This document shows positions 1-64,000 of a stretch of 64,000 nt of DNA, in pieces. Source of the DNA: an uncultured Candidatus Saccharibacteria bacterium (GTDB taxonomy: Bacteria > Patescibacteriota > Saccharimonadia > Saccharimonadales > JAUPVS01); NCBI GenBank assembly GCA_964627095.1, contig CAZVKH010000001.1, positions 86,337-150,336 of the forward strand. The letters run 5' to 3'. A model generated the notes under the pieces. That model saw nothing but the letters and a program-made list of their open reading frames with translations, was not told the DNA's origin and searched no databases. Every line of letters starts with the position of its first letter. Positions within the stretch are counted from its first letter, which is position 1. The position numbers were made by a program, and so were the translations under genes.

Positions 1-200
1 GCAATAATCACCAGTTCTTTATTGAAATAGAGTAGCAAGGCCATTAACGTACCGACGTGCAGGGCGACATCAAAGCTCAGCCCGGTTTGGGTAACGCCAA
101 AAAAATGATGCGCCAAAACTAAGTGCCCAGAACTTGAAACTGGTACGAACTCGGTAAAACCTTGGATTAGTCCAAGTATGATGGCTTGCAGGATTGTCAT
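1..200 (-). CDS. uppP: undecaprenyl-diphosphate phosphatase (UppP/BacA), N-terminal part only; the gene runs off the left edge
   Basis: Not in the ORF track because it is truncated. Reverse-complement reading from the ATG at 200 gives MTILQAIILGLIQGFTEFVPVSSSGHLVLAHHFFGVTQTGLSFDVALHVGTLMALLLYFNKELVII, the typical UppP N-terminus with the EFxPVSSSGH motif. Confidence 0.85.
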   Translation of the reverse strand, partial: MTILQAIILGLIQGFTEFVPVSSSGHLVLAHHFFGVTQTGLSFDVALHVGTLMALLLYFNKELVII

Positions 201-202
201 TA

Positions 203-655
203 CTACTTAGTATAGCGTTTTTTAAGCAAAGTTAAACGTGGGACAAAGCTTTGGGCGGCGCCTTCTAACCCAAGGACTTTGAGTGAGCCCACCAACACAT
301 ATAGCTGGTCGATTTCTATTGGTTTAAGGCGGCTGTTTTGTTCGGCTTGGGCAAAATAGTAGTCGACTTTTTCGACCAACCACTTTTCTTCGCCCGGTTT
401 AATTTGGTTAGACGCCACGCTGGTAGTCTTTGGCGTTTGCACAACCTCAAGCGAACGAGCTTCGTTGTCACGCTTCTGTAAGTGACCACGTTTTATAAGG
501 TTATTAACATGCAGGGCAACCGTTGCCACCGAGTTATAGTCCAAGCTAGTCATAATCTCGCGGTAGCTGGGACTATAGCCATGTTCGGCAATAAACGCTT
601 CTATAAAAGTAAGTAATTCTTTTTGCTTCTTGGTTGGTCGAGTGGCATCAGGCAT
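203..655 (-). CDS. LexA-type winged-helix DNA-binding protein without a recognisable S24 peptidase domain
   Basis: The N-terminus KKQKELLTFIEAFIAEHGYSPSYREIMTSL..VALHVNNLIKRGHLQKR..RSLEV has the LexA DNA-binding domain layout. The C-terminal 80 aa show no Ser/Lys peptidase signature. The gene overlaps the upstream gtrA stop by 8 nt and ends 2 nt before the uppP ATG. Confidence 0.6.
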   Translation of the reverse strand: MPDATRPTKKQKELLTFIEAFIAEHGYSPSYREIMTSLDYNSVATVALHVNNLIKRGHLQKRDNEARSLEVVQTPKTTSVASNQIKPGEEKWLVEKVDYYFAQAEQNSRLKPIEIDQLYVLVGSLKVLGLEGAAQSFVPRLTLLKKRYTK

Positions 656-1088
656 GGTGTCGCACCCGGCGCTCGTTGGGTTTGCCCTTAAATACCCAGT
701 TGCGATACCAAAAGTAGTTCCAAACTGTAAAGAACCCAGCCGAGATGAATTGGCCGATCGCCACGACTATACCAACTTCTTGCAGACTGCGCAGAATGAC
801 ATAACTTAGTAAGAAGTTAGCCGCCGTGTAAATAACGTACTTGCCGGTAACATAAGTTAGATTGCGACTCTTGGAGCTGGTAAATACCCAGTAGCGCTCC
901 AGAATAAAGTTCAGCGTTACCCCTACCCCATTACCGATTAGGTTAGCCCACCATAAGCCAATCACTGGCGTCAAAAACACGATAAGTATGTAGGCGCTCC
1001 AAAAATAGGCACCACCGCTAACTAGATATTCGGCAATCCGAACCAGTTCGAGTCGTTGTTTCTTTTTGAGTTTTGCTGTTTTTGTCAT
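648..1088 (-). CDS. GtrA family membrane protein (putative Und-P-sugar flippase)
   Basis: 146 aa with four predicted TM helices. The C-terminal WNYFWYRNWVF motif is typical of the GtrA family. Confidence 0.8.
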   Translation of the reverse strand: MTKTAKLKKKQRLELVRIAEYLVSGGAYFWSAYILIVFLTPVIGLWWANLIGNGVGVTLNFILERYWVFTSSKSRNLTYVTGKYVIYTAANFLLSYVILRSLQEVGIVVAIGQFISAGFFTVWNYFWYRNWVFKGKPNERRVRHHA

Positions 1089-1089
1089 G

Positions 1090-2400
1090 TCAGGTATTTT
1101 TACTGTGCTTAAGCTTTAGTATATCAGGTAGTGTCATGGCCGCACCAGCCAGGCCCCACCAGATAATACTCAGGGCATCGTCGGTCCAGGCATGAGAAAT
1201 CAGATTAATCACCGTAATTCCAACCAGACTGGCAAACAATACCTGCGCCAGCGCATTTTTAGAGCGCAGTAACTGCTTACCAACTAATACTGTAATAGCC
1301 ACAAACAAAGCCATGCCAACTATGCCAACTTCTTGGCCAATTTGCAGATAGTAGTTTTCGGCAATCCGGGCCGGTTGATCATTGCGGAAAGAGGCCGGGC
1401 CGGCTGTGCCCGGACCAGCCCCAAGCGGTTGTTGGATAATTTCGCGACTAGCCGCCTTTAGCGATGAAAGCCTCTGTTCGTTACTGCTAACCGAAGATTG
1501 CGAAGTTTCGTCGGAATGAAAGACAGTGTTTTGAACAAAGTTATTGTCGCGCAGCAGCCAAATGCCAGAGACAGCTAGAACAAGGCCAATCCCGCCCATC
1601 ACAATCAGACCATGGCGTTGCTCGCTATTGACTTGGCGCCATAAAAAGACCGCCCCGGCGACGGCCAAACCAATCCAGGCGCTACGCGAATAGGTAAAGA
1701 AAAGCGTTAGTAACGCCAAAACGATGAAACCAACCAACACCATATGCCGCCGAACAAAGGCTAGGGCCGTTAGAATTGGAATAATTAAGTAGGCCCCCAG
1801 CGGGTTGGCGCCGCGCAAGGTACTTTGAATGCGCTGATAGGCCAGCTTTTGGTCAACAGTAGCCACCGGGCTGATTGTGTCAGGACCGTAACCAAAGTGT
1901 CTTAAAAAGTCACTGGGCAATAATAATCGCTGAGCAATACCAAAAACCACCACCAAACTGGCCGGTAATAGGACAATCTTAGGCCACCACTGGCGCACCC
2001 GGGGATCAAACGAACAGATTGCCCAGACTGTTAAAAAGAACCACAAAAAACGAATGTTAGTTATCAGGCTAAACCAGACCGCACTAGGCGTGGTACTACC
2101 TTGCATAAGTTCAAGTCCGGCATAGGTCGCAAAAAACACACCGTATAACACCACGCAGCGCACTAACCAGCTCTGTTGCCAACGACGTAAAAGCGACTTA
2201 TTTTGATACACCAAGGTCGCTCCATAAACCCCGAGTGGCAGCATAATCAGCTCTTTAATAACTCTAAAAAGGTCTAGGTGACTAAAGTTACTACCAGCCC
2301 AAGTGGTAAGCAGGGTATTGAACGGCACTAAGGTTAATATGGCTACAATCGCGTAGGTCGCCACGGTGGTTCTTCTTGAGGGGGCTACAGATTGCTTCAT
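1090..2400 (-). CDS. O-antigen ligase / Wzy_C family polytopic membrane protein
   Basis: 436 aa with about 10-12 TM segments. The central loop region (QRIQSTLRGANPLGAYL ... FTYSRSAWIGL) resembles the Wzy_C/O-antigen-ligase domain. The gene sits in a glycan locus. Confidence 0.7.
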   Translation of the reverse strand: MKQSVAPSRRTTVATYAIVAILTLVPFNTLLTTWAGSNFSHLDLFRVIKELIMLPLGVYGATLVYQNKSLLRRWQQSWLVRCVVLYGVFFATYAGLELMQGSTTPSAVWFSLITNIRFLWFFLTVWAICSFDPRVRQWWPKIVLLPASLVVVFGIAQRLLLPSDFLRHFGYGPDTISPVATVDQKLAYQRIQSTLRGANPLGAYLIIPILTALAFVRRHMVLVGFIVLALLTLFFTYSRSAWIGLAVAGAVFLWRQVNSEQRHGLIVMGGIGLVLAVSGIWLLRDNNFVQNTVFHSDETSQSSVSSNEQRLSSLKAASREIIQQPLGAGPGTAGPASFRNDQPARIAENYYLQIGQEVGIVGMALFVAITVLVGKQLLRSKNALAQVLFASLVGITVINLISHAWTDDALSIIWWGLAGAAMTLPDILKLKHSKNT

Positions 2401-2426
2401 AGGTGTTACAATCTAGTATATAGCGT

Positions 2427-3866
2427 ATGAAGAATAATGCCTCTTTCGTCTATAGTTTTTGTCTAGTCATCGGCGATTTTCTTGCCCTGGTGGCAGCTTT
2501 TATCGGTGCCTACCTGCTACGGGTGACTTTTAGCGACAAGGCCATCAGCCAACCAGTTTCCGCTCTTACCTACTTTGAGCTATTCTTGCTACTCACCCCT
2601 TTCTGGATTCTGATTTTTGGACTACTTGGCTTATACACCCGTAACATCTACGAAAAGCGCTTTAGCGAACTCGGTCGCCTGTTTATTGGGTCATTTGTTG
2701 GGCTACTCTTTGTTATCTCGATTGACTTTGTTTCGGTTAAGCCAATATTCCCAGCTAAGCTGGTCCCTATCTACGGCTTTGTGCTGGCCTTTGTATTTTT
2801 AGTAATCATCCGCAACCTAGCCCGCTATATTAGAACTGTCCTATTTAGCTACAACGTTGGTATTAGTAATGTGCTGATTATTGGCGACACCGAGATTACC
2901 GAAGAGCTGGTCAATTCATTGCGCGACAGCAAGACCTCGGGCTATCGGGTGGTTGGCATTATTAGTGGCGGACGGTTTGCCCAGAAACACTTTAAGGATA
3001 TTACGGTATTCAATAACGCCCAGCAGGCCTTCCGGGCACTGTCGGCCGAAAAGGTTCATGGCATCGTCCAGACCGAGCTTTACACCGACACCGACCGTAA
3101 CAACGAGGTCCTTAACTTTGCTCAAGAGCACCACATTTCCTACCGCTTCATCCCGGGCAACACCGAACTATTTGTCGGTAACATCGAAGTTGATCTGTTT
3201 CGATCATCAGTACCGGTTATTACCGTTCACCAAACACCACTGATTGGTTGGGGACGAATTGTAAAACGGCTGTTTGACCTGGCACTAGTGTTGCCAGCGA
3301 TTATTTTATTCAGCCCAGTCATGTTGATAATTGCCCTGCTAATTAAGCTGTTTGGTGGCAAGGGTGAAGTGCTATACAAGCAGACACGCCTAACCCGCTA
3401 CAACCGCGAGTTTAAGGCATATAAGTTTAGAAGTTTGCGCAAAGAGTATCACGGCATAACACCAGAAGAAGCTTTTGAAAAAATGGGCAAGCCACAGCTA
3501 TCTAAAAAGTACCGCGAAAATGGCAACTTTCTGACTAACGATCCACGTATTAGTGGTATCGGTCGTTTCTTACGGCGCACCAGTTTAGACGAACTACCGC
3601 AACTGTTTAATATTTTAAAGGGTGACATTAGCCTGGTTGGACCACGTGCACTGGTCCCTCAAGACCTTAGCGCTTACGAGAAACGCCATGCTATCTTGAG
3701 CGTAAAATCTGGTTTAACTGGTCTAGCCCAAGTCTCGGGCCGAAACAATATTAGTTTCGAGGAACGCCGTAAGCTCGACATTTACTACGTCCAAAACTGG
3801 ACCTTCTGGATGGATATTGTGATCTTACTCAAAACCTTCCGTGTAATTTTGGGTGGTGACCGCTAA
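2427..3866 (+). CDS. polyprenyl glycosylphosphotransferase (WbaP-like initiating sugar transferase)
   Basis: It has an N-terminal TM bundle and a central Rossmann-like region. The C-terminal bacterial sugar transferase domain reads RLFDLALVL..SPVMLIIALLIKL..YKQTRLT..FKAYKFRSL..DPRISGIGRFLRRTSLDELPQLFNILKGDISLVGPRA. Confidence 0.85.
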   Translation: MKNNASFVYSFCLVIGDFLALVAAFIGAYLLRVTFSDKAISQPVSALTYFELFLLLTPFWILIFGLLGLYTRNIYEKRFSELGRLFIGSFVGLLFVISIDFVSVKPIFPAKLVPIYGFVLAFVFLVIIRNLARYIRTVLFSYNVGISNVLIIGDTEITEELVNSLRDSKTSGYRVVGIISGGRFAQKHFKDITVFNNAQQAFRALSAEKVHGIVQTELYTDTDRNNEVLNFAQEHHISYRFIPGNTELFVGNIEVDLFRSSVPVITVHQTPLIGWGRIVKRLFDLALVLPAIILFSPVMLIIALLIKLFGGKGEVLYKQTRLTRYNREFKAYKFRSLRKEYHGITPEEAFEKMGKPQLSKKYRENGNFLTNDPRISGIGRFLRRTSLDELPQLFNILKGDISLVGPRALVPQDLSAYEKRHAILSVKSGLTGLAQVSGRNNISFEERRKLDIYYVQNWTFWMDIVILLKTFRVILGGDR

Positions 3867-4943
3867 GTGAAGGTCGCGATTGTTCACGACTGGTTTGTCG
3901 GTGGCGGTGCCGAAAAGGTGGTTTTAGAAATCAGCCGGATGTACCCCGACGCGCCCATCTATACATCTTATTGCTCGCCAGAATGGCGCCAAAAACTAGC
4001 ACCGGCCAAAGTTATTACCGGCTACTTGCAACACTTCCCGCGCTTGCGTAAGTTTCTACCGCCGCTACGCGCCCACTGGTTTAGCCATTTAGATTTTAGT
4101 AATTATGATTTAGTAATTAGCAGTTCTGGCGCCGAAGCCAAGGGTATTAAAGTGCCGGCCGGAACAGTTCATGTTAATTACTGTCATGCCCCTACCCACT
4201 ACTACTGGAGTCGCTACGACGAGTATATTAAGAATCCGGGCTTTGGCATCTTTAACTGGCTGGCCCGTATCGGGTTAAAACTGCTCCTTGGACCAATGCG
4301 GCGCTGGGATTATAAAGCCGCCCAACGTCCCGATCATATAATTGCTAACTCGGGCTACATTAAAGAACAAATCAAGCAGTACTACGACCGCGATGCCACC
4401 GTTATTCATCCACCAGTTGATGTCGAGCGTTTTGCCGGGCCAGAACACGCCCGCGCCGGCTTTGTGGTAGCCGGCCGTCAAACGCCTTACAAGCGCTTTG
4501 ACCTAGCTGTCGCCGCCTGTACCGAGCTAGAACTGCCCTTGTTAGTTATTGGTCGCGGACCCGACCATAAACGATTGGTAGCCATGGCTGGTCCTACAGT
4601 TCAATTCGTCACCGACGCTAGCGACCAAGATATAGTTGCCCACTTTCAGCATGCTGAGGCTTTCATCTTCCCTGGGCTGGACGACTTTGGCATTGTCGCC
4701 GTCGAGGCCATGGCCGCCGGCACAACAGTAATTGCCTACAAAGACGGCGGCGCCCTAGACTACGTGGTGCCCGGCAAGACCGGTGAGTTTTTTGCGGAGC
4801 CGACGGTTACCAGCCTAGCAAAAATTCTTAAGCATTTTTCTAGCACCAACTACACAAGCAAAGCTAGCTCAACACATGCAGCCAAGTACTCTCCCAAAAA
4901 ATTTCGAGAAAATTTTACGTCATATATGAAGAAGTTTGTTTAA
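3867..4943 (+). CDS. glycosyltransferase family 4 (GT-B, GT1-type)
   Basis: A GTG start lies directly after the upstream stop. The sequence MKVAIVHDW..GGAEKV with a C-terminal EAFIFPG..DFGIVAVEAMAAGTTVIAY..GGALDYV..GKTGEFF is typical of GT4 retaining transferases. Confidence 0.8.
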   Translation: MKVAIVHDWFVGGGAEKVVLEISRMYPDAPIYTSYCSPEWRQKLAPAKVITGYLQHFPRLRKFLPPLRAHWFSHLDFSNYDLVISSSGAEAKGIKVPAGTVHVNYCHAPTHYYWSRYDEYIKNPGFGIFNWLARIGLKLLLGPMRRWDYKAAQRPDHIIANSGYIKEQIKQYYDRDATVIHPPVDVERFAGPEHARAGFVVAGRQTPYKRFDLAVAACTELELPLLVIGRGPDHKRLVAMAGPTVQFVTDASDQDIVAHFQHAEAFIFPGLDDFGIVAVEAMAAGTTVIAYKDGGALDYVVPGKTGEFFAEPTVTSLAKILKHFSSTNYTSKASSTHAAKYSPKKFRENFTSYMKKFV

Positions 4944-5323
4944 AAACGTAACTCTTCACGCTGGTCTTTAAAAACTAGAAGATGGATATGATAGTGGCCT
5001 GGTTTAGATTGTCGCTTCCCAAAGTTAACCATCGAACAGTCATAATCTTCAGCGATTTCCGCCAATATTAGTTCCATCTCATCCTTTTCGACCTTGCTCA
5101 ACTCTGCATACGTAGCTTGTTTTTTTGGGATTAACAGATGGTGAACCTTAAATGCCCCGGAGTACGGAAATTTATTCTCTATAATTGCCCAGTATTTCCA
5201 GGTCTTAAGTTTAGGCTCATGAATTAACGGAACAGATTCTCCACGTTTTTTTCGATCTCTATACTGCAGCTCGTCTTCTAATGTTCTTAACGATACCGGT
5301 ACAACTTGATTATCAACAGTCAT
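4940..5323 (-). CDS. HIT-like (histidine triad) family protein
   Basis: 127 aa with a C-terminal GHYHIHLLVF that matches the HxHxHxx histidine triad. Substrate is unknown. Confidence 0.55.
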   Translation of the reverse strand: MTVDNQVVPVSLRTLEDELQYRDRKKRGESVPLIHEPKLKTWKYWAIIENKFPYSGAFKVHHLLIPKKQATYAELSKVEKDEMELILAEIAEDYDCSMVNFGKRQSKPGHYHIHLLVFKDQREELRF

Positions 5324-5436
5324 GACTATACTAAATCCTTTGTATAAAATTGTACTCTCTATAATCTGTTGGGCAAGACCTATTTATAGGAGAGGAAATT
5401 GTCTATACTATCGTTAGCACCTAAACGGGAGGCAAC

Positions 5437-6786
5437 GTGTCGGATACAATTAACCCAGAAATTTTTAAAGCTTACGACGTGCGCGGTAAAGTAGGTAGCG
5501 ATCTGACCGCCTCTGTCACTAAAAAAATCGGGCGGGCGGCGGCTGAATGGCTTCCAACCGAAGGCGTGGTTGCGGTTGGTCGCGACATGCGTCCGGACTC
5601 CGCCGAACTGGCACAGGGTGTTATTGATGGACTCATAGCACAAGGACGCGCTGTCTGGGATATTGGCGAAGTTACTAGTGATATGATTTATTTCGCAGTT
5701 GGCCACCACAAGTTAGCCGGCGGCATAATGATTACTGCCAGCCATAACCCCGGGGAATACAACGGCATAAAGTTTTGTCGTGAGGAGGCCAAACCAATTG
5801 GAATCGAGTCTGGTTTATTTGACATCCGCGATCTTGCAATCAAGAATGACTGGCCTACCAAAACACCTGGCTCTTGTACACAAAAGGATGTTACAGAAGA
5901 TTGGATAACACATGTTTTGTCGTTCGTCGAAACCGATGCGTTAAAGCCATTTAAAGTTGTCGTCGACGCCGGTAATGGCATGGCGGGTAAAATATTCCCC
6001 GAACTTGAGCCGCACGTTCCTTTTGATGTCACCGAGATGTATTTTGAACTCGATGGTACCTTTCCTAACCATGTGGCTAACCCGATAGAACCCGAGAATA
6101 TCAAAGATCTAATTGCCCGCGTCCTCGAAGAAAAGGCCGATGTCGGTTTGGCTTTTGATGGCGATGGCGACCGTGCGGTATTGGTTGATGAGAAGGGTGT
6201 CGCCATAGAAGGCACGGTTATGACTGCCCTGCTTGCTAAGTATTTTTTACAGAAAAATCCTGGTGCTACTATTTTGTATAACGCGACTTGCGGTTGGATA
6301 GTTCCCGAAACAATCGAAAAGTATGGCGGTAAAGCTATTCGCACCAAAGTTGGACACTCCTTCATCAAAGCCGAAATGCGCACTAACCAAGCGACTTTTG
6401 CCGGTGAAAGTAGCGGTCACTTCTACTTTAAGGATAACTTTATGGCTGACTCTGGCTTAATTGCCGCCATGGCTGCTCTGGCGGTACTGTCTGACGCTGA
6501 CAAAACTTTGTCGGAACTTGCTGATGAATTTAGGATTTACCCGCATATTCCCGAAACTAATTTTGAAGTTGCTGACAAGCAAGCCATTATTGACGCAGTC
6601 ACAGAAAACTTTAAAGAGGCCAACCAAGACCAGCTGGATGGTCTTACGGTTTGGCTAGACGAAGCCTGGTGTAATATTCGAGCCAGCAACACTGAGCCAA
6701 TTCTTAGGCTAAATGCCGAGGGCCGCAACCAAGCAGCACTTGACGAGCTTGTAGCAAAAGTTACGGCAGTTATTGAAAAATATTAG
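5437..6786 (+). CDS. phosphomannomutase / phosphoglucomutase
   Basis: GTG start. It carries the active-site loop TASHNPGEYNGIKF, the metal loop FDGDGDR and the sugar-binding GESSGH. At 449 aa it matches the alpha-D-phosphohexomutase family. Confidence 0.9.
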   Translation: MSDTINPEIFKAYDVRGKVGSDLTASVTKKIGRAAAEWLPTEGVVAVGRDMRPDSAELAQGVIDGLIAQGRAVWDIGEVTSDMIYFAVGHHKLAGGIMITASHNPGEYNGIKFCREEAKPIGIESGLFDIRDLAIKNDWPTKTPGSCTQKDVTEDWITHVLSFVETDALKPFKVVVDAGNGMAGKIFPELEPHVPFDVTEMYFELDGTFPNHVANPIEPENIKDLIARVLEEKADVGLAFDGDGDRAVLVDEKGVAIEGTVMTALLAKYFLQKNPGATILYNATCGWIVPETIEKYGGKAIRTKVGHSFIKAEMRTNQATFAGESSGHFYFKDNFMADSGLIAAMAALAVLSDADKTLSELADEFRIYPHIPETNFEVADKQAIIDAVTENFKEANQDQLDGLTVWLDEAWCNIRASNTEPILRLNAEGRNQAALDELVAKVTAVIEKY

Positions 6787-7815
<1,029 letters not shown>

Positions 7816-8388
7816 ATGCCTTTTGACCCCGCCAACCATTCAGAACTGAAGGTTACAGAAACAAACATACCTGGCTTTCTCATAATTGATCTCCAAGTAC
7901 ATGGTGACAACCGAGGCTGGTTTAAAGAAAATTATCAAAAAGAAAAGCTCGAAAAACTTGGTTTGCCAAAATTTGAAATCGTCCAAAACAACTTTTCTTA
8001 TAATGAAGAAAAAGGAGTAACACGAGGTCTACACGCCGAACCTTGGGAAAAGTTTGTTTCGGTTGCTAACGGAAGTGTTTTCGGGGCCTGGGTTGATCTG
8101 CGTAAAGGCGATAGCTTCGGCCAAACATTAACACTCGAAATTGATCCTGGGAAAGCTGTGTTCGTGCCACGTGGCGTGGCTAACGGCTATCAAACACTTG
8201 AGGCCAATATAACCTACACATATTTGGTTAACGACCATTGGTCACCAACCACAAATTACACATTCGTAAACCTATTCGACCCAGCACTAGCGATCAACTG
8301 GCCGATCAGCCAAGAACAGGCAATCGTTTCCGATAAAGACCTGAATCACCCTTTACTAAAAGACGTGCTACCAATGGAGGTAATTTGA
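7816..8388 (+). CDS. rfbC: dTDP-4-dehydrorhamnose 3,5-epimerase
   Basis: A 190-aa cupin with HGDNRGWFKENY..RGLHAEPW..FVPRGVANGYQTL. It abuts rfbB and overlaps rfbD by 4 nt. Confidence 0.9.
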   Translation: MPFDPANHSELKVTETNIPGFLIIDLQVHGDNRGWFKENYQKEKLEKLGLPKFEIVQNNFSYNEEKGVTRGLHAEPWEKFVSVANGSVFGAWVDLRKGDSFGQTLTLEIDPGKAVFVPRGVANGYQTLEANITYTYLVNDHWSPTTNYTFVNLFDPALAINWPISQEQAIVSDKDLNHPLLKDVLPMEVI

Positions 8389-9233
8389 TGAATATATTTA
8401 TAGTCGGGGCAAACGGTCAATTAGGAACCGCTTTGCGCAACCAATATCCGGAAGCTACATTTGCTGATGTTGGTGAGCTAGATATAACCGATAAAAAATC
8501 AGTTGAGTCTTTCGATTGGACCGGAGTCGAAGTAATTCTTAATGCCGCTGCCTACACAAACGTTGATGGTGCTGAATCTGCCGAAGGTCGTGTTGCAGCC
8601 TGGAAAGTTAATGCCACAGCCGTTGGCTACCTTGCAGCAGTTTCTCGCCAAAATAACATTACACTTGTACACATTTCTACTGACTACGTTTTTGATGGCA
8701 CTCAGACCGAACACAACGAAGATGAGTCTTTTTCTCCACTGAGCGTTTACGGGGCCAGTAAAGCTGCTGGTGACTTACTCGTTTGTCAATTACCAAAGCA
8801 CTACATCATCCGTACTTCTTGGGTAATCGGTGAAGGTAAAAACTTTGTTAGAACTATGCTGGCTGTTGGCCAAAAGGGTATTAACCCAACGGTTGTAGCC
8901 GATCAAGTTGGACGCCTCACCTTTACCATCGAACTTGTCCGGGCAATTGATCACTTGCTCACCAACCAAGCCCCAGCCGGAACTTACAATGTCAGTAACA
9001 GTGGCGAATCGGTCAGCTGGGCAGACATTACTCGCGAAATCTACAAGCAAGCTAACCTCAAACAATCCGTCACCGATACCACCACGGCCGAGTACTTTGC
9101 TGGTAAAGAAGGCATTGCGCCGCGGCCACTAAGTAGCACTCTTATGCTTGATAAAATTCAGGCTACGGGGTTTACTTCTCATGACTGGAAAGATGATTTA
9201 AGTGAATACTTGGCAAAGGAGCTTGCACAATGA
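8385..9233 (+). CDS. rfbD: dTDP-4-dehydrorhamnose reductase
   Basis: It has [20 protein letters not shown] and [11 protein letters not shown] (YxxxK). The ATGA overlaps with both neighbours indicate translational coupling. Confidence 0.9.
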
Positions 9234-10093
9234 AGGGTATAATTTTAGCGGGCGGGTCAGGCACACGTTTGTACCCGATTACAAAAGGTATTTCCAAGCA
9301 GTTGATGCCGATTTATGACAAACCAATGATTTACTACCCATTATCAACCTTGATGATGGCTGGGATTAAAGATATTCTCATTATCACCACACCCCATGAC
9401 CAAGACCAGTTCCAACGGCTACTAGGAAACGGTAATGAGCTTGGTATTAACATCGAATATGCTATTCAGGAAAGCCCTGATGGCCTAGCACAAGCTTTTA
9501 TTATTGGCGAAGAGTTCATCGGCAACGATAAGGTCGCCCTTATTCTAGGTGACAACATTTTTTATGGTCATGGTTTTGGTAACAGCCTCAAGGATTGTGC
9601 CGACCCCGATGGCGGTGTCGTATTTGCTTATCAAGTTTCCGACCCCGAACGCTATGGCGTGGTCGAATTCGATAGCGAGTTCAAGGCAATCTCTGTTGAA
9701 GAAAAGCCCGAAAAACCCAAATCAAACTATGCAATCGTTGGTCTCTACTTTTATGACAACAGTGTTATTGAAATAGCCAAAAACATTAAGCCCAGCAATC
9801 GTGGTGAACTCGAAATCACAACAGTCAACGAAGAATACCTTAAACAAAATAAGCTCAAAGTTCAAATAATGGACCGTGGATCTGCTTGGCTAGATACGGG
9901 TACTTTTGAGTCGATGAGTGACGCCAGCGAATATATTAAAGTTATCGAGAAGCGCCAAGGCATTAAGATCGGTTGTATTGAGGAAGTCGCTTTCCGCCAA
10001 GGCTTCATTAACGCTGAGCAACTACAGCAGCTTGCCGAACCATTGAAAAAGAGTGGTTACGGGAAGTATTTAACAGGAATCATAGGAAGCTAA
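9230..10093 (+). CDS. rfbA: glucose-1-phosphate thymidylyltransferase
   Basis: [46 protein letters not shown] is the canonical RmlA N-terminus. Length is 287 aa. Confidence 0.95.
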
Positions 10094-10966
10094 ATGCAAA
10101 AGTGCTCTGTTTGCCACCAAGAAACAACCGAAGTCTACCGAAGTGACGTTAAGTCTGTCTATAGCGACAAAGCTTACGACATTCTGCGTTGCACTAACTG
10201 TCAACACTACTTTACAAACCCGGTCTTCACGCAGGACGAACTAAGTGATATCTATTCAAATAAGTATTCTTACGATGCCCACTCGTTAATCGAAAAAGAA
10301 AAGCGCATGCGAGCACGTAACTATGCCGACTATATTTCTAAACTACATGGCGTTTCTTCGGCCCTTGAAGTTGGTTGTATGCATGGAATCCTGCTGACAG
10401 AGCTTAAGGCAAAGGGATTAAAGAAAGTTTCTGGTGTTGAGCTCGACCCGGAGGCGGTTAAGTTCTGTAAAGATCTTGGGCTTGATGTAACGCAAAGTTC
10501 AATTGAAGACCACCTCGAAAAGGCCGACTCTAAGCACGATGTCATTATCATGAGCCACGTCATCGAACATATCGCCGATCCCAAAGAACAGCTCAGTGCT
10601 CTTCGCGAAAGAATGCCCGACAAAGGTCGCTTGGTTTTGATCACGCCAAACTCAAAGTCGGCTACCCGAAATATCTTCGGCAAATTCTGGGGTTACTGGC
10701 AAGTGCCGGTTCATATTAACCACTTCAACATACATTCTATGCAGCATTTACTCGAAGAAGCTGGCTTCAAAATCACCGACAAAAAATTCTATGGTGGTGA
10801 TTCATTGTTTTTCCTATCTACAATTGCCAATATGCTCGGTTCGACGGACGGCACAAAAAGCCTATCTCGCCCTAAACGTGCCCTGGTTAAAGTTGCGACT
10901 GTAGTACTTAAGCCTTGGTACTTTATTGGTAGTGAAGATATGGTTGTTGTGGCAGCTAAGGCTTAG
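10094..10966 (+). CDS. class I SAM-dependent methyltransferase with an N-terminal CxxC...CxxC zinc-ribbon
   Basis: CSVCHQ..(17)..CTNCQH is followed by the SAM motif I ALEVGCMHG and the post-I region VSGVELD. It lies in the glycan locus. Confidence 0.8.
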   Translation: MQKCSVCHQETTEVYRSDVKSVYSDKAYDILRCTNCQHYFTNPVFTQDELSDIYSNKYSYDAHSLIEKEKRMRARNYADYISKLHGVSSALEVGCMHGILLTELKAKGLKKVSGVELDPEAVKFCKDLGLDVTQSSIEDHLEKADSKHDVIIMSHVIEHIADPKEQLSALRERMPDKGRLVLITPNSKSATRNIFGKFWGYWQVPVHINHFNIHSMQHLLEEAGFKITDKKFYGGDSLFFLSTIANMLGSTDGTKSLSRPKRALVKVATVVLKPWYFIGSEDMVVVAAKA

Positions 10967-11615
10967 GCAGCACGTCAGAACACAAAATTGTCTTTGCGGC
11001 GGTTTTGAGCGCCTGCGTCGGTTCTTCATATATGGAAGCTTGACTACTTAAAAAATGCTCCACGAGAGGGCGCTTCGCTTCACCTGTTGAGTTAATAAAA
11101 ACCACGTCGAGTTTACTAATAAGCGCGGGAGTAATAGTAAGGTGTTCGATTTCATCCCGAGCATAACTAACTGCTAGTTTTTGCATTTCATGGGCGGCCG
11201 AGCTGTTGGGCTGAATGCCACCGGTATGAAAACCGGCTCCAAGTCCAAATTGTCCAATAGTAAAGTCAGCCCAAGCTAATGCGCTGTTCAAATTATCTTC
11301 GTACCGCTTTCCGCAAGACTCGAGCGAAACATTCTCTTGTAAGATGGTCTCTATGGGAAAGTTGGCCGTATCTAATTGTTGCCAATTCTTGCCAGACGCC
11401 GTGACCGCTGGGCGATAGTCATCAACTAAAGCAACTCTCAAGTTTGCCGGGCGACCAAGTAGCTTCATAACATCAACCGCTACCGGCACCGATGACCCTC
11501 CCGAAACTAACCACAGTACTTTTTTATTTTGTTCGAGGGACTTCGTGAGCAAACTAGCCAGCTGATCACTAACCTGGCTGCTAGATGCTACGGCTACTTT
11601 TTGTACTTCATGCAT
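10956..11615 (-). CDS. 6-phosphogluconolactonase / glucosamine-6-P isomerase-fold protein (divergent)
   Basis: VLWLVSGGSSV resembles the (L/V)SGGS(T/S) loop of the family. GLGAGFHTGGIQP occupies the place of the usual G-x-G-x-DGHTAS loop. I moved the start to the ATG at 11615 (MHEVQK, preceded by AAAGGGG) because the track start at 11648 overlaps the divergent GT2 start. Confidence 0.45.
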   Translation of the reverse strand: MHEVQKVAVASSSQVSDQLASLLTKSLEQNKKVLWLVSGGSSVPVAVDVMKLLGRPANLRVALVDDYRPAVTASGKNWQQLDTANFPIETILQENVSLESCGKRYEDNLNSALAWADFTIGQFGLGAGFHTGGIQPNSSAAHEMQKLAVSYARDEIEHLTITPALISKLDVVFINSTGEAKRPLVEHFLSSQASIYEEPTQALKTAAKTILCSDVLPKP

Positions 11616-11646
11616 ATATCGCCCCTTTCTTGGTATAGTATAGTTC

Positions 11647-12420
11647 ATGAAACGTCCAAAGATACTGGTAGCTATCCCAGCCTATAACTGCGAAAAACAA
11701 ATTCCCCGGGTCTTAAATGGGTTTAACAAAAAGCTGTTGGCTCGTATCGATAAAGTCATCGTCATCGATAACGGTAGTAAAGATGGCACAATCGCTGCTA
11801 CCAAGAAAAAGGCCAAAGAAATGGGCAGCAATAAAATCGAAGTCTGGAAAAATAAGGGCAACTACAATTTGGGGGGAACCCATAAGGTGGCCTTCTTAAC
11901 TGGTGAAAAACTCGGCATGGACTACGTAGCGATTTTGCACGGCGACGATCAAGCTAAAACATCCGAACTCAATGACCTCATCGATGTCGCCGAAAAAAAC
12001 AGCCAAGCCGGCGCCATCCTAGGCTGCCGTTTCATGAAAGGTTCTAAGCTTATTGGCTACGATTGGCAACGAATCTGGGGCAACCGGGTTATTAATGGTG
12101 TTTACAGCATCGTCGCTCTCCGCTCCAGTCGCGATATTGGATCGGGTCTGAACCTTTTCCGCCTAGAAGACCTTAAAGACCATAACTATCTTGGGTTTGG
12201 CGACACAATCACCTTTAATATCGACATACTGCTTGATTACTTCGAGAAAAAAACCAAACTTATTTTTGTACCAATCACCTGGCGAGAAGAGGATCAAATC
12301 AGCAACGCTCGTAACTTTAGCGTCGCAAACACCGCCTTTAAAAAATTATTCGCCTGGCGTTTTGGCAAAACCAAACACTCACCAAAACCAGCTAGCTATT
12401 ATAAGTCCGGAAAAGTCTAG
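11647..12420 (+). CDS. glycosyltransferase family 2 (GtrB/GacI-like polyprenyl-phosphate sugar synthase candidate)
   Basis: ILVAIPAYNCEKQIPRVL..VIVIDNGSKDGT..LHGDDQ fits a GT-A fold with a DxD-type motif. It is a small (257 aa) soluble GT2. Confidence 0.8.
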   Translation: MKRPKILVAIPAYNCEKQIPRVLNGFNKKLLARIDKVIVIDNGSKDGTIAATKKKAKEMGSNKIEVWKNKGNYNLGGTHKVAFLTGEKLGMDYVAILHGDDQAKTSELNDLIDVAEKNSQAGAILGCRFMKGSKLIGYDWQRIWGNRVINGVYSIVALRSSRDIGSGLNLFRLEDLKDHNYLGFGDTITFNIDILLDYFEKKTKLIFVPITWREEDQISNARNFSVANTAFKKLFAWRFGKTKHSPKPASYYKSGKV

Positions 12421-12422
12421 AC

Positions 12423-13157
12423 ATGCCTAAGCTACAGATTGTCATGCCAATGGCCGGCTTAGGTTCACGATTTGCCGATGCCGGTTTTACTACCCCAAAA
12501 CCACTCATCGAAGTTGATGGTATGGTCATGTTCCTTAAGGCAATTTCGAGCCTCAAAGAAATTAAGGCCGACAAAGAGTATTTCTTTGTAATTCGCCAGG
12601 AGCACGTCGACACTCAACAGCTTGATGACCTCATTCGCAAAGCCCTTCCTTCGGCAAAAATAATTGTTCTGCCGGAATTAACTCGAGGAGCCGCCGAGAC
12701 TGCATTTGCAACTCGCAATTTACTCGACCCCAAAGCCGCTGTCATTATTATGGACTGCGACTTATGGTTTAACAGTGCCAGCTACGATGCTATGGTGCAA
12801 GATTCTATTAACGGTGACAGCGATATTAACGGCGGTGTCTTAACATTCACAGCCGATAACCCACGTTATAGCTATGCTAAGTTTGGCGAAGATTGCATTG
12901 TTACCGAAACCGCCGAAAAGCGAGTCATTTCGGACCACGCCATCACCGGTGCTTACTTTTTTGCAACCGCTCAAGAGTTCATTAATTCTGGTGATACGCT
13001 CCTGCAAACACCGCTCGGTGATTTGATGCCTGAATACTACATCTCTTTACTGTACAATGTACTCATAAATGAAGGTAAAAAAATCAAAGCCGCCAAAGTC
13101 GACGACTTCGCATCGTTCGGCACTCCCGAAGAGCTCAACGCCTACCAAGCCAACTAG
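12423..13157 (+). CDS. sugar-phosphate nucleotidyltransferase-fold protein
   Basis: The N-terminal IVMPMAGLGSRFADAGFTTPKPLIEVDGMVM matches the G-x-G-(S/T)-R pyrophosphorylase loop plus the PKPL motif. Length is 244 aa. Sugar specificity is unknown. Confidence 0.6.
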   Translation: MPKLQIVMPMAGLGSRFADAGFTTPKPLIEVDGMVMFLKAISSLKEIKADKEYFFVIRQEHVDTQQLDDLIRKALPSAKIIVLPELTRGAAETAFATRNLLDPKAAVIIMDCDLWFNSASYDAMVQDSINGDSDINGGVLTFTADNPRYSYAKFGEDCIVTETAEKRVISDHAITGAYFFATAQEFINSGDTLLQTPLGDLMPEYYISLLYNVLINEGKKIKAAKVDDFASFGTPEELNAYQAN

Positions 13158-14979
13158 TCGACTTTCGATACCAATTAATAATCCGCTTCTCCGCAAATTT
13201 TTAGTTGGCTTTTTACTTTTCAGCCTCTGGTTGGTTGCCAGCTACATCTTCTATCGACGCTTCCCGAACAACTATCTACAGCCTAACTTTTACGCCGAAG
13301 ATGGTCATGTCTTAGCTCAAGGCATTGTTAACAAAGGTTTCATTCCGGCCATGTTAACCACCTTCAACGGCTACTACATCTGGGGTTTGTACATGCTGGC
13401 CAAGGTTGGCTTTGTTTTAAATGCCATTTTCTATGATGGTGAGTTCGTTAACTTGCCACGATCCTTTGCGCTAGTCTCATATGGCTTCCTTGGCTTTGCC
13501 GTCACCCTGCCAGTCTTTCTGTTTCGAAAGTACTTCAAACCGGCGGCTCTTGTACTGATTGTCCTGCTTGGGCTGTTCGTGCCAATGATTGGTTCCGATT
13601 ATGCCATCATCGGAACCATCGGCAATCACAAATTTGCTTTCATATATATTGCCTTCCTACTGCTCATCTACCGCAATATCATGCCCGAGAATTCCAAAAA
13701 AGTTTATCTAGTCGATATCGGCCTGCTCATTTGCGCCTACACCAATATTACTGTTTACCCATTACTAGTATTCGCGCTGATCCGCTATATACCTAAGCTA
13801 AAAGGTAAAGATTTCTACAAGAAATTACTCAAAGACCGCACCTTCAAGAGCCTGATTGGACTCGGTCTACTGCTATTACCTCAGTTAATTATTGTTAAAA
13901 TTTACGGTGTTCCACAAATTAAGGGCTACCTGGATACACCATACAACCCAGCCCGTACTATTGAAATATTCATATCGCGCTCCTACTTTTACGGCCTCCT
14001 CTTCCCTATCAATAAACACCTAACTGATGTGATTGTCGTTCTACTGGCATTAGTAACCGTAGTTACCGGCACACTCTTCAGCGGTAAATACCGGAAGATC
14101 TTTTGGTTCGGGGTAGCCACAATTTTCTTAGCTACCTTCTTGTTCGTTATCAAGCGAACGGGTATTAGCGACTCTTACCTAGGCTATCGAGCTGGTGGGC
14201 CCGATCAATTCTTCTATCCACAAAACTGGATTTTCGGGTTCATCTTCTGTTTAGTCTTAGTAGAAGTTATTAGCAAAATAAAATTATTCTACATCCGAGC
14301 CGCGATATATGCGGCACTCATTTTTATAAGCCTTTTTGTACTAGCAAAGTCTGCCGGAAGCTACGGCTCCAGTAACTTCATGGCCGAAGATGTTGGTACT
14401 ATCTATGCTATCAGTAAACAACGCTGTTCCACCAACCAAGCCGAGTTCGATATCCCGGTCTACCCTTCACCAAATCTTCTCTACTTCGAAGACGCCCCAC
14501 GAGCTTTAGTTTGCACGCCAGATGCCGTTAATTACTATCCGCGCGACATCTCGTTTGGCCTCAAGCCATTCGAAAACAACTATCTTGCCGGCCTGGGCGA
14601 AAAGAATAACTTCACCCAAACCTTCAAGTCTCCTCAAGATAAACTCGATGGCCTGAACATCTACTTCTCGACGTTTATGCAAAAGGTCGACACGCCTTAC
14701 AATCTTGTCATTATGAAAGATGATTGCAAAACAGTCGTTACCAGCACCGCCATCCGTACTACAAAGCTTAAAGATAATAGTTATTCGCTTATTAAATTCC
14801 CGGTTCAGGACAATTCCAAAGATGTAACCTACTGCTTCACTATCATCCCTGACGGTGATGGCCCCAATGACCCACTGGCAGTTCAGCTCAGCGATGAAAC
14901 AACCTACCCAGAGGGAATCACCACAATTAATGACCAAGTATCTTCCAAGGACGTTGTCTTTAGTTTGCACTATAGGTAG
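13069..14979 (+). CDS. large polytopic membrane protein with a C-terminal extracytoplasmic domain (GT-C-like glycan-modifying candidate)
   Basis: About 12 hydrophobic segments (residues ~45-440) precede a soluble domain of roughly 190 aa. The only ATG upstream of the first TM overlaps the preceding gene by 89 nt, and no ATG/GTG/TTG lies between 13158 and the first TM, so the start is uncertain. Confidence 0.6.
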   Translation: MKVKKSKPPKSTTSHRSALPKSSTPTKPTSRLSIPINNPLLRKFLVGFLLFSLWLVASYIFYRRFPNNYLQPNFYAEDGHVLAQGIVNKGFIPAMLTTFNGYYIWGLYMLAKVGFVLNAIFYDGEFVNLPRSFALVSYGFLGFAVTLPVFLFRKYFKPAALVLIVLLGLFVPMIGSDYAIIGTIGNHKFAFIYIAFLLLIYRNIMPENSKKVYLVDIGLLICAYTNITVYPLLVFALIRYIPKLKGKDFYKKLLKDRTFKSLIGLGLLLLPQLIIVKIYGVPQIKGYLDTPYNPARTIEIFISRSYFYGLLFPINKHLTDVIVVLLALVTVVTGTLFSGKYRKIFWFGVATIFLATFLFVIKRTGISDSYLGYRAGGPDQFFYPQNWIFGFIFCLVLVEVISKIKLFYIRAAIYAALIFISLFVLAKSAGSYGSSNFMAEDVGTIYAISKQRCSTNQAEFDIPVYPSPNLLYFEDAPRALVCTPDAVNYYPRDISFGLKPFENNYLAGLGEKNNFTQTFKSPQDKLDGLNIYFSTFMQKVDTPYNLVIMKDDCKTVVTSTAIRTTKLKDNSYSLIKFPVQDNSKDVTYCFTIIPDGDGPNDPLAVQLSDETTYPEGITTINDQVSSKDVVFSLHYR

Positions 14980-14988
14980 GATGTATAC

Positions 14989-15543
14989 ATGATTTCGAGC
15001 TTCATTTTTGATCTGGATGGGACCCTATTCGACTCGTCCGAAGCAAATGTCGCCGCCTACTCACAAGCCTTCAAAGCAGCCGGTGTTGAGTTTAACGAAA
15101 ATAAGTATCGTCAATTATTCGGTCTAAGGTTCTCTGAAATGATTGATGCAATCGCACCTGGCACCAACGACGAGGTTAAGGCAAAGATTAAAACCGCTAA
15201 AGCCGAATCGTACAAAGCCAATCTAGCGCTCGTCAAACCAAATAATGGTCTGATTAAACTCCTTGAAGCTGTTAGCCCAGGCTTCTCAACTGCACTTGTC
15301 ACCACTGCAAGCAAAACCAACGTCACAAATCTTCTAAAGCACTTCAACATCGCCGAAGACTTATTTAAGGTGATTATTACAGGGGAAGATGTAACCAACG
15401 GCAAACCCGACCCTGAGTGCTACCTTAAGACCATCGAAGCTTTGGCTGTAAAACCAGAAGATTGTTGCGTTTTTGAAGACAGCCCGGTTGGTATTGAAGC
15501 TGCCCGGAAGGCCGGCATAGAAGTCATAAAGATCGCCTTATGA
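14989..15543 (+). CDS. HAD-superfamily phosphatase (beta-phosphoglucomutase-like subfamily IA)
   Basis: Motif I is FIFDLDGTLFDS, motif II is LVTTASK, and motifs III-IV are GKPDPE ... VFEDSPVGIEAARKAG. Confidence 0.85.
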   Translation: MISSFIFDLDGTLFDSSEANVAAYSQAFKAAGVEFNENKYRQLFGLRFSEMIDAIAPGTNDEVKAKIKTAKAESYKANLALVKPNNGLIKLLEAVSPGFSTALVTTASKTNVTNLLKHFNIAEDLFKVIITGEDVTNGKPDPECYLKTIEALAVKPEDCCVFEDSPVGIEAARKAGIEVIKIAL

Positions 15544-17627
15544 GATTGCGATTACTGTTTTTTGCCATCCTCATTATTAGCACCTACTTTGGCGCGACCT
15601 ACTTTATTGATTTCCTGCAGCAAAATCCAGGCATCACAAGTAAAGTAACGCTGAGTTTTGTCATTTTTGTAGTGATTTCAATTGCTCTTCAAATGACGGG
15701 TAATATTGCCCGAGCTGCAAAATCACAATTCCTTTTAAACGATATCCGTGACAGCAAGATTTCGACATTATTTAAGGGCTTGTCGGTTGGTTACCTTTTT
15801 AACAGTCTACTGCCGCTACGGCTAGGCGAGTTCATTCGGGCATTTTATGTTGGTGATGCCCTGTCAATCAGCAAGACAACTGTCTTTATGTCGATTGTGA
15901 TCGAGCGAGTTGTTGATGGTTTCATACTGAGCGTCTGTTTCTTTGCGGCTGGCTTTTTTATCCGCAATACTTCGACCGATGCCTACCAAGTTATGACTCG
16001 CTTTGGCATTGGCCTGTTTATCGTTTCGCTCCTACTCATGCTCATCATCAAAGTCCTCAGTGATGAGAACAAGTACTTACTAAAAACCGTTCATGCCGTT
16101 ACCGGAATATTCAATGACAACATTTCAAATCGGCTACGACTAATGGCCTGGTCGGGAATTTACGGAACCAAACTGATGCTCCAAAATAAACCTGCCCTCC
16201 GCCGCTACTACCTAGCTTCAGTTGGTATGTGGGTTATCTACTTTGCATCAACGGCTTGCATTGTCTTTGCATTCTTTGGCACACTATCGGCCTCTAAGAT
16301 CTGGTATGTCATTCAATCGACCTACGCCAGCGTCAGCACACCAGTCGGCCCCGGTTACATTGGCAGTTTCTACTCTCTAGCCAGTCGCCTCCTTAGCTAT
16401 ATCGGACTCGATTCTGTCGGCGGTTTTGTCGTCTTTATGTGGTTAATTATTGTTCTACCGGTTTCATTAGTCGGCTTATTTGTTTTGGCCAAACAACGTC
16501 TTGGCGAGAAAAAGGATATCCCCAAACAAGAAGTACTTATCAACAAACTCTACCGTGAAAAAGATATTAGCACCGAGTTTGGCAACTTCCTTGATGCCTA
16601 CTTTACCGGTGAACGAATTAACCATCTCTTAACCCAGGCCGAGCTCAATGACCGCTTCCGTTTAATTAAATCTTTTAAGGGTGGATCCAACGCCCACACC
16701 ATGCTGGTTTGGCAAAACGACGAAATGCGCGTTAAAAAAATAACTTTGCTGCAGTACGCCGACAAGCTAGAAGACCAAGCTAAGTGGCTACTCGAAAAAG
16801 ACAATCTGCCACATTTGCCAAAAGTCGTTGATCAAGAAAAGAACGACCAATACTATTCTTTCGACCTTGCCTACAAAGAGGATTACTTCCCGTTCTTTGA
16901 TTACATCCATAAACGCAGTAGCAAGCAAAGCTCAGCGGTTCTCGATAAAGTTTTAACCTTTATGAATAAGCACATTTACCAGAATACTCCGGTTAAAGAA
17001 AACCGCGACAATCTTGATAACTACATAAAAAACAAAATTCTCGCCAAGGTAACCGACACCGCCAACGTTAATAGCGAAATTAGCCACCTAATGATTCACA
17101 AGAAAATTAATATTAACGGCAACACTCACACTAACCTGGTTCACATTATTGAGAAGATCAAAAAACACAAACAGGCTATGAAAGAATTGTCGTTGTATAA
17201 CGAAACTCAGATACACGGCGACCTCACAATTGATAACTTAATCGTATCCGATAAAGGCGACTTCATGGTGATCGACCCGAATAACGAAAATCAAGTTTCT
17301 TCCCCTGTTGTTGATTTCGGCAAACTCTATCAATCCCTCCACTCTGGTTACGAATTCTTAATCCAACTGGAACAATGTCAGATCAATGGCAATACGGTTA
17401 ACTATGAAGATGCAAAATCTCAAAAATATGAAGAAATATTTAAGAATCTTGATGCTAAATTGAAAGAATCATTAAAACCAGAAGACTACCGAGCAATCTT
17501 ATTCCACGAGGCTGTTCACTATTGCCGCATGTTAACCTATCGAGCTAACATTAACCCGCAAACAGTGGCTGTATTTTACGGAACCGCTGTAAAGCTGTTT
17601 AATGAGTTCTTGGAACAATATGAATAG
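15540..17627 (+). CDS. fusion protein: N-terminal flippase-like / LPG-synthase-TM-type membrane domain plus C-terminal APH/choline-kinase-fold phosphotransferase
   Basis: Residues 1-330 hold about 8 TM helices of the UPF0104 'flippase-like' style (LRLGEFIRAFYV). The C-terminal domain carries the Brenner motif IHGDLTIDN (HxDxxxxN) followed by MVIDPNNE. An ATGA overlap with the HAD gene indicates translational coupling. Confidence 0.7.
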   Translation: MRLRLLFFAILIISTYFGATYFIDFLQQNPGITSKVTLSFVIFVVISIALQMTGNIARAAKSQFLLNDIRDSKISTLFKGLSVGYLFNSLLPLRLGEFIRAFYVGDALSISKTTVFMSIVIERVVDGFILSVCFFAAGFFIRNTSTDAYQVMTRFGIGLFIVSLLLMLIIKVLSDENKYLLKTVHAVTGIFNDNISNRLRLMAWSGIYGTKLMLQNKPALRRYYLASVGMWVIYFASTACIVFAFFGTLSASKIWYVIQSTYASVSTPVGPGYIGSFYSLASRLLSYIGLDSVGGFVVFMWLIIVLPVSLVGLFVLAKQRLGEKKDIPKQEVLINKLYREKDISTEFGNFLDAYFTGERINHLLTQAELNDRFRLIKSFKGGSNAHTMLVWQNDEMRVKKITLLQYADKLEDQAKWLLEKDNLPHLPKVVDQEKNDQYYSFDLAYKEDYFPFFDYIHKRSSKQSSAVLDKVLTFMNKHIYQNTPVKENRDNLDNYIKNKILAKVTDTANVNSEISHLMIHKKININGNTHTNLVHIIEKIKKHKQAMKELSLYNETQIHGDLTIDNLIVSDKGDFMVIDPNNENQVSSPVVDFGKLYQSLHSGYEFLIQLEQCQINGNTVNYEDAKSQKYEEIFKNLDAKLKESLKPEDYRAILFHEAVHYCRMLTYRANINPQTVAVFYGTAVKLFNEFLEQYE

Positions 17628-18021
17628 CCTTATTTCAAAAACATTCAAGAAACCAATCATGCGCTACCTCGTCTTAGCCGGCTGTCTCGTTGTCGTAGAA
17701 GTACTGAGTTTTGCCCTCTTAAATTCTGCACTTGGTTTGAGCTACTTAATCGCCACGCCAATCAGCATGATTATCGTCATCTTCTTAAACTGGCACCTTG
17801 GTCGATTGTTTGTTTTTACCGACAAACGCTACCGAGCCCGAACTGAGTTCGCCTTAGTACTAACCGCCAGCCTGGTCGGACTTTGTATCCAATTAGCCGT
17901 TACTGCCTTCTTTGTGGAAGTTGTTAGAATTATGCCGATTATCGGAAAATGCCTGGCTATCGGGGTGACTTTTTTCTGGAACTACTGGATACGTAAAAAC
18001 TACATATTCAAATCCCGCTAA
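17602..18021 (+). CDS. GtrA family membrane protein (second copy)
   Basis: Four TM helices and a C-terminal FFWNYWIRKNYIF. An alternative ATG at 17620 (MNSLISK) would reduce the overlap with the upstream gene to 8 nt. Confidence 0.75.
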   Translation: MSSWNNMNSLISKTFKKPIMRYLVLAGCLVVVEVLSFALLNSALGLSYLIATPISMIIVIFLNWHLGRLFVFTDKRYRARTEFALVLTASLVGLCIQLAVTAFFVEVVRIMPIIGKCLAIGVTFFWNYWIRKNYIFKSR

Positions 18022-18024
18022 TTT

Positions 18025-18054
18025 TGACTTAAGATAGTTTTTATGCTTATAATG
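18025..18054 (+). promoter_or_regulatory. sigma-70-like promoter candidate for the 18090 gene
   Basis: TTGACT (18025-18030), an 18-nt spacer, then TATAAT (18049-18054). It lies about 35 nt upstream of an ATG that is preceded by GGGGAAA. Confidence 0.4.
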
Positions 18055-18089
18055 TAGTCTACCGAACATCGACTATTACAGGGGAAATT

Positions 18090-18617
18090 ATGAAAAAATT
18101 CTTAACCAAAAAAAATCTTATAATCTTGGCAGCTGCCGTCCTCCTTGTGGGTGGTGGCGTCTATGCGTACAGCCGCTATCAAAGTAATCGTGATGCCGAT
18201 TCGGGCACCAACATAAACAATGTCGACTACGGCCCGCCGACCCCCGAAGAACAAGCTGCTGGTGACGAACAAAAAACCGAGAATACCGAGAAAGAAGGTA
18301 ACATTAACGCCACTCCAAGTAAAACAGCCAACATCGTCCTAATCGATGCCAACCAGTATTTTGACATCTTCGAAGTTCGGGCCTATATTTCAAACCAATA
18401 CGAAGATGGCGGAACTTGTACGGCAACCTTTACCAAGGATGGCCAAACCGTTCGCCAAACAAGCAACGCCTTTAAAGATGCCTCAACCACGCAGTGTGGT
18501 GCCCTCGACATAGCCCGATCACGTTTTCCAACAGTCGGTGACTGGCAACTCATCGTTGAATACTCTTCACCAACTTCAAGTGGTCAAACAACAACTCAAA
18601 CGGTAACTGTTAAATAA
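18090..18617 (+). CDS. membrane-anchored or secreted protein of unknown function
   Basis: An N-terminal hydrophobic anchor (LIILAAAVLLVGGGVYAY) is followed by an acidic low-complexity linker and a roughly 90-aa two-cysteine beta-rich domain. Confidence 0.6.
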   Translation: MKKFLTKKNLIILAAAVLLVGGGVYAYSRYQSNRDADSGTNINNVDYGPPTPEEQAAGDEQKTENTEKEGNINATPSKTANIVLIDANQYFDIFEVRAYISNQYEDGGTCTATFTKDGQTVRQTSNAFKDASTTQCGALDIARSRFPTVGDWQLIVEYSSPTSSGQTTTQTVTVK

Positions 18618-18621
18618 AAAT

Positions 18622-20778
18622 ATGACTCAATTTCTTAAAGACCTGTCCTACAAACTTACTCTCGCCGGAGTACTACTTTTAAGTATCGTCTTATTGCTAC
18701 CGCCCAATACTGCGTCAGCCCTATCGACTGCCGGCTTTCAGGCCGGCCGCATTATTGATGACGACATCTTCTTTAACTCGGCAACCATGACGCCTCCCCA
18801 AATCCAAGCCTTCTTGAATGCCAAGGTCCCGACTTGCGACACCAATGGCACGCAGAGCAAATCGTACTACTACAACTCCAGCAACGGCAAAGTTGACGAA
18901 GATGGTTCCTGGGTCACCACGACTCGTGCTGTTTACGGACAACGCTACGATGCTCATCACGGAACCTACTATGCATCAGCACCGTACACTTGTTTGCGTA
19001 ACTACATCCAAAACACGCCAACCATTGCCGGTGACGGACTGTGTGGCCAATATCCTGGCGCGGTTCGCTCGGCTGCCGACATAATCTATGAAGTTGGTAA
19101 GGCCTGTGGCGTTAATCCGCAGGTATTAATTGTGCTACTTCAAAAAGAGCAGAGCCTTATTACCGATACATGGCCATGGGGCAATCAGTATGATAAAGCT
19201 ACCGGTTTTGGATGTCCTGACACTGCCCCTTGTGACCCAACGTATGGTGGATACTTCTATCAAGTGTTCTACGCGGCTCGACAATTTAAGCGTTATGCAC
19301 GTGATGCTAACCAGTTTGGCTATCGAGCTTACCGTAACAACAATATCCTATACAACCCGAACCCTGCTTGCGGTAGTTCAAATGTCTACATTCAAAACCA
19401 AGCTACTGCCGGACTATATGTTTACACACCATACCAGCCAAACGCTGCTGTTCTGGCTGCTCCGGAAGGCCAGGTCGTTAACTGTGGTGCCTATGGAAAC
19501 ATTAACTTTTGGAGGATGTTCAATAACTGGTTTGGATCGTCAGTTATCGGGCAACGACTGTCGGTCGTTCATAAGGCACAAAATGGAACTGAGTTATACG
19601 CTGTTTGGGATGGTGTTAAATACTACATCCCAACCTACGACATAATGGTTGCCTGGGGCTTACACAGGCAAAATGTGAGCATCATAAGCGATCAAGCCAT
19701 GGCCGACCTGACAACCGGCCCAACACTTTCTAATATTGCTAAAATGTCCGACGATCCCAATAGCCCGTTATTCTTGTTTGACGATGGTAAGCGTTACCCA
19801 ATCCCCGGCCAAGCATGTGGGTATGCTCTGGATGGCGCCCCAAACCCTTCGACCACCTGGGGTCTTGATTGCTTTAACACCAATGTCTCAAAAACATACC
19901 CCAAAGCTTTTATCGAAAACAATAGTGCTCAAGATATCACCCTACCACCAATGATGGCATTCCAAGATTCTGTCTGGAAAATGGAAGGTGGTAAGAAGCG
20001 ACGAATCGTTGATAGTTTAGTTATTGATGTACTTGGCGGCTGGGGTAACGTTCGATGGATGAAAGATCTTAATGCTACACAGCCTGTCGGTAAGCTGCTG
20101 ATGCGTAATGGATATGCCGTTCGATTCTCGGGCTCGCCAGTGGTTTATTTGTATGACAACGGTCAGCTCAACACAATTCCTTCACCGGACAGCCTCTATA
20201 ACTGGGGTCTACACTCAGTCGTTCGCGACTTACCAAATTCTTTTAATACACCAGACCCACTCCCAATCGGCACAACCACCACTCAAATCGCGACTGATGG
20301 TTCGAGCTTTGCATTAATCGACAAAGGCTACAAGCTACCGCTCGGCAGTGCCACCGCTCAATGGCCAACCTCAGGCGCAACCTTAGCTCCAGGGCTTTTA
20401 CCAACCATGCCAGGCATTCCGCTCAGTAACGTCTTCCTGTCGGAAGGCAACGGCCAGATATTTACTATTTACGACAAAAAGCGCTACGTCTTCCCGACCA
20501 TGGATGACTTCTTTGCGCTGGGCACCAATCCAGCTGCTATACGACGTATTTCAAGCTTTATCGACACGCTACCCGGCCTTACTTACGGCGGGCTTCACAT
20601 GGCCAATGGACGCCTCTACAAGGTCAACAATAATCCCCATCAGATCTTTATGATCAGCGGCTCAAACAGCCTGCAAGTTAATTCCACCAACTACCCTGGC
20701 CTACCCTACGACAAGCTGATTACAATCGATCCAGTGGCCGCCGCCCGATACCCGCTTTCTGGCACCTATAATCCCTAG
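18622..20778 (+). CDS. secreted 718-aa protein: cysteine-containing N-terminal domain (possible lysozyme-like) plus repeated C-terminal modules
   Basis: The signal peptide ends in TASA-LS. The N-domain contains GVNPQVLIVLLQKEQSLITD..GFGCPD..C, and this motif is recalled from uncharacterised secreted proteins. The C-terminal ~400 aa hold recurring units such as DGVKYYIPTYDIMVAWGL, DGKRYPIPGQACGYAL, NGQLNTIPSPDSLYNWGL and DKKRYVFPTMDDFFALG. Confidence 0.6.
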   Translation: MTQFLKDLSYKLTLAGVLLLSIVLLLPPNTASALSTAGFQAGRIIDDDIFFNSATMTPPQIQAFLNAKVPTCDTNGTQSKSYYYNSSNGKVDEDGSWVTTTRAVYGQRYDAHHGTYYASAPYTCLRNYIQNTPTIAGDGLCGQYPGAVRSAADIIYEVGKACGVNPQVLIVLLQKEQSLITDTWPWGNQYDKATGFGCPDTAPCDPTYGGYFYQVFYAARQFKRYARDANQFGYRAYRNNNILYNPNPACGSSNVYIQNQATAGLYVYTPYQPNAAVLAAPEGQVVNCGAYGNINFWRMFNNWFGSSVIGQRLSVVHKAQNGTELYAVWDGVKYYIPTYDIMVAWGLHRQNVSIISDQAMADLTTGPTLSNIAKMSDDPNSPLFLFDDGKRYPIPGQACGYALDGAPNPSTTWGLDCFNTNVSKTYPKAFIENNSAQDITLPPMMAFQDSVWKMEGGKKRRIVDSLVIDVLGGWGNVRWMKDLNATQPVGKLLMRNGYAVRFSGSPVVYLYDNGQLNTIPSPDSLYNWGLHSVVRDLPNSFNTPDPLPIGTTTTQIATDGSSFALIDKGYKLPLGSATAQWPTSGATLAPGLLPTMPGIPLSNVFLSEGNGQIFTIYDKKRYVFPTMDDFFALGTNPAAIRRISSFIDTLPGLTYGGLHMANGRLYKVNNNPHQIFMISGSNSLQVNSTNYPGLPYDKLITIDPVAAARYPLSGTYNP

Positions 20779-20846
20779 CAATCCTTGAGTTTTACTCCGT
20801 TCATCAGTATAGTATTTACTAATTACAACTATATTGGAGGTTCCCT

Positions 20847-21686
20847 TTGGCAAAGACAAAGATGTTTAAATACGGCTCGTACAGTATCCCTGAAGATTTG
20901 GTGATTGCGACTGGTGGTGGCACTGACGATTGGGAACGAATCTCCCAGTATCACGTCGAAATGTACCGCAAATACACTCCTCTTAACCCCGACGACTTCG
21001 TGCTCGAAGTTGGCTGTGGTGTTGGCCGTGACGCCATTCAGCTGGCTAACATCCTGTCAGACAAGGGTAAGTACGTTGGTTTCGACATCATCAAGCCAAG
21101 CATCGATTGGTGTAAGCAAAATATCACCAAAAAGCACAAAAACTTCACCTTCCATTATTACGATATTAAAAGCCAAATTCATAACAGCGAAGGCACTATT
21201 ACAACTCGCGACATCAAGCTCCCAGCTAAAGATGGCACGGTTGATCGCATCTTCCTCCACTCTGTCTTCACGCACATGTACGAAAAAGACATCATCCACT
21301 ACCTAAAAGAATTCCGCCGCGTACTTAAGCCTGATGGCTTGGTTATCGCCTCTTTCTTTGTGCTTGACGACAAAGCACTAGACCTCGCTAGCAAAGGTAA
21401 GGGCAAGAAACACCGTCACCCGCTTTCATTCGAGTACAAGTATGGTAAAGGTACCTACATAAACGACAAAGATTACCCAGAAGGCGCGATTGGTTTCACG
21501 CCCAAAAAGCTCCAATCTATTCTCCGCAAGGGCGGCATTAGTATCCATGGTGGCTTCGTGCATCGCGGCGGTTGGTCAGGCATTAAAGAAGCTTCTAATG
21601 GCCAGGATATTCTTATCTTGAGCAAAGCTACTAAGCGCGAACGAATCGCTCAACTTTCACACCCGCTTCAGTTTACTGCGCGCTAG
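20847..21686 (+). CDS. class I SAM-dependent methyltransferase
   Basis: A TTG start lies 6 nt after GGAGG. SAM motif I is VLEVGCGVGRD and post-I is YVGFDI. Confidence 0.8.
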   Translation: MAKTKMFKYGSYSIPEDLVIATGGGTDDWERISQYHVEMYRKYTPLNPDDFVLEVGCGVGRDAIQLANILSDKGKYVGFDIIKPSIDWCKQNITKKHKNFTFHYYDIKSQIHNSEGTITTRDIKLPAKDGTVDRIFLHSVFTHMYEKDIIHYLKEFRRVLKPDGLVIASFFVLDDKALDLASKGKGKKHRHPLSFEYKYGKGTYINDKDYPEGAIGFTPKKLQSILRKGGISIHGGFVHRGGWSGIKEASNGQDILILSKATKRERIAQLSHPLQFTAR

Positions 21687-21687
21687 T

Positions 21688-22998
21688 TTAGTCTTTGCTA
21701 TTGAGAATATCGTTCCACAGCATGTCCATTTGCTGGTCCCAGGTATAGGCCAGCTCTTTTTGGGCATTCTTAACCAGCTTCTTGCGAAGCGCTGGATCAT
21801 CGATTAACATACCGATTTTCTCGGCCATAGCTAGGGGTGATGGCTCAGACAATAAACAATTTTCACCATCTCTGTGTAGCCATGTGTGGTCTTCGTTAAA
21901 GTTCATAACGGTCGCCATTCCCGAAGCCGTGTATTCCAGCATTTGGTACGAAGTGTGTGGAGTGAGCATGTACGAGAAACCAATGTCGCACGTTCGATAC
22001 AAGTCAGCCACACCTTGTAGCGACTTAATTAAACCAAGATTGGTTACTTTACCTTTGAGGCCATACTCTGCTTCGTTCCATGGAGCACCGGCGGTCACAA
22101 TTTCGATACTGCTGCCATACTTTTCGAGCAAATGCTGGATAGTCAAAATACCTAAGCTAAATGAGTTCCGCGGATTGAACGGTCGCGCATACATAAAGAT
22201 GCGAACCTTCTTATTAGTCGGACGATTAGGGTCTGGGTGATAGAGTTCGCGGTTAACTGTTGGCACAAAGCTAATTCCTTCGAGACCGTTACGCTGGTTA
22301 ACAGCCGCTAAAAGCCCGGGTGTATTAACAACGCCCTTAAAGCCAAATCGATAAGTCGATTCGGTGAGCGCCGAAGTCGAACCGGCTTCATAGAATTGTG
22401 GTTCGTAGTCCTGAATAAAATAATACTTACGCTTGGTCTTATTAAATTTAAGAAGTAGGTAAGCCGACACCCAGAAGGTACAAAAGGCGATGTCACTTGG
22501 TGCAAGTTTTTCGATATCATCAAGTTTGTTTTCACCAAAAATCACGATTTCGTAATTATTGATATTCGGGAAGTGCTCCTTCATTTGGCTTTCAAAACTG
22601 GCTACATCAAAGCCCGGGTTGTCATAAATAACGATAGTGTTATGCACTCCCTCAACACTCAGCTTTTCGACAAAGCGGAAAATTGTCTGAATACCATTAA
22701 AACCAAAGTGATTGAAATACGGAATAAACCAAGTGGCGGTCTTAATGTCCTTTGGCTTAGCAACCTGCGTACACTTTTTGCTAGCCTCTAAATCTTGACT
22801 GGTAATCTGAAATATCTCGTTCGATAAAAAGCCGTACTCTTCGCGGAGCTTTTTGTGTTCGGCCGACTGTCCAGGCACCAAAAGGCTTGGCCTCAGTAAA
22901 CCCGCACGGTAGCGGAGTGTGCTTTTGGTTTTTTGGGCGATGCCTTTAACACCTTGGTTCTTATAAACGTGCTTGGCTTTTCTTAGCATTTTACTCAT
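21688..22998 (-). CDS. glycosyltransferase (WsaF-like rhamnosyltransferase family candidate)
   Basis: A 436-aa GT-B-like protein. The N-terminal TWFIPYFNHFGFNGIQTIFRF resembles the WsaF-type family as I recall it. An ATGA overlap with the upstream dual-GT2 gene indicates translational coupling. Confidence 0.6.
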   Translation of the reverse strand: MSKMLRKAKHVYKNQGVKGIAQKTKSTLRYRAGLLRPSLLVPGQSAEHKKLREEYGFLSNEIFQITSQDLEASKKCTQVAKPKDIKTATWFIPYFNHFGFNGIQTIFRFVEKLSVEGVHNTIVIYDNPGFDVASFESQMKEHFPNINNYEIVIFGENKLDDIEKLAPSDIAFCTFWVSAYLLLKFNKTKRKYYFIQDYEPQFYEAGSTSALTESTYRFGFKGVVNTPGLLAAVNQRNGLEGISFVPTVNRELYHPDPNRPTNKKVRIFMYARPFNPRNSFSLGILTIQHLLEKYGSSIEIVTAGAPWNEAEYGLKGKVTNLGLIKSLQGVADLYRTCDIGFSYMLTPHTSYQMLEYTASGMATVMNFNEDHTWLHRDGENCLLSEPSPLAMAEKIGMLIDDPALRKKLVKNAQKELAYTWDQQMDMLWNDILNSKD

Positions 22999-24773
22999 TC
23001 GTAATTTCCTCTTATTCCAATCTGTTCATTCATAATATCGAGGTTAGGGTTAAAGTAGGGGTCTTTCCAGTTTAGATATGGCCGATAATAGGTTAGCGAA
23101 TGGTCATAATCACCAGCCGGAACATTTTGATACGAACCAACCGAAACATTTTCGTAGTGAATCAGTTTAGCAAACGGCCAATAGACGTTGCGATAACCAG
23201 CTTCGCTAAGCTTGATTCCAAACGAAACATCGTTACCGGCAATTATGAACTTTTCATCCAATCCACCCATACTAGTATACGTCTTTTTATTAATTACCAG
23301 ACACGCACCGGTCACCGCCAAGTAATTTCGAGGCCAGGCGGCCATTCCAAAATCGGTCCAGTCGGTTGGTAGCCTTTTCCGAAATGGATGACCGGCCATT
23401 GTACCCATCCCAAGTGTAATTCCGGCATGCTGAATTGTTTTATCAGGGTAGTGCAGCAATGCTCCAACTGCACCAATCTTTGGCTGAGAAGCCACGCCAA
23501 TTAATTCTTCGAGCCACTCCTCCGTAATAACCTCGGTGTCGTTATTAAGCAGCACTAGATACTCGCCTGTAGCTTGCTGGCTCCCGTAATTATTAACAGC
23601 CGAGTAGTTAAATGGGTGATCCCAGTAAAAGACCTTACAACGCTTCTCCGTCTTAAGTTCAGCCAAATAATCGTGGGTTTCAGTTTCGGTACTGTTATTT
23701 GAAACCAAGATTATTTCATAATTTTTATAGGTGGTCTTTTGCAAGATACTACCGACGCATTGCTTGAGCAAATCGGCTTTATCCTTAAATGGAATAATAA
23801 TCGATACTTTTGGCTGCTTGGTTGGGAGTTGGTATTTTAGACGGTAGTTAGTTGGGCGATCAGTAATTTCAATAACATCGGCCTTAATCTTGCGACGTTT
23901 AACGGCATCTTTTAAGGCTTGTTGGCCAGCGCTATCGGCATAGTTTTTCTCGCCAGCATTGTTAGCCGTTGAACCGTCTGCCAAACGCCAGTGATACAGC
24001 ATTTTGGAAATGTGCTTTATCTTGGTCGTTTGTTCAGTAAATCTTAGAAGAAAATCGTAGTCCTGGGCGCCATCAAAGCCTTTGCGGAGCTGGCCGATTT
24101 TATTAACAATTGTTTTTCGTGCCACTACAAAATGAGTAATGTAGTTCACCCCTAGCAAAAGTTCTGGCGACCAGTCTGGCTTAAAGAATGGTAGCAACCG
24201 AGTTTTGCCATCATCGCTTAATTTGTCTTCGTCGGAATAAATTAGGTCTAGTGTCTTGTCTTCATTCAAAGCGACCACCACTTCGAGTAAGGCATGTTCG
24301 CTCAACACATCATCGTGATCATGGAACGCAATAAACTCCCCCTTAGCTACCTCAATACCCCTGTTGGTGTTACCAACAATGCCAAGGTTTTCTGATATCT
24401 CAAGGCAGGTAATTCTTTCGTCCTGTTCGGCCACGTCCTTAATTCGTTCCCGGGCGACTTTGTCAGTTGAACCATTCACTAAACATAGTTCCCAATTAGA
24501 ATAGGTTTGTTTTAAAACAGCATCTACCAGTGGGTCAAGATACTTTTGCGGCGTGTTGTAACAAGGTACGACAATTGTTATTAACGGTCTATAGCTCAGA
24601 TCTTTTTCGGAAACCTTAGTAAATAGCTCTGGTTCGTTCTGCTGAATCCATTGCTCATACGAAATTGAAGTCACTGGAGCGGGCTGGCCTGACCGTGCTG
24701 ATGAAGCAATTTTTTTCGCGATTAATCGCCGCTTGCTGCCAACTGGTAGTAGGTGATTAATTATCTTTTTCAT
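22995..24773 (-). CDS. bifunctional glycosyltransferase with two GT2 (GT-A) domains
   Basis: There are two copies of the GT2 signature: ITIVVPCYNTPQKYL...HDHDD and VSIIIPFKDKADLL...LLNNDTE. I set the start at the ATG at 24773 (MKKIINH, preceded by AAGGG) instead of the track start at 24821, which overlaps the upstream gene. Confidence 0.8.
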   Translation of the reverse strand: MKKIINHLLPVGSKRRLIAKKIASSARSGQPAPVTSISYEQWIQQNEPELFTKVSEKDLSYRPLITIVVPCYNTPQKYLDPLVDAVLKQTYSNWELCLVNGSTDKVARERIKDVAEQDERITCLEISENLGIVGNTNRGIEVAKGEFIAFHDHDDVLSEHALLEVVVALNEDKTLDLIYSDEDKLSDDGKTRLLPFFKPDWSPELLLGVNYITHFVVARKTIVNKIGQLRKGFDGAQDYDFLLRFTEQTTKIKHISKMLYHWRLADGSTANNAGEKNYADSAGQQALKDAVKRRKIKADVIEITDRPTNYRLKYQLPTKQPKVSIIIPFKDKADLLKQCVGSILQKTTYKNYEIILVSNNSTETETHDYLAELKTEKRCKVFYWDHPFNYSAVNNYGSQQATGEYLVLLNNDTEVITEEWLEELIGVASQPKIGAVGALLHYPDKTIQHAGITLGMGTMAGHPFRKRLPTDWTDFGMAAWPRNYLAVTGACLVINKKTYTSMGGLDEKFIIAGNDVSFGIKLSEAGYRNVYWPFAKLIHYENVSVGSYQNVPAGDYDHSLTYYRPYLNWKDPYFNPNLDIMNEQIGIRGNYE

Positions 24774-24786
24774 ACTTTGGCGGCCC

Positions 24787-25812
24787 TTACTTTTCGGTGT
24801 GATTCTTTTTATGTGATTCACTCTTCAGTAAGTGAGCGGCCTGTCGTTTAATCCGTTGGATTGTTCGCTTATCCTCAAGTTCATTAATTTTTTTCCATAA
24901 TTCAACACTGTTATCGTGAAGTTGATTGGCTCTTCCTGCTTCGTGTTCGTGCATAGTTCGAAGGTTCTGATTTTCTTCGGTCATTTTAGTCAGCAGCAAG
25001 CTGTGATACTCGTGCATTTCGGTTACTAGTGATAGTTTTTGTGACAAGTTGAGTGGCTTATTCTTCTTTGCAAAGTGTGCTTGCAACTTTTTGCTATCGC
25101 TTTGGTTCTTCATGGCGCACAAAATGAGTCGATAGGTATTGCTCAGGTCATCACCGCCATCATATGGATAATGCTCATTGTAGTGTTCGTTAATTTCGAT
25201 TAACTTTGGTGCGGCCATTGGGAACTTAGAGTTCAAGAAAATAATACCTTGCATTAACGTCCATAGTAATGTGTCATTACTTGGGAATTTAACGGTGTAC
25301 AAGCCTTTTTTGTTAATAAACTGCTCTATATCTACGTAGTCGGGCAAGGTATAGTCGATGTGTTCTTTAAGCCAACGATGCTCTTTGCCGTGTAACGTTT
25401 TGTGTAGCTCGTTCAACGACTCTTCGGCCTTTTCATTCTCGGGAGTTTTATGAGGGGCCGAGAAAATTGCTCCACGACTGGCAACTCGAACACATTCATC
25501 GACAAATAGATGCCTACCCTTAACTGGAATATGTTCTAAAACATCGAAGTTCAAGACAAAATCAAAACTTCCGTCTTTAAATGGCAGCTTTGTTCCGTCG
25601 CCCTTAACGTAATTATTCTCTTCGACGTCAAAAACATCGAGCACAATCACTTCATCTTTCGGGAAAAACTCAGCGGTTCGTCCTTTGTAACCACCAACAT
25701 CAAGGATCTTAAATGATTTGCCGGCATCTCGCAGATCGTTAACAATAGCAGCAACTTGAAACTGGCGACTGTACTGGTCGAAAGGTGTATCTTTTTGTAG
25801 CTGATTGCCCAT
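24787..25812 (-). CDS. SAM-dependent methyltransferase with a C-terminal coiled-coil tail (WbdD-like chain-terminator candidate)
   Basis: SAM motif I is ILDVGGYKG and acidic post-I is VLDVFD. The last ~90 aa are heptad-like and charged (LVTEMHEYHSLLLTKMTEENQNLRTMHEHE...LWKKINELEDKRTIQRIKRQ). The start is set at the ATG at 25812 (MGNQLQK), 4 nt after the wzt stop. Confidence 0.7.
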   Translation of the reverse strand: MGNQLQKDTPFDQYSRQFQVAAIVNDLRDAGKSFKILDVGGYKGRTAEFFPKDEVIVLDVFDVEENNYVKGDGTKLPFKDGSFDFVLNFDVLEHIPVKGRHLFVDECVRVASRGAIFSAPHKTPENEKAEESLNELHKTLHGKEHRWLKEHIDYTLPDYVDIEQFINKKGLYTVKFPSNDTLLWTLMQGIIFLNSKFPMAAPKLIEINEHYNEHYPYDGGDDLSNTYRLILCAMKNQSDSKKLQAHFAKKNKPLNLSQKLSLVTEMHEYHSLLLTKMTEENQNLRTMHEHEAGRANQLHDNSVELWKKINELEDKRTIQRIKRQAAHLLKSESHKKNHTEK

Positions 25813-25816
25813 TTGC

Positions 25817-27010
25817 TTAATTCCAGGTAGCTTCGAGGTTAATTTTGCCATACTGGACTTCGTCGGTGTTCACAAAGAAACCAACGTCATCAATAATATC
25901 GTACTGCTGAACAATATCCTTGTCGAACAGAGCAACTGTTAGACGATATTGACCCATGTTAAACGGCAGCTTTTCTATTTTGTACTCATAGACTTCTTGG
26001 CCCGCAGTAAAGTTTAGGTGCTTGGTATTTGGACCAGCCAGGTTGACATTTTCGGTATCGTAAACTGCCAAGCCAAGCGTTATGCCTTTTTTGTCGGATA
26101 CATTCTTTTTATTTCGGCCAACTTTAATGCGAACTGTCATCGAATCACCTTGGCGGAACTTCTTAACGCTATTGCCTTTGCCATTAATTAGTTCGACCTC
26201 TTTTATGTACAGGTCTTTTTGTGATCGGGTGCGCGGCTTATCATCGACGGTTTTTTGTGGATGATTCAACTCGTTGTAGTAAGCAACCGCTGTTGGGATA
26301 TCATAAATACCATTGTTGCGACGGTCTTTATCGAGTAGCAGAACTCGGTCACAAAATCGTTCGACATTACTCATATCGTGCGTCACAAATACTACTGTTG
26401 TGTTAGATTGCTTAACGCCGGAAAAATACTTAAAACATTTCTCTTGGAAGCTTTGATCACCAACCGCCAAAACTTCATCGATTAACAGGATGTCGGTTTC
26501 GGCTCGAATCGCAATAGAGAATGCCAAACGCACCTGCATACCAGAGGAGTAATTCTTAAGTTTCTGGTCCATAAATCGTTCTAGTTCAGCAAACTTAACG
26601 ATGTCGTCGTACTTTTCGTTCATCTCTTTGCGAGTAAAGCCAAGTAAAGCGCCGTTGAGAAAGACGTTCTCTCGACCGGTCAGCTCGGGGTTAAAGCCAA
26701 CACCGAGTTCGATGAAAGGTGTTAGTTTGCCATTAACCTTAACCGAACCAGTTGTCGGTACATATATTCCGGCTAACAGCTTTAAGAGCGTACTCTTACC
26801 GCTACCGTTACGGCCAACAATACCAAAGAACTCTCCCCGTTTTACATCAAACGAAACGTCTTTAAGGACTTTTTGAATTTCATAGCCCTTTTTCTGACTA
26901 AATACATTAATGAGCGAGCCTTTGATGGAACTGTTCTTTTCGTGCGGTAATTTAAACGTCTTACTAAGACCGTTCACTTCCATAATGTTATCTTCGGGAG
27001 GGTGAGCCAT
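25817..27010 (-). CDS. wzt: polysaccharide ABC exporter ATP-binding protein with a C-terminal extension (Wzt/TagH type)
   Basis: Walker A is GRNGSGKST, the signature is YSSGMQVRL and Walker B is ILLIDEVL. About 150 extra beta-rich C-terminal residues resemble a Wzt-type carbohydrate-binding domain. The start is set at 27010 (MAHPPEDN), 1 nt after the wzm stop. Confidence 0.9.
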   Translation of the reverse strand: MAHPPEDNIMEVNGLSKTFKLPHEKNSSIKGSLINVFSQKKGYEIQKVLKDVSFDVKRGEFFGIVGRNGSGKSTLLKLLAGIYVPTTGSVKVNGKLTPFIELGVGFNPELTGRENVFLNGALLGFTRKEMNEKYDDIVKFAELERFMDQKLKNYSSGMQVRLAFSIAIRAETDILLIDEVLAVGDQSFQEKCFKYFSGVKQSNTTVVFVTHDMSNVERFCDRVLLLDKDRRNNGIYDIPTAVAYYNELNHPQKTVDDKPRTRSQKDLYIKEVELINGKGNSVKKFRQGDSMTVRIKVGRNKKNVSDKKGITLGLAVYDTENVNLAGPNTKHLNFTAGQEVYEYKIEKLPFNMGQYRLTVALFDKDIVQQYDIIDDVGFFVNTDEVQYGKINLEATWN

Positions 27011-27011
27011 C

Positions 27012-27833
27012 TTATATATTCTCCGCAAAATATTTTGATTCTTTTCTGAAATAAACCACACCAATTACCAGTACTGCTAAGGTAATGAAGTACGGGATAA
27101 ACATAAACCAACCACCGTTAAAAACATCACTAATCGTGGTCGTACTATGGGTAACTGTCACATAACGAGCATTCTGAATCGAAACTGCCATTGGATTCAT
27201 GAACAATACCTTCTTGAGAGTTTCGTCAGTAATCCTAGAGAGCGGATACAAAATTGGCGTAATGTAAAACATTGCCTGTAAGACCACTTCCCAGATGTAG
27301 CTAATATCGCGATATTTCACAAAAGCCGCCGATAAGAACAACGACACTCCGAGTGAGAAGATATAGACATGCAACAAAATCAATGGCAACAGTACAATTG
27401 TTTGCATCAAGTCTACCTTGTTAACCACCATAAAGACGGCAATCACAATCATATTGAGCGATAAGTTAATCAGCGCCGAGATACTGCTCGAAAAAACAAT
27501 CGTCCAGCGTGGAATCTTAATTTTCCGAATTAAATCGCCGCGTCCAACGATTGACCCCAAACTCTGCACAGTCATTTCGTTAAAGAAGTTCCAGATTACA
27601 ATACCGAGCAACAAGTAGACCGGGAAGTGCGGCACACCATCACCCAGTTTCAAGAATTTAACGAAGACGATGTAGAGAATTAAGAAGAGGAGCAGTGGTC
27701 GGAGTAATGACCACATATAGCCGAGTACCGATCCCTGATACCTAAGCTTAAAGTCTGTTCGTACCAATTCGCTTAATAGAGCGCGGTTCTTTTTTGAAAA
27801 AATATGTTTCATGAGGTTTCTACGTCCATTCAT
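27012..27833 (-). CDS. wzm: polysaccharide ABC exporter permease (Wzm/TagG, ABC-2 type)
   Basis: 273 aa with six TM helices. The N-terminal ELVRTDFKLRYQGSVLGYMWSLLRPLL is the ABC-2 permease signature. Confidence 0.85.
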   Translation of the reverse strand: MNGRRNLMKHIFSKKNRALLSELVRTDFKLRYQGSVLGYMWSLLRPLLLFLILYIVFVKFLKLGDGVPHFPVYLLLGIVIWNFFNEMTVQSLGSIVGRGDLIRKIKIPRWTIVFSSSISALINLSLNMIVIAVFMVVNKVDLMQTIVLLPLILLHVYIFSLGVSLFLSAAFVKYRDISYIWEVVLQAMFYITPILYPLSRITDETLKKVLFMNPMAVSIQNARYVTVTHSTTTISDVFNGGWFMFIPYFITLAVLVIGVVYFRKESKYFAENI

Positions 27834-27853
27834 TATAGAATAAAGAAGAGCCT

Positions 27854-28870
27854 ATGAAAAACTTAGTTTGTTGTGTAATTCCGAATTGGAATGGTAAAGA
27901 CTCGATTGGCGATGCCATTGAGTCGCTACAAGACCAGACTCAAAACAATACCATTATAGTTGTCGAAAATGGTTCAACTGACGGTTCAGTTGAGTATATT
28001 AAGCAAAAGTACCCGAATGTCACCCTGTTGGAAGAACCAAAGAACCTGGGTTTCGCTGGCGGGGTAAACGTTGGTATTCGTTATGCACTTAGTGAAGAGT
28101 TTGAATTCATAGCCCTATTTAATAACGATGCGGTGGCCGATAAAGAATGGCTTTCTAACCTTATTAAAGCCGCCCGCTCACACCCCAAAGCGGGCATGAT
28201 AACCTGCAAGTTCCTTGATTCTAAAGGTGACTTCTTTGATAGCACTGGCGACATATACACTATCTGGGGCCTTCCTCACCCACGTGGTAGAGGCGAACCT
28301 GTTTCTGCAAAATACGATTCCAAGAACTGGGTTTTTGCGGCCACAGGCGGTGCCAGCCTATATCGAGCGACTTTATTTAATGAAATTGGTTTGTTTGACG
28401 AGGACTTCTTTGCCTATTACGAAGATATTGATATTAGTTTCCGCGGCCAACTGGCTGGCTGGAAAACTTATTACCAACCCGCCGCCCTGGCATACCATCA
28501 AATTGGTGCGACGAGCGGCAAGATCAAGGGCTTCACAACCTACCAAAGCGCCAAGAACCTACCAATGCTTTTCTGGAAAAACGTCCCGTACAGCCTTTGG
28601 CCGACTGTTTTCCCGCGTCTATTCTTTGCTTACTGGATGTTTATAATACGGGCAATCACACGTGGTAATGGCTGGGCTGCCATTACTGGGCATTTTAGGG
28701 CCCTTTGTTTACTACCCAAGAAAATGCTACAACGTCATTACATCCAAAAGGGGCGCAAAATCAGCCCTAAGCAAGTTCGCTCTCTTCTGTCGCCAGATCT
28801 GCCACCAAATGCACATAATCTGCGCCGATTAAGAAGTTTTTATCACAAGAAAACAAGAGGCACAAAATGA
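27854..28870 (+). CDS. glycosyltransferase family 2 (rhamnosyltransferase-like)
   Basis: CCVIPNWNGKD..VVENGSTDGS..NLGFAGGVNVG..NNDAV..YEDIDISFR is the typical GT2 'rhamnosyltransferase' architecture. Confidence 0.85.
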   Translation: MKNLVCCVIPNWNGKDSIGDAIESLQDQTQNNTIIVVENGSTDGSVEYIKQKYPNVTLLEEPKNLGFAGGVNVGIRYALSEEFEFIALFNNDAVADKEWLSNLIKAARSHPKAGMITCKFLDSKGDFFDSTGDIYTIWGLPHPRGRGEPVSAKYDSKNWVFAATGGASLYRATLFNEIGLFDEDFFAYYEDIDISFRGQLAGWKTYYQPAALAYHQIGATSGKIKGFTTYQSAKNLPMLFWKNVPYSLWPTVFPRLFFAYWMFIIRAITRGNGWAAITGHFRALCLLPKKMLQRHYIQKGRKISPKQVRSLLSPDLPPNAHNLRRLRSFYHKKTRGTK

Positions 28871-29961
28871 AAAGAATCATTATCGACGCCCGTGAATCAG
28901 GCACCACTACCGGGCGCTATGTCGACAAGCTTATTGAACATCTGCACAAAATCGGCCCTAGACATGAAATTATAATTGTCGCCTACCCGCACCGCTTAGC
29001 TTTCTTAAGAAGCATTGCTCCAACTTTCAAGCTCGTTGAAACATCTTATAAAGAATTTAGCTTTGGTGAGCAGCTCGGTTTTAAGCGCCAGTTAAAGAAG
29101 CTTAAGGCCGACCTGGTGTTCTTCCCAATTGTGCAACAACCGGTTTTGTATCGTGGCGCCAAGGTTACTGCTATGCTTGACTTAACCACCTTGCGCTTCC
29201 GGAACCCGGCTAGGAATTATTTTGTCTTTAGGTTCAAGCAATTTGTTTACTACTTTGTAAATGTTATAGCCGCCAAGACCAGTCGGCAAATAATCACCAT
29301 CAGTAACTACGTTCGTAAAGACGTAGCTCATACCTTCCGTATACCAGAAAGTAAAATCACCACTACCTATAATGCCGCCGATAAGATCACTGAAAAGTCA
29401 GCGCCAATCAAGGTACTGAAAGGCAAACGCTACCTACTGTACGTCGGTCGCCCCTCTGCTAACAAAAACCTGAACCGGCTAGTTGATGCCTTTGCCATTC
29501 TAAAGAAGCGAAATCCCGACCTAGTACTGGTTTTTGCTGGCAAAACCAATTCTGAATACGAAAAGCTGCGCAGCTACGCCCGTAAAAAGGTTGGGCAGGG
29601 CGTTTTATTCACTGGTTTTGTAAGTGACGGTCAGCTGCGTTGGTTGTACGAGAATGGCGCTGTTTACGTCTTCCCGTCTTTGAGCGAGGGCTTTGGCTTA
29701 CCTGGCTTGGAGGCTATGCAATACGAGCTGCCGGTGGCCTCTAGTAACGCTACTTGCCTGCCAGAGGTCTACCAAGATGCCGCCCACTACTTTAACCCCT
29801 TCAGCGCCCAGCATATGGCCACCAAAGTGCAACAGATACTGGACGACCCTAAACTGGCCATGCGTTTGGTGGCCAATGGCAACAAGGTGCTGAAAAAATA
29901 CAGCTGGCGTAAAATGGCCGTCGAAACACTAGCCGTCTTTGAAAAAGCTCTACGCACCTAG
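28867..29961 (+). CDS. glycosyltransferase family 4
   Basis: YLLYVGRPSANKN..FPSLSEGFGLPGLEAMQYELPVASSNATCLPEV contains the E-x7-E GT4 motif. An ATGA overlap with the upstream GT2 indicates translational coupling. Confidence 0.85.
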   Translation: MKRIIIDARESGTTTGRYVDKLIEHLHKIGPRHEIIIVAYPHRLAFLRSIAPTFKLVETSYKEFSFGEQLGFKRQLKKLKADLVFFPIVQQPVLYRGAKVTAMLDLTTLRFRNPARNYFVFRFKQFVYYFVNVIAAKTSRQIITISNYVRKDVAHTFRIPESKITTTYNAADKITEKSAPIKVLKGKRYLLYVGRPSANKNLNRLVDAFAILKKRNPDLVLVFAGKTNSEYEKLRSYARKKVGQGVLFTGFVSDGQLRWLYENGAVYVFPSLSEGFGLPGLEAMQYELPVASSNATCLPEVYQDAAHYFNPFSAQHMATKVQQILDDPKLAMRLVANGNKVLKKYSWRKMAVETLAVFEKALRT

Positions 29962-30119
29962 CGCCCGGGGTTCAGCGGGGTATTCTTTTGTTCGGTCGAA
30001 GGGAGAAATAAAAAGAATTGGGGGTTGCCGAACCGCCGGACTCCCCAAGAAACTCCAAACTTGGGTTAACACCTATTGTGGCAACCCATCATTAAAAAGT
30101 TCTTAAATTTCAGAAGAAG

Positions 30120-30620
30120 TTAATCTTTGGTTTTGGCAGGGGCGTCACTGGCTTCAACAGTCACTTCTTCAGCCGGCTTAAGAACAATGTGTCGTTCCCG
30201 CGCTTCGCCAACCGACTCAGTCTGTAGACCAGCTTCGCTGGCAACCTGGTGGACGGTACGTCGGTCAGCCGCGTTCATCGGCTTCAGCTCCATCTTTTTG
30301 CCTGATGATTTAACTTCTGCTACCCAGGCTTCGGCCTCTTTGGCAACGCGCTCGGCCCGATTCTTCTTGTAATCAGCCACATCAACGTTAACCCGAGTAA
30401 CCTCGTAGCCGTTGTTCTTAAGGGCGCTCATAACCATAAATTGCAGGGCGCGCATGGTGTCGCCATGTTGGCCAATCAAAAAGCCATTCAAGTGGGTTGA
30501 CGGCACATGTAGCTCGATAACTTCGTTATCAGTTGTAGTGGCGTAAACGTCAATGTTCACACCAAAGAATGACAATAGGTTCTCTAGGTACTTTTTGGCG
30601 TACTGGATTGACTCTTCCAT
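30120..30620 (-). CDS. jag: Jag/KhpB RNA-binding protein (KH + R3H domains)
   Basis: LNGFLIGQHGDTMRALQ is a KH GxxG-like loop. The C-terminal MNAADRRTVHQVASE..ESVGE is R3H. The gene sits immediately downstream of yidC, as in most bacteria. Confidence 0.85.
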   Translation of the reverse strand: MEESIQYAKKYLENLLSFFGVNIDVYATTTDNEVIELHVPSTHLNGFLIGQHGDTMRALQFMVMSALKNNGYEVTRVNVDVADYKKNRAERVAKEAEAWVAEVKSSGKKMELKPMNAADRRTVHQVASEAGLQTESVGEARERHIVLKPAEEVTVEASDAPAKTKD

Positions 30621-30622
30621 AG

Positions 30623-31543
30623 CTACTTCCTCCGCTTTGCCTTTTTCTTGGCGGGTTTTTTGGCTTTAGGCTTCTTAATAATTTCACCTTCGACGACCTT
30701 TTTTTGCTTAATAAGTGGGGCATCGGCCACAGCTTCTAGCTCGGCCTCGTCTTGGTTAAGCACTCTGTTCTGCTGAAGAATTGCAATCAGGCCACCAACA
30801 AACCAGTACAGCGACAGAGCCGAGGCAATACCTAGAGTTACAAAGAATATCAACACCGGTATCATCAGTGTTGTAAAGCGACCGGTGGCGGCTTGCATTT
30901 CACTTTGATCGGCTTTTTCGCCAGACGAAGCTTCTTTAAGAATCTGGCGCAGACCTTTCTTTTCGGCTGGCGCCGGCAGTAGTTGTTTACTCTGGAAATA
31001 TTGGGTAATGGCACTACCCGCCACCAGAATCAAGGCCGGTATGTACCAAACCCCATTGGTTAAAGCGGCTCGGTTCAGGTCAACTAAGCCGAACAGGGTT
31101 GGCTCAAATAAATCGATGTTACCGGCTAGCTCTTTTATCCAAGGTAGATTCCTAATAAATGGATAGGTCTGGCTTACCAACTGTTCCGGATTGGCGATAA
31201 GGTTTTTCAGGCCGATATATAAACCAATTAAGATCGGGAACTGCAACAGGGTTAGACCCAGAGTTGCAAAGGGGTTAATTTTGCGTTCCTTATATAGCTC
31301 CATGGTTAGAGCCGATTCTTTGGCACGGTCACCCTTAGTGGCGGCCTTAATCTTTTTTAGTTCGGGCTGGAGTTCACGCAATTTTTTGGTGTGGTGCAGT
31401 TGCTTTTTAATAAGTGGCCACAACAACAAACGAATCACGATCGTGAATATAATGATCGCCATACCAAAATCGTGACCAGGCAGTAGTGCGTAAATTAGCG
31501 CCAACAGGTTAAATAGTGGCTGCACAATAAGTGTATTAAACAT
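30623..31543 (-). CDS. yidC: membrane protein insertase YidC (short, monoderm type)
   Basis: GMAIIIFTIVIRLLLWPL..KQ..ELQPELKKI..KINPF matches the YidC/Oxa1 core, and the C-tail is lysine-rich. Synteny is rnpA-yidC-jag. Confidence 0.9.
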   Translation of the reverse strand: MFNTLIVQPLFNLLALIYALLPGHDFGMAIIIFTIVIRLLLWPLIKKQLHHTKKLRELQPELKKIKAATKGDRAKESALTMELYKERKINPFATLGLTLLQFPILIGLYIGLKNLIANPEQLVSQTYPFIRNLPWIKELAGNIDLFEPTLFGLVDLNRAALTNGVWYIPALILVAGSAITQYFQSKQLLPAPAEKKGLRQILKEASSGEKADQSEMQAATGRFTTLMIPVLIFFVTLGIASALSLYWFVGGLIAILQQNRVLNQDEAELEAVADAPLIKQKKVVEGEIIKKPKAKKPAKKKAKRRK

Positions 31544-31579
31544 AAATCTCCTTTGGTTCTATCATAACACGAGCCCTGT

Positions 31580-31936
31580 CTAGCCGGTTTTGGTTTGCAT
31601 AAGTTCGGCTTGATCAAGCAGGCTCTGGACTTGGTCACGTAGCTCGTTGATAGGTACTTCAGCCGCCTGGGGGCTAAAAACTGTTAACACCAGGTCAAAC
31701 GGTTGGCTATGCACTAAATGCTCTCGAAATACCTCGTAGATACGGCGGCGCATGCGGTTCCGCTGAACGGCTGACTTATGAACCTTCTTGCTAACCACCA
31801 CGGCCAAGCGATAATCTTCGCGCTTGCTATTGGGACAATAGCGCAAACCCATTAACGGACCACGAACCGTCTTGCCATGTCGATAGACATAGCGCAGACT
31901 GCCGTACCCATGAAAACGGTTGGCGCGTCCTATCAC
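31580..31936 (-). CDS. rnpA: ribonuclease P protein component
   Basis: GTG start. The RNR motif region reads VVVSKKVHKSAVQRNRMRRRIYEVF. The gene follows rpmH. Confidence 0.9.
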   Translation of the reverse strand: MIGRANRFHGYGSLRYVYRHGKTVRGPLMGLRYCPNSKREDYRLAVVVSKKVHKSAVQRNRMRRRIYEVFREHLVHSQPFDLVLTVFSPQAAEVPINELRDQVQSLLDQAELMQTKTG

Positions 31937-31953
31937 TTGGTTCTCCTATTGGT

Positions 31954-32091
31954 CTAATGCGTTAAACGATGTCGGCCTTTGATTCGGCGGCGCTTTAAAA
32001 CGGCGCGGCCGGTTTTGTTGGCCATGCGCTTAAAGAAACCGTGCTCACGGGCGCGATGACGTTTTTTGGGTTGATAAGTTCGTTTTGGCAT
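31954..32091 (-). CDS. rpmH: 50S ribosomal protein L34
   Basis: Below the ORF-track size cut-off. The reverse strand reads [45 protein letters not shown] (45 aa), which is canonical L34. Confidence 0.95.
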
Positions 32092-32401
32092 AATCTTCTT
32101 TCTGTATGTGCTCCTAAAGTATACCAGAGCACACCTCTATACGACGAACGACCCAGTCAAGGTCCGTACGTTCGTAAAATTAACAATGTTTACCCCGTCA
32201 ATTCTAGCAAGTTTTCCCCAGATGGACAAACTTTTTCCACACATTCTCTAGGGGTGGTGAGTGGCTGTGTACAAATTTACCCCTAAAAGCCTATTTTGGA
32301 CTGTCCGGCAATTTGGTTTATAAAAAGCTGTGGAAAACCCCAAATATTATGTGTATAGTAAGGCTACTAGCGAGGGATGGCAGCGGGTAAAAGGAGATAA
32401 A
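32092..32401. promoter_or_regulatory. rpmH-dnaA intergenic region with DnaA-box-like 9-mers (left part of putative oriC, and dnaA promoter)
   Basis: TTTTCCACA lies at 32233-32241 and its inverted copy TGTGGAAAA at 32329-32337. TGTGTACAA (reverse complement TTGTACACA) lies at 32266-32274. All fit TTNTNCACA. Confidence 0.5.
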
Positions 32402-33787
32402 GTGTTGGTAAAAGAAGCTGATGTTTGGCAGGCGGTTCTGGGCGAAATAGAGCTCAGTGTTCCTCATGGCAGCTACATAACCTGGTTTAAACCGACTCGC
32501 ATACTTAAAATGACTGACGAAGTTTTGGTAATTGGCGTGGTTAACGTCTTTGCTAAGCAACAGATGGAAAAACGCTACACGCCACTTCTAAAAGAAATCC
32601 TAGCCAAGAATGGCGTTAAAGCTAAGACACTTGAGTTCAAAATAAATTCCAGCCTTGGTGTTAAAAGATCTAACGAAGACGACACCGTAGTTGTACAAAA
32701 AGAGAACACGCCGGCCCCAAAACAAACACCGGCTTATCGCAGCAGCGGCAACACCTTGAGCCACTCTTATCGCCAGGGGCTAAACGAGCGCTATACTTTT
32801 GATAACTTTGTAGTCGGCTCTGGTAATGAGCTAGCTTACGCTGCCTGCCAAGCCATCGCTCAAAACCCAGGCACAAAATATAACCCGCTCTTTTTATATG
32901 GTGGCGCCGGTATTGGCAAAACTCATCTTATTCAAGCCGTTGGTAACGCTGTTATCACCAATAAAAAGGATGCTCGCGTTGTTTATGCCTCAACTGAGCA
33001 ATTCGTTCAAGAGTTTGTTGATGCTCTGCGCTACAAAAAGAACACCGACTTCGCTAATCACTACCGCAATGTCGATGTTTTAATTGTTGACGATGTGCAG
33101 TTTTTGGCCGGGAAGGAAAAAATCCAGGAAGAGTTTTTCCATACCTTTAATGCTCTCCATCAAGCCAATAAACAGATTATTATTAGCAGTGACAAACCGC
33201 CGCGCGATATTCCAACCCTAGAAGACCGCCTAAAATCGCGTTTTACCTGGGGGATGTCGATCGACATGCAAAACCCAGACTTTGAAACCCGTTGTGCTAT
33301 TGTCCAAATCAAAGCCTCGGCTCATAACCTAAACCTTGAACCAGATTTGGTTGAGTTCTTGTCGAACCTATACCAGACCAATATCAGGGAACTAGAAGGC
33401 GCCTTAAACCAGCTATTAGCATTCTGCGAAATGCGTGGCTTGGAGCCAGACCTAATTGTTGCTACCGGTTTGTTGGGCGGCCGCAAGAGTCGCCCCAAAC
33501 ACGTTACCCCAAAACAAGTGGTTGAGCGTACTGCCAAACACTTCCATGTATCAATTGACGATATTATTGGCCCCAAGCGCGACAAAGACATTGTGGTGCC
33601 GCGACAGGTAGCCATGTATATATTGCGCAGCGAGCTTCATATGAGCTTTCCAAAGATCGCCCAGGAACTAGGCCGTAAAGACCACACCACCGCCATACAT
33701 TCTGTTGAAAAAATCAACAAAGAAATGGCTTTTGATACCGATATTCGCGAAGCTATTGCCCAAATTAAGGAGCGTTTGTATGTTTAA
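32402..33787 (+). CDS. dnaA: chromosomal replication initiator protein DnaA
   Basis: Walker A is GGAGIGKTHL, Walker B is VLIVDDVQFL, and the domain IV helix is RQVAMYILRSEL..SFPKIAQELGRKDHTTAIHSVEKI. I place the start at the in-frame GTG at 32402, which has AAGGAG 5 nt upstream. The track ATG at 32330 adds 24 non-conserved residues across a DnaA box. Confidence 0.95.
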   Translation: MLVKEADVWQAVLGEIELSVPHGSYITWFKPTRILKMTDEVLVIGVVNVFAKQQMEKRYTPLLKEILAKNGVKAKTLEFKINSSLGVKRSNEDDTVVVQKENTPAPKQTPAYRSSGNTLSHSYRQGLNERYTFDNFVVGSGNELAYAACQAIAQNPGTKYNPLFLYGGAGIGKTHLIQAVGNAVITNKKDARVVYASTEQFVQEFVDALRYKKNTDFANHYRNVDVLIVDDVQFLAGKEKIQEEFFHTFNALHQANKQIIISSDKPPRDIPTLEDRLKSRFTWGMSIDMQNPDFETRCAIVQIKASAHNLNLEPDLVEFLSNLYQTNIRELEGALNQLLAFCEMRGLEPDLIVATGLLGGRKSRPKHVTPKQVVERTAKHFHVSIDDIIGPKRDKDIVVPRQVAMYILRSELHMSFPKIAQELGRKDHTTAIHSVEKINKEMAFDTDIREAIAQIKERLYV

Positions 33788-34028
33788 GGCTTGTGGACAA
33801 ACTATGGTTTACTTGCGGGTATCTTTTGGCTTATCCCCTGCCCTACTTAAACAGAAATTATTTGTGGGTATAAGCCCGTCTTTATACCAGCGGTTGTCCA
33901 AATTTTGTACTCAGTTTTTACACACCACTAGAACCATTATTACATCTGTTAAATTAACCTTTTACCCATTTTACACACCCCCTACTATAACGATAACTAC
34001 ATATATATAAGGAGTAATAGTAATTGTT
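33788..34028. promoter_or_regulatory. dnaA-dnaN intergenic DnaA-box cluster plus AT-rich stretch (right part of putative oriC)
   Basis: TGTGGACAA lies at 33792-33800 (reverse complement TTGTCCACA). TTTTACACA occurs twice, at 33916-33924 and 33969-33977, each within the 11-mer TTTTACACACC. A weaker TGTGGGTAT lies at 33863-33871. An AT-rich tract (CTATAACGATAACTACATATATATAAGGAGTAATAGTAATTGTT) lies just before dnaN. Confidence 0.6.
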
Positions 34029-35120
34029 ATGAAGCTACAAGTTACCCAAGAAAATCTAAACAAAGCCTTAGCCAATGTTGCCCGCATTGCCAATAGCCGC
34101 ACTACCCTACCCATCCTTTCCAACGTGCTACTAAAAACCGTAAATAATCGTTTAAGCATCGCTGCCACAAACCTAGACATTGCCATCACCCACTATGTTG
34201 GTGCCAAGGTTCAAAAAGAAGGCTCAATTACTGTTCCAGCTCGCCTTATGCAAGACTTCGTTGGCAGTCTACCAAACGGTACAATCACACTTGAATTAGA
34301 TGAACATAAACTTAAAGTGAGTGCCGGCCAATACCAATCGACAATTAACGGAATAAGCGCCGAAGACTACCCAGTAATGCCGGCTATTACTGATGGTGCC
34401 GAATGGTCGATCCCCACCCCAGTTTTTAAAAAAGGTTTGCAACAAGTTGTTTTGGCGGCTTCAGGTGACGAGACTAGACCAGTTCTAACTGGTATATATC
34501 TATACACAGAAAGCAATAACCTATATTTGGCTGCCACCGACAGCTATCGATTAGCCGAGAAAAAACTAACCAAGCTCGACAACCCTGTTAAGCTACTCGT
34601 CCCGGCAACAGCTATGCAAGACCTGTTGCGCGTACTTGGTGACGGCGAAGAGGTTGTTAGTGTGGTCCACGACGATCAGCAAGTATTATTTAAAGTAAAT
34701 GATGTCGAGCTAGTGGCGCGACTAATTGAGGGTAATTATCCAGATTACAAACGTCTTATACCGGCTAGCTTTGTTACCACTGCCACGATTAAAAAGTCTG
34801 AGCTTAGTAGTATTACTAAAGTTTCTAGTTTGTTTGCCCGCGAAAGCGCCGGTAGCGTGACACTAAAAGTCGATGAAACTAAACAACAAATCAGTATTCA
34901 CTCAGTCGCCTCACAACTTGGCGAAAATACCGCCCAAGCCGAAGCCCAGATTAAGGGAGACGGCGAGATCACTCTTAATTCTAGGTACCTTTTAGACGCA
35001 CTTGGTGTAATCGACGGTGACGAAGTGGACTTTTGTTTTAATGGTAAACTCGAAGCCTGTGTAATTAAAGCGACTAAAAGCAAAGACTATATTCACATCA
35101 TCATGCCACTTAAGAGCTAA
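34029..35120 (+). CDS. dnaN: DNA polymerase III beta sliding clamp
   Basis: The 363-aa sequence MKLQVTQENLNKALANVARIANSRTTLPILSNVLL...ATDSYRLAE has the canonical three-domain clamp signature and dnaA-dnaN synteny. Confidence 0.95.
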   Translation: MKLQVTQENLNKALANVARIANSRTTLPILSNVLLKTVNNRLSIAATNLDIAITHYVGAKVQKEGSITVPARLMQDFVGSLPNGTITLELDEHKLKVSAGQYQSTINGISAEDYPVMPAITDGAEWSIPTPVFKKGLQQVVLAASGDETRPVLTGIYLYTESNNLYLAATDSYRLAEKKLTKLDNPVKLLVPATAMQDLLRVLGDGEEVVSVVHDDQQVLFKVNDVELVARLIEGNYPDYKRLIPASFVTTATIKKSELSSITKVSSLFARESAGSVTLKVDETKQQISIHSVASQLGENTAQAEAQIKGDGEITLNSRYLLDALGVIDGDEVDFCFNGKLEACVIKATKSKDYIHIIMPLKS

Positions 35121-35140
35121 GCGTCTACAATAAGAGTGAT

Positions 35141-36196
35141 ATGATCACCAACCTTCGCCTACAACAGTTTCGCTCTTATCAAGACAGCACGTTTGATTTT
35201 AAAGAAGGTGTAAACGTTATTGCTGGCCCCAATGCCAGTGGAAAAACCAACATACTGGAAGCTATTTTGTTTTGCGCCCAAGGAAAATCTTATCGCGCCA
35301 AAGACACCGAGCTTGTTCAGAACGGTAAAGACTGGTCGCGCCTAGACTCTGTTTTCAACAGTAAACCACGGGTGATAAAGATAGTTAAAGAAGATCAGAC
35401 CAGTAAAAAATCTTTTGATATCGAAGGTAAAATATATTCCCGGCTGAGCCACAAAACAACCATACCGGTTGTGGTGTTTGAACCGAACCACCTGCTCATG
35501 TTAAGTGGCTCTCCAGAACTACGCAGAGCCTTCCTGGACGGCTTAATAGAACAAACTGACCCAGAGCACACAACCACGGTAAATAAATACAAGCGCGCCT
35601 TGCTGCAACGAAACCGTTTATTAAAGAACCACGGGCAAGCGATGAAAAACCAACTGTTTGTGTGGGACATCCGACTTAGTGAACTCGGCGCCCAGTTAGT
35701 TGCCGCCCGCCATAAACTGATTAACCAAATTAACCAACAGCTTAGCCAAACCTATAGCAACCTGGCCGGGTCTTCCAATGAGCTTAGGGTTACCTACAGT
35801 AATGCAGTAGAGCCAGAAGCCTACGCTTCTTATATGCTTAAACGGCTCGAAAAAGACCTAGAACTCGATAGCTTAAGAGGCTACACCGGCGCTGGTCCCC
35901 ACCGTGAAGACATAGTCTTTAGTATTAATACTCGGCCCTTGGCAATTAGCGCCTCACGCGGCGAAGCCCGGACCACCCTTTTAGCCCTAAAAACCATTGA
36001 GCTAAACATGATAGAAAGCATCAGGTCGGCCAAACCGATTTTGTTGCTAGATGACGTCTTTAGTGAGCTTGATGGCCTGCGCCGCAAATCTCTCACCACT
36101 TTCATTACCACCCACCAGACGTTTATTACTACGACTGATGCTGATGTTGCTAAAAGACAGCCAACCCGTAAAACAAATCTAATAAAGCTAGGCTAA
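35141..36196 (+). CDS. recF: DNA replication/repair protein RecF
   Basis: LRLQQFRSY precedes Walker A GPNASGKTNILEA. The signature and Walker B region is LLLDDVFSELD. Synteny is dnaN-recF. Confidence 0.9.
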   Translation: MITNLRLQQFRSYQDSTFDFKEGVNVIAGPNASGKTNILEAILFCAQGKSYRAKDTELVQNGKDWSRLDSVFNSKPRVIKIVKEDQTSKKSFDIEGKIYSRLSHKTTIPVVVFEPNHLLMLSGSPELRRAFLDGLIEQTDPEHTTTVNKYKRALLQRNRLLKNHGQAMKNQLFVWDIRLSELGAQLVAARHKLINQINQQLSQTYSNLAGSSNELRVTYSNAVEPEAYASYMLKRLEKDLELDSLRGYTGAGPHREDIVFSINTRPLAISASRGEARTTLLALKTIELNMIESIRSAKPILLLDDVFSELDGLRRKSLTTFITTHQTFITTTDADVAKRQPTRKTNLIKLG

Positions 36197-36197
36197 A

Positions 36198-37724
36198 TTA
36201 AAGAGTTAAGATAATGATGTAAACGGCTGGGTCTAAGCCAAGCTCTTGTATCTTTTTTGCGATAGCCGCCCTAGAGTTTGCCAGTTTGGCCTCGTCAGGC
36301 CCATAGCCGTCACCTTGTTGGGTTGTGATTGTACCGGCATTAGGTGATATGTATATGAAGTTTTTATAGGCAGAGACGTTTAATACTTCGGGCATCGATT
36401 GCAAGTCGGCGACTTTTCGGTCAATACTGTCGTTGTTAGGCAGTTTGGCGTTGACGAAAAGGGCAACCTTTTTCTGCTTGTTATCTATCAAACAGACGCT
36501 GAAGCCATTTTGAGACTCTTGCGCGCCGCAATAGGTGTAGTTATTGCCAAAACTATAACTTATGTGGCCGCTGGCCGAATCTGGGTTGAACAACCAAACA
36601 CCATCATTTTTTACCAATAGGATGTTTTTATCACTTTGGAATATTTCTTCTACCCCCGTGACGCGATACATAAAACTAGGCTTGTCGGTTGTTAAATCGT
36701 AAACATCAACCTGCTTCTCGTTAAGTAGGCACAGCTTGTTATCTCCACAGAAGAGTATCGATGTTGGGTTTACCTCTATGTAAAAACGGCTGTCGGCGCC
36801 ATTTTTATTTACTACTATCTCTGTCTTAACTTTTCCAGGATTGTCGTTGTCTAGATCGGCCTTTTCACCTTCGGTGTTGTTAGAAAAAGCTAAGGCTGTT
36901 TGCGCACCACTGGTCGCCCACGCTGCTGGCTTAAGCTTGGAATCGGCCGGCTTACCAAACGTGACTAGCTGAGGCTTTGCTTCAATACTTGAAAAGTACT
37001 GGCCGTCGTTAGAGGTTGTGCTGTGCACAATAAACCCATCTTTGTAATTTTTTATACTATAAGTTTTTGAGGCATCCAAATCTAGGATCAATGCCTCTTT
37101 AGATGTTTGCAGGTTATCGTCTAGTAAGAACACGGCAATAGACTTTTGAGGGTCGTCTTCGCCTGCCTCGAGGCGGGTTAGGATGATAACCCCTTCCTTG
37201 GTGCGCACCATACCTTGCGGATACTGATAGCCGAACTCCTCAATTGACAGGTTAACAGTTGGCGTTTGCGCTGTAGCTGGTTGGTGCAAGGTTAGACCGG
37301 CTATGTCTGAGCACTCGTAAGAAGCCAACACTACACCAGTAAAATACATGCAAGGGCTGGGGTTGTTCCCCACGAATTGCCGGGAATTTTCACCCTCTAG
37401 ACGGATTGAAGTTTTGCTTGTGCGCAAAAAGCCAGGCGACTGGGTAATGCTTAGGCCGCTCTTACCAGTTTGGGTGGCTGTTATTTGGTAGTCCCCTTTT
37501 CTGAGGAGCTTTTTTACTTTATTTGTCGAGCTGCTTACGGTGCTAGAGCTATCATTGCTTTGATTTGTAAGTTTAATGCTAGTGTTTCCGCTGGCGCCTT
37601 CGACCGAAACTTCTATGAACGAGTAATTCCAGATCAGCCAAAAAACACTGGCTATAGCAAACACTATAGCCACTAATGAAATGTAGAGTTTTGCTTTGGA
37701 CTTAGAGGGGATGTCGTTATTCAT
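36198..37724 (-). CDS. membrane-anchored extracytoplasmic protein, last gene of the T4SS-like operon (unknown function)
   Basis: The start is set at the ATG at 37724 (MNNDIPSK), preceded by TAAGGAG and 10 nt after the upstream stop. It has a single N-terminal TM (LYISLVAIVFAIASVFWLIW) followed by about 470 aa of beta-rich sequence. Its stop is 1 nt from the recF stop, in convergent orientation. Confidence 0.6.
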   Translation of the reverse strand: MNNDIPSKSKAKLYISLVAIVFAIASVFWLIWNYSFIEVSVEGASGNTSIKLTNQSNDSSSTVSSSTNKVKKLLRKGDYQITATQTGKSGLSITQSPGFLRTSKTSIRLEGENSRQFVGNNPSPCMYFTGVVLASYECSDIAGLTLHQPATAQTPTVNLSIEEFGYQYPQGMVRTKEGVIILTRLEAGEDDPQKSIAVFLLDDNLQTSKEALILDLDASKTYSIKNYKDGFIVHSTTSNDGQYFSSIEAKPQLVTFGKPADSKLKPAAWATSGAQTALAFSNNTEGEKADLDNDNPGKVKTEIVVNKNGADSRFYIEVNPTSILFCGDNKLCLLNEKQVDVYDLTTDKPSFMYRVTGVEEIFQSDKNILLVKNDGVWLFNPDSASGHISYSFGNNYTYCGAQESQNGFSVCLIDNKQKKVALFVNAKLPNNDSIDRKVADLQSMPEVLNVSAYKNFIYISPNAGTITTQQGDGYGPDEAKLANSRAAIAKKIQELGLDPAVYIIILTL

Positions 37725-37734
37725 AAAACTCTCC

Positions 37735-39597
37735 TTAGTTTGTGCAGCCAGAGGTTGGCAGCGCGTTAATATCAGGGATATTGCCTTCGACAATGCCTAC
37801 GAAAAATGTTTGAGGACAATGGCCCGTACCATTAACTTTAATACCCACATGCAAGTGTGGACCAGATGAGTTGCCGGTGCTGGCGGAGTGCATAATTAGC
37901 TGGCCGGGCTTGACGACATCGCCGACGCTGGCGCCAGGAACCGAGCCACCATCTGAGCCGTGGCAGTAAACAAAACTAATTCCGTTTCCGGCATCGATGG
38001 AAACTCCAAGCCCGCACTTCCCGCCGTTAGGAGCACTGGTTATTTTGCCGCCCGACATCGAGTAAACTGGCGTACCAGTTGGTACTGGGATGTCCGAAGC
38101 TGGGTAGTCATGATGGGGTTTGGTGAACCACTGCTTGTGTTCGTCATACCACTTGCGGTCTAAAGGCAGAGCAAATTCGCCCGGAGCGGTTCCACTCGGT
38201 GCGCAAGCGGCGGTGGTGCCACCCGTAGAACCGGTGCTTCCACCATATTTTGCGAGAGCGTCGTTGGCATATTGGTTTCGCAAATTCCAACCTTTACTGC
38301 CCGGGTTCTGTGAGTCCCCAGAAATCTCATACCTTTTATTGAAAAGGATGGTAGCCTCTTCGGCGGTTTTGGTGGCTCGCATAGCATCACCAATAGCCTG
38401 CCTTGGGCCACCCACGCTAAGCTGGTATACGAGGTAGCTTAGCTGCCCTTGCAGACTACCGGGATCACCCCCATTAGCTGTTACCCAGGCGGCCATCTCA
38501 TCAAGTTGTCTTCCTCCAGTCCAGGCTACCAACCCGTAACCCTTGCCCGTTCCGTCCGGTCCATGGGTTTCGTTACTGGCAAGAAATTCAGCGATAGGTC
38601 GGGAGTTTTGAGCCGTTCTACCCTGTTCGATCTGGGGTTCAACACCAGATTCACGAACAAAGTTACCAACAAAACCGGCCGCCTGTTCAGGTGTATAACC
38701 GGCACTAACCATGTAATGGAAGGCCTTTTCGGCGTTTTCCGAGCCAACCAGCTCGCTATTGGCATTGGCTTTGCAGGCACAATCACCGCCCGCCGTGGCA
38801 ACAGTCGCCGCGTTAGCATTTACGGCTGTCGAGCCGGTCGAGTTATCCGAAACAGCACCAACCACCTGGGTAACAAGTTGGTTTACACCGGCCGGTATCG
38901 ATGGGTGGGTGGCATCTTCCAGAATTTTGAGTGGGTTATTGGTACCGTCACCATCTGGGTCAACTGTTTTTGCCCACGGGATTACCTTGATCTTATTTGC
39001 AGTTTCGGCGGCCGACAGCTTGGTGTTAAATTCTGGTACTTGCTTATTGCCGGGTGGCCCGTTGGCAACATTCACCCACCAGATCGGCGCCGATTTATTG
39101 TAGTCGTCTTGGCGAATTGTGTTGATAATTTCATCAATTGGGTTATTGGCTTCTGTTCCATTTGTGCCAAGGGCGATTATGATGCCATCAGCCGCATTAA
39201 TGGCGGCTTTATCGGCCGCCGCCGCTTCTTTACCGGTACCTTCTGTGCCATGGGTGCCTTGGGCTGGGTTGCCAGCCTTTGTCCAGGCTCGACCTGATAC
39301 GGCGCTAATTGTACTGTTTATGCCTTTGGCTGTGAGTTGCTGTTCGTAGGCCGAGACAGAACGAACTGTAATTGAGTCGCCGAGTATGTAGACTTTTGAA
39401 CCACTTTTTAATGGCCCACCAGCCGTGGCTGTTTTAACGCCTTGGCAAGCCGCTGCGGCTGCCGCGTCATAATACGGGGTTCCGGTAATGAAGGATTGTA
39501 TGGTTGACTCGGAATAGGCGGAAGCCTGCGCTGTTACTAAAGCGCAAATTACCAGCACCGAAGCCAACAATTTTAACGAGTGCTTGATAATACGCAT
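37735..39597 (-). CDS. secreted three-domain cell-wall hydrolase: SGNH/GDSL esterase + phage-tail-lysozyme-like domain + M23 metallopeptidase
   Basis: The signal peptide ends in QASA-YS. The SGNH blocks are VYILGDSIT, IIIALGTNG and EDATHP. The central domain reads FHYMVSAGYTPEQAAGFVGNFVRESG..GYGLVAWTGGRQ..QLSYLVYQL (phage tail lysozyme type). The C-terminal M23 domain reads PVYSMSGGKI..GDVVKPGQLIMHSASTGNSSGPHLHVGI. Confidence 0.75.
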   Translation of the reverse strand: MRIIKHSLKLLASVLVICALVTAQASAYSESTIQSFITGTPYYDAAAAAACQGVKTATAGGPLKSGSKVYILGDSITVRSVSAYEQQLTAKGINSTISAVSGRAWTKAGNPAQGTHGTEGTGKEAAAADKAAINAADGIIIALGTNGTEANNPIDEIINTIRQDDYNKSAPIWWVNVANGPPGNKQVPEFNTKLSAAETANKIKVIPWAKTVDPDGDGTNNPLKILEDATHPSIPAGVNQLVTQVVGAVSDNSTGSTAVNANAATVATAGGDCACKANANSELVGSENAEKAFHYMVSAGYTPEQAAGFVGNFVRESGVEPQIEQGRTAQNSRPIAEFLASNETHGPDGTGKGYGLVAWTGGRQLDEMAAWVTANGGDPGSLQGQLSYLVYQLSVGGPRQAIGDAMRATKTAEEATILFNKRYEISGDSQNPGSKGWNLRNQYANDALAKYGGSTGSTGGTTAACAPSGTAPGEFALPLDRKWYDEHKQWFTKPHHDYPASDIPVPTGTPVYSMSGGKITSAPNGGKCGLGVSIDAGNGISFVYCHGSDGGSVPGASVGDVVKPGQLIMHSASTGNSSGPHLHVGIKVNGTGHCPQTFFVGIVEGNIPDINALPTSGCTN

Positions 39598-39599
39598 AA

Positions 39600-42587
39600 C
39601 TACTTACCGTCCCTCGACCAGTGCCATGGCTCAGCGGGGAGGTTTATATAACCAAAACCAGCAGCGTTGGCAGCCATCCACTTAAAGCATGGGCTGCTCC
39701 GACTCGAGATTATTGTTTTGCCACAAAGAAAGTCGTTGGCAAAACCCATTTGGTGATTTGAGTAGCCGGGTCGAGCGGTTTGTGGGCTACAACTTTTTGC
39801 TGGCGAGTTATAGATGTCCGGGCAGTGGTTGGCTATACGCGTGGAAACCTGCTGATCCATAGTTCGGAAACCACCACCACCGCCCAGTTCAACGCCAGCG
39901 GCCTTAGCAGCGTTGAGCATGTTATTAAAGTTATTGGCGTACTGCGAGTTAACCACCGAACCCTGAACTTTACACAACCTAATCTTGAACAACTTGCCGT
40001 TTTCGTAGCCATCGCCAACCCCGGCGTCTTCACCTACCGGGCAGGTTTGGCTAGAGGTGTCGCCAGCAATGATCTCGGTGGTTATGGTGCCCGCCGAAGC
40101 CGCGCTGGCATCAGCTGGCCCAGCTTTTGGTGTCAGATCCTCCTCGAGCATGGTCACTACATACGGATCGAGGCCTTTGTAGATGCGGTATCGGAAAGCC
40201 TTTTCGGTCGATAGTTTTTCGGCCGTGCAGCCACCCGGCACCTCGGTTACCTTTTTGGGGGTAAAACAGGACTCGACGGCGTTACCAAGGGCATCGTCCA
40301 GTTCTTTTTGAACCTTTTCTATACCACCCTGAGCAATTATCCAGGCCTCATTTTCTTCTAGCGAGTAGCTTGAGTCGGTATTAAGCTTATTAAGTTCTGC
40401 GCGTGAAAAGCCCCATTGTGGAACGCCGTGATGGTCTACGGGGGTAGCCGCCTGCGCCAGTTTAGGCGAACCAAGCAAGCGCGAGGGGTTTAGTATGCTA
40501 CCAACCGAACCGAACCAAGAGCCGACTTTCTGGCTGGCACTATTCACACTAGCCGGTGTGCTGCCAGCAGCCATGGAAACTAGCGAGTATGGGTTGCTGG
40601 TGGCAAAGTAACGTTCTGACCAAGGGCGACTTTGATTCTGCTCTAAAAGTGCCAACTGGGCATCTTCGTCGGTTTCCTGAATCTCTTGTTCGGTTAACGG
40701 GCGAGCCCGGAAACCCTGCCGCATGTTTTCTTTCTCAAGTGAATCGGCTCCAACAGTAGATTTAGAATAGAGGTTGGCACCCTCCTCGGTCCCAGAATAA
40801 GAGATGCCGCCGAGTAACTGAACCGAATAATCGAGGGCGAGTTGAACAATTGTAAAACCGGCTATCTGGACGGCCCCCTCTTTACTGACTATTCCACGAG
40901 CAGCTTGGCCAAAACCTTGCAACACCTTTGTGCCAAAGGTTCTAATTGCTGTTTGTTCGGCGGCTTCACCAGCGACAGCCGTCGAACCACCACTGGCTAC
41001 CGCCAACACGGCCTGACCAATAATTTCAGTACCAGCAATAGCTACCTGACCGGCTGGGTGCAACATAAAGCCACAGAATTTTTTATCAATTTCGTCACCT
41101 AAAGGAGTTGCCCCAGCCCCCGGTACCAGGCTCGAAGGACTGGTGACAAGATTTACAATATCAACTACTGTGGGGTCTATACTTGGCGACACCGAGGGTA
41201 CGTTGTAGTCGTCGGGCTCAGGATAGTCGGTGCGTCCATTCATTTGGCGTTGATATTCGGGTGAGGCGTCGGCTCCATCCCAGCGCCGGCCATCGGCTGC
41301 AACCACCTCCGCGGTCGACTCACCTCTTTTTATCTGGTCTCCCCCAGTCATGGCTTCGTGGGCCAGTCGCTGCGAGTTCTCCTGGTTTATTTCGGTTGCC
41401 TCATCAAGTTTTGTGGCTGCTTGATTAACCATGCAGGCCAGGGTTGAAGCAAGAACAACTGTAGATACGGTTGAGGTCGCCTTTGCGAGCTGGGCATCGC
41501 CAGCCGCCTTATTGACCGATTGAGTCACAATATCACCGGTTGCCCCCTCATCAATCGACTTAACGATGTTTTCGCGCGATTTCTTAATTGTATCTTCGGT
41601 AGTAGGGTCGGTAGCGCCAACCGAATCGGGCGCCGTATTATTAAACGATTGTTTGCGGTTTTCGGCATAGGCTTCTTTGGGGGTCTTCCCAAGAAACTCG
41701 CGGCCGCGTTGTGCCCAGCGAGTCATCTTAATGCCCGAAGTCTGGCGGATACCATCATAGACGCTGCTACGGACGTAACGCTTATCAATCCTCAGGGTAT
41801 TTTCCACCCCATACTTAACTTCACCAACAAACTCGGACTTAATCGTCATTCTTTCCCGAACCTTAAGCTTATTCTTTAATGAATTAGCATCAGCCCAACT
41901 TTCGAAGCCGTTACGCTTAGCAATTTCATCTAGGGATATGGTTTCACCATCGATGGTTACCCCTTTAAACTCATTAACACCGCGACCCGTCCAAGTTTTA
42001 CCTTTGTCCATATCAAGTTTAAGCTTATTTTCTGTGCCCAGGGCCTTTAGCTGTTTTTCGGGGTTAATGCGGCGCAGGCGCTCAGTTAATGTTCGCTTTT
42101 CTAGTACGGCCGAACCCTCGCCCTGTACAACAGCTGCGTCAAACAGGTTCTGTGAGGCGCGCTGACGTAATACTACCTGGAGACGAGCAAAGCCAGCCGT
42201 ACTTAGAGCTTGACCAAAGTGAACCGGTTTTAGACTGGCCAAGAAGACCAGCACAACAATTGCAATAATAAATACTCCGCCGCCACCAGCGCCGGCCGCT
42301 AGAACTTTCTTATTTCGCAAAAAACTAACTTTACCCGAAAAGGCCTTACTGCCACCGCCCGGGCCACCCGTAAACAAACTAGGGCCCTCGTTAGCTGGCT
42401 CTTGGGTGCCCTTTTGCTCATTGGCTTTTAGTTGCTGGGCATCGATCGCTGCCGTTTTCTTGTTTTCGTAAGGGCTTCTAGCGGCCTGAACCTCCATCTC
42501 TTTAGGGGTCTGGCCATCAGCGTCCGATATCGGCCTACGCTTAAGAGTGTCTGGCGAGCCGGTGTCTTGATCGTCGTAAACAGCCAT
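39600..42587 (-). CDS. 995-aa membrane protein with a C-terminal VanY/M15-type D-Ala-D-Ala (LD/DD) carboxypeptidase domain
   Basis: It has a disordered, charged N-terminus, a Gly-rich TM (VLAAGAGGGGVFIIAIVVLVFLASL) and a long central region with further hydrophobic stretches. The C-terminal motifs GGFRTMDQQ, PGYSNHQMGFANDF and EPWHW match the SxHxxGxAxD / EPWH signature of peptidase M15B. Confidence 0.7.
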   Translation of the reverse strand: MAVYDDQDTGSPDTLKRRPISDADGQTPKEMEVQAARSPYENKKTAAIDAQQLKANEQKGTQEPANEGPSLFTGGPGGGSKAFSGKVSFLRNKKVLAAGAGGGGVFIIAIVVLVFLASLKPVHFGQALSTAGFARLQVVLRQRASQNLFDAAVVQGEGSAVLEKRTLTERLRRINPEKQLKALGTENKLKLDMDKGKTWTGRGVNEFKGVTIDGETISLDEIAKRNGFESWADANSLKNKLKVRERMTIKSEFVGEVKYGVENTLRIDKRYVRSSVYDGIRQTSGIKMTRWAQRGREFLGKTPKEAYAENRKQSFNNTAPDSVGATDPTTEDTIKKSRENIVKSIDEGATGDIVTQSVNKAAGDAQLAKATSTVSTVVLASTLACMVNQAATKLDEATEINQENSQRLAHEAMTGGDQIKRGESTAEVVAADGRRWDGADASPEYQRQMNGRTDYPEPDDYNVPSVSPSIDPTVVDIVNLVTSPSSLVPGAGATPLGDEIDKKFCGFMLHPAGQVAIAGTEIIGQAVLAVASGGSTAVAGEAAEQTAIRTFGTKVLQGFGQAARGIVSKEGAVQIAGFTIVQLALDYSVQLLGGISYSGTEEGANLYSKSTVGADSLEKENMRQGFRARPLTEQEIQETDEDAQLALLEQNQSRPWSERYFATSNPYSLVSMAAGSTPASVNSASQKVGSWFGSVGSILNPSRLLGSPKLAQAATPVDHHGVPQWGFSRAELNKLNTDSSYSLEENEAWIIAQGGIEKVQKELDDALGNAVESCFTPKKVTEVPGGCTAEKLSTEKAFRYRIYKGLDPYVVTMLEEDLTPKAGPADASAASAGTITTEIIAGDTSSQTCPVGEDAGVGDGYENGKLFKIRLCKVQGSVVNSQYANNFNNMLNAAKAAGVELGGGGGFRTMDQQVSTRIANHCPDIYNSPAKSCSPQTARPGYSNHQMGFANDFLCGKTIISSRSSPCFKWMAANAAGFGYINLPAEPWHWSRDGK

Positions 42588-42600
42588 AGTTTGTGTTTAA

Positions 42601-44529
42601 TTATACTCCTGGGTATAAGCGGTTGGATAGGTCAATTGTGCCCGCTGGTTGTGAAAAATCACCTTGAGTGGGGTTTGCGATAGCCTGAACCTGTTCGGGG
42701 TTGGTAGTAATTAAGCCGGTTTCGGTAGGGCTGGCGACAATCTGGATGTGTACATGGTTTTGACCAGCAAAGAACAAACCCTGGCCGACTGGGAACTGGC
42801 TTAAGCGTTTCCGTTCTTCGGTGGTAAGCTTGAATACGTCTGTTAGCACATCAACCGCCGAAGACGATTGCTTGAGCAGGATCTGCATTGAGGCATTGGC
42901 AACAATTGCTCGGCCCATACGTGAGCCCATAAAGTCTTCGACATCCTGCGTAATAGTTGTGATACCTAGGTTATATTTGCGGGCGCGTTTGGCTAAGCTA
43001 AATAAGAAGTTGGCCGAGTCTTCATACTTCATAAGTTGCCAGGCTTCGTCCACTACTAAAATTCGTTTCTTTTGGTCGGCCTTAGTCTTATTCCAAATAT
43101 AGTTCAAGACAATATACATGGCCACCGGTCTTAGCTCGTCTTCAAGATCGCGAACGTTGAATACCACCAACGGGTTGTTAATATCAATGTTAGACTGTTG
43201 CGAAAAGATTCCGGCAAAAGTACCACTAGTATATTTGCGCAGGCGTTGCGCAAGTTGCGGACCAGTTCCACCCATATGCAATAAGGTGTCGTAGAGATCG
43301 TTAATCGTGGGGGCGGTGGCATTATGGGTTAAAGGATCGTTGGTGATCCCGGCTTTGGCGTATGTTTCGATGAGGGCAGCGTCAAGGTCGGCTTCTTCGA
43401 CCGGGCTTAAGGCTGGAGCCATCATTGAATTACCAACCGATTGAATTTGCGCCTGGGCGCCACCCATCATTAGTCGTAGTAAGCCATGCAAGGTAATTAA
43501 GTTGCTACGCAAGGCGTTATCGGCTTCTTCGGTATCAACCACCCGAGGTAGGTCGAATGGATTAATGCGTGTCGACGAGTTGAGACTAAGTCGAACATAG
43601 GCACCGCCAACGGCTTCGCACATACGCTGGTATTCATTCTCGGGGTCGATGATAAATACTTCGGTGCCAAACATCATGCTGCGCAAGGCCTCAAGCTTTA
43701 CGGTAAACGACTTACCGGCACCGGACTTAGCAAAGACCACGGCGTTGCCATTTTCTAGGCTAAAGCGGTCAAAAATAACTAAACCAGAGTTATGCATGTT
43801 AATCCCGTACAAAATGCCATTATCCTGGCTCAGGTCGGCTGACGTGAACGGAAAGCTAGTACTTAGAGCGCCGGTGCTCATATTGCGTCTAATCTGTAGC
43901 TGGTCGGTAAACTGCGGCACCGTACTATTTAGGCCGTGTTCCTGCTGTGATGATGCTGGCTTAGAGTAAACAAGCTGTTGCCCCAGGATCGACTCCACTT
44001 TGTGTGACACGAATTCTAGCTCATCAGTACTGTTGGCGTAGATTGTAAAATATAAACCAAAACGGAAGAAGCGCTCTTCGCCAACCTGCAACTTATCACG
44101 CATATCCTCGGCATCAATAATGGCGGCTTGTTTACCAGGGTCACGCACCCGACCCTTTTCGGAGTCGATCTGAATACCAGCCTCAAGTTGACTGACCTTC
44201 TTGCGCAGGTTTTCTAGAACTACTTGGCTTTCCACCGGGTAGATATACATCGACAGGTCGATGACTTCGTCAAGATTCACCATACTGCTTAGCCAGCCAG
44301 TATAGAGTTGGCGTGGATAGCCAAAAACGTAGTAGGTACGTGCAAAGCGAGTCCCCAGGCTAAAGAAGTTTGGCTTGAATTCTAATGAACTGGGCGCAAT
44401 AAAGTCGCGCAGAGCGGTAATACCCTTGCGAAAGGCGACTTCGACCTCCTGTTGTTCACGAATTTGCTGGGTCTGAGCCTGGATAACCGGGTCGGCCGGA
44501 GCGACGTCTTTTTTCTTTCCAAAAGCCAT
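42601..44529 (-). CDS. virB4: VirB4/TrbE/PrgJ-type type IV secretion ATPase (C-terminal two-thirds of a monoderm-type VirB4)
   Basis: Walker A is FAKSGAGKSFT and Walker B is ILVVDEAWQL. The upstream region DFIAPSSLEF..RTYYVFGYPRQLYTGWLSSM..DLSMYIYP is typical of monoderm VirB4 homologues. The ATG overlaps the upstream stop (TAATG). Confidence 0.85.
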   Translation of the reverse strand: MAFGKKKDVAPADPVIQAQTQQIREQQEVEVAFRKGITALRDFIAPSSLEFKPNFFSLGTRFARTYYVFGYPRQLYTGWLSSMVNLDEVIDLSMYIYPVESQVVLENLRKKVSQLEAGIQIDSEKGRVRDPGKQAAIIDAEDMRDKLQVGEERFFRFGLYFTIYANSTDELEFVSHKVESILGQQLVYSKPASSQQEHGLNSTVPQFTDQLQIRRNMSTGALSTSFPFTSADLSQDNGILYGINMHNSGLVIFDRFSLENGNAVVFAKSGAGKSFTVKLEALRSMMFGTEVFIIDPENEYQRMCEAVGGAYVRLSLNSSTRINPFDLPRVVDTEEADNALRSNLITLHGLLRLMMGGAQAQIQSVGNSMMAPALSPVEEADLDAALIETYAKAGITNDPLTHNATAPTINDLYDTLLHMGGTGPQLAQRLRKYTSGTFAGIFSQQSNIDINNPLVVFNVRDLEDELRPVAMYIVLNYIWNKTKADQKKRILVVDEAWQLMKYEDSANFLFSLAKRARKYNLGITTITQDVEDFMGSRMGRAIVANASMQILLKQSSSAVDVLTDVFKLTTEERKRLSQFPVGQGLFFAGQNHVHIQIVASPTETGLITTNPEQVQAIANPTQGDFSQPAGTIDLSNRLYPGV

Positions 44530-45428
44530 TACTGCAAATCCCTTTCTAAATGTGGTTGCGGTGCTTGCCCCTGCCCTTTGGTTACAACCGGCGCTTGGAG
44601 GTCGTCAAAGTTCTTGAGTTGCTGCCTGGTAGCGGTGTCTGGGTTGTAGGTGTCGTAGTAGAGTTCGATTAGTTCTTGGGTATCAAGTGGTAGGCCTTGC
44701 ACGCTACATTGCATCAGTCCGGCCAAGGTGGCCTGGACGCGGTTTCTGAGCTCGGTTTTGGCTTGCTCAAGTACCGATTCGTTAATTGTTACATGCTTCT
44801 CTTTTTTGCTGAACAGATCACCCAGACCAGTGAAAAAGTTTTTACTGTTCGTTATGGCTTTTTGGACATCAGCTACTGGGAAGTATGGGATTACTACGTA
44901 AAATTTTTTATCCATAATATTAGTCTGAACCGACAGATTGGATATAAATGTAACGTAATCTTCCATCAGCATGGCTAAAAGCATGTTGTCGTGTTCGGTG
45001 CGGATTTTATCAAGCCGAGCAATGTACGGTTCCAGGTCGACCTTTTGCGACCTGATAAATATCTGAATTGGAAAGTAGAGTGAGTTTAGGAAGGCCTGAT
45101 AGCCTGACTCAACGGCTTCTTGTTCGTTAAGGCTCATTAGATCAAAGTTAATTGACTTGAGCATAATAACCGAACGGAATGAACCGTCATTCATAATTAC
45201 GATGCCGTCACGAATTTCGGCAATCTGCAAGGTGTTCTGGGTGCTGTTTGGGTTACTCTTGGCGACGGCTAGAGGTGGTCCTAACGGGTTGGTTGGCGCT
45301 TGGTAGCCAGGCGCTCTGGGTGGCATGGTACCGACCTGGGGCATGCCAGCCGGTTGTTGGTATGGTGGTATGCCAGGATTTAAGCCCGGTGTCATACTTG
45401 GTTGATTATTCTGTAGTGATGGATCCAT
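44529..45428 (-). CDS. protein resembling the N-terminal domain of monoderm VirB4 ATPases, with a Pro/Gln-rich N-terminus
   Basis: After a roughly 60-aa P/Q/G-rich segment the sequence reads IAEIRDGIVIMNDGSFRSVIMLKSINFDLMSLNEQEAVESGYQAFLNSLYFPIQIFIRSQ. This matches my recollection of the start of Tn916-ORF16/TcpF-type VirB4 proteins (..dGi....y.k...f.dINY.l....e......f..fLN......Q...). A 1-nt overlap couples it to virB4. Confidence 0.5.
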   Translation of the reverse strand: MDPSLQNNQPSMTPGLNPGIPPYQQPAGMPQVGTMPPRAPGYQAPTNPLGPPLAVAKSNPNSTQNTLQIAEIRDGIVIMNDGSFRSVIMLKSINFDLMSLNEQEAVESGYQAFLNSLYFPIQIFIRSQKVDLEPYIARLDKIRTEHDNMLLAMLMEDYVTFISNLSVQTNIMDKKFYVVIPYFPVADVQKAITNSKNFFTGLGDLFSKKEKHVTINESVLEQAKTELRNRVQATLAGLMQCSVQGLPLDTQELIELYYDTYNPDTATRQQLKNFDDLQAPVVTKGQGQAPQPHLERDLQ

Positions 45429-45455
45429 ATATTTAGCCCGCCCCCTGGATTGAAA

Positions 45456-46355
45456 TTATCGGAGTGAAATGACTACTTCGTCATTATCCGAAAGCTCCGC
45501 TTTGTTAGCTTGGCGAGCAATCGTCGCAACCGATAAATCATCATTGTGTGCAAGCTCTAGTATAGCAGGGTTGGGGGCTGGCTTCATAGGGGTTGGGGGC
45601 ACTTGTTGTGGACTAGTCGCCAGAGTAGCAGCCGGCATGGCTGCTGGCGCTTGAACTTGTGCCACAGGCAACGCTGGTGCGGCCGCGGTCTGGTCTTGCA
45701 TGGTTCTAATCTTTTGCATGTGGTCCAGAACGGCATTGCGGTGTGCATCGTCGTTAGCCTGAACCAATTGAGCCATTTGAGCAGCCACCGGGTTATTGCG
45801 TGTATCAAGAATATCGTCATTAGAATTTACGCTGACATCCGCCACCGGCATACCTTGCATGCTGCCGGGTGTTATTAAGCGGTCGGACGCTTGGTCAATG
45901 TAAGTCGGGTTGCTGTACAGGTTTACATCAACACCCTTAATTACCCAGCCCCGCGTATCAATGGTCTGGGCAAGGGCTTGCAGGCGGCTCCTAACCTGGG
46001 TTTCGTCCAGGTTGTCGGTGCGGATTTGCTCAATTTTTTTGGGTGCTGTAACGGTTACAAGTTCGCGTATCCCAGTCTGATCCCAAATTCGGGTGCGTGG
46101 TTTCAGGAAGAATCTAATCTTGGCTAGTAGCCAAATCTCGGAACTTTGATCGTGGCCAAATGGAGCGGCCAGTATCCCAAACAAAAGCATCGGGAATAGT
46201 AAGGGGATAATCAAGAATGGCTGAACAGTAAATAAACGAAAGCTAATATAACCCAGCACAGCCACAATAATGGCATAAATAAACTGACGCAAACTCAATG
46301 GCCCGATCAGCTTATCCTCGGCTTCAATATCCTGTAAAACTCTGTAAGTAGCCAT
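45456..46355 (-). CDS. PrgI-family (VirB3-like) small T4SS membrane protein with a long Ala/Pro/Gln-rich C-terminal extension
   Basis: The N-terminal VLQDIEAEDKLIGPLSLRQFIYAIIVAVLGYISF plus a second TM is the PrgI-family hairpin. It sits immediately upstream of VirB4, as in enterococcal and clostridial systems. Confidence 0.65.
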   Translation of the reverse strand: MATYRVLQDIEAEDKLIGPLSLRQFIYAIIVAVLGYISFRLFTVQPFLIIPLLFPMLLFGILAAPFGHDQSSEIWLLAKIRFFLKPRTRIWDQTGIRELVTVTAPKKIEQIRTDNLDETQVRSRLQALAQTIDTRGWVIKGVDVNLYSNPTYIDQASDRLITPGSMQGMPVADVSVNSNDDILDTRNNPVAAQMAQLVQANDDAHRNAVLDHMQKIRTMQDQTAAAPALPVAQVQAPAAMPAATLATSPQQVPPTPMKPAPNPAILELAHNDDLSVATIARQANKAELSDNDEVVISLR

Positions 46356-46411
46356 TACCTAAATAGTAGATAGTTATGCGTCATTAGTAAAGAGCTCTCA
46401 AGCCAAGCGAC

Positions 46412-49012
46412 CTATTTAAGCCGCGGCCCATAGTACTCTGGGCCGGTGGATCTTGTGTCGGTAGAAGCAGGCAAATTCTGATAGACACCAGTTTTCTCGG
46501 CCAGCTTTCTGACTTCCTCGGCGACATGCGCCGAACCTGGGGCGTTGGTTTGGACTACACTTTGAGCAGTTCCTGGGGCGACACCTGGAGGAGGGGTCGT
46601 GCCAATAACGGCACCATCAGCATCAAGCTGTGGTTGACCAGCGCCACCACCGTATCGCGACACCCAGTTCTCGGCAACTGCGGTCGCCTTCCCTTGAGTT
46701 TCTGAATCTTTAACTTTGCCAGTGGTGGCGTCAACTTTGCTGGAGTCATCGTAGGCTTGGCCAATACGCTTAATTGTATGGGCGTTGAATTGTGATGCGG
46801 CATAGCTGGCCCGGTTTTCGTAAAGATCATCAACGAATGACTTGTTATCCATACTACCATCAAGTTTCATGTGCTTGAACTCGAGGTGTTTAGCTTGGTT
46901 TTCAAAGCCAGCCCCCTTTAAGGACCCAGCGGCCTGGCCATCACTCATACCCCAGCCGCCAGCCCCGGTGGCCAGTGTTTGGTAGCGATCGGCAATGCCC
47001 TGGACTTCTTCGTCTTTGGAAGCCTTACTCATTTCGTAAGACAGAGCGGCCTGTTGAGCATAGACGTCATTCTTCCAACGTCCTCTACCGGCGTCAACCG
47101 CCCCTTCGCTTACCCAAGCGCCACCCAAGGTCTTATATTCTCGAGCCCCCGACTTGCCATTTATACGCATCAAGTCGTTAGACATATGGCCGTCGGCATC
47201 TTTAGTTAAAGCCCCAGCGCGCTGTGCAGCCAACTTATTGACAGTCAAACCACGGATTTCTTCGTCGCGACCGGTGTTTATTTGGTCCTTTATTTCCTTG
47301 GCAACTGATGCCTGGCGGGCCGAGGCTTGAGCTTGAATGTTATAGCCACTAATCCCCTTGGAAGCACCTTTTAGGGCCATGCGTGATAGAGCGCTACGGT
47401 TGGCGTCGGAACTGGCGTCTTGCAATTGGCTTCCCCACTTGGCCCGGTTGGCAACAACCCGGCGGCCTTGGTGTTCGCGGTGGCGGGCGCCCGAGTTCTG
47501 ACGGAATTTGCCAATACCGGCCGACAGTCCCTTGGTGCGGTCATTAACCATGCCGCTCACGGCTCCAACGGCTCCACCAGCTAGTTTGAAGGCCGTTGGT
47601 ATCATAAAGTACGGTAAGAAGTAGGCGGCAAAGGCTATGAACTGTTCCAGTAGGCCGGCATCGGGTACGCTTGACACTACCCTAGAAAAGACTCGGCCGG
47701 TAGCAATAAAGGCCATGATAATTGGGAATGCCAACAAGGCTTTTAAGAAAAAGTCCCACCACATCTTCCAGAAACGCTGGGTATTTGGAAGTACCGAAGC
47801 CACAATCGCAATTGGCGCCAAGATTACTAAAAGAAGTATCAACATCTTTCGTATAACCAGTACAAAGAAGGCGACAAATACCGCCAGAAGTGCCGTTAGT
47901 CCAAACGACAGTAAACCAAGGAGCCCCAGTGAGCCAGCGCCAACCGCAAAGCCAGCCACTGCCAGCGTACTTGTGCCGCTATCGACTTTAGCTGCGTCTA
48001 TGCCACTAAAAGGCGCGGTAATTAGGGCACCAACGCCCTGGCCAAGATCGTTAGATACTTCAATAGCAAACTTGCAGACTGACCAAGACAAAGTGACGAA
48101 TATTATGGCTATGATCAGGCGTGGTAAAACTTTCCTAATTGTATAAGCATCAAACGCGTCAATCGAAAGTGCCTCCGAAAATATCATTATCAAGGCTATG
48201 ACAACTAAGAGTGTTAGGGCTATAAACCTAAAACTACTCCAGGCTGAAAAAAAGCCGTTTCCGCTATTGTTGTCGCCTAGGAATTTGTCGGTATCTATTG
48301 TCATCTCATTACTAATCGCTTTGTCCAGCAGGACTACGGCTTGGTTGGCGGTGGCGATTAAAGGACACATTATCCACGTCAGCGGGTTAGCTGTTGTTTC
48401 ACACTCTAAACCCTCGGTCGCATCCTTACCTTCTTCTGCTTTCTCTTTGGCGGCCGCCTCGTCTAGTACTTTCTGTTCTTCCTTTGCCACTGTGGTGTCA
48501 GAAAATATCCAGCCCCGTGAGGTGCCGGCCAAGTCCTTAAAGCTGTCAGATGAGGCGTTAGTCTTATCGCCCCCACCAATCCGGTAAGACATGCCCGTGA
48601 TAGGTATAGAAACACCGTTCGTTCCAGAGTATTTTTTTAAATCACTTTTTTTAACTTGTAAGTTAAATGATCGGCTTAGGTCGCCTTCTGTAAACGTTAC
48701 TGTACCTGAGTACTGAACAAAATTCTGGCCGTCATCTTCGGCCGTTTTGGCGAACATAATCCGCGATTCTTTTACGAATGCCGTGTCCTCGTTTTGGACA
48801 AAGAGAATATTATCATCATTTATATATATGAAGCCGTAACCGCCGCCAAATTGTTTAGGACTGGTGTACTGTTGTGGCGCGCTTTCCGCCAAAGCACTGG
48901 CTGGTAGCAGGCCCAACAATAAACCAATAACAGATATAAATAGAAAACTCGTAGCAAAGGCAATCCTTAAATACGGGCGATTCTTTTTTATTCTTGCAAA
49001 CTGTTTAAGCAT
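46412..49012 (-). CDS. VirB6/TrbL-like polytopic channel protein with a surface N-domain and a large cytoplasmic C-domain
   Basis: It has a signal or anchor sequence, a roughly 200-aa extracytoplasmic domain, about 7 TM helices (residues ~240-500) and a charged C-terminal region of about 370 aa. It is the first gene of an operon with PrgI/VirB4. The architecture call is moderate and was not confirmed by sequence search. Confidence 0.55.
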   Translation of the reverse strand: MLKQFARIKKNRPYLRIAFATSFLFISVIGLLLGLLPASALAESAPQQYTSPKQFGGGYGFIYINDDNILFVQNEDTAFVKESRIMFAKTAEDDGQNFVQYSGTVTFTEGDLSRSFNLQVKKSDLKKYSGTNGVSIPITGMSYRIGGGDKTNASSDSFKDLAGTSRGWIFSDTTVAKEEQKVLDEAAAKEKAEEGKDATEGLECETTANPLTWIMCPLIATANQAVVLLDKAISNEMTIDTDKFLGDNNSGNGFFSAWSSFRFIALTLLVVIALIMIFSEALSIDAFDAYTIRKVLPRLIIAIIFVTLSWSVCKFAIEVSNDLGQGVGALITAPFSGIDAAKVDSGTSTLAVAGFAVGAGSLGLLGLLSFGLTALLAVFVAFFVLVIRKMLILLLVILAPIAIVASVLPNTQRFWKMWWDFFLKALLAFPIIMAFIATGRVFSRVVSSVPDAGLLEQFIAFAAYFLPYFMIPTAFKLAGGAVGAVSGMVNDRTKGLSAGIGKFRQNSGARHREHQGRRVVANRAKWGSQLQDASSDANRSALSRMALKGASKGISGYNIQAQASARQASVAKEIKDQINTGRDEEIRGLTVNKLAAQRAGALTKDADGHMSNDLMRINGKSGAREYKTLGGAWVSEGAVDAGRGRWKNDVYAQQAALSYEMSKASKDEEVQGIADRYQTLATGAGGWGMSDGQAAGSLKGAGFENQAKHLEFKHMKLDGSMDNKSFVDDLYENRASYAASQFNAHTIKRIGQAYDDSSKVDATTGKVKDSETQGKATAVAENWVSRYGGGAGQPQLDADGAVIGTTPPPGVAPGTAQSVVQTNAPGSAHVAEEVRKLAEKTGVYQNLPASTDTRSTGPEYYGPRLK

Positions 49013-49152
49013 AACGACTATTTAATTCTAGGTCGCTTGTGGTTTATTCACAACCCAAAATTCTATCAACGGTTATTCTGCTCCATAAATAGGAGTCTGT
49101 AAAGACCCAACGGTAACTCTATAAAAATAACAACGTTTAGGATATAATTGTT

Positions 49153-49704
49153 ATGAAAATGGATCAACAAACACAAAACCGACCCGATTTTAATTTTATT
49201 CTGAACCAACCTGGCCCAGATAATGCGAAACGAGCTAAGCGCTCGCCACTGGTTTTTGGGATTGCCGTGATACTAATTTTGGCAATCGTAGGCTTGGCGG
49301 TTATGGTGTTATTTGTACCTGCCAAAGGTGTTACTGATGTTGCCAGCACCGATACTAAGCAAGCCGATAGCGCTGTTTCTGGGGATGCCACCGATGCATA
49401 TTTTGAGGCATTGCGTAAAGATGACCCCGACACCGCTTATAATCAGCTATCTGATGAAGTTAAACAAACCAATACTAAAAGCGAATTTTTAGAGCGCACC
49501 ACCATCGTCTATGCCAATATCAAGCTAGATAGCTGCCAAAAGACGGCGGAAACGGGTAATTTAGAAAAAGGAAATCGAACCGCCGTATATGAATGTTCTA
49601 CAATAAAGGGGTTAACAGACGCCAAAATTACCCTATCGTTAGTCGACCAGTCTGGTGACGCAAGAATCGGTAGTATTAAAATAAGTAGCAAGGAAAAGGC
49701 ATGA
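49153..49704 (+). CDS. single-pass membrane protein, first gene of the pilin operon (unknown function)
   Basis: The TM is LVFGIAVILILAIVGLAVMVLFV, followed by a roughly 120-aa ectodomain with two Cys. An ATGA overlap with pilin paralogue 1 indicates translational coupling. Confidence 0.55.
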   Translation: MKMDQQTQNRPDFNFILNQPGPDNAKRAKRSPLVFGIAVILILAIVGLAVMVLFVPAKGVTDVASTDTKQADSAVSGDATDAYFEALRKDDPDTAYNQLSDEVKQTNTKSEFLERTTIVYANIKLDSCQKTAETGNLEKGNRTAVYECSTIKGLTDAKITLSLVDQSGDARIGSIKISSKEKA

Positions 49705-50360
49705 TTCAAAGATTCCGAAATGTAGGGATAGCCGGATTGTTTTTTGCTGTGCTCAGCTTTTCTTTGTTTTCACTTGGTAATACAGTTCATGCTCTTGCGC
49801 CGGGGTGTTACACCAAGGGGCAGGCGCAAAACTCTCAAGGCACAACGGGAAATGCGACACCTGGTTGGGCAACCAAACCCTGCCAAGATTTGGTAACGGT
49901 TTTCCCTGATTTTACTGTGGCCCCAGAAGACTGCTACTTTACTTGGGAGACCGAACTGGGTCCCTCAACTCCTGTTAAATACAAATGCGAAGAACCGCCA
50001 TCTTTTAGCGCAGCGGTCGTAAAGCCAAAAGATGGGAAACCAGGTAATGGACCAGAGGGTCCCCAAGACATCGAAGCCGACCCGACATTTAACAGCACTC
50101 AGTGTAACGGTAAAGAAGTTACTAGTAGCGACAACTGCATTATCGAAAATATTAATGTGGCTATAAATATTCTGTCTGGTAGCATCGGGCTGCTTGTAAT
50201 AATTGTAATTATTATTGCCGGTATTCAATACACAACGGCTGCTGGTGATCCGCAAAGAATTGGCAAAGCCAAGAACCGAATACGTAATGCTATCATTGCT
50301 TTAGTGGCCTATATGTTCTTGTATGGGTTCTTGCAATGGGTCATACCAGGAGGTCTCTAA
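49701..50360 (+). CDS. T4SS pilin-like protein, paralogue 1 (VirB2/TrbC-type C-terminal hairpin, ~150-aa six-Cys ectodomain)
   Basis: The signal peptide ends in VHA-LA. The C-terminal module is LSGSIGLLVIIVIIIAGIQYTTAAGDPQRIGKAKNRIRNAIIALVAYMFLYGFLQWV, shared with the five following genes. Confidence 0.7.
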   Translation: MIQRFRNVGIAGLFFAVLSFSLFSLGNTVHALAPGCYTKGQAQNSQGTTGNATPGWATKPCQDLVTVFPDFTVAPEDCYFTWETELGPSTPVKYKCEEPPSFSAAVVKPKDGKPGNGPEGPQDIEADPTFNSTQCNGKEVTSSDNCIIENINVAINILSGSIGLLVIIVIIIAGIQYTTAAGDPQRIGKAKNRIRNAIIALVAYMFLYGFLQWVIPGGL

Positions 50361-50762
50361 ATGCTACTAAGTTTATTAACACGAATCGCAGCCGAAAAAG
50401 CGGCGCTTGATTGTGCGGCCGACAAATCCAAAACATTCTTTGGTCTACCGGTTTGGTACAAGTACCTCAAGATGGAAACAGTCAGTAAAGAAGGACTATC
50501 GGTCTGCAAAGTTGACATCGATTTTGTCCAAAACCCATCCGATGTCTGGGCGATCTTACTAGGTATTATCGATATTCTATTAAGAGTCGGTGGTATCGCG
50601 GCAGTTATTTATGTAATGTATGGCGGCTTTTTGTATATGACCAGCCAAGGTGAGCCCGACCGAACAAAACAAGCCAAGGAAACAATAATTGGCTCAATCA
50701 TAGGTTTGGTTATTGTTTTGCTGGCCGCCCAGATAGTGTCATTTATTGGGAATCGATTGTAA
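50361..50762 (+). CDS. T4SS pilin-like protein, paralogue 2
   Basis: The C-terminal module is VGGIAAVIYVMYGGFLYMTSQGEPDRTKQAKETIIGSIIGLVIVLLAAQIVSFI. There is no clear signal peptide. It has two Cys. Confidence 0.7.
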   Translation: MLLSLLTRIAAEKAALDCAADKSKTFFGLPVWYKYLKMETVSKEGLSVCKVDIDFVQNPSDVWAILLGIIDILLRVGGIAAVIYVMYGGFLYMTSQGEPDRTKQAKETIIGSIIGLVIVLLAAQIVSFIGNRL

Positions 50763-50774
50763 ACTGGAGAAAGC

Positions 50775-51074
50775 ATGCTACAACACCTCAGACAAATTGC
50801 CACCGAAATAGATCTTTCGCCGTTGCCCAATGGACCCGGCGGGACTAAAAGCGAGGATGCGATTCCAGTAATCGTTGGTGTTGTATTTGCTGCCCTCGGA
50901 GCAATATCGGTGTTGATGATTGTCATCGGCGGATTTCAGTATGTTATCTCGCAGGGTGACCCGCAACGTGTTGCCAAAGCCAAGGACACAATTATGTACG
51001 CCGTAATTGGTTTGGTGATATCGCTGCTTTCTTATGCCATAGTTGCATTTGTTATTACGGAGATAACCAAGTAA
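50775..51074 (+). CDS. T4SS pilin-like protein, paralogue 3 (minimal, 99 aa)
   Basis: The C-terminal module is LGAISVLMIVIGGFQYVISQGDPQRVAKAKDTIMYAVIGLVISLLSYAIVAFV. It has no Cys and no signal peptide. Confidence 0.7.
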   Translation: MLQHLRQIATEIDLSPLPNGPGGTKSEDAIPVIVGVVFAALGAISVLMIVIGGFQYVISQGDPQRVAKAKDTIMYAVIGLVISLLSYAIVAFVITEITK

Positions 51075-51460
51075 TGCGCAAATATCTTGCAGGCATCCTT
51101 GCCATTGTCTTGTCGGTCCTAGTGTTTACCGCCTTAACACCGGTTTATGCCGAGAATTTAACCCAACAGGCCTGCCAGGCGACCGGGGCAGAAGGCAGCT
51201 CAAGTGCTTGCGTTAACCAGACCGATGACCCCATTACCGGACCAAAAGGTATAATTGGCAGAGCCATCGATCTTATAAGTATTCTAGTTGGTGTCGCTTC
51301 GGTAATTGTTATTATGGTAGCCGGATTTAACTTTATAACCTCGCAAGGCGAACCGGCTGCCTTAAGTAAGGCCAAAAACAGTTTGATTTTTGCAGTTATT
51401 GGTATAGTTATTGTCGTAATGGCGCAAATTATCGCTGGTTTTGTTGTTAAACAAGTGTAA
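51074..51460 (+). CDS. T4SS pilin-like protein, paralogue 4
   Basis: The signal peptide ends in VYA-EN, followed by a C-x11-C loop. The C-terminal module is VGVASVIVIMVAGFNFITSQGEPAALSKAKNSLIFAVIGIVIVVMAQIIAGFV. A TAATG overlap couples it to paralogue 3. Confidence 0.7.
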   Translation: MRKYLAGILAIVLSVLVFTALTPVYAENLTQQACQATGAEGSSSACVNQTDDPITGPKGIIGRAIDLISILVGVASVIVIMVAGFNFITSQGEPAALSKAKNSLIFAVIGIVIVVMAQIIAGFVVKQV

Positions 51461-51485
51461 AAAGAAACTAAAAAGGAAATCTTAT

Positions 51486-51869
51486 ATGAAAAAACTACTA
51501 ACCCTAACACTCATAGCGCTGAGTTTGGTTATGGTAGCCGGTCCAGCTGTTGTGTCGGCCGAGTCCGCCAAAGACTCGGTTTGTGCTGGAATTGGGCTGA
51601 CCGGTGGTTCAGACAACTGCGACCCACCGGCCAATGGACCTACTGTCCAAAGTGCTTTGCAGGCTGCTATAAGAATTCTTAGCTATCTTATTGGATTTGC
51701 AGCCGTGGTGATGTTGATGATCGCTGGATTCAAATTCATAACAGCCGGTGGTGAGCCGGCAAAGATTGCTAGTGCCCGTGACACCATTCTGTACTCTGTC
51801 ATTGGCCTGGTGGTGGCCATGCTGGCGCAATTAATAGTTAACTTTGTGCTGACAAATCCTAAGCTTTAG
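51486..51869 (+). CDS. T4SS pilin-like protein, paralogue 5
   Basis: The start is set at the ATG at 51486 (MKKLLTL, after AAAGGAAA). The track start at 51441 overlaps paralogue 4. The signal peptide ends in VSA-ES, followed by a C-x11-C loop. The module is IGFAAVVMLMIAGFKFITAGGEPAKIASARDTILYSVIGLVVAMLAQLIVNFV. Confidence 0.7.
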   Translation: MKKLLTLTLIALSLVMVAGPAVVSAESAKDSVCAGIGLTGGSDNCDPPANGPTVQSALQAAIRILSYLIGFAAVVMLMIAGFKFITAGGEPAKIASARDTILYSVIGLVVAMLAQLIVNFVLTNPKL

Positions 51870-51945
51870 CGCTATTTGGACTTGCTCAACACAACAGAGA
51901 TGTGATATAACCAAAACAGTTATATAAGAAAGGTAAAAAGAATTC

Positions 51946-52365
51946 ATGATCAAAAAAATCAAACTTGCGATAGTCGCTTTCGTTTCACTAAGCCTGTTCG
52001 CTGCTCCACTTATGGTGCCAGCTGCAGTTTATGCCGCCGACGAGATAGAACAAGGTCTTTGTTCCGGTGCTAACCTAAACGCTTCATCAGATGGAAGTTG
52101 TGACGTTACAGCCGAAGAAGCTCAAGGAACTGTTAACAACACCATAACATTCGTTATTAACACCTTCTCGATAGTTGTCGGTGTTGCCGCGGTTATTATG
52201 ATTATTGTTGGTGGTTTCCGCTACATCATCTCTGGTGGTGACTCCGGTAACGTTCAGTCAGCCAAGAACACAATCCTATTTGCGGTTGTCGGTCTTGTGG
52301 TCGTTGCACTATCTCAGTTCATCGTCAAGTTCGTACTTTCCAAAGTATCTTCAGCTACTACCTAA
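51946..52365 (+). CDS. T4SS pilin-like protein, paralogue 6
   Basis: The signal peptide ends in VYA-AD, followed by a C-x12-C loop. The module is VGVAAVIMIIVGGFRYIISGGDSGNVQSAKNTILFAVVGLVVVALSQFIVKFV. It has its own 76-nt upstream spacer and is followed by a strong terminator. Confidence 0.7.
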   Translation: MIKKIKLAIVAFVSLSLFAAPLMVPAAVYAADEIEQGLCSGANLNASSDGSCDVTAEEAQGTVNNTITFVINTFSIVVGVAAVIMIIVGGFRYIISGGDSGNVQSAKNTILFAVVGLVVVALSQFIVKFVLSKVSSATT

Positions 52366-52380
52366 CCGACTAGTAGTTAC

Positions 52381-52410
52381 AAAAAAACCGCCTTCTCGGG
52401 CGGTTTTTTA
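52381..52410. terminator. bidirectional rho-independent terminator between the pilin operon (+) and hsp20 (-)
   Basis: In AAAAAAACCGCCTTCTCGGGCGGTTTTTTA the GC stem ACCGCC/GGCGGT encloses a 6-nt loop. It is flanked by an A-tract on one side and a T-tract on the other, so it can terminate both convergent units. Confidence 0.7.
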
Positions 52411-52427
52411 ATTGCCTATAAAACTTA

Positions 52428-52913
52428 CTATAGGACTTGGATCTTCTTAACAGTATCTTGCTTGAGTTTGCGGAAGCTAATGGTCAAAACGCCGTCCTTA
52501 AGGAGGGCTTCGACCTCGTCTTCTTTAACTGGTACTGGCAAGGCAATGCTGCGTGAGAACTCGCCCCAGTAGCATTCTTGAACAAAGTAGTTTTCGACTT
52601 CTTCTTCGTTACCAGCCGACAAAGTGCCGCGGATACTAAGAGTGTTGTCGGCAATGCTAACATCAAGCTCATTCTTGTTTACACCAGCCGTTCGTGCCTT
52701 AACAACTAACTTCTCGGTAGTTTCGTAGACATCAACAGCTAATTGACCAGGTACAGCTTCGTCTTCGTCCCATTCATCGCTGGCCGGTGCTTGAGCAGTG
52801 GCTGCTGGAGCGTCGGCCGGAGCGTCGCTGGTTGGTAGGTCATCATCACCTAGGAAGGCGGCGGTCAACTCATCTTCCATCAATAAATCGTCATCGCGGT
52901 TTCGTCGCGCCAT
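52428..52913 (-). CDS. Hsp20/alpha-crystallin family small heat-shock protein
   Basis: An acidic N-terminus is followed by the alpha-crystallin domain QLAVDVYETTEKLVVKARTAGV..LDVSIADNTLSIRG...GEFSRSIALPVPV..EALLKDGVLTISF. Confidence 0.9.
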   Translation of the reverse strand: MARRNRDDDLLMEDELTAAFLGDDDLPTSDAPADAPAATAQAPASDEWDEDEAVPGQLAVDVYETTEKLVVKARTAGVNKNELDVSIADNTLSIRGTLSAGNEEEVENYFVQECYWGEFSRSIALPVPVKEDEVEALLKDGVLTISFRKLKQDTVKKIQVL

Positions 52914-53097
52914 CGTGTGTTACCCTCCACGTACGTACATTAATGATTTTTCGAGATTTTTGTCTTTCCTGTCAGTATAACTTAGACAATAGTTAGCAGG
53001 CAACGTCTAGGGGTACATATTTACAACACAATAATCACAACAGTTTTACTGGCCTCTGTTAAGAACCTTTTAATAGTCGCCCTGTAACATTGTTGAT

Positions 53098-53766
53098 ATG
53101 TGGAAAGTTGATCAAATCTTACAGTTATTTGCCCCCTTTGACTGCCTGGGCTGTGGTCTCGAGGGCTCATTGGTTTGCATGTCTTGCCAGTATAATTGTA
53201 TTTCTCCCCTGCCCGACATCTGTTACGTCTGTCGAAAAACAACGCTGGGCGCGGTTTGCAAGGCTTGTTTAACTTCTAAAAACCTTGTCGCCATAGATGT
53301 CGCCAGCGCTTATAGTGGTTTATCGGTGCAAGTCATCGGCCGGCTCAAGTTTTCACGCACTCAAGCGGCCGCCCACATAGCGGCACTTATTATGAGCCGA
53401 CGTCTACCAAAAGACACTGAGGGTGTGGTTGTTCATGTACCAACGGCAACTGCTCGTGTTCGCCAGCGCGGCTACGACCAGGCCCAACTAATTGCCCGCG
53501 AGTTCGCTCGAGCGCGCGGTCTTCCCTACCAGCCACTGTTAAGACGACTTGGTAAAACCCGTCAAGTTGGCGCCAATCGACAGGAACGCTTGAAGCAGTT
53601 GCAGGCTGCCTATTACTGTCCGTGGCCGCAAAAGGTTGAGGGCAAATCTATAGTGCTGGTTGACGATGTCCTGACTACTGGAGCAACCATTGAAACGGCT
53701 GCCCAGGTGCTAATTAAGGCAGGCGCAACAGAGGTTAGAGCGGCAACATTTGCTCAAAAGGCATAA
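53098..53766 (+). CDS. comFC: ComF family protein (ComFC-type phosphoribosyltransferase-fold competence protein)
   Basis: The N-terminal four-Cys zinc finger is CLGCG..CMSC...CYVC..C. The C-terminal PRT motif is IVLVDDVLTTGATIETA. Confidence 0.85.
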   Translation: MWKVDQILQLFAPFDCLGCGLEGSLVCMSCQYNCISPLPDICYVCRKTTLGAVCKACLTSKNLVAIDVASAYSGLSVQVIGRLKFSRTQAAAHIAALIMSRRLPKDTEGVVVHVPTATARVRQRGYDQAQLIAREFARARGLPYQPLLRRLGKTRQVGANRQERLKQLQAAYYCPWPQKVEGKSIVLVDDVLTTGATIETAAQVLIKAGATEVRAATFAQKA

Positions 53767-53794
53767 AAATAGCCGCACTATTTTGTACGACTTT

Positions 53795-53886
<92 letters not shown>

Positions 53887-53903
53887 AAGGGAAACAATTT
53901 AAC

Positions 53904-53996
53904 TGGCGGAGGAGGAGGGATTCGAACCCTCGCTGGAACTTGCGCCCCACTAACGATTTAGCAAACCGTCCCCTTCAGCCACTTGGGTACTCCTCC
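53904..53996 (-). tRNA. tRNA-Ser (anticodon GCT), CCA encoded
   Basis: The reverse complement is GGAGGAGTACCCAAGTGGCTGAAGGGGACGGTTTGCTAAATCGTTAGTGGGGCGCAAGTTCCAGCGAGGGTTCGAATCCCTCCTCCTCCGCCA. The anticodon loop is TTGCTAA and the variable arm is long. Confidence 0.9.
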
Positions 53997-54089
53997 GTAC
54001 GTGAACATTGTGGTTTTACACAGGCTGAACAGGGAGATTATATCAGAGAGAGCGTTGCTTTTACAGTGGCAGACGAATACAATACGCTT

Positions 54090-54641
54090 ATGCATCCCGA
54101 CGCCGCCACCCAAAATGCCCCCGAGCCGGGTTGGGAATTTAAGCCAGGTGATAGCACGGCACCGCCAACAGATAAGACCAAAGAGTTATCAGTCAGCTGG
54201 ACTGCCTCGGAGTTTGTGTTGCACCAAAAAAATACTGGCTGGTACGCCGCCTGGGCATTGGGCAGCTCCGTCAGCGTAGCCGTCGTTTACTTTGTAACCA
54301 GAGAAATTTTTTCATCGGTTTTGGTTGCCGTCATTCTACTGGCTTTCGGTATTTATTCTGGTCGCAAGCCGCGCACGCTGCAGTATCAGGCTGACGGCGA
54401 GGGCATCCATATAGGCTCAAAAACCTATCCGTACAACGATTTTAAGTCGTTTGCGCTAATTGACGAGGGTGCTTTTAATTCGATTAGCCTGGTACCAATG
54501 AAGCGCTTTATGCCAGCTATTAGTATGTACTACGACCCAAGGGACGAAGAGCACGTCTTAACTGTAATTAGTGCTTACTTACCCTTCGAAGAGGGCAAAA
54601 AAGACGCCATCGACCGCCTGATGCACCGCATCCGCTTTTAG
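54090..54641 (+). CDS. two-TM membrane protein of unknown function (possible bacterial PH-like C-domain)
   Basis: I trimmed the track ORF (53808) to the ATG at 54090 because its first 94 codons run antisense through the two tRNA-Ser genes. The TM pair is WYAAWALGSSVSVAVVYFV / SSVLVAVILLAFGIY. Confidence 0.5.
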   Translation: MHPDAATQNAPEPGWEFKPGDSTAPPTDKTKELSVSWTASEFVLHQKNTGWYAAWALGSSVSVAVVYFVTREIFSSVLVAVILLAFGIYSGRKPRTLQYQADGEGIHIGSKTYPYNDFKSFALIDEGAFNSISLVPMKRFMPAISMYYDPRDEEHVLTVISAYLPFEEGKKDAIDRLMHRIRF

Positions 54642-54647
54642 GCGTAG

Positions 54648-55403
54648 TTACCAAATACTGTTAGGTGTTGCCGCGTCAGCTTGAGCTGGCGTTGCTTCTT
54701 GGGGTGGAGCGCCACCAACGTAACGGTATTTATAGGCCGACTCGACGCCTCGGTGCAAGGCGCGCAGAGACTCCTCCAGAGAAGCTTTATCCGATACAGG
54801 CACTTCTCCGCTTAGGGCATGGCGACTAATGCCGTCCAGTACTTCAATAACTTGGTGAGGGTCGGCGATGATATCGTGAATCCGATCGGCTGTCACACCC
54901 ATCTCGCCAAGTAAGCCGGTAAGCTCAGGGTTAGAAAGTATTTCAAGCAAGCCGGCCTCAACGCCCTCTGGGTATTGCTGGTCAGTGGTTTTTACGTGGT
55001 ACTCGGCTGCAGCATCGGCGAATTCTTGAGGTAAAAGCCATTCATCGGCAGCCCCACGTGAGCCTTCGTCGGTTTTAGCGATGCCATTGTGCTGTTCGGC
55101 TACTTCTACGGGGACATCCACAAAACGAGTGCGGGCAACCGCCAAGGTTTCTGGAGTGCGCTTGGCCACGTCGTGCTGGCGACTGGCTGCATAACCCTCG
55201 GCGGCGTTAGGGTTGTCGGTGAACCAACGACCGCCAATATCATGGTTGGTACTGCGTCCGACCATTTCTTCGGCGAACGGATTGCCGTTGGGGTCAACGA
55301 CATCACCACGGTATAGACGAACAAAACCCGCTTCAAGCGGTGGTAAAGCCTGCTCGGGCGAAAACTGCTGTTCCGGTTGCTGTAGTTGAGTTATTTCAGA
55401 CAT
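54648..55403 (-). CDS. acidic hypothetical protein
   Basis: The start is set at the ATG at 55403 (MSEITQLQQ). I recognise no confident domain. Confidence 0.5.
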   Translation of the reverse strand: MSEITQLQQPEQQFSPEQALPPLEAGFVRLYRGDVVDPNGNPFAEEMVGRSTNHDIGGRWFTDNPNAAEGYAASRQHDVAKRTPETLAVARTRFVDVPVEVAEQHNGIAKTDEGSRGAADEWLLPQEFADAAAEYHVKTTDQQYPEGVEAGLLEILSNPELTGLLGEMGVTADRIHDIIADPHQVIEVLDGISRHALSGEVPVSDKASLEESLRALHRGVESAYKYRYVGGAPPQEATPAQADAATPNSIW

Positions 55404-55479
55404 TTTTGTGTTTACTTTACGGAGTAATATTAGCACAAAAGTACCAAAAAGTCAATGCTTGGAGCTAGGGTAACTTCTT

Positions 55480-56664
55480 TTAGAAAGAACCTTTTGCAGT
55501 TTTAATTTGCGGTAGCTTTAGTATCCCCAAGACACCGAGTATTATTAGTGGTATCAGCATATAGGCGGCCACGAACACTGAATATTTAGTGGTAATCAGA
55601 CCGAATGCAAAAATCAAGGGGACGTACATAAGTGTTCGTAGCGTGCTGACAGCCGAAGAGCCGCCACTACGTAAATGCGACGGCAAGTTATCATGGAGTC
55701 TGCCGCTCAGCAGAACGACAAGTGCCGACAATATTGCCGTGGCACCCGCCTGTGCTATAACAACGAGCTTTAAATTAGAGATAGTAAGTAAGGAAACAAA
55801 GAGTACAGCTAAGACGCAACTTAGCATCAACAATGTCCTACTTTTGGCTAATTTAGTGGCGAATGGTGCGGCTAGTCCGTAAGCAAGTAGTAGTAAAGCA
55901 TTCAAAGGACCATAAAAGACTAAAGGCAACGCCAGTGCTAGCGGCCATAGTTGGTCAACTTGTAAAAAGAATTCCAGGACCACGCTAATCAAGACTACTG
56001 TGCTAATTAACAGGCTAAATTCATCCTTCTTAAGGAATATTTTCAAGGTATCTTTAATATGAGTAAGAATGTGGGTATCTGAGCTGTTTTTGTGCAACTG
56101 GGGCTCTTTAAATAGAAACAAACATATAATCGCGGCTACTGCGCCAGGTACGCTCATGAAATAGGGTGCTGCCAATCCAAACGCATTGGCCGCCACGCCG
56201 CCTAGTAGTGAACTAACAACCATGCCGGCCCCGGTTGATAAGGTTACGAAACCGTAGTACTTTTCGTAACCCTCACGACTACCGTTTTGTTCAAGCAATG
56301 TATCGTAAACAATCGAGTCGTATGTGCCAGAGCTGAGCGAATAGTGCAGCCCTACCAGAATACTAATTAGCGTATACCCTACAACGCTGTCTGATAGTCC
56401 TAGCAACAACGATGCTAAGCCCAGTGCAATACTGGAGACTATCAACACCCCTCGCCTGCTCCAGCGATCGGCTAAAATACCAAACGGTATTTCCGTCAAT
56501 AAGCCGGTGATGCTCAGGACGATTGAGGCTACAGCGATTGACGCAGCCGTAAAGCCAATATCTACCATAAAGACCTTATCGATCGCATACCAAAAGATTA
56601 AACCCTGCGAAAAACTGGCCAAATATAGTGGTAGCAAACGCCGTTGAATTTTGTTGCTTAACAT
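55480..56664 (-). CDS. MFS transporter
   Basis: 394 aa with 12 predicted TM helices. The loop 2-3 motif GILADRWSRRG matches the MFS signature G-x-x-x-D-R-x-G-R-R. Confidence 0.8.
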   Translation of the reverse strand: MLSNKIQRRLLPLYLASFSQGLIFWYAIDKVFMVDIGFTAASIAVASIVLSITGLLTEIPFGILADRWSRRGVLIVSSIALGLASLLLGLSDSVVGYTLISILVGLHYSLSSGTYDSIVYDTLLEQNGSREGYEKYYGFVTLSTGAGMVVSSLLGGVAANAFGLAAPYFMSVPGAVAAIICLFLFKEPQLHKNSSDTHILTHIKDTLKIFLKKDEFSLLISTVVLISVVLEFFLQVDQLWPLALALPLVFYGPLNALLLLAYGLAAPFATKLAKSRTLLMLSCVLAVLFVSLLTISNLKLVVIAQAGATAILSALVVLLSGRLHDNLPSHLRSGGSSAVSTLRTLMYVPLIFAFGLITTKYSVFVAAYMLIPLIILGVLGILKLPQIKTAKGSF

Positions 56665-56728
56665 ATGTAGAGAATACCACTAAGCCCAAGATCCAATTAA
56701 AAACCCCACTTACGTGAGGTGTTTAGTT

Positions 56729-56805
56729 TGGTGTACCCGACAGGATTCGAACCTACGACCTTCGGCTCCGCAAGCCGACGCTCTATCCAGCTGAGCTACG
56801 GGTAC
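56729..56805 (-). tRNA. tRNA-Arg (anticodon GCG), CCA encoded
   Basis: The reverse complement is GTACCCGTAGCTCAGCTGGATAGAGCGTCGGCTTGCGGAGCCGAAGGTCGTAGGTTCGAATCCTGTCGGGTACACCA. The D-arm is near-identical to E. coli tRNA-Arg(ACG). The anticodon stem TCGGC/GCCGA encloses the loop TTGCGGA, which puts G at position 34. Confidence 0.85.
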
Positions 56806-56884
56806 AAAATGTATGCAACAGAGGTAATCCTATCATATATTGTTATTTAACGCTAGAGGGGCTTATCTGTTAAAATAGCGGTAC

Positions 56885-56974
56885 GGAAGGGTGCAGGAGT
56901 GGTTGAACTGGCTTGTCTCGAAAACAAGTGTGCCAGCAATGGTACCGAGGGTTCGAATCCCTCCCCTTCCGCCA
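56885..56974 (+). tRNA. tRNA-Ser (anticodon CGA), CCA encoded
   Basis: The sequence is GGAAGGGTGCAGGAGTGGTTGAACTGGCTTGTCTCGAAAACAAGTGTGCCAGCAATGGTACCGAGGGTTCGAATCCCTCCCCTTCCGCCA. The anticodon loop is CTCGAAA. Its long variable arm is identical to that of the Ser(TGA) gene. Confidence 0.9.
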
Positions 56975-57016
56975 TCACATTGACTTTAGTAGTAACTTAT
57001 TGTAGAATAACCTCTT

Positions 57017-57745
57017 ATGATAGAGGTTGCAGCGCGCGACGGCGTGGTTTTAATGCCAAACCCCCACCAAGTCAGCTTGGAGCGCTTTGCTGAATTTACT
57101 CCTGAACAGCAGGTTGATATGCAGGGTGCCTATATGGCGTTACAGGCTTCGGCCGGCCGTTCTATGAGAGACACTGATGATGGGAGTAGTCTTGGAGTTA
57201 CCGACCACATGCCATTTTATAGACAGGTTGGGCTTGAACGCTTTGTAGACTCATTCAAAAACCTTCGCTATATTATGGGTGAAGACGAATTTTCTGGATT
57301 GCAGCCAACTTATCTAGCTGACACCGAACGAACGTTGTTAGACCCCTACTTTGATCATATGGCGAGGGGTGAATTGATTATTACTGACTGGCAAGATCAT
57401 GATGTTCGGGTGCACCTTATGGGCGCTTTGTTGGCTGAGCGCACACTCACGACAACCCTTGTTGAATCAGCTCGTACTGCACCTTCCCTACCCGTATTAA
57501 GCCAAGAGGCAGTTGCTGGGGCTCTAGATAATGCGACAGCTCAGGTGAATCGTCTTTGGCTTTATCCTGTTGAGCGAGATAGGCATATTTTTGACCTAGA
57601 GATAGCGCTTGATCGTCTTGATGTCTTGGCACTCCGAAGCACCCTAGCTTTAGATGGTGTTATGCGCGTAGCCCAGCAACAAGCTTACTTTATTGACGAC
57701 TTTGTCTCTAAAGACATCTTTGTTCCCACAAACCCCGTTCGCTAG
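57017..57745 (+). CDS. hypothetical protein
   Basis: A 242-aa ORF with coding-like composition. I recognise no domain. Confidence 0.5.
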   Translation: MIEVAARDGVVLMPNPHQVSLERFAEFTPEQQVDMQGAYMALQASAGRSMRDTDDGSSLGVTDHMPFYRQVGLERFVDSFKNLRYIMGEDEFSGLQPTYLADTERTLLDPYFDHMARGELIITDWQDHDVRVHLMGALLAERTLTTTLVESARTAPSLPVLSQEAVAGALDNATAQVNRLWLYPVERDRHIFDLEIALDRLDVLALRSTLALDGVMRVAQQQAYFIDDFVSKDIFVPTNPVR

Positions 57746-57769
57746 CCGACAAAATGGTATGCTGTAGGC

Positions 57770-58162
57770 ATGTCAGACAGCGTATTTACTAAGATTATCA
57801 AGGGCGAACTGCCCGCTCACAAAATTTTTGAAGACGAAAAAACCTTGGTTATTGTCCCGTTGCACCCCATCGCCAAGGGTCACTTATTGGTGATAGCCAA
57901 GACTCAGGTCGATGAATTTCAAGATCTGGCCGACAGCGACTACCAGGCTCTAATGAAAACTGTAAAAGTGATATCTCAACACATGAAGCAACGCCTACAG
58001 ACAAAACGGGTTGGCTTGCAGATTGTCGGCCTCGATGTTCCGCACGTGCATGTGCACGTCATTGCCTTTGATACCATCGAAGAATATCGCCATGTCGCCG
58101 ACCAGACTAGCCCACCCGACGAAGCCAAGATGGCCGAGTTGGCTCAAAAACTAGCGCTCTAG
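57770..58162 (+). CDS. HIT family protein (HinT-like nucleotide phosphoramidase)
   Basis: SVFTKIIKGELPAHKIFEDEKTLVI precedes the histidine triad VPHVHVHVI. Confidence 0.85.
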   Translation: MSDSVFTKIIKGELPAHKIFEDEKTLVIVPLHPIAKGHLLVIAKTQVDEFQDLADSDYQALMKTVKVISQHMKQRLQTKRVGLQIVGLDVPHVHVHVIAFDTIEEYRHVADQTSPPDEAKMAELAQKLAL

Positions 58163-58177
58163 GAGTACAATAGAGAC

Positions 58178-58348
58178 ATGTTTTTAATCTCTTTTATGTT
58201 GGCGGCTGGTATTGGTGGCTGGATTTACATGCATCTGATGCGTACTTCGGGCAACAATGTACGTTCGTCATTAACCGTCGCCGGAATCATCGCCCTACTA
58301 GTGTTCTTGGTTGTCTTCTTTTTGCTCGGGTCGCTCCTGCCCAGCTAA
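58178..58348 (+). CDS. possible small (56 aa) two-TM membrane protein
   Basis: Below the ORF-track cut-off. The sequence is MFLISFMLAAGIGGWIYMHLMRTSGNNVRSSLTVAGIIALLVFLVVFFLLGSLLPS. It fills an otherwise empty 250-nt gap. There is no homology evidence. Confidence 0.35.
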   Translation: MFLISFMLAAGIGGWIYMHLMRTSGNNVRSSLTVAGIIALLVFLVVFFLLGSLLPS

Positions 58349-58411
58349 ACTAGCCGTTTAATACCAATTTTATTCGCCACAACCACCCGATAACTGATAT
58401 GATATGGGTAT

Positions 58412-59266
58412 ATGAGTAATGGGGTGGACGAAAAAAGTCTGGGTTTACGTTTGCAAGCTGCCCGCAAGGCGGCTGGCTTAACACAGCAGGAGCTCTGTCA
58501 AAAGGCTCACCTGGCCTACTCGACATTAGCCAAGATTGAACGTGGCGCCATCAAAGCCCCGTCAATCTTTACCATCCAGAGCATCGCTGACACCGTTGGA
58601 CTGAGTTTAGACGAATTAATCGGCACAGGTGCACCAAGTAAGCCTAAACCAGCTAAAAAGACCGCTAAATCGGGCGTTCGCTTTGTCTATTTTGACGTTA
58701 ATGGTTGTCTGGTACGCTTTTTCCATCAGGCCTTTTCGCGCCTGGCACAAGAGACGGGTGTGCCGGTTGATCAGATAGAGACCACCTTTTGGCACTACAA
58801 CGATGCGGTTTGTCGGGGTGAGGTATCATTGGCTGAATTTAACCAAGCCTACGCCAAACGCCTCAAGCTACCCAGCTTAGACTGGCAAAAGTACTACTTA
58901 GATGCCGTTGAACCAATTACCGAAATGGAAGCCTTCCTGCCTTGGGCGGTCGAGCATTACGAGGTTGGCTTGCTCACCAACATCATGCCTGGGTTTATTG
59001 AGGCGCTGCAGGCTGCCGGTAAGGTGCCTACCCTTCCCTATCACTCTGTTATTGACTCCTCGCAGGTAAAAGCGATTAAGCCCGAGGCCAAGATATACCA
59101 GATTGCTCAAGACAGAGCTGGCGTTGCACCGCACGAAATTCTGTTTGTCGATGATAGCCGCAGCAATCTGATGGCGGCCGAAAAACTGGGCTGGCATGTA
59201 ATGTGGTTCGACGACTACCGACCAGCCCAAAGCGTTGCCCACATCAAAGAAGCCCTTAAGTTTTAA
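58412..59266 (+). CDS. fusion of an XRE-family helix-turn-helix domain and a HAD-like hydrolase domain
   Basis: The N-terminal LGLRLQAARKAAGLTQQELCQKAHLAYSTLAKIERG is an HTH_3/XRE domain. A Pro/Lys linker follows. The HAD-like motifs are FVYFDVNGCLV (motif I, with N in place of the second Asp), GLLTN, KPEAKIY and FVDDSRSNL. Confidence 0.7.
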   Translation: MSNGVDEKSLGLRLQAARKAAGLTQQELCQKAHLAYSTLAKIERGAIKAPSIFTIQSIADTVGLSLDELIGTGAPSKPKPAKKTAKSGVRFVYFDVNGCLVRFFHQAFSRLAQETGVPVDQIETTFWHYNDAVCRGEVSLAEFNQAYAKRLKLPSLDWQKYYLDAVEPITEMEAFLPWAVEHYEVGLLTNIMPGFIEALQAAGKVPTLPYHSVIDSSQVKAIKPEAKIYQIAQDRAGVAPHEILFVDDSRSNLMAAEKLGWHVMWFDDYRPAQSVAHIKEALKF

Positions 59267-61842
59267 CTAAAGCGTTGCTTTTGTTCCTGAATACCCTGTA
59301 GCAGGCGTTCGGCTTCGGCCAACTGTTCTTTGGTTTGCTTCACAATCGCCTCTGGGGCGTTGTTTACATATGACTTATTGCCAAGGCGTTTCTTGAGCTG
59401 CTGGACGCTGTTAGTTTGCTGGGTCTGCTGCTCGTCTAGTTCCTTTAGGTAGGCCTGGGCCTTTTCGGGCGTAACATTGAGCCAACATGGGTAGGCCGTT
59501 TGAATTAGTTTTACCCCCTGCCCGCCCGCTGCTTCGCTAACAGCGGTGATCTTGGCCAGTTTGGCAATCTGGGCGGCATGGTCGTTTAGGAAAGCTTCGC
59601 CACTGTGTTGCAGCTCTAGGTCGTTGGTTTTAAGGGCTCGAGCCATCGCCCGAACTTCAGTAACAATGGTTTTAATGGCCTCAAAGTCTTTAGCTTGTTT
59701 GGCGTCGGCCTTAACTGGCTCCGGCCAATCGCTGGTTGTTAGTAGGCTATCTGGCTGCCAGGCCAAAGTTTGCCAGATTGTTTCGGTCATAAATGGGGCG
59801 AACGGGTGGGTCAACTTGAGGATAGTTTCTAAAGAGTAAGCCAATACTGACGGGTTATGAGCTTCTTTTGACGCTTCAATATACCAATCAGCAAAGTCGT
59901 CCCACACTAAGTGATAGACCATATCGTAGGCTTCGGCCAGTCGGAAACTCTCTAAATAAGAACAAATCACCTCTGTAGACTGTTGTAACTTACTCAACAT
60001 CCAGTGATCGGCTGGTGTTTGTGGTTGCGGCACAGTACTTACTGCTTTGTCGCCAAGCTTGTCTTCTGTAAAGCGGGCCACATTCCAGAGTTTGTTGCAG
60101 AAGTTGCGGGCACCAATTACTTTTGTTTCGTCGTACGGCTGGTTGTTGCCAGCGGTTTGACCGGCAATAACGCCCATGCGGAAGGCATCCGAGCCGAACT
60201 CATCAACCTTAGTTATAGGGTCAATCACATTGCCCTTACTCTTGCTCATTTTGGCGCCGTGTTCGTCTAGCACCAGCCCGTGCAGATAGACATTCTTGAA
60301 GGGTACCTCACCAGTGATATATAGGCCGAACATGATCATACGGCCAACCCAGGGGTAAAGAATGTCGGCAGCAGTTTCCATGACGCTCAGGGGGTAGAAC
60401 TCTTTAAAATCGTCGCTATCGGGATAGTCTAGCGTGGCGTAGGGCCAGCTCGAACTACTGAACCAGGTGTCGAAAACATCGGGATCACGGCGGTAGGTCT
60501 TGCCTTCCACTACAATCAGTTCTTCTTTAACGCGATCGTCAAAGATCCAGTCATCTTCGTTGTCGATGTTCTGGAAGGCCGGGATGGGTATGCCCCAGGC
60601 GATCTGGCGGCTAATGTTCCAGTCGCGCAAACCCTGCAGGTAGCTGATTAGTTGAGTTCGTTTATTATCTGGGTAGAAAGTGATTTGCTTGTCTTCAAGC
60701 GCCTTGATGGCCGGCGCAACCAGAGGTTGCATATTGACGAACCATTGTTCGCGCAACAGCGGTTCAATAACCGTCCCACACTTGTAGCAATGACCGACAC
60801 TGTGGGTTACGGACTCGGTCTTTACTAGTAGTTTGGCGGTTTCTAGATCGGCTACTACCTTGTGGCGGGCGTCTGTGACTGGTAGCCCGCGGTAGGCTTC
60901 GGGTACATCGATCATCTTGCCTTCGTGGTCAATAACGGTGATCATCGGTAGGTCATGGCGCTGGGCAACGTCGTAGTCGTTGGGGTCGTGGGCTGGCGTG
61001 ATCTTAACGGCGCCGGTGCCATAACCCTGCTCTACCATGGCGTCAGCGACAATTGGGATTTCGCGTTTTGTCAGAGGTAGATGGATGGTTTTTCCAATAT
61101 ACTTGGCGTAGCGTTTGTCATCTGGATGAACAGCTACGGCGGTGTCGCCCAGCATGGTTTCTGGCCGTGTCGTAGCGACTACTACTTCCCCGCTACCATC
61201 AGTTAAGGGATAGCTAATATGCCACAGATGACCAGCATCTTCTTGATATGCCACCTCAATGTCGGCAAAGGCGGTGCCATGAAAGGTACAGAAGTTAACT
61301 AGGCGCTTCCCACGGTAAATTAGCTTGTCGTCCCACATCTGTTTAAAGGTGGCGTAGGCGCGGTCGACAATCTTTTGATCTAGTGTAAAGGTGAAGCGAC
61401 TCCAGTCGATGCCAGCACCTAATTTGCGGAACTGAGCCTCGTAGTTATCCCTGTTCTGGGCAACAAATTCGTAGATCTGGTCGTAGAGTTGTTCGCGGGT
61501 AAAGTCAAAGCGGCTCTTCCCTTCCTTGGCCAGGTGTTTTTCGTAAACAACTTGGGTTTCAAAGCCGGCGTGGTCGGCCCCTGGCAGAAGAAGGGCGTTA
61601 TAGCCTTTCATACGGTGATAACGTACCAAGATGTCTTCGATGGCATTAGTTAGGCCGTGGCCAATATGCAGGTTGCCGTTGGCATTAGGTGGCGGGACGA
61701 CAATACTAAAGCTAGGCTTGCCATTGCCGGTTTGCGGCGTAAAGGCATGACTCTTTTCCCAAAGAGCATAGATCGTTTCTTCGTACTGACCCGGTTCGTA
61801 GGCTTTTGATAACTTCACGTCAATTCCCTGTCCCTGCTTCAC
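59263..61842 (-). CDS. valS: valine--tRNA ligase
   Basis: It has PPPNANGNLHIGH (HIGH), KMSKSKGN (KMSKS), an editing domain and a C-terminal coiled coil. The track ORF is 859 aa with a GTG start. An alternative in-frame GTG lies at 61821. Confidence 0.95.
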   Translation of the reverse strand: MKQGQGIDVKLSKAYEPGQYEETIYALWEKSHAFTPQTGNGKPSFSIVVPPPNANGNLHIGHGLTNAIEDILVRYHRMKGYNALLLPGADHAGFETQVVYEKHLAKEGKSRFDFTREQLYDQIYEFVAQNRDNYEAQFRKLGAGIDWSRFTFTLDQKIVDRAYATFKQMWDDKLIYRGKRLVNFCTFHGTAFADIEVAYQEDAGHLWHISYPLTDGSGEVVVATTRPETMLGDTAVAVHPDDKRYAKYIGKTIHLPLTKREIPIVADAMVEQGYGTGAVKITPAHDPNDYDVAQRHDLPMITVIDHEGKMIDVPEAYRGLPVTDARHKVVADLETAKLLVKTESVTHSVGHCYKCGTVIEPLLREQWFVNMQPLVAPAIKALEDKQITFYPDNKRTQLISYLQGLRDWNISRQIAWGIPIPAFQNIDNEDDWIFDDRVKEELIVVEGKTYRRDPDVFDTWFSSSSWPYATLDYPDSDDFKEFYPLSVMETAADILYPWVGRMIMFGLYITGEVPFKNVYLHGLVLDEHGAKMSKSKGNVIDPITKVDEFGSDAFRMGVIAGQTAGNNQPYDETKVIGARNFCNKLWNVARFTEDKLGDKAVSTVPQPQTPADHWMLSKLQQSTEVICSYLESFRLAEAYDMVYHLVWDDFADWYIEASKEAHNPSVLAYSLETILKLTHPFAPFMTETIWQTLAWQPDSLLTTSDWPEPVKADAKQAKDFEAIKTIVTEVRAMARALKTNDLELQHSGEAFLNDHAAQIAKLAKITAVSEAAGGQGVKLIQTAYPCWLNVTPEKAQAYLKELDEQQTQQTNSVQQLKKRLGNKSYVNNAPEAIVKQTKEQLAEAERLLQGIQEQKQRFS

Positions 61843-62158
61843 CTAATATTAACTTCTTAAGAATACCACATCTGTTAGAGAGCTAGAATTTAATAATTCC
61901 TGACCCTGTTCGCCATGGTGAATTCTTAACTTTTAATTAAATGCCAAACAGATACGGATTCATGTGAAAATTAAAACATTATTAAATCAAGCTCCCCTAC
62001 CCCTGGAACTTGCTGTAATAATGTCTACTATTTAGCTCAATATAGCTCTTAGGCTGAGAACGTGCAGGCCTGCTGCGTTCATTTCCCAGTGTTTGTTTTC
62101 AAGCACTAGCATACTACACAAATCTGACCCGTGCTACATTGACAAAGCACTAGCAATA

Positions 62159-63220
62159 TTACATAGAAAGGTTAGGTTCGATGCCTAGGGTATAGGGGTC
62201 GGCCAGGGGTCGTTTATGCTTGGCCATAAAGCAGCCTAATGTTGCGATCATAGCGCCGTTATCGGTGCACAGTTTGGGGTCGGTGTAGTTTATTGGGCAA
62301 GGAAGGCGATTGGCCAACTGTTTCCGCAACTCTGGGCTGGCGGCCACACCACCGGCAATCACCACACTGGCTGGCGCAAACTCCTGATAGGCCAAAATTG
62401 TCTTATCAACCACGGTTTCGATGGCAATCCGTTGGAAGCTGGCAGCAATATCGGCCTTCTGAGACTCGCTGAGTAGTCCTGCAAGCTCAAAAGAAGGAAA
62501 ATCGTGTGGTTTACCACAAAGTTCTTGAATAGTTCTTAAAACGGCTGTTTTTGGCCCAGAAAAACTAAAGTCATACTTGCCGGGCATCTTGGCCTTGGGG
62601 AAGGTGAAGGCGTGGGGGTTGCCCTCGGCCGCCTTTTTGCCAATGCTGGGACCACCAGGGTAGGGAAGACCTAACACCTTGGCGACCTTGTCAAAGGCTT
62701 CACCAATGGCGTCGTCGTGGGTTTGGCCTAGCAGGGTGTAATCAAAGTGGTCACGGAATAGTACTAATTGGCTGTGTCCGCCACTAACAATTAAGGCAAG
62801 TAGTGGGAAGGATGGCTGCTTGGCTGGCAAAACATAGCCGGGCAGGGAAGTCTGTGTTAAGAAGTTAGCGTAAACGTGCCCCTCAACGTGGTTAGCGGCA
62901 TACAGGGGCTTCTGTTTGGTGATGGCTAGGGTACGGGCCGTCATAACTCCTACCAAAAGGCTGCCACTTAAGCCGGCGCCGTAGGTTACGGCAATACCAT
63001 CGATGTCGTCCCAGCTGCAATTGGCTTGCTCTAGGGACTCTTCGATAACAGGGATAATCGACTCAATGTGGCTACGGGCGGCGATTTCTGGAATGACACC
63101 GCCATACTGGGCATGAATATCCATGCTGGTAGCCACGGCGTTGCCCAGCAAAGCATGGCCGTCTTCTACAATAGCGGCGGCTGTTTCGTCACAACTTGAC
63201 TCAATCCCAAGAATCTTCAT
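62159..63220 (-). CDS. tsaD: tRNA N6-adenosine threonylcarbamoyltransferase
   Basis: MKILGIESSCDETAAAIV...HVEGHV...GGVAAS is the canonical TsaD/Kae1 pattern. Confidence 0.95.
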   Translation of the reverse strand: MKILGIESSCDETAAAIVEDGHALLGNAVATSMDIHAQYGGVIPEIAARSHIESIIPVIEESLEQANCSWDDIDGIAVTYGAGLSGSLLVGVMTARTLAITKQKPLYAANHVEGHVYANFLTQTSLPGYVLPAKQPSFPLLALIVSGGHSQLVLFRDHFDYTLLGQTHDDAIGEAFDKVAKVLGLPYPGGPSIGKKAAEGNPHAFTFPKAKMPGKYDFSFSGPKTAVLRTIQELCGKPHDFPSFELAGLLSESQKADIAASFQRIAIETVVDKTILAYQEFAPASVVIAGGVAASPELRKQLANRLPCPINYTDPKLCTDNGAMIATLGCFMAKHKRPLADPYTLGIEPNLSM

Positions 63221-63243
63221 GAAACCTAGTATACTGGGGGTTA

Positions 63244-64000
63244 ATGGGTTTGCGAAGAATTGTTAAGAAAGTTGTTCCCGGCAAGGCCTTTAAGGCCATT
63301 GAGCCCTATGGTCACTGGGGCGAGGCGGTAATTGCACAAACCAAACACGGTTTTCCAGCCCGTAACCTACAGATCATCGGGGTTACTGGTACCGACGGTA
63401 AGACCAGTACCTGTAGCCTGATTACGCAAATGTTGCGAGCTAACGGCTACAAAGTGGCCATGATGACGACTATTTCGGTTGACTATGGTGACGGTAAGGG
63501 CGAACAGGCCAACCCTAGCCGGATGACTACCATGGGCGCCATGGATTTAGTTGGTAAGCTCAAGAAAATCAAAGACAGTGGGGCCGAATGGCTGGTGCTC
63601 GAAACCACCTCGCACGCCCTGGCCCAACACCGCGTTTGGGCGGTACCTTACAGTGTGGCAGTAATGACCAACTTAAGCCACGAACACCTCGACTACCACG
63701 GTACTTTTGAGCGCTATCGTGACGCCAAAAAGATGTTATTTACGCAGACCAATCGAAACCGCAAGGGTCTACGAGTTGGTATTGCCAATGCTGACGACCC
63801 CAGTGGCGAGCTCTTCGCCAAAGAAGTTAAGAACCCCGTACTTTATGGGCTAAAGAAGGGTGGCTTGCGTGCCAAAGATGTTAAGTTGACCCCAGTTGGC
63901 AGTACCTACACCGCTACCATTGACGGCGATAGCTATGATATTACCTGTCACTTGCCGGGCAGTTTTAATGTTTACAATTCGCTGGCCGCAGTTGGCGTGG
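63244..64000 (+). CDS. murE: UDP-N-acetylmuramoyl-L-alanyl-D-glutamate--(DAP or Lys) ligase, N-terminal part; the gene runs off the right edge
   Basis: Reading from the ATG at 63244 gives MGLRRIVKKV...IIGVTGTDGKTSTCSLI...LVLETTSHAL...MTNLSHEHLDYHGTFERYRDAKKMLF, the Mur ligase ATP-binding and central-domain signature of the MurE type. Confidence 0.85.
   Translation, partial: MGLRRIVKKVVPGKAFKAIEPYGHWGEAVIAQTKHGFPARNLQIIGVTGTDGKTSTCSLITQMLRANGYKVAMMTTISVDYGDGKGEQANPSRMTTMGAMDLVGKLKKIKDSGAEWLVLETTSHALAQHRVWAVPYSVAVMTNLSHEHLDYHGTFERYRDAKKMLFTQTNRNRKGLRVGIANADDPSGELFAKEVKNPVLYGLKKGGLRAKDVKLTPVGSTYTATIDGDSYDITCHLPGSFNVYNSLAAVGV

Follow-up and report, generated by a model that had tools for sequence, protein, structure and literature searches.

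A first-position VirB2-like pilin with an exchangeable cysteine-rich head in the dnaA-proximal type IV secretion locus of a Saccharibacterium

We analyzed a 64,000-nucleotide stretch of a contig from an uncultured Candidatus Saccharibacteria bacterium (the window), in which pil1 is the first among six consecutive pilin genes (49701..52365; Table 1). The array lies beside dnaA in a type IV secretion system (T4SS) locus with VirB4, VirB3/PrgI, and VirB6 homologues and cell-wall hydrolases. This locus corresponds to the chromosomal T4SS already known from near dnaA in Saccharibacteria, and its array belongs to the same system as SEML1_0014-0019 of Southlakia epibionticum, as outlined in the passages on that array by Wang et al. 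(2023, PMC10633639) and Quinonero-Coronel et al. (2025, PMC12102498). In both genomes, VirB4, PrgI/VirB3, VirB6, cell-wall hydrolases, and six tandem PF18895 genes are located near dnaA, and the pilins are followed by an hsp20 and a ComF-like gene. The six pilins are 219, 133, 99, 128, 127, and 139 aa long in the window and 132, 185, 103, 126, 127, and 138 aa long in Southlakia; the extended pilin is thus encoded by the first gene in the window, whereas it is encoded by the second in Southlakia.

Table 1 Features of the T4SS locus and of pil1 in the window (nucleotide positions of the window)
Feature	Position	Strand	Description
T4SS core	42601..46355	-	Pfam and NCBIfam matches
VirB4 ATPase	42601..44529	-	NF045971, 359 bits, cut-off 325
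TrsD/TraC-like N-terminal part of VirB4	44529..45428	-	Pfam/NCBIfam
PrgI/VirB3-like	45456..46355	-	PrgI PF12666
VirB6/TrbL-like polytopic membrane protein	46412..49012	-	866 aa; divergent from pilin operon
Hypervariable block around divergent promoter	48407..50073	.	blastn against orthologous locus L001 breaks exactly there
183-aa single-pass membrane protein	49153..49704	+	NTF2-like ectodomain, VirB8-like architecture; translationally coupled to pil1
pil1, first gene of pilin array	49701..50360	+	219-aa VirB2-like (T4SS_pilin) protein with N-terminal head
Signal peptide (Sec, predicted), aa 1-32	49701..49796	+	MIQRFRNVG..., hydrophobic core, cleavage between VHA and LA
Head domain, aa 33-120	49797..50060	+	Four invariant Cys (36, 61, 78, 96)
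Linker, flexible, aa 121-134	50061..50102	+	Pro/Gly/acidic-rich; pLDDT 56-63
Cys135-Cys146 loop	50103..50138	+	Probable counterpart of single Cys pair in siblings p4-p6
Pilin hairpin, aa 147-214	50139..50342	+	PF18895; two hydrophobic helices, loop YTTAAGDPQRIGKAKNRIRN
IPGGL tail, C-terminal	50343..50357	+	Signature of first-position orthologue group
p2	50361..50762	+	PF18895 above cut-off
p3	50775..51074	+	PF18895 above cut-off
p4	51074..51460	+	PF18895 above cut-off
p5	51486..51869	+	PF18895 above cut-off
p6	51946..52365	+	PF18895 above cut-off

The start of pil1 overlaps the upstream 183-aa open reading frame by 4 nt (ATGA), and the spacing along the genes (-4, 0, 12, -1, 25, and 76 nt) suggests an operon. 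A scan of positions 48900-52600 for promoters and terminators gave counts at the level expected by chance. The 183-aa protein has one transmembrane segment and an ectodomain matching the MecA_N/NTF2-like Pfam family (26.8 bits, cut-off 22). A PDB sequence search returned no match for it, and the NTF2-like match is the one line of support for a VirB8 identity. The VirB6-like protein is 70.6% identical overall to its orthologue in the orthologous locus L001, which carries PF19590 (TrbL_3).

The pil1 product is 219 aa long. It contains the six Cys residues listed in the first-pass annotation (APGCY, KPCQD, EDCYF, YKCEE, TQCNG, and DNCII), at positions 36, 61, 78, 96, 135, and 146. They fall among 116 residues, a clear enrichment over the local background of 0.74% Cys (binomial P = 2.5e-4). 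An identical protein (P0001) exists in public data. The earlier observation was real, but its numbers were overstated and it is confirmed in part. The N-terminal region, put at ~150 aa, comprises ~115 aa when counted from the predicted signal-peptide cleavage site at VHA32. It had been described as ~5 times longer than in the siblings; it is 3.1-3.8 times as long as the 30-37 aa of the three siblings with a signal peptide, and over all five siblings the factor is 1.9-4.3. Also, all six Cys had been assigned to the ectodomain, but only four belong to the extra domain. The other two, Cys135 and Cys146, lie outside it and, judged by position in the sequence, probably match the Cys pair just before the hairpin in p4, p5, and p6. 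Their loop falls within aa 125-219, a segment nearly unchanged between the window and L001.

We next considered the signals for export and topology. A hydrophobic segment covers aa 5-29, where AlphaFold2 places a helix (2-23), and in homologues the PGCY motif begins 3-6 residues past an AxA-type site, which points to cleavage after VHA32 in pil1. At the C-terminus, the pilin hairpin reported earlier was recovered by a match to T4SS_pilin PF18895 (38.7 bits, cut-off 26.6, aa 147-214), and both hydropathy and AlphaFold2 (helices 146-179 and 184-214) gave two hydrophobic helices. The loop between them carries five positive charges and one negative charge; the N-terminal region carries 8 positive and 15 negative charges. 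Because a signal peptide precedes the head and the charged inter-helix loop fits the positive-inside rule, the head would lie on the outer side of the membrane, and the sequence is consistent with an N-out topology.

These features resemble those of the VirB2/TrbC/TraA pilins (PF04956, PF18895), which likewise have a signal peptide, two hydrophobic helices, and a short basic loop and are encoded next to VirB4, VirB3, and VirB6. In contrast to the short mature N-terminus of classical VirB2 pilins, pil1 carries a folded 88-aa domain with four Cys and a linker. Its host is a monoderm, and VirB2-type pilins are otherwise unreported from monoderms. Pil1 gave no match to TrbC/VirB2 PF04956, which its sibling p2 passes (29.3 against 27.9). 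The best NCBIfam match to the hairpin (aa 146-214) was the Mbov_0395 family of a Mycoplasma ICE (NF045849), from a monoderm MPF-FATA-type T4SS, whose 80-position model has no head; at 39.0 against a cut-off of 40, pil1 narrowly misses membership.

The first-pass annotation had further proposed a disulfide-stabilized globular head. In a first AlphaFold2 model, built on 13 first-round matches (alignment A1), the mean pLDDT was 62 and the head was poorly formed, and Foldseek found nothing with it. This model was replaced by one from an alignment to which head homologues had been added (A4). In the new model, residues 33-120 were compact, and the pLDDT of the head rose from 43-75 to 81-95, except in a lineage-specific loop at 41-54. 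Residues 121-145 are Pro/Gly-rich and were modeled with low confidence, so that only ~88 aa (33-120) are predicted to be folded. The modeled head consists of two Cys-bracketed beta-hairpins and one short helix, with the motif PGCY..GW..C..L..V(F/Y)P.F......CYF(S/T)W.T..GP..PV...C. All four of its Cys are invariant in 13 homologues (alignment A3), and they probably form the disulfides C36-C61 and C78-C96. Taken as a whole, the analysis supports a globular, exposed, and exchangeable head stabilized by Cys.

Relatives of the head were sought by sequence and by fold. An exhaustive profile search of 1.84 billion representative proteins yielded only 14 matches, of which the real ones were all pilin-type proteins, and a word-indexed protein search with alignment A3 gave no match. 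Foldseek with the full-length A4 model, head plus hairpin, found nothing below E = 0.1 in the PDB and BFVD, and its top matches covered the helical hairpin only. PDB sequence searches with the pil1 protein and the head profile were without match, and Pfam recognized the hairpin but not the head, as it recognized only the hairpin in ten other long first-position pilins. Across the Foldseek (PDB and BFVD), PDB profile, and Pfam searches, no similarity of the head to an adhesin, lectin, or receptor-binding fold was detected. The head defines a small orphan Cys-rich fold, and pil1 would be the first VirB2-family pilin known with a folded surface domain.

To place pil1 within the array, its hairpin was compared with those of its siblings. 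Hairpin identity among the six pilins is 28-43%, and that of p1 is the most divergent (28-32% to the siblings, compared with 31-43% among them). By best hairpin match, the order p1-p2-p3 is kept at the start of 48 of 69 arrays. In 50 of the 69, no other pilin is as long as the first, and the number of Cys past the signal peptide of the first pilin is even in all but one (68/69). A PG[GR] C-terminus is found in 47 of 69 first-position pilins, in one of 69 second-position pilins, and in none at positions 3-6. From the sequences, the pilin at the first position forms an orthologue of its own, marked by PGG near the C-terminus. This first-position group is a category defined in the present analysis, and pil1 of the window belongs to it, being the first gene, having p1 as its best hairpin match, and ending in IPGGL. 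Conserved orthologues under purifying selection rule out a chance open reading frame, and because the positions are orthologous and in fixed order, simple copies for antigenic variation are unlikely. The papers on the array, in the text that characterizes the six pilins, call them "structurally conserved but sequence-divergent"; neither a head domain nor its exchange nor a separate orthologue at the first position is mentioned in the passages of PMC10633639 and PMC12102498 on which we drew.

The N-terminal region of the first-position pilin ranges from absent, in 12 of 69 arrays, to ~200 aa. Matches to the head profile occur only on first-position pilins, in ~8 of ~130 loci and a few lineages, and other lineages bear unrelated Cys-rich heads at this position. 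Absence of the domain from orthologous loci, which the first-pass annotation had named as counting against its proposal, is therefore found in part. That the head is missing from most loci argues against a conserved, indispensable adhesin domain and fits an exchangeable specificity module. Likewise, the headless first pilins and the position of the long pilin of Southlakia at the second gene indicate that the machine does not require a head at position 1.

We then compared closely related loci. Between the window and L001, the pil1 hairpin is 92% identical and the N-terminal region 43%, with dN values of 0.045 and, for the head, 0.53; the head diverges far faster than the rest of the locus between related genomes. 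Since synonymous sites are saturated in this pair (pS 0.79-0.87 in pil1), it yields no usable dN/dS ratio and does not separate positive selection from relaxed constraint or replacement of the allele. When metagenomes were scanned with the p3 protein, which is conserved, only one further close relative, L058, was added. Between L001 and L058, dN/dS of the head was 0.08, which corresponds to purifying selection within one allele type and gives no sign of positive selection. In L043 and L045, the hairpins are 94% identical, the N-terminal regions are 27% identical, and the head sequences are unrelated; the first pilin of L004 is 238 aa long, compared with a headless 129 aa in L033. As read from these sequences, close relatives have replaced the head and kept the hairpin. 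In ERZ773 contigs, which represent a well-sampled clade, the first-pilin N-terminal region is 85-98% conserved and positions 4 and 5 vary instead, which runs against the explanation favored below.

The divergence of pil1 is part of a larger hypervariable block. In the VirB6-like protein, this block takes in the N-terminal ~200 aa; in the 183-aa protein, the ectodomain (dN 0.66); and in pil1, the signal peptide and head. It contains a conserved island at 49096..49353. Between the window and L001, dN is 0.53-0.67 in the block and 0.007-0.13 outside it. Within pil1, a recombination or divergence boundary falls in the linker at ~aa 125, and nucleotide similarity to L001 restarts at nucleotide 50074. 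One reading of this block is that pil1 stays at the membrane, in the channel or assembly platform, where its head would contact the VirB6-like and 183-aa ectodomains, or the cell's own wall, the three domains varying together as co-evolving binding partners. The block comprises exactly these three domains, L043 and L045 differ in a similar one (the upstream anchored gene and the p1 head), translation of pil1 is coupled to that of the anchored protein, and VirB6 of R388 is a platform for VirB5 and VirB2 docking. Yet a single recombination event also leaves a contiguous divergent block without any interaction, in many loci, such as L004, the first pilin is not preceded by an anchored gene, and headless first pilins exist. 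Furthermore, the NTF2-like gene of Southlakia, SEML1_0012, is dispensable, unlike the pilin genes. We regard a role at the base as rather unlikely.

Natural fusions of p1 and p2 (L038, L055, L088, and L110) imply equal numbers of the two; this points to a complex of several subunits more than to a single cap and weighs against the explanation favored below. They are also in line with another arrangement, in which pil1, as abundant as p2, would be incorporated throughout the shaft, by itself or in alternation with p2, so that the heads coat the tube and their variation serves evasion, of phages, host defenses, or competitors recognizing the exposed surface, and not receptor binding. Any shaft subunit would display an N-terminal extension, given that the VirB2 termini lie on the outer face of the filament. 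Other pilins also vary N-terminally in some clades, as at positions 4 and 5 in ERZ773, which looks like general surface variation, and PMC12102498, in its remarks on whole arrays, proposes antigenic or host-range variation. Distinct structural roles are suggested instead by the orthologous positions, their fixed order, and the reported essentiality of each of the six pilins in Southlakia epibionticum (PMC10633639, in its account of these genes), and among the six hairpins that of p1 stands furthest from the others, with its own C-terminal motif. A coat along the shaft appears improbable, although it retains a minor share of our confidence.

Tandem divergent VirB2 copies are also found in the host-associated T4SS of Bartonella, Anaplasma, and Rickettsia. 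There the paralogues vary within a short exposed segment, whereas in the window one fixed position bears a whole exchangeable domain. The copies of these three genera have been proposed to widen host interaction.

The flexible, exposed linker admits a further reading, that the head is cut off there and released as a small Cys-rich effector or signal, with the hairpin as a mere anchor or export carrier. Papers on TM7x, as cited in PMC12102498, label the array Sec-secreted "putative effector genes," and head types are exchanged like effector cassettes. On the other hand, neither a protease site nor a dedicated protease was found, siblings with the same hairpin bear almost no N-terminal payload, and the strong conservation of the first-position hairpin with its own C-terminal motif is unexpected for a mere anchor. 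We consider release very unlikely.

The explanation that we tentatively prefer, with confidence somewhat short of even, is that pil1 serves as a specialized subunit in a pilus-like tube, the presumed product of the Saccharibacterial T4SS; a review of T4SS terms such a pilus a "possibility." The conserved VirB2-type hairpin would let pil1 co-assemble with its five sibling pilins. After Sec export and signal cleavage, a flexible linker would hold the small N-terminal head (aa 33-120). In the T-pilus, both termini of VirB2 are on the outside of the filament (10.1101/2022.09.25.509369), and because both termini face outward in VirB2-family filaments, the head would be displayed outside. Different lineages would exchange this module for a Cys-rich head of unrelated sequence, or dispense with a head, on a hairpin and a machine that remain conserved. 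The head would most likely serve in contact with the envelope of the host bacterium, as a determinant of host specificity.

At the far end of the tube, pil1 may also take the place of VirB5, which is missing. VirB5 is located on VirB6 and ends at the pilus tip (PMC9259494), and in R388 both VirB5 and VirB2 dock on the VirB6 platform. In Patescibacteria, according to the corresponding passages of PMC12102498, VirB5 is reported solely from a rare Gram-negative-type T4SS, and PrgB-like adhesins were not detected. By analogy, pil1 would resemble the VirB5/TraC minor pilin of Gram-negative T4SS in being a distal, target-contacting subunit from a VirB6 platform. Unlike pil1, VirB5 is not homologous to VirB2 and lacks a membrane hairpin. 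Pil1 gave no Pfam match to a VirB5-type tip protein and no PDB fold match below E = 2.8.

To our knowledge, no VirB2-family pilus has a tip made of a VirB2 homologue. In type IV pili and type II secretion, tip minor pilins (GspK, PilX, and PilY1-associated sets) combine a pilin anchor with a globular domain and form a fixed-order set. The likeness to pil1 is one of arrangement only, since neither the pilin fold nor the assembly machine is related. In pil1, the signal peptide is of the Sec type with an AxA site and not of class III, and the hydrophobic hairpin is C-terminal; pil1 was thus rejected as a type IV pilin. The argument of the first-pass annotation for a fibre-tip subunit was borrowed from the non-homologous type IV pili, and its interpretation is supported in part: the tip location and adhesin function of pil1 are matters that we infer.

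A bolder extension is that the host range of a parasite-to-host tube is set by the first pilin of the Saccharibacterial T4SS array, a VirB2 homologue in the role of VirB5 by means of an exchangeable, disulfide-locked head. With p2, its natural fusion partner in some species, it would form a distal "barb" on a 9-nm lance, and the head would be swapped as one cassette with the VirB6 and NTF2-like ectodomains at a change of host. M. amalyticus has a 9-nm tube (the lance seen by cryo-ET) with a "barb" at its tip, near in width to the 7.6-nm T-pilus. The lance is set beside the T4SS here by likeness only. We put this scenario forward as a speculation that is probably incorrect in its full form.

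Saccharibacteria and other Patescibacteria need a host bacterium. Before theirs, no T4SS had been shown to be essential for such a lifestyle. With its fixed position in the array, its conserved stalk, and a head swapped between close relatives, pil1 is a concrete candidate for a specificity element in this system, and Southlakia and Nanosynbacter are genetically tractable systems in which an element of this type can be tested.

Five further PF18895 (T4SS_pilin) genes followed pil1, extending to 52365, and it is thus the first gene of the pilin operon, as the first-pass annotation had proposed. The overlap of its start with the preceding gene by 4 nt (ATGA) was also seen in the sequence, and a purine-rich stretch, AAGGAAAAGG, lay immediately 5' of the start. 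The C-terminal pilin hairpin was confirmed by a Pfam match to PF18895 at aa 147-214 (38.7 bits; cut-off, 26.6), and the best NCBIfam match, the Mycoplasma ICE pilin-like NF045849, fell one bit under the cut-off. The six cysteines noted earlier were located at positions 36, 61, 78, 96, 135, and 146, within the flanking residues given at first pass; with a Cys background of 0.74% taken from 22 other window ORFs, six in ~116 residues corresponds to a binomial probability of 2.5e-4. The ectodomain had been described as ~150 aa and about five times longer than in the siblings. Instead, the N-terminal region comprised ~115 aa past the signal peptide (predicted cleavage after VHA32), or 3.1-3.8 times that of p4-p6 (30-37 aa). 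Once these dimensions are corrected, the earlier observation is real. The basic loop contained five positive charges and one negative charge, and the N-terminal region is therefore predicted to lie outside the cell. The protein consists of a Sec-type signal, a four-Cys head predicted to be folded, a flexible linker, and a VirB2-type hairpin. In window p2 (133 aa) and p3 (99 aa; 50361-51074, +), no signal peptide could be recognised at the N-terminus, and p3 was Cys-free; p4, p5, and p6 each combined a signal peptide with a single Cys pair.

Coordinates of the features discussed (window positions unless a comparison locus, L, is named)
Feature	Location	Strand	Size	Remark
pil1	49701..50360	+	219 aa	ORF
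ORF upstream of pil1	49153..49704	+	183 aa	stop shares ATGA with pil1 start ATG
VirB6/TrbL-like protein		-	866 aa	divergent from pilin operon
PrgI/VirB3		-	299 aa	T4SS gene
TrsD/TraC-like protein	44529-45428	-	299 aa	N-terminal part of VirB4
VirB4 ATPase	42601-44529	-	642 aa	NF045971, 359 bits
Two cell-wall hydrolases	37735-42587	-		very large, secreted; directly downstream of VirB4
dnaA and dnaN	32330-35120
p1-p2 fusion ORF	L038:6887-7729
p1-p2 fusion ORF	L055:6902-7678
p1-p2 fusion ORF	L088:3481-4317
p1-p2 fusion ORF	L110:2456-3106

The only full-length matches to pil1 in a first-round search were the public proteins P0002 and P0003 (57-59% identity); in the remaining hits, similarity was confined to the hairpin and the last Cys pair. 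An exhaustive search of 1.84 billion representative proteins with a profile of the head module gave 14 hits, of which two were repetitive junk and the others pilin-type proteins of 169-317 aa. This head family shared the motif PGCY..GW..(D/N)C..(L/F)K.(V/I)YP.F.P....KCYFSW.TGFGP.PPV.I.C and, after it, a short stretch rich in P and G; the four head cysteines were invariant across its alignment. The PGCY module was doubled in tandem before the hairpin in P0031 (317 aa) and P0038 (305 aa), indicating that module duplication can lengthen the head. In the P0009 head, the two halves were alike (CYLTTAAGGGYTQVDC and CYLAGASVGGVGPFSQTEC), which suggests that the domain itself arose when a hairpin with a closing Cys pair was duplicated.

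AlphaFold2 with the first-round alignment alone gave a head pLDDT of 43-75. Adding the head homologues raised the mean pLDDT to 77 and that of the head to 81-95, except in loop 41-54, an insertion unique to the window genome. In this model, strands 35-40/55-59 and 78-84/92-94 were paired, with a short helix at 61-67, and the predicted pairing suggests disulfides C36-C61 and C78-C96. Residues 121-145 stayed at pLDDT 56-63, consistent with a flexible linker. No match to the pil1 protein or the head profile was found in a PDB sequence search, and Foldseek of the model against PDB and BFVD returned nothing significant. The predicted compact fold and the invariant cysteines support the earlier proposal of a pilin-anchored globular head stabilised by disulfides; on the model, the head is a genuine folded domain, and its family is an orphan.

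We compared 51 Saccharibacterial loci from GTDB species representatives, 77 metagenome loci, and others fetched earlier, which yielded 69 non-redundant arrays with at least five pilins. With hairpin classes assigned by best match among the six window paralogues, the order p1-p2-p3 was found in 48 arrays, indicating from sequence that the paralogues are six orthologous positions and not interchangeable copies. The p1 hairpin was the most divergent (28-32% identity to its siblings vs 31-43% between siblings), and a C-terminal P-G-G tail occurred at position 1 in 47/69 arrays, at position 2 in 1/69, and at no other position. The longest pilin was at position 1 in 50/69 arrays and at position 2 in 9/69; the Southlakia epibionticum array (132/185/103/126/127/138 aa) is of the latter kind. 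First-position pilins ranged from 117 to 337 aa (median, 173 aa): 32 were at least 180 aa, and 12 were 146 aa or shorter and hence headless. After the signal peptide, 68 of the 69 had an even number of cysteines (2, 4, 6, 8, 10, or 12), as expected under disulfide pairing. PGCY-type heads were confined to first-position pilins in ~8 loci. In other lineages, the first-position heads were Cys-rich and unrelated to the PGCY type, and Pfam gave no matches to them. Position 3 was the shortest across the 69 arrays (median, 102 aa) and mostly lacked Cys.

At the orthologous locus L001 (GCA_030916945), the six pilins had lengths identical to those in the window. Amino acid identity between the two loci was 98% for VirB4, 84-98% for p2-p6, and 97.5% for Hsp20, dropping to 56% in pil1, 48% in the 183-aa protein, and 71% in VirB6. 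In blastn, similarity broke exactly at 48407-50073, with a conserved island at 49096-49353. Three stretches fall in this hypervariable block: the first 205 residues of VirB6, the 183-aa protein's ectodomain, and pil1 from its signal peptide through the head. Within it, dN was 0.53-0.67, against 0.007-0.13 elsewhere (0.045 for pil1 residues 125-219). Synonymous sites were saturated between this pair, precluding dN/dS. L001 and L058 are closer to each other and have the same head type; between them, dN/dS was 0.08 for the head and 0.056 for the hairpin part, showing that the head is constrained. The divergence between the window and L001 thus looks like allele replacement rather than steady positive selection. 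Similarly, the p1 hairpins of L043 and L045 were 94% identical, whereas their heads were unrelated (27% identity), and the nucleotide break spanned the upstream anchored ORF and the head, comparable to the window/L001 block. A head was present in the first pilin of L004 (238 aa) and absent from that of L033 (129 aa). By contrast, in ERZ773 and related contigs (L059-L068, L075, L076, and L095-L099), the first pilin was 162-164 aa with an N-terminal region 85-98% conserved, and the N-terminal regions at positions 4 and 5 varied (43-77% identity). The variable position therefore differs from clade to clade, and head exchange is not universal. The contiguity of the block would also suit a head that stays at the base and co-evolves with the VirB6 and NTF2-like ectodomains, as it may; a single recombination event, however, fits a contiguous block equally well.

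In four loci, the first ORF encoded a p1-type and then a p2-type hairpin in one chain. In the window (50358-50363) and L001, the p2 ATG comes immediately after the pil1 stop and in frame with it, and loss or read-through of this single stop codon would produce the same fusion. These arrangements suggest that p1 and p2 are adjacent in equal numbers, probably as a defined complex. Its identification with the barb, the tip structure of the M. amalyticus lance, is an attractive, conjectural link; the T-pilus (7.6 nm; 10.1101/2022.09.25.509369) is close in width to the 9-nm lance tube.

The pil1 protein and its relatives came from Patescibacteria, specifically Saccharibacteria MAGs. The Saccharibacterial T4SS and its pilin array are already known: the locus corresponds to the chromosomal MPF-FATA-type T4SS reported from Patescibacteria (PMC12102498), whose genes, all six pilins among them (SEML1_0014-0019), S. 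epibionticum requires to grow as an epibiont, its NTF2-like protein SEML1_0012 being non-essential (PMC10633639). In the literature searched, the passages on pilins, VirB2, cysteine, or adhesin mention no head domain on any pilin of this array, no title listed in further searches hinted at one, and the texts likewise mention no first-position orthologue with an exchangeable orphan head, PGG tail, co-varying block, or p1-p2 fusion. The 183-aa protein is a single-pass membrane protein with an NTF2-like domain (MecA_N, 26.8 bits; cut-off, 22), the same architecture as VirB8/PrgL/TraM; it had no match in a PDB sequence search. Window VirB4 is split into two ORFs (42601-45428, -) with a one-base overlap at 44529, as in L001, L004, and L006. 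The hydrolases (995 aa with a C-terminal VanY domain; 620 aa with phage-tail lysozyme and M23 peptidase domains) are candidates for breaching the cell's own or the host wall. Between the VirB6-like and anchored genes, L001 (8282-9313, -; 343 aa) and L058 (391-1392, -; 333 aa) carry an orphan gene whose products are 66% identical and without a Pfam match; in the window, just 140 nt of intergenic sequence (49013-49152) separate the two genes. Two tRNA-Ser genes (anticodons TGA and GCT; 53797-53996, -) lie beneath the 5' part of the 277-aa ORF 53808..54641 (+), the start of which is probably spurious; its L001 orthologue was called at 208 aa.

In R388, the VirB6 pentamer carries a pentamer of VirB5, and VirB6 is also the proposed assembly site of VirB2 (PMC9259494). 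VirB5 decorates the pilus tip (10.1101/2022.09.25.509369). According to PMC12102498, no PrgB-like adhesin was detected among Patescibacteria, where the only VirB5 homologue reported belongs to a rare Gram-negative-type T4SS. The earlier suggestion of pil1 as a tip adhesin is a hypothesis with circumstantial support; counter-indications are orthologues without a head, the Southlakia position swap, and the lack of a recognisable binding fold. The heads may also coat the shaft along its full length, their variation serving to avoid recognition, or be cleaved off and released. We propose that pil1 would co-assemble with its siblings and display its head on the outer side of the tube. Exchange affects the head while the rest of the machine is conserved, and the head would therefore contact a target that varies between lineages, most likely the host envelope.

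What the first reader, a model, noticed from the sequence alone, without database searches (positions are those of the whole stretch)
51074..52365. Conserved C-x11/12-C loop just before TM1 in pilin paralogues 4-6
After signal-peptide cleavage (VYA-EN, VSA-ES, VYA-AD) each mature protein has exactly two cysteines at near-identical spacing. Paralogue 4 reads ACQATGAEGSSSACVN (11 residues between). Paralogue 5 reads VCAGIGLTGGSDNCDP (11 between). Paralogue 6 reads LCSGANLNASSDGSCDV (12 between). The intervening residues are Gly/Ser/Asn/Ala-rich and differ between copies.

This looks like a disulfide-bounded variable surface loop on a conserved scaffold, analogous in logic to the D-region loop of type IV pili. 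I am not aware of it being a described feature of VirB2-type pilins.
Basis: seen in the sequence. Interest (0 to 1): 0.55.

Follow-up and report, generated by a model that had tools for sequence, protein, structure and literature searches.

The report
Conserved cysteine-pair loop in Saccharibacterial secretion-system pilins
Three small pilus-subunit genes next to a type IV secretion system in a Saccharibacteria (CPR) genome each carry a pair of cysteines that is kept across 80 related species and almost certainly forms a disulfide-closed outer loop, a real but modest and apparently unremarked detail of an already known gene family.

Summary
Window 49701-52365 is the known six-gene array of VirB2-like pilins (Pfam PF18895) beside a monoderm-type type IV secretion system (T4SS). 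Paralogues 4-6 have exactly two Cys, with 11, 11 and 12 residues between them, after a signal peptide and before the two-helix hairpin.

- **Conservation:** I fetched 80 Saccharibacteria species with a Cys-free probe. Of 260 complete p4-6-like pilins, 242 have two ectodomain Cys, 8 have four, 10 have none and none has one. Chance predicts about 10 with two and 63 with one.
- **Loop variability:** Spacing is 4-26 residues (median 11). Loop entropy is about 3-3.6 bits against 1.4 in the hairpin.
- **Oxidative folding:** All 11 Cys-bearing exported ectodomains in the window have even Cys counts; cytoplasmic proteins split 15 even to 13 odd. VKOR is common in Saccharibacteria, and MdbA-like oxidoreductases are CPR-enriched (PMC6744442). 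Neither gene is in the window.
- **Caveats:** The disulfide and its surface exposure are inferred. Against a close relative dN/dS is 0.01-0.14, so the loops differ between lineages but are under purifying selection, unlike hypervariable type IV pilus (T4P) D-regions. p1 and p2 also carry Cys pairs.

None of the papers on these arrays that I read mentions the cysteines.

The parts
51074..51460 (+). Pilin paralogue 4 (128 aa): signal peptide, Cys loop, two-helix hairpin
   Evidence: PF18895 at 36 bits against a cut-off of 26.6. Same gene call on an independent contig.
51074..51151 (+). p4 predicted Sec signal peptide (residues 1-26, ...TPVYA|EN)
   Evidence: Read from the sequence. The cleavage site is inferred from the -3/-1 rule and not tested.
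51173..51211 (+). p4 Cys34-x11-Cys46 loop (CQATGAEGSSSAC)
   Evidence: In a close relative the loop is CNATGADASSVC, with 10 residues between.
51486..51869 (+). Pilin paralogue 5 (127 aa)
   Evidence: PF18895 at 48.9 bits. Gene call of 127 aa on L001. AF2 gives the hairpin as helices 29-61 and 66-98 of the mature protein with pLDDT above 80.
51486..51560 (+). p5 predicted signal peptide (residues 1-25, ...AVVSA|ES)
   Evidence: Read from the sequence. Cleavage is inferred.
51582..51620 (+). p5 Cys33-x11-Cys45 loop (CAGIGLTGGSDNC)
   Evidence: In a 112-sequence alignment, C8, G10 and C20 of mature p5 are at least 90% conserved. The AF2 confidence here is low, pLDDT about 50.
51946..52365 (+). 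Pilin paralogue 6 (139 aa)
   Evidence: PF18895 at 42.2 bits. It belongs to the largest orthogroup in the 80 species, with 172 members.
51946..52035 (+). p6 predicted signal peptide (residues 1-30, ...AAVYA|AD)
   Evidence: Read from the sequence. Cleavage is inferred.
52060..52101 (+). p6 Cys39-x12-Cys52 loop (CSGANLNASSDGSC)
   Evidence: The loop is identical in a relative that has diverged to dS about 0.9.
49701..50360 (+). Pilin paralogue 1 (219 aa) with a large six-Cys ectodomain; C135-x10-C146 (50103-50138) sits in the same position before TM1
   Evidence: p1-like orthologues carry 2-16 ectodomain Cys, an even number in 64 of 66; the two odd counts are artefacts.
50361..50762 (+). Pilin paralogue 2 (133 aa): Cys18 and Cys49 flank the conserved TFFGLPVWYKYL motif; no classical signal peptide
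   Evidence: PF18895 at 46 bits and PF04956 TrbC/VirB2 at 29.3 bits, above its cut-off of 27.9..
50775..51074 (+). Pilin paralogue 3 (99 aa): no Cys, no signal peptide
   Evidence: 62 of 72 p3-like orthologues also lack Cys.
49153..49704 (+). Membrane-anchored NTF2-like protein upstream of the array, with 2 Cys in the ectodomain
   Evidence: MecA_N at E=7e-6..
36198..49012 (-). Divergently transcribed monoderm-type T4SS: VirB6/TrbL_3-like (46412-49012), PrgI/VirB3 (45456-46355), TraC-like (44529-45428), VirB4 ATPase (42601-44529), VanY-domain protein (39600-42587), lysozyme+M23 hydrolase (37735-39597) and an unknown exported protein (36198-37793)
   Evidence: The exported members have 10, 8 and 6 ectodomain Cys in short-range pairs.

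Best explanation
p4, p5 and p6 are VirB2-like (PF18895) pilin subunits of the Saccharibacterial T4SS.

Proposed sequence of events:
1. Each is exported by a Sec signal peptide. This leaves an N-terminal tail of about 30-35 residues outside the cell, a two-helix hairpin in the membrane and a short loop in the cytoplasm.
2. On the outer face of the membrane, the lineage's MdbA-like oxidoreductase / VKOR module oxidises the two Cys.
3. The resulting intramolecular disulfide closes a Gly/Ser/Ala/Thr/Asn-rich loop, 11-12 residues here and 4-26 across the group.
4. If the pilins polymerise like F or T pilins, whose N-termini face outward, these stapled loops decorate the outside of the filament. They would give each paralogue and lineage its own surface on an invariant helical scaffold.
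5. The disulfide's job would be to rigidify and protect this otherwise flexible exposed segment.

What is shown:
- the motif;
- its conservation;
- strict Cys parity and paired loss;
- loop variability against scaffold conservation;
- extracytoplasmic placement according to the signal peptide;
- an even-Cys signature in the organism's other exported proteins;
- VKOR in the lineage.

What is inferred:
- the disulfide itself, and that it is intra- rather than intermolecular;
- pilus assembly;
- outward orientation;
- any role in host contact.
For: - **Family and context:** All six ORFs are PF18895. They sit beside VirB4, VirB6-like, PrgI and hydrolase genes. This is the arrangement reported as an essential six-pilin array in Southlakia epibionticum (PMC10633639; PMC12857230; PMC12102498).
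- **Unbiased comparative sample:** 80 species were fetched with the Cys-free C-terminal domain. They hold 477 pilin ORFs, and 51 of 80 loci have exactly six, in the conserved order p1-p2-p3-(p4/5/6-like x3).
- **Cys counts in p4-6-like ectodomains:** 242 with two, 8 with four, 10 with none and none with one, among 260 complete proteins. Chance predicts about 10 with two and 63 with one.
- **Parity across all 470 pilins:** Ectodomain counts are 0, 2, 4, 6, 8, 10, 12 or 16. All 19 apparent odd counts trace to a Cys in the signal peptide, a mis-called internal start or a contig end.
- **Hairpin:** 433 of 470 hairpins have no Cys.
- **Entropy:** About 3.0-3.6 bits around the Cys against a mean of 1.42 bits in the hairpin. 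Only Gly at Cys1+2 is semi-conserved, at 58%.
- **Window-level oxidative-folding signature:** 11 of 11 Cys-containing exported ectodomains are even, against 15 even and 13 odd for cytoplasmic proteins (Fisher p=0.007).
- **Cytoplasmic T4SS parts:** VirB4 and the TraC-like protein mostly carry 0-1 Cys.
- **Oxidoreductase:** VKOR (PF07884, E=2e-35) lies in a Saccharibacteria chromosome about 8 kb from its pilin array. It has 1,285 homologues at E<=1e-10, several named as Saccharimonadales or Saccharibacteria proteins. MdbA-like oxidoreductase plus adjacent VKOR are CPR-enriched (PMC6744442). VKOR is a single-copy core gene in oral TM7 (PMC9040727).
- **Not a lipobox:** Residues -3 to -1 of Cys1 are variable, and Cys1 lies about 8 residues past the AxA site.
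Against: - There is no direct chemical evidence for a disulfide.
- No thioredoxin-fold, DsbB or VKOR gene is in the 64-kb window, and the rest of this genome could not be read.
- Saccharibacteria are reported to lack a respiratory chain (PMC10633639), so the electron acceptor for VKOR is unclear.
- Foldseek and the PDB sequence search gave no significant pilin match. hhalign against six classical VirB2/TrbC proteins gave only 5% probability. The outward N-terminus therefore rests on Pfam-level homology and analogy.
- No pilus has yet been seen for these systems; the review says 'potential to elaborate' one.
- Ten orthologues do without the Cys pair.
Confidence: 0.65

Rival explanations
1. The two Cys form intermolecular disulfides that covalently cross-link neighbouring pilin subunits, or link pilins to p1 or p2, giving a chemically stapled filament rather than a closed loop in each subunit.
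For: - Even Cys parity and paired loss are equally expected for head-to-tail intermolecular bonds.
- Several paralogues in one array all carry pairs.
- The distance from Cys2 to the hairpin is fairly constrained, mostly 17-24 residues.
Against: - Cys1-Cys2 spacing varies from 4 to 26 with Gly-rich content. That suits a loop closed on itself but not a fixed inter-subunit geometry.
- Four-Cys variants look like two consecutive short loops, e.g. L007 C-x9-C ... C-x8-C.
- p1 ectodomains and the other exported proteins show short-range Cys pairs typical of intramolecular bonds.
Confidence: 0.12
2. The Cys-loop segment acts only before or during assembly. It could be a stabiliser of the membrane pool, a recognition element for the T4SS, or part of a pro-region that is trimmed. 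In that case it is not a surface feature of a mature fibre, or no fibre is made at all.
For: - Classical VirB2/TrbC pilins are further processed by trimming and cyclisation (established knowledge).
- Classical VirB2/TrbC pilins have much shorter mature N-termini without Cys pairs.
- No pilus has been observed for Patescibacterial T4SS.
- The loop of p6 is under strong purifying selection, dN/dS 0.01. That fits a conserved partner rather than a free surface.
Against: - The segment is long-lived in evolution in 80 of 80 species, and its Cys are kept while its sequence drifts. This is typical of a structural staple on an exposed segment.
- No second processing motif is conserved after Cys2; entropy there is about 3 bits.
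Confidence: 0.1
3. The Cys stay reduced and serve another purpose, such as metal or cofactor binding, redox sensing or thiol-based attachment to host molecules.
For: - Many Saccharibacteria live in low-oxygen habitats and lack a respiratory chain (PMC10633639).
- No Dsb-like gene lies in the window.
Against: - Two thiols with spacing varying between 4 and 26 make a poor conserved metal site.
- A free-thiol function would not forbid single-Cys variants, yet none exists among 260.
- The same strict even parity holds for up to 16 Cys in p1-like proteins and for the unrelated exported enzymes in the window.
- The lineage carries VKOR and MdbA-like genes.
Confidence: 0.08
4. The pattern is a chance or compositional coincidence among three recent paralogues.
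For: The three proteins are paralogues (32-38% identical), so a shared ancestral pair could persist briefly without selection.
Against: - The pair persists across 80 species with saturated synonymous divergence, while surrounding residues have randomised.
- Chance predicts about 10 of 265 with two Cys; 236-242 are observed. Chance predicts about 63 with one; none is observed.
Confidence: 0.01

Closest known systems
Patescibacterial VirB2-like pilin arrays (Pfam PF18895 T4SS_pilin); essential six-pilin array of Southlakia epibionticum ML1 and the 'Sec-secreted array' of TM7x (PMC10633639, PMC12102498, PMC12857230)
   Same: - Same Pfam family, with all six ORFs above threshold.
- Same six-gene tandem array next to a monoderm MPF-FATA-like T4SS without a recognisable relaxase in the neighbourhood.
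- Same low identity between paralogues, 21-32% to p1.
- The array order is conserved in 80 Saccharibacteria species.
   Different: Nothing differs about the genes themselves; the window is an ordinary member. What is new is the description. The three papers read do not mention cysteines or disulfides in these pilins. The Pfam model covers only the hairpin, so it does not include the loop.
Classical conjugative pilins VirB2 / TrbC / TraA (Pfam PF04956; T-pilus, RP4, F-pilus)
   Same: - Signal peptide followed by a two-helix hydrophobic hairpin with a short polar connecting loop.
- Encoded within a T4SS cluster with VirB3, VirB4 and VirB6 homologues.
- p2 passes the PF04956 gathering score, and p4 and p5 hit it weakly.
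   Different: - Six MPF-T VirB2/TrbC proteins taken from plasmids have 0-1 Cys after the signal peptide and only about 15 residues before the first helix.
- They are matured by cyclisation or acetylation (established knowledge).
- Profile-profile similarity is weak, hhalign probability 5%.
- There was no tblastn hit in 72,556 plasmids.
- Their host systems are diderm.
D-region disulfide loop of type IV pilins (PilA/PilE), and the BdbDC-dependent disulfide of the Bacillus subtilis competence pseudopilin ComGC
   Same: By logic only: a pilus subunit with a conserved helical core and a disulfide-closed, sequence-variable, exposed loop. The loop's formation depends on an extracytoplasmic thiol oxidase (established knowledge).
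   Different: - Unrelated fold and machinery: class III signal peptide, a single N-terminal helix plus a globular head, and a loop at the C-terminus.
- Here the loop is N-terminal to a helical hairpin.
- The signal peptide is Sec type I-like.
- Between close relatives the loop is under purifying selection, not the diversifying selection typical of D-regions.
MdbA-VKOR oxidative folding of pilins in Actinobacteria (Actinomyces oris FimA), with CPR-enriched MdbA-like and VKOR families (PMC6744442)
   Same: A monoderm lineage uses a membrane-anchored thioredoxin-like oxidase reoxidised by VKOR to fold exported pilus subunits. VKOR is confirmed in Saccharibacteria here.
   Different: - Those substrates are sortase-assembled or type IV pilins, not VirB2-like pilins. 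The CPR paper proposed T4P pilins as the clients.
- The enzyme-substrate link for the T4SS pilins is my inference.
Tandem VirB2/TrwL paralogue arrays of Bartonella (Trw) and Anaplasma
   Same: Several divergent copies of the T4SS pilin gene lie in tandem and are proposed to diversify the pilus surface (cited in PMC12102498).
   Different: - Those are recent, variable amplifications in diderm pathogens.
- Here six distinct orthogroups are stably inherited across the order, and three of them share the Cys loop.

Membership tests
Pfam PF18895 T4SS_pilin (Patescibacterial VirB2-like pilins) | HMM score above the curated gathering threshold (26.6 bits) | tested here: met
   p1 38.7, p2 46.0, p3 43.8, p4 36.0, p5 48.9 and p6 42.2 bits. 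The precomputed annotation on an independent contig agrees.
Pfam PF18895 T4SS_pilin (Patescibacterial VirB2-like pilins) | Tandem array of divergent copies adjacent to VirB4, VirB6 and VirB3(PrgI) genes of a monoderm-type T4SS | tested here: met
   Six copies at 49701-52365. The T4SS genes lie at 36198-49012 on the other strand. The same array is present in 80 Saccharibacteria species, and 51 of 80 have exactly six copies.
TrbC/VirB2 conjugative pilins (Pfam PF04956) | HMM score above the gathering threshold (27.9 bits) | tested here: inconclusive
   p2 scores 29.3 bits (met). p4 scores 18.9 and p5 20.0 bits (below). p1, p3 and p6 give no hit. Many homologues carry both PF18895 and PF04956 in precomputed annotation.
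TrbC/VirB2 conjugative pilins (Pfam PF04956) | Detectable homology to bona fide VirB2/TrbC proteins of conjugative plasmids | tested here: inconclusive
   hhalign of the 112-sequence family alignment against six MPF-T VirB2/TrbC proteins gave probability 5% and E=0.0075, although TM1-loop-TM2 aligned in register. tblastn of p2 against all plasmids found no match.
TrbC/VirB2 conjugative pilins (Pfam PF04956) | Architecture: cleavable leader plus two hydrophobic helices joined by a short polar loop | tested here: met
   Hydropathy finds a signal peptide and two TM segments in p4-p6. AF2 predicts helices 29-61 and 66-98 with pLDDT above 80.
TrbC/VirB2 conjugative pilins (Pfam PF04956) | Structural match to solved conjugative pilin subunits | tested here: inconclusive
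   Foldseek against PDB gave no hit with E<=0.001, only generic helical hairpins. The profile search of PDB sequences gave only chance profilin hits.
TrbC/VirB2 conjugative pilins (Pfam PF04956) | Polymerises into an extracellular T4SS-dependent pilus with the N-terminus outside | not testable with these tools
   No pilus has yet been reported for Patescibacterial T4SS; the review speaks of a 'potential to elaborate conjugative pili'.
Type IV pilin D-region disulfide loop | Class III (prepilin peptidase) signal with a conserved N-terminal hydrophobic helix, and a C-terminal Cys pair in a globular domain | tested here: not met
   The signal peptides are Sec type I-like with AxA-type sites. The Cys pair is N-terminal to a two-helix hairpin, and there is no globular domain. 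This is an analogy only.
Bacterial lipoproteins (lipobox Cys) | L-[AS]-[GA]-C lipobox at the end of the signal-peptide h-region | tested here: not met
   Cys1 lies about 8 residues after the AxA site. Positions -3 to -1 are variable across 236 orthologues.
Disulfide-bonded exported proteins (Cys-parity criterion of Dutton et al. 2008, from my own knowledge) | Even number of Cys in the exported part, no unpaired Cys, and loss of both Cys together | tested here: met
   Counts are 242 with two, 8 with four, 10 with none and none with one among 260 complete p4-6-like pilins. All 19 odd counts among 470 pilins are artefacts. In the window, exported proteins are 11 of 11 even against 15 even and 13 odd for cytoplasmic ones.
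Disulfide-bonded exported proteins (Cys-parity criterion of Dutton et al. 2008, from my own knowledge) | An extracytoplasmic thiol-oxidising system is present in the organism | tested here: inconclusive
   None is in the window, and the rest of the genome is not available. In the lineage, VKOR is present in a Saccharibacteria chromosome and has 1,285 homologues. MdbA-like and VKOR families are CPR-enriched, and VKOR is core in oral TM7.

The most novel reading that the evidence does not exclude
The disulfide-stapled N-terminal loops are the host-contact surface of an essential, Gram-positive-type T4SS pilus. Their oxidation by MdbA/VKOR would need a quinone that Saccharibacteria may not be able to make, since they are reported to lack a respiratory chain. 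Maturation of the pilins would then be coupled to quinone scavenged from the actinobacterial host, a redox checkpoint tying pilus assembly to host attachment. A weaker variant is that the Cys pairs cross-link subunits, which would make this the first covalently stapled VirB2-type filament.
Probability: 0.08. Interest if true: 0.75.

Novelty: new variant of a known kind. Interest (0 to 1): 0.4.

Why it matters
The T4SS pilin array is one of the few gene sets shown to be essential for the epibiotic growth of a cultivated Saccharibacterium, and nobody knows what the pilins do.

- **A testable handle.** A strictly conserved Cys pair points to the part of the protein that faces outward. It predicts dependence on the CPR-enriched MdbA/VKOR oxidative-folding module, which had so far been linked only to type IV pili.
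- **A simple genetic test.** Saccharibacteria are now naturally transformable, so Cys-to-Ser alleles can be made.
- **A structural distinction.** The pair separates these pilins from classical VirB2/TrbC/TraA pilins, which lack such a loop.

Even so, this is an added detail on a known family, not a new system.

Tried and rejected
- **Locus search with alignment A2.** I replaced it with a closer Cys-free alignment, A3.
- **Representative-library search for a Cys-unbiased sample.** The top 150 hits were all multi-domain 'polypilins' because scores sum over domains. They served only as side evidence.
- **Cys-parity test over all ORFs of the 80 loci.** My first crude TM classifier put 772 of 1,261 ORFs in 'multi-TM' and included spurious ORFs. 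Its result (22 even, 20 odd) is not meaningful. I replaced it with manual classification of the window's genes.
- **Searches that found nothing useful:**
  - The PDB sequence search gave only chance profilin hits.
  - Foldseek against PDB gave no significant match.
  - tblastn of p2 against plasmids gave no match.
  - hhalign against classical VirB2 gave only 5% probability.
- **Literature searches.** Combinations of Saccharibacteria or Patescibacteria with VirB2, pilin, disulfide or Dsb returned nothing relevant.
- **Dsb-like genes.** A CxxC scan of the window and a tblastn with VKOR found none in the window.
- **Lipoprotein (lipobox) reading of Cys1.** Rejected on position and sequence.
- **Diversifying selection on the loops.** Rejected for the one close pair available, with dN/dS of 0.01-0.14.
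Full report
**What is in the window**

The interval 49701-52365 (+) holds six consecutive small ORFs. All six score above threshold for Pfam PF18895 'T4SS_pilin', and p2 also passes PF04956 TrbC/VirB2.

On the opposite strand, 36198-49012 encodes a monoderm-type type IV secretion system:
- a VirB6/TrbL_3-like protein of 866 aa;
- PrgI/VirB3;
- a TraC-like protein;
- a VirB4 ATPase;
- a VanY-domain protein;
- a lysozyme+M23 cell-wall hydrolase.

An identical stretch occurs on a metagenome contig, with the same gene calls. The 80 best related genome loci are all from Saccharibacteria/Saccharimonadales metagenome-assembled genomes.

This is the arrangement already published as the essential six-pilin array of Southlakia epibionticum, and as VirB2-like arrays of 2-11 genes in Patescibacteria (PMC10633639; PMC12102498; PMC12857230). 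The genes themselves are therefore an ordinary member of a known kind.

**Checking the observation**

Translation confirms the finding exactly:

| Paralogue | Cys positions | Residues between | Signal-peptidase motif |
|---|---|---|---|
| p4 | C34, C46 | 11 | VYA\|EN |
| p5 | C33, C45 | 11 | VSA\|ES |
| p6 | C39, C52 | 12 | VYA\|AD |

No other Cys occurs in any of the three proteins.

Two additions to the finding:
- p1 has six Cys, the last two (C135-x10-C146) in the same position before TM1.
- p2 has C18 and C49 flanking a conserved TFFGLPVWYKYL motif. Only p3 has no Cys.

**Is the pair conserved?**

To avoid selecting for the cysteines, I searched one genome per species with an alignment of the C-terminal hairpin only. 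I then pulled every ORF in the 80 returned loci that matched a hairpin-only HMM.

This gave 477 pilin ORFs. Fifty-one of the 80 loci have exactly six, in the order p1-p2-p3 followed by three p4/p5/p6-like genes.

Among the 265 p4-6-like proteins, 236 had exactly two Cys between signal peptide and hairpin. A further 15 had none, 8 had four and 6 had three; none had one.
- All six 'three' cases have the extra Cys inside the signal peptide.
- Five 'none' cases are truncated ORFs.

Corrected, the counts are 242 with two, 8 with four, 10 with none and none with an odd number, out of 260.

With the local Cys frequency of 0.625%, chance predicts about 10 with two and about 63 with one.

Over all 470 pilins the ectodomain counts are 0, 2, 4, 6, 8, 10, 12 or 16. 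Every one of the 19 apparent odd counts was traced to a signal-peptide Cys, a mis-called internal start or a contig end. The hairpin itself has no Cys in 433 of 470.

Even parity together with loss of both Cys at once is the classic sequence signature of a disulfide.

**Variable loop on a conserved scaffold**

- Spacing ranges from 4 to 26 residues, with median 11 and interquartile range 9-13.
- Column entropy around the two Cys is 3.0-3.6 bits. Only Gly at Cys1+2 is semi-conserved, at 58%.
- Hairpin columns average 1.42 bits.
- The loops are Gly 19%, Ser 14%, Ala 12.5%, Thr 11% and Asn 9%.

The variability is between lineages, however, and does not reflect rapid diversification. Against a close relative (L084) synonymous sites are near saturation (dS about 1-1.5), yet dN/dS stays low:

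| Region | dN/dS |
|---|---|
| Hairpins | 0.01-0.04 |
| p4 N-terminal half | 0.14 |
| p5 N-terminal half | 0.13 |
| p6 N-terminal half | 0.01 |

The p6 loop is identical in the two genomes.

**Topology**

The loop lies between a Sec-type signal peptide and the first hydrophobic helix, so it should be outside the cytoplasm.

The mature N-terminal segment is net acidic (mean K+R 2.2, D+E 4.4). The inter-helix loop is slightly basic (1.6 against 1.2).

AF2 on mature p5 with 112 homologues gives a confident helical hairpin, with helices 29-61 and 66-98 at pLDDT above 80. The loop region reaches only about 50.

In solved F and T pili the pilin N-terminus lies on the outside of the filament. That is established knowledge, not something I tested. 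Surface exposure of the loop is therefore an inference by analogy.

**Can this organism make disulfides?**

No thioredoxin-fold, DsbB or VKOR gene is in the window.

The window's own proteins nevertheless show the exported-protein parity signature. Ectodomain Cys counts are 2, 10, 6, 8, 10 and 2 for six non-pilin exported or anchored proteins, and 6, 2, 0, 2, 2 and 2 for the pilins.
- That is 11 of 11 non-zero counts even, against 15 even and 13 odd for cytoplasmic proteins. The binomial p is 0.001 and Fisher p is 0.007.
- Cytoplasmic T4SS components in the 80 loci mostly carry 0-1 Cys.

At lineage level:
- One fetched locus contains a VKOR gene (PF07884, E=2e-35), from a complete Saccharibacteria chromosome.
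- That VKOR has 1,285 homologues at E<=1e-10, several named 'vitamin K epoxide reductase family protein [Candidatus Saccharimonadales / Saccharibacteria]'.
- Méheust et al. reported an MdbA-like thiol-disulfide oxidoreductase family as CPR-enriched, with VKOR often adjacent. They proposed type IV pilins as its clients (PMC6744442).
- VKOR is a single-copy core gene in oral TM7 strains (PMC9040727).

**Comparison with known pilins**

- **Classical VirB2/TrbC.** Six classical proteins retrieved from conjugative plasmids have only about 15 residues between leader and first helix, and 0-1 Cys there.
- **Homology to them.** It is visible only at Pfam level. hhalign gives 5% probability, tblastn finds nothing, and the PDB sequence search and Foldseek give nothing specific.
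- **Type IV pilin D-region and ComGC.** These disulfides are analogies in logic only. The defining features (class III signal, C-terminal loop in a globular head) are not met.
- **Lipobox.** Cys1 is not a lipobox Cys.

**Literature**

None of the three papers that describe these arrays mentions cysteines or disulfides in the pilins. Searches combining VirB2 or pilin with disulfide and Saccharibacteria or Patescibacteria found nothing relevant.

Within what I could search, the feature is undescribed. Subscription-only literature was not covered.

**Verdict**

The best explanation (confidence about 0.65) is an intramolecular disulfide, made by the lineage's MdbA/VKOR-type system. It would staple a lineage-specific Gly/Ser-rich loop on the extracytoplasmic, probably outward-facing, N-terminal segment of three of the six T4SS pilins.

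The rivals are intermolecular cross-links, a role only before assembly, and reduced thiols with another function. The parity data alone do not exclude the first two. A chance coincidence is excluded by the counts above.

It is a new descriptive variant within a known family and of moderate interest. It gives a concrete experimental handle on essential pilins of unknown function.

Noticed in passing
Proteins P0013-P0162; no window coordinates: The 150 best-scoring representatives of the hairpin profile are 'polypilins'. These are single predicted proteins with 2-17 tandem two-helix pilin hairpins (e.g. P0019, 1775 aa) and a signal peptide only at the N-terminus. Their first domain often carries a C-x6/7-C pair. 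Linkers have 0 Cys (252), 2 (82) or 4 (19), and rarely odd numbers (9). The family has 77,387 members at E<=1e-3 in the 50%-clustered library. I did not resolve whether these are real fusions or stop-codon read-through or alternative-code artefacts.
   Followed up: partly
window 49701-52365 (all six pilins): All six give sub-threshold hits (27-39 bits against a cut-off of 40) to NCBIfam NF045849 'Mbov_0395 family pilin-like conjugal transfer protein' of Mycoplasma ICEs. This suggests that a VirB2-like hairpin protein also exists in another monoderm conjugation system, although Gram-positive T4SSs are usually said to lack pilins.
   Followed up: no
L083 4864-6624 (= OY970322.1 region; VKOR also at L064 18466-19089, minus strand): The Saccharibacterial VKOR gene sits directly next to a dihydroorotate dehydrogenase (DHO_dh) gene. 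If that enzyme is the quinone-dependent class, these would be two quinone-linked enzymes side by side in a lineage reported to lack a respiratory chain. That raises the question of where the quinone comes from.
   Followed up: no
window 18090-20778, 36198-42587, 49153-49704: Every non-pilin exported or membrane-anchored protein in the window has an even number of ectodomain Cys (2, 10, 6, 8, 10, 2). Many are in short-range pairs, e.g. 774/787, 922/933 and 955/967 in the VanY-domain protein, and 148/161, 349/355 and 422/434 in the 531-aa protein. This points to general oxidative folding of secreted proteins in this organism.
   Followed up: partly
window 50361-50762 (p2) and 50775-51074 (p3): p2 and p3 have no classical signal peptide. 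The p2 N-terminus MLLSLLTRIAAEKAALDC is conserved in the close relative L084. p2 nevertheless keeps two Cys flanking a conserved TFFGLPxWYKYL motif, whereas some orthologues (e.g. P0009) have a clear signal peptide. How the roughly 60-residue N-tail of p2 would cross the membrane is unexplained.
   Followed up: partly
window 49701-50360 (p1) and p1-like ORFs in L003-L082: The first pilin of the array always carries a much larger ectodomain, about 120-150 residues, with 2-16 Cys (an even number in 64 of 66, the two exceptions being artefacts). This makes it a candidate tip or adhesin-type minor pilin. Its fold was not examined.
   Followed up: no
window 53800-53996 and 56732-56971: Four tRNA genes lie here. 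The long ORF listed at 53808-54641 overlaps two of them at its 5' end, so its true start must be further downstream.
   Followed up: no
window 51074-51460 and 51946-52365: The ectodomains of p4 and p6 contain N-x-S/T sequons in or beside the Cys loop: ENLT and VNQT in p4, NLNAS and NNT in p6. The loops are Ser/Thr/Asn-rich overall, so glycosylation of this segment is conceivable. This was not tested.
   Followed up: no
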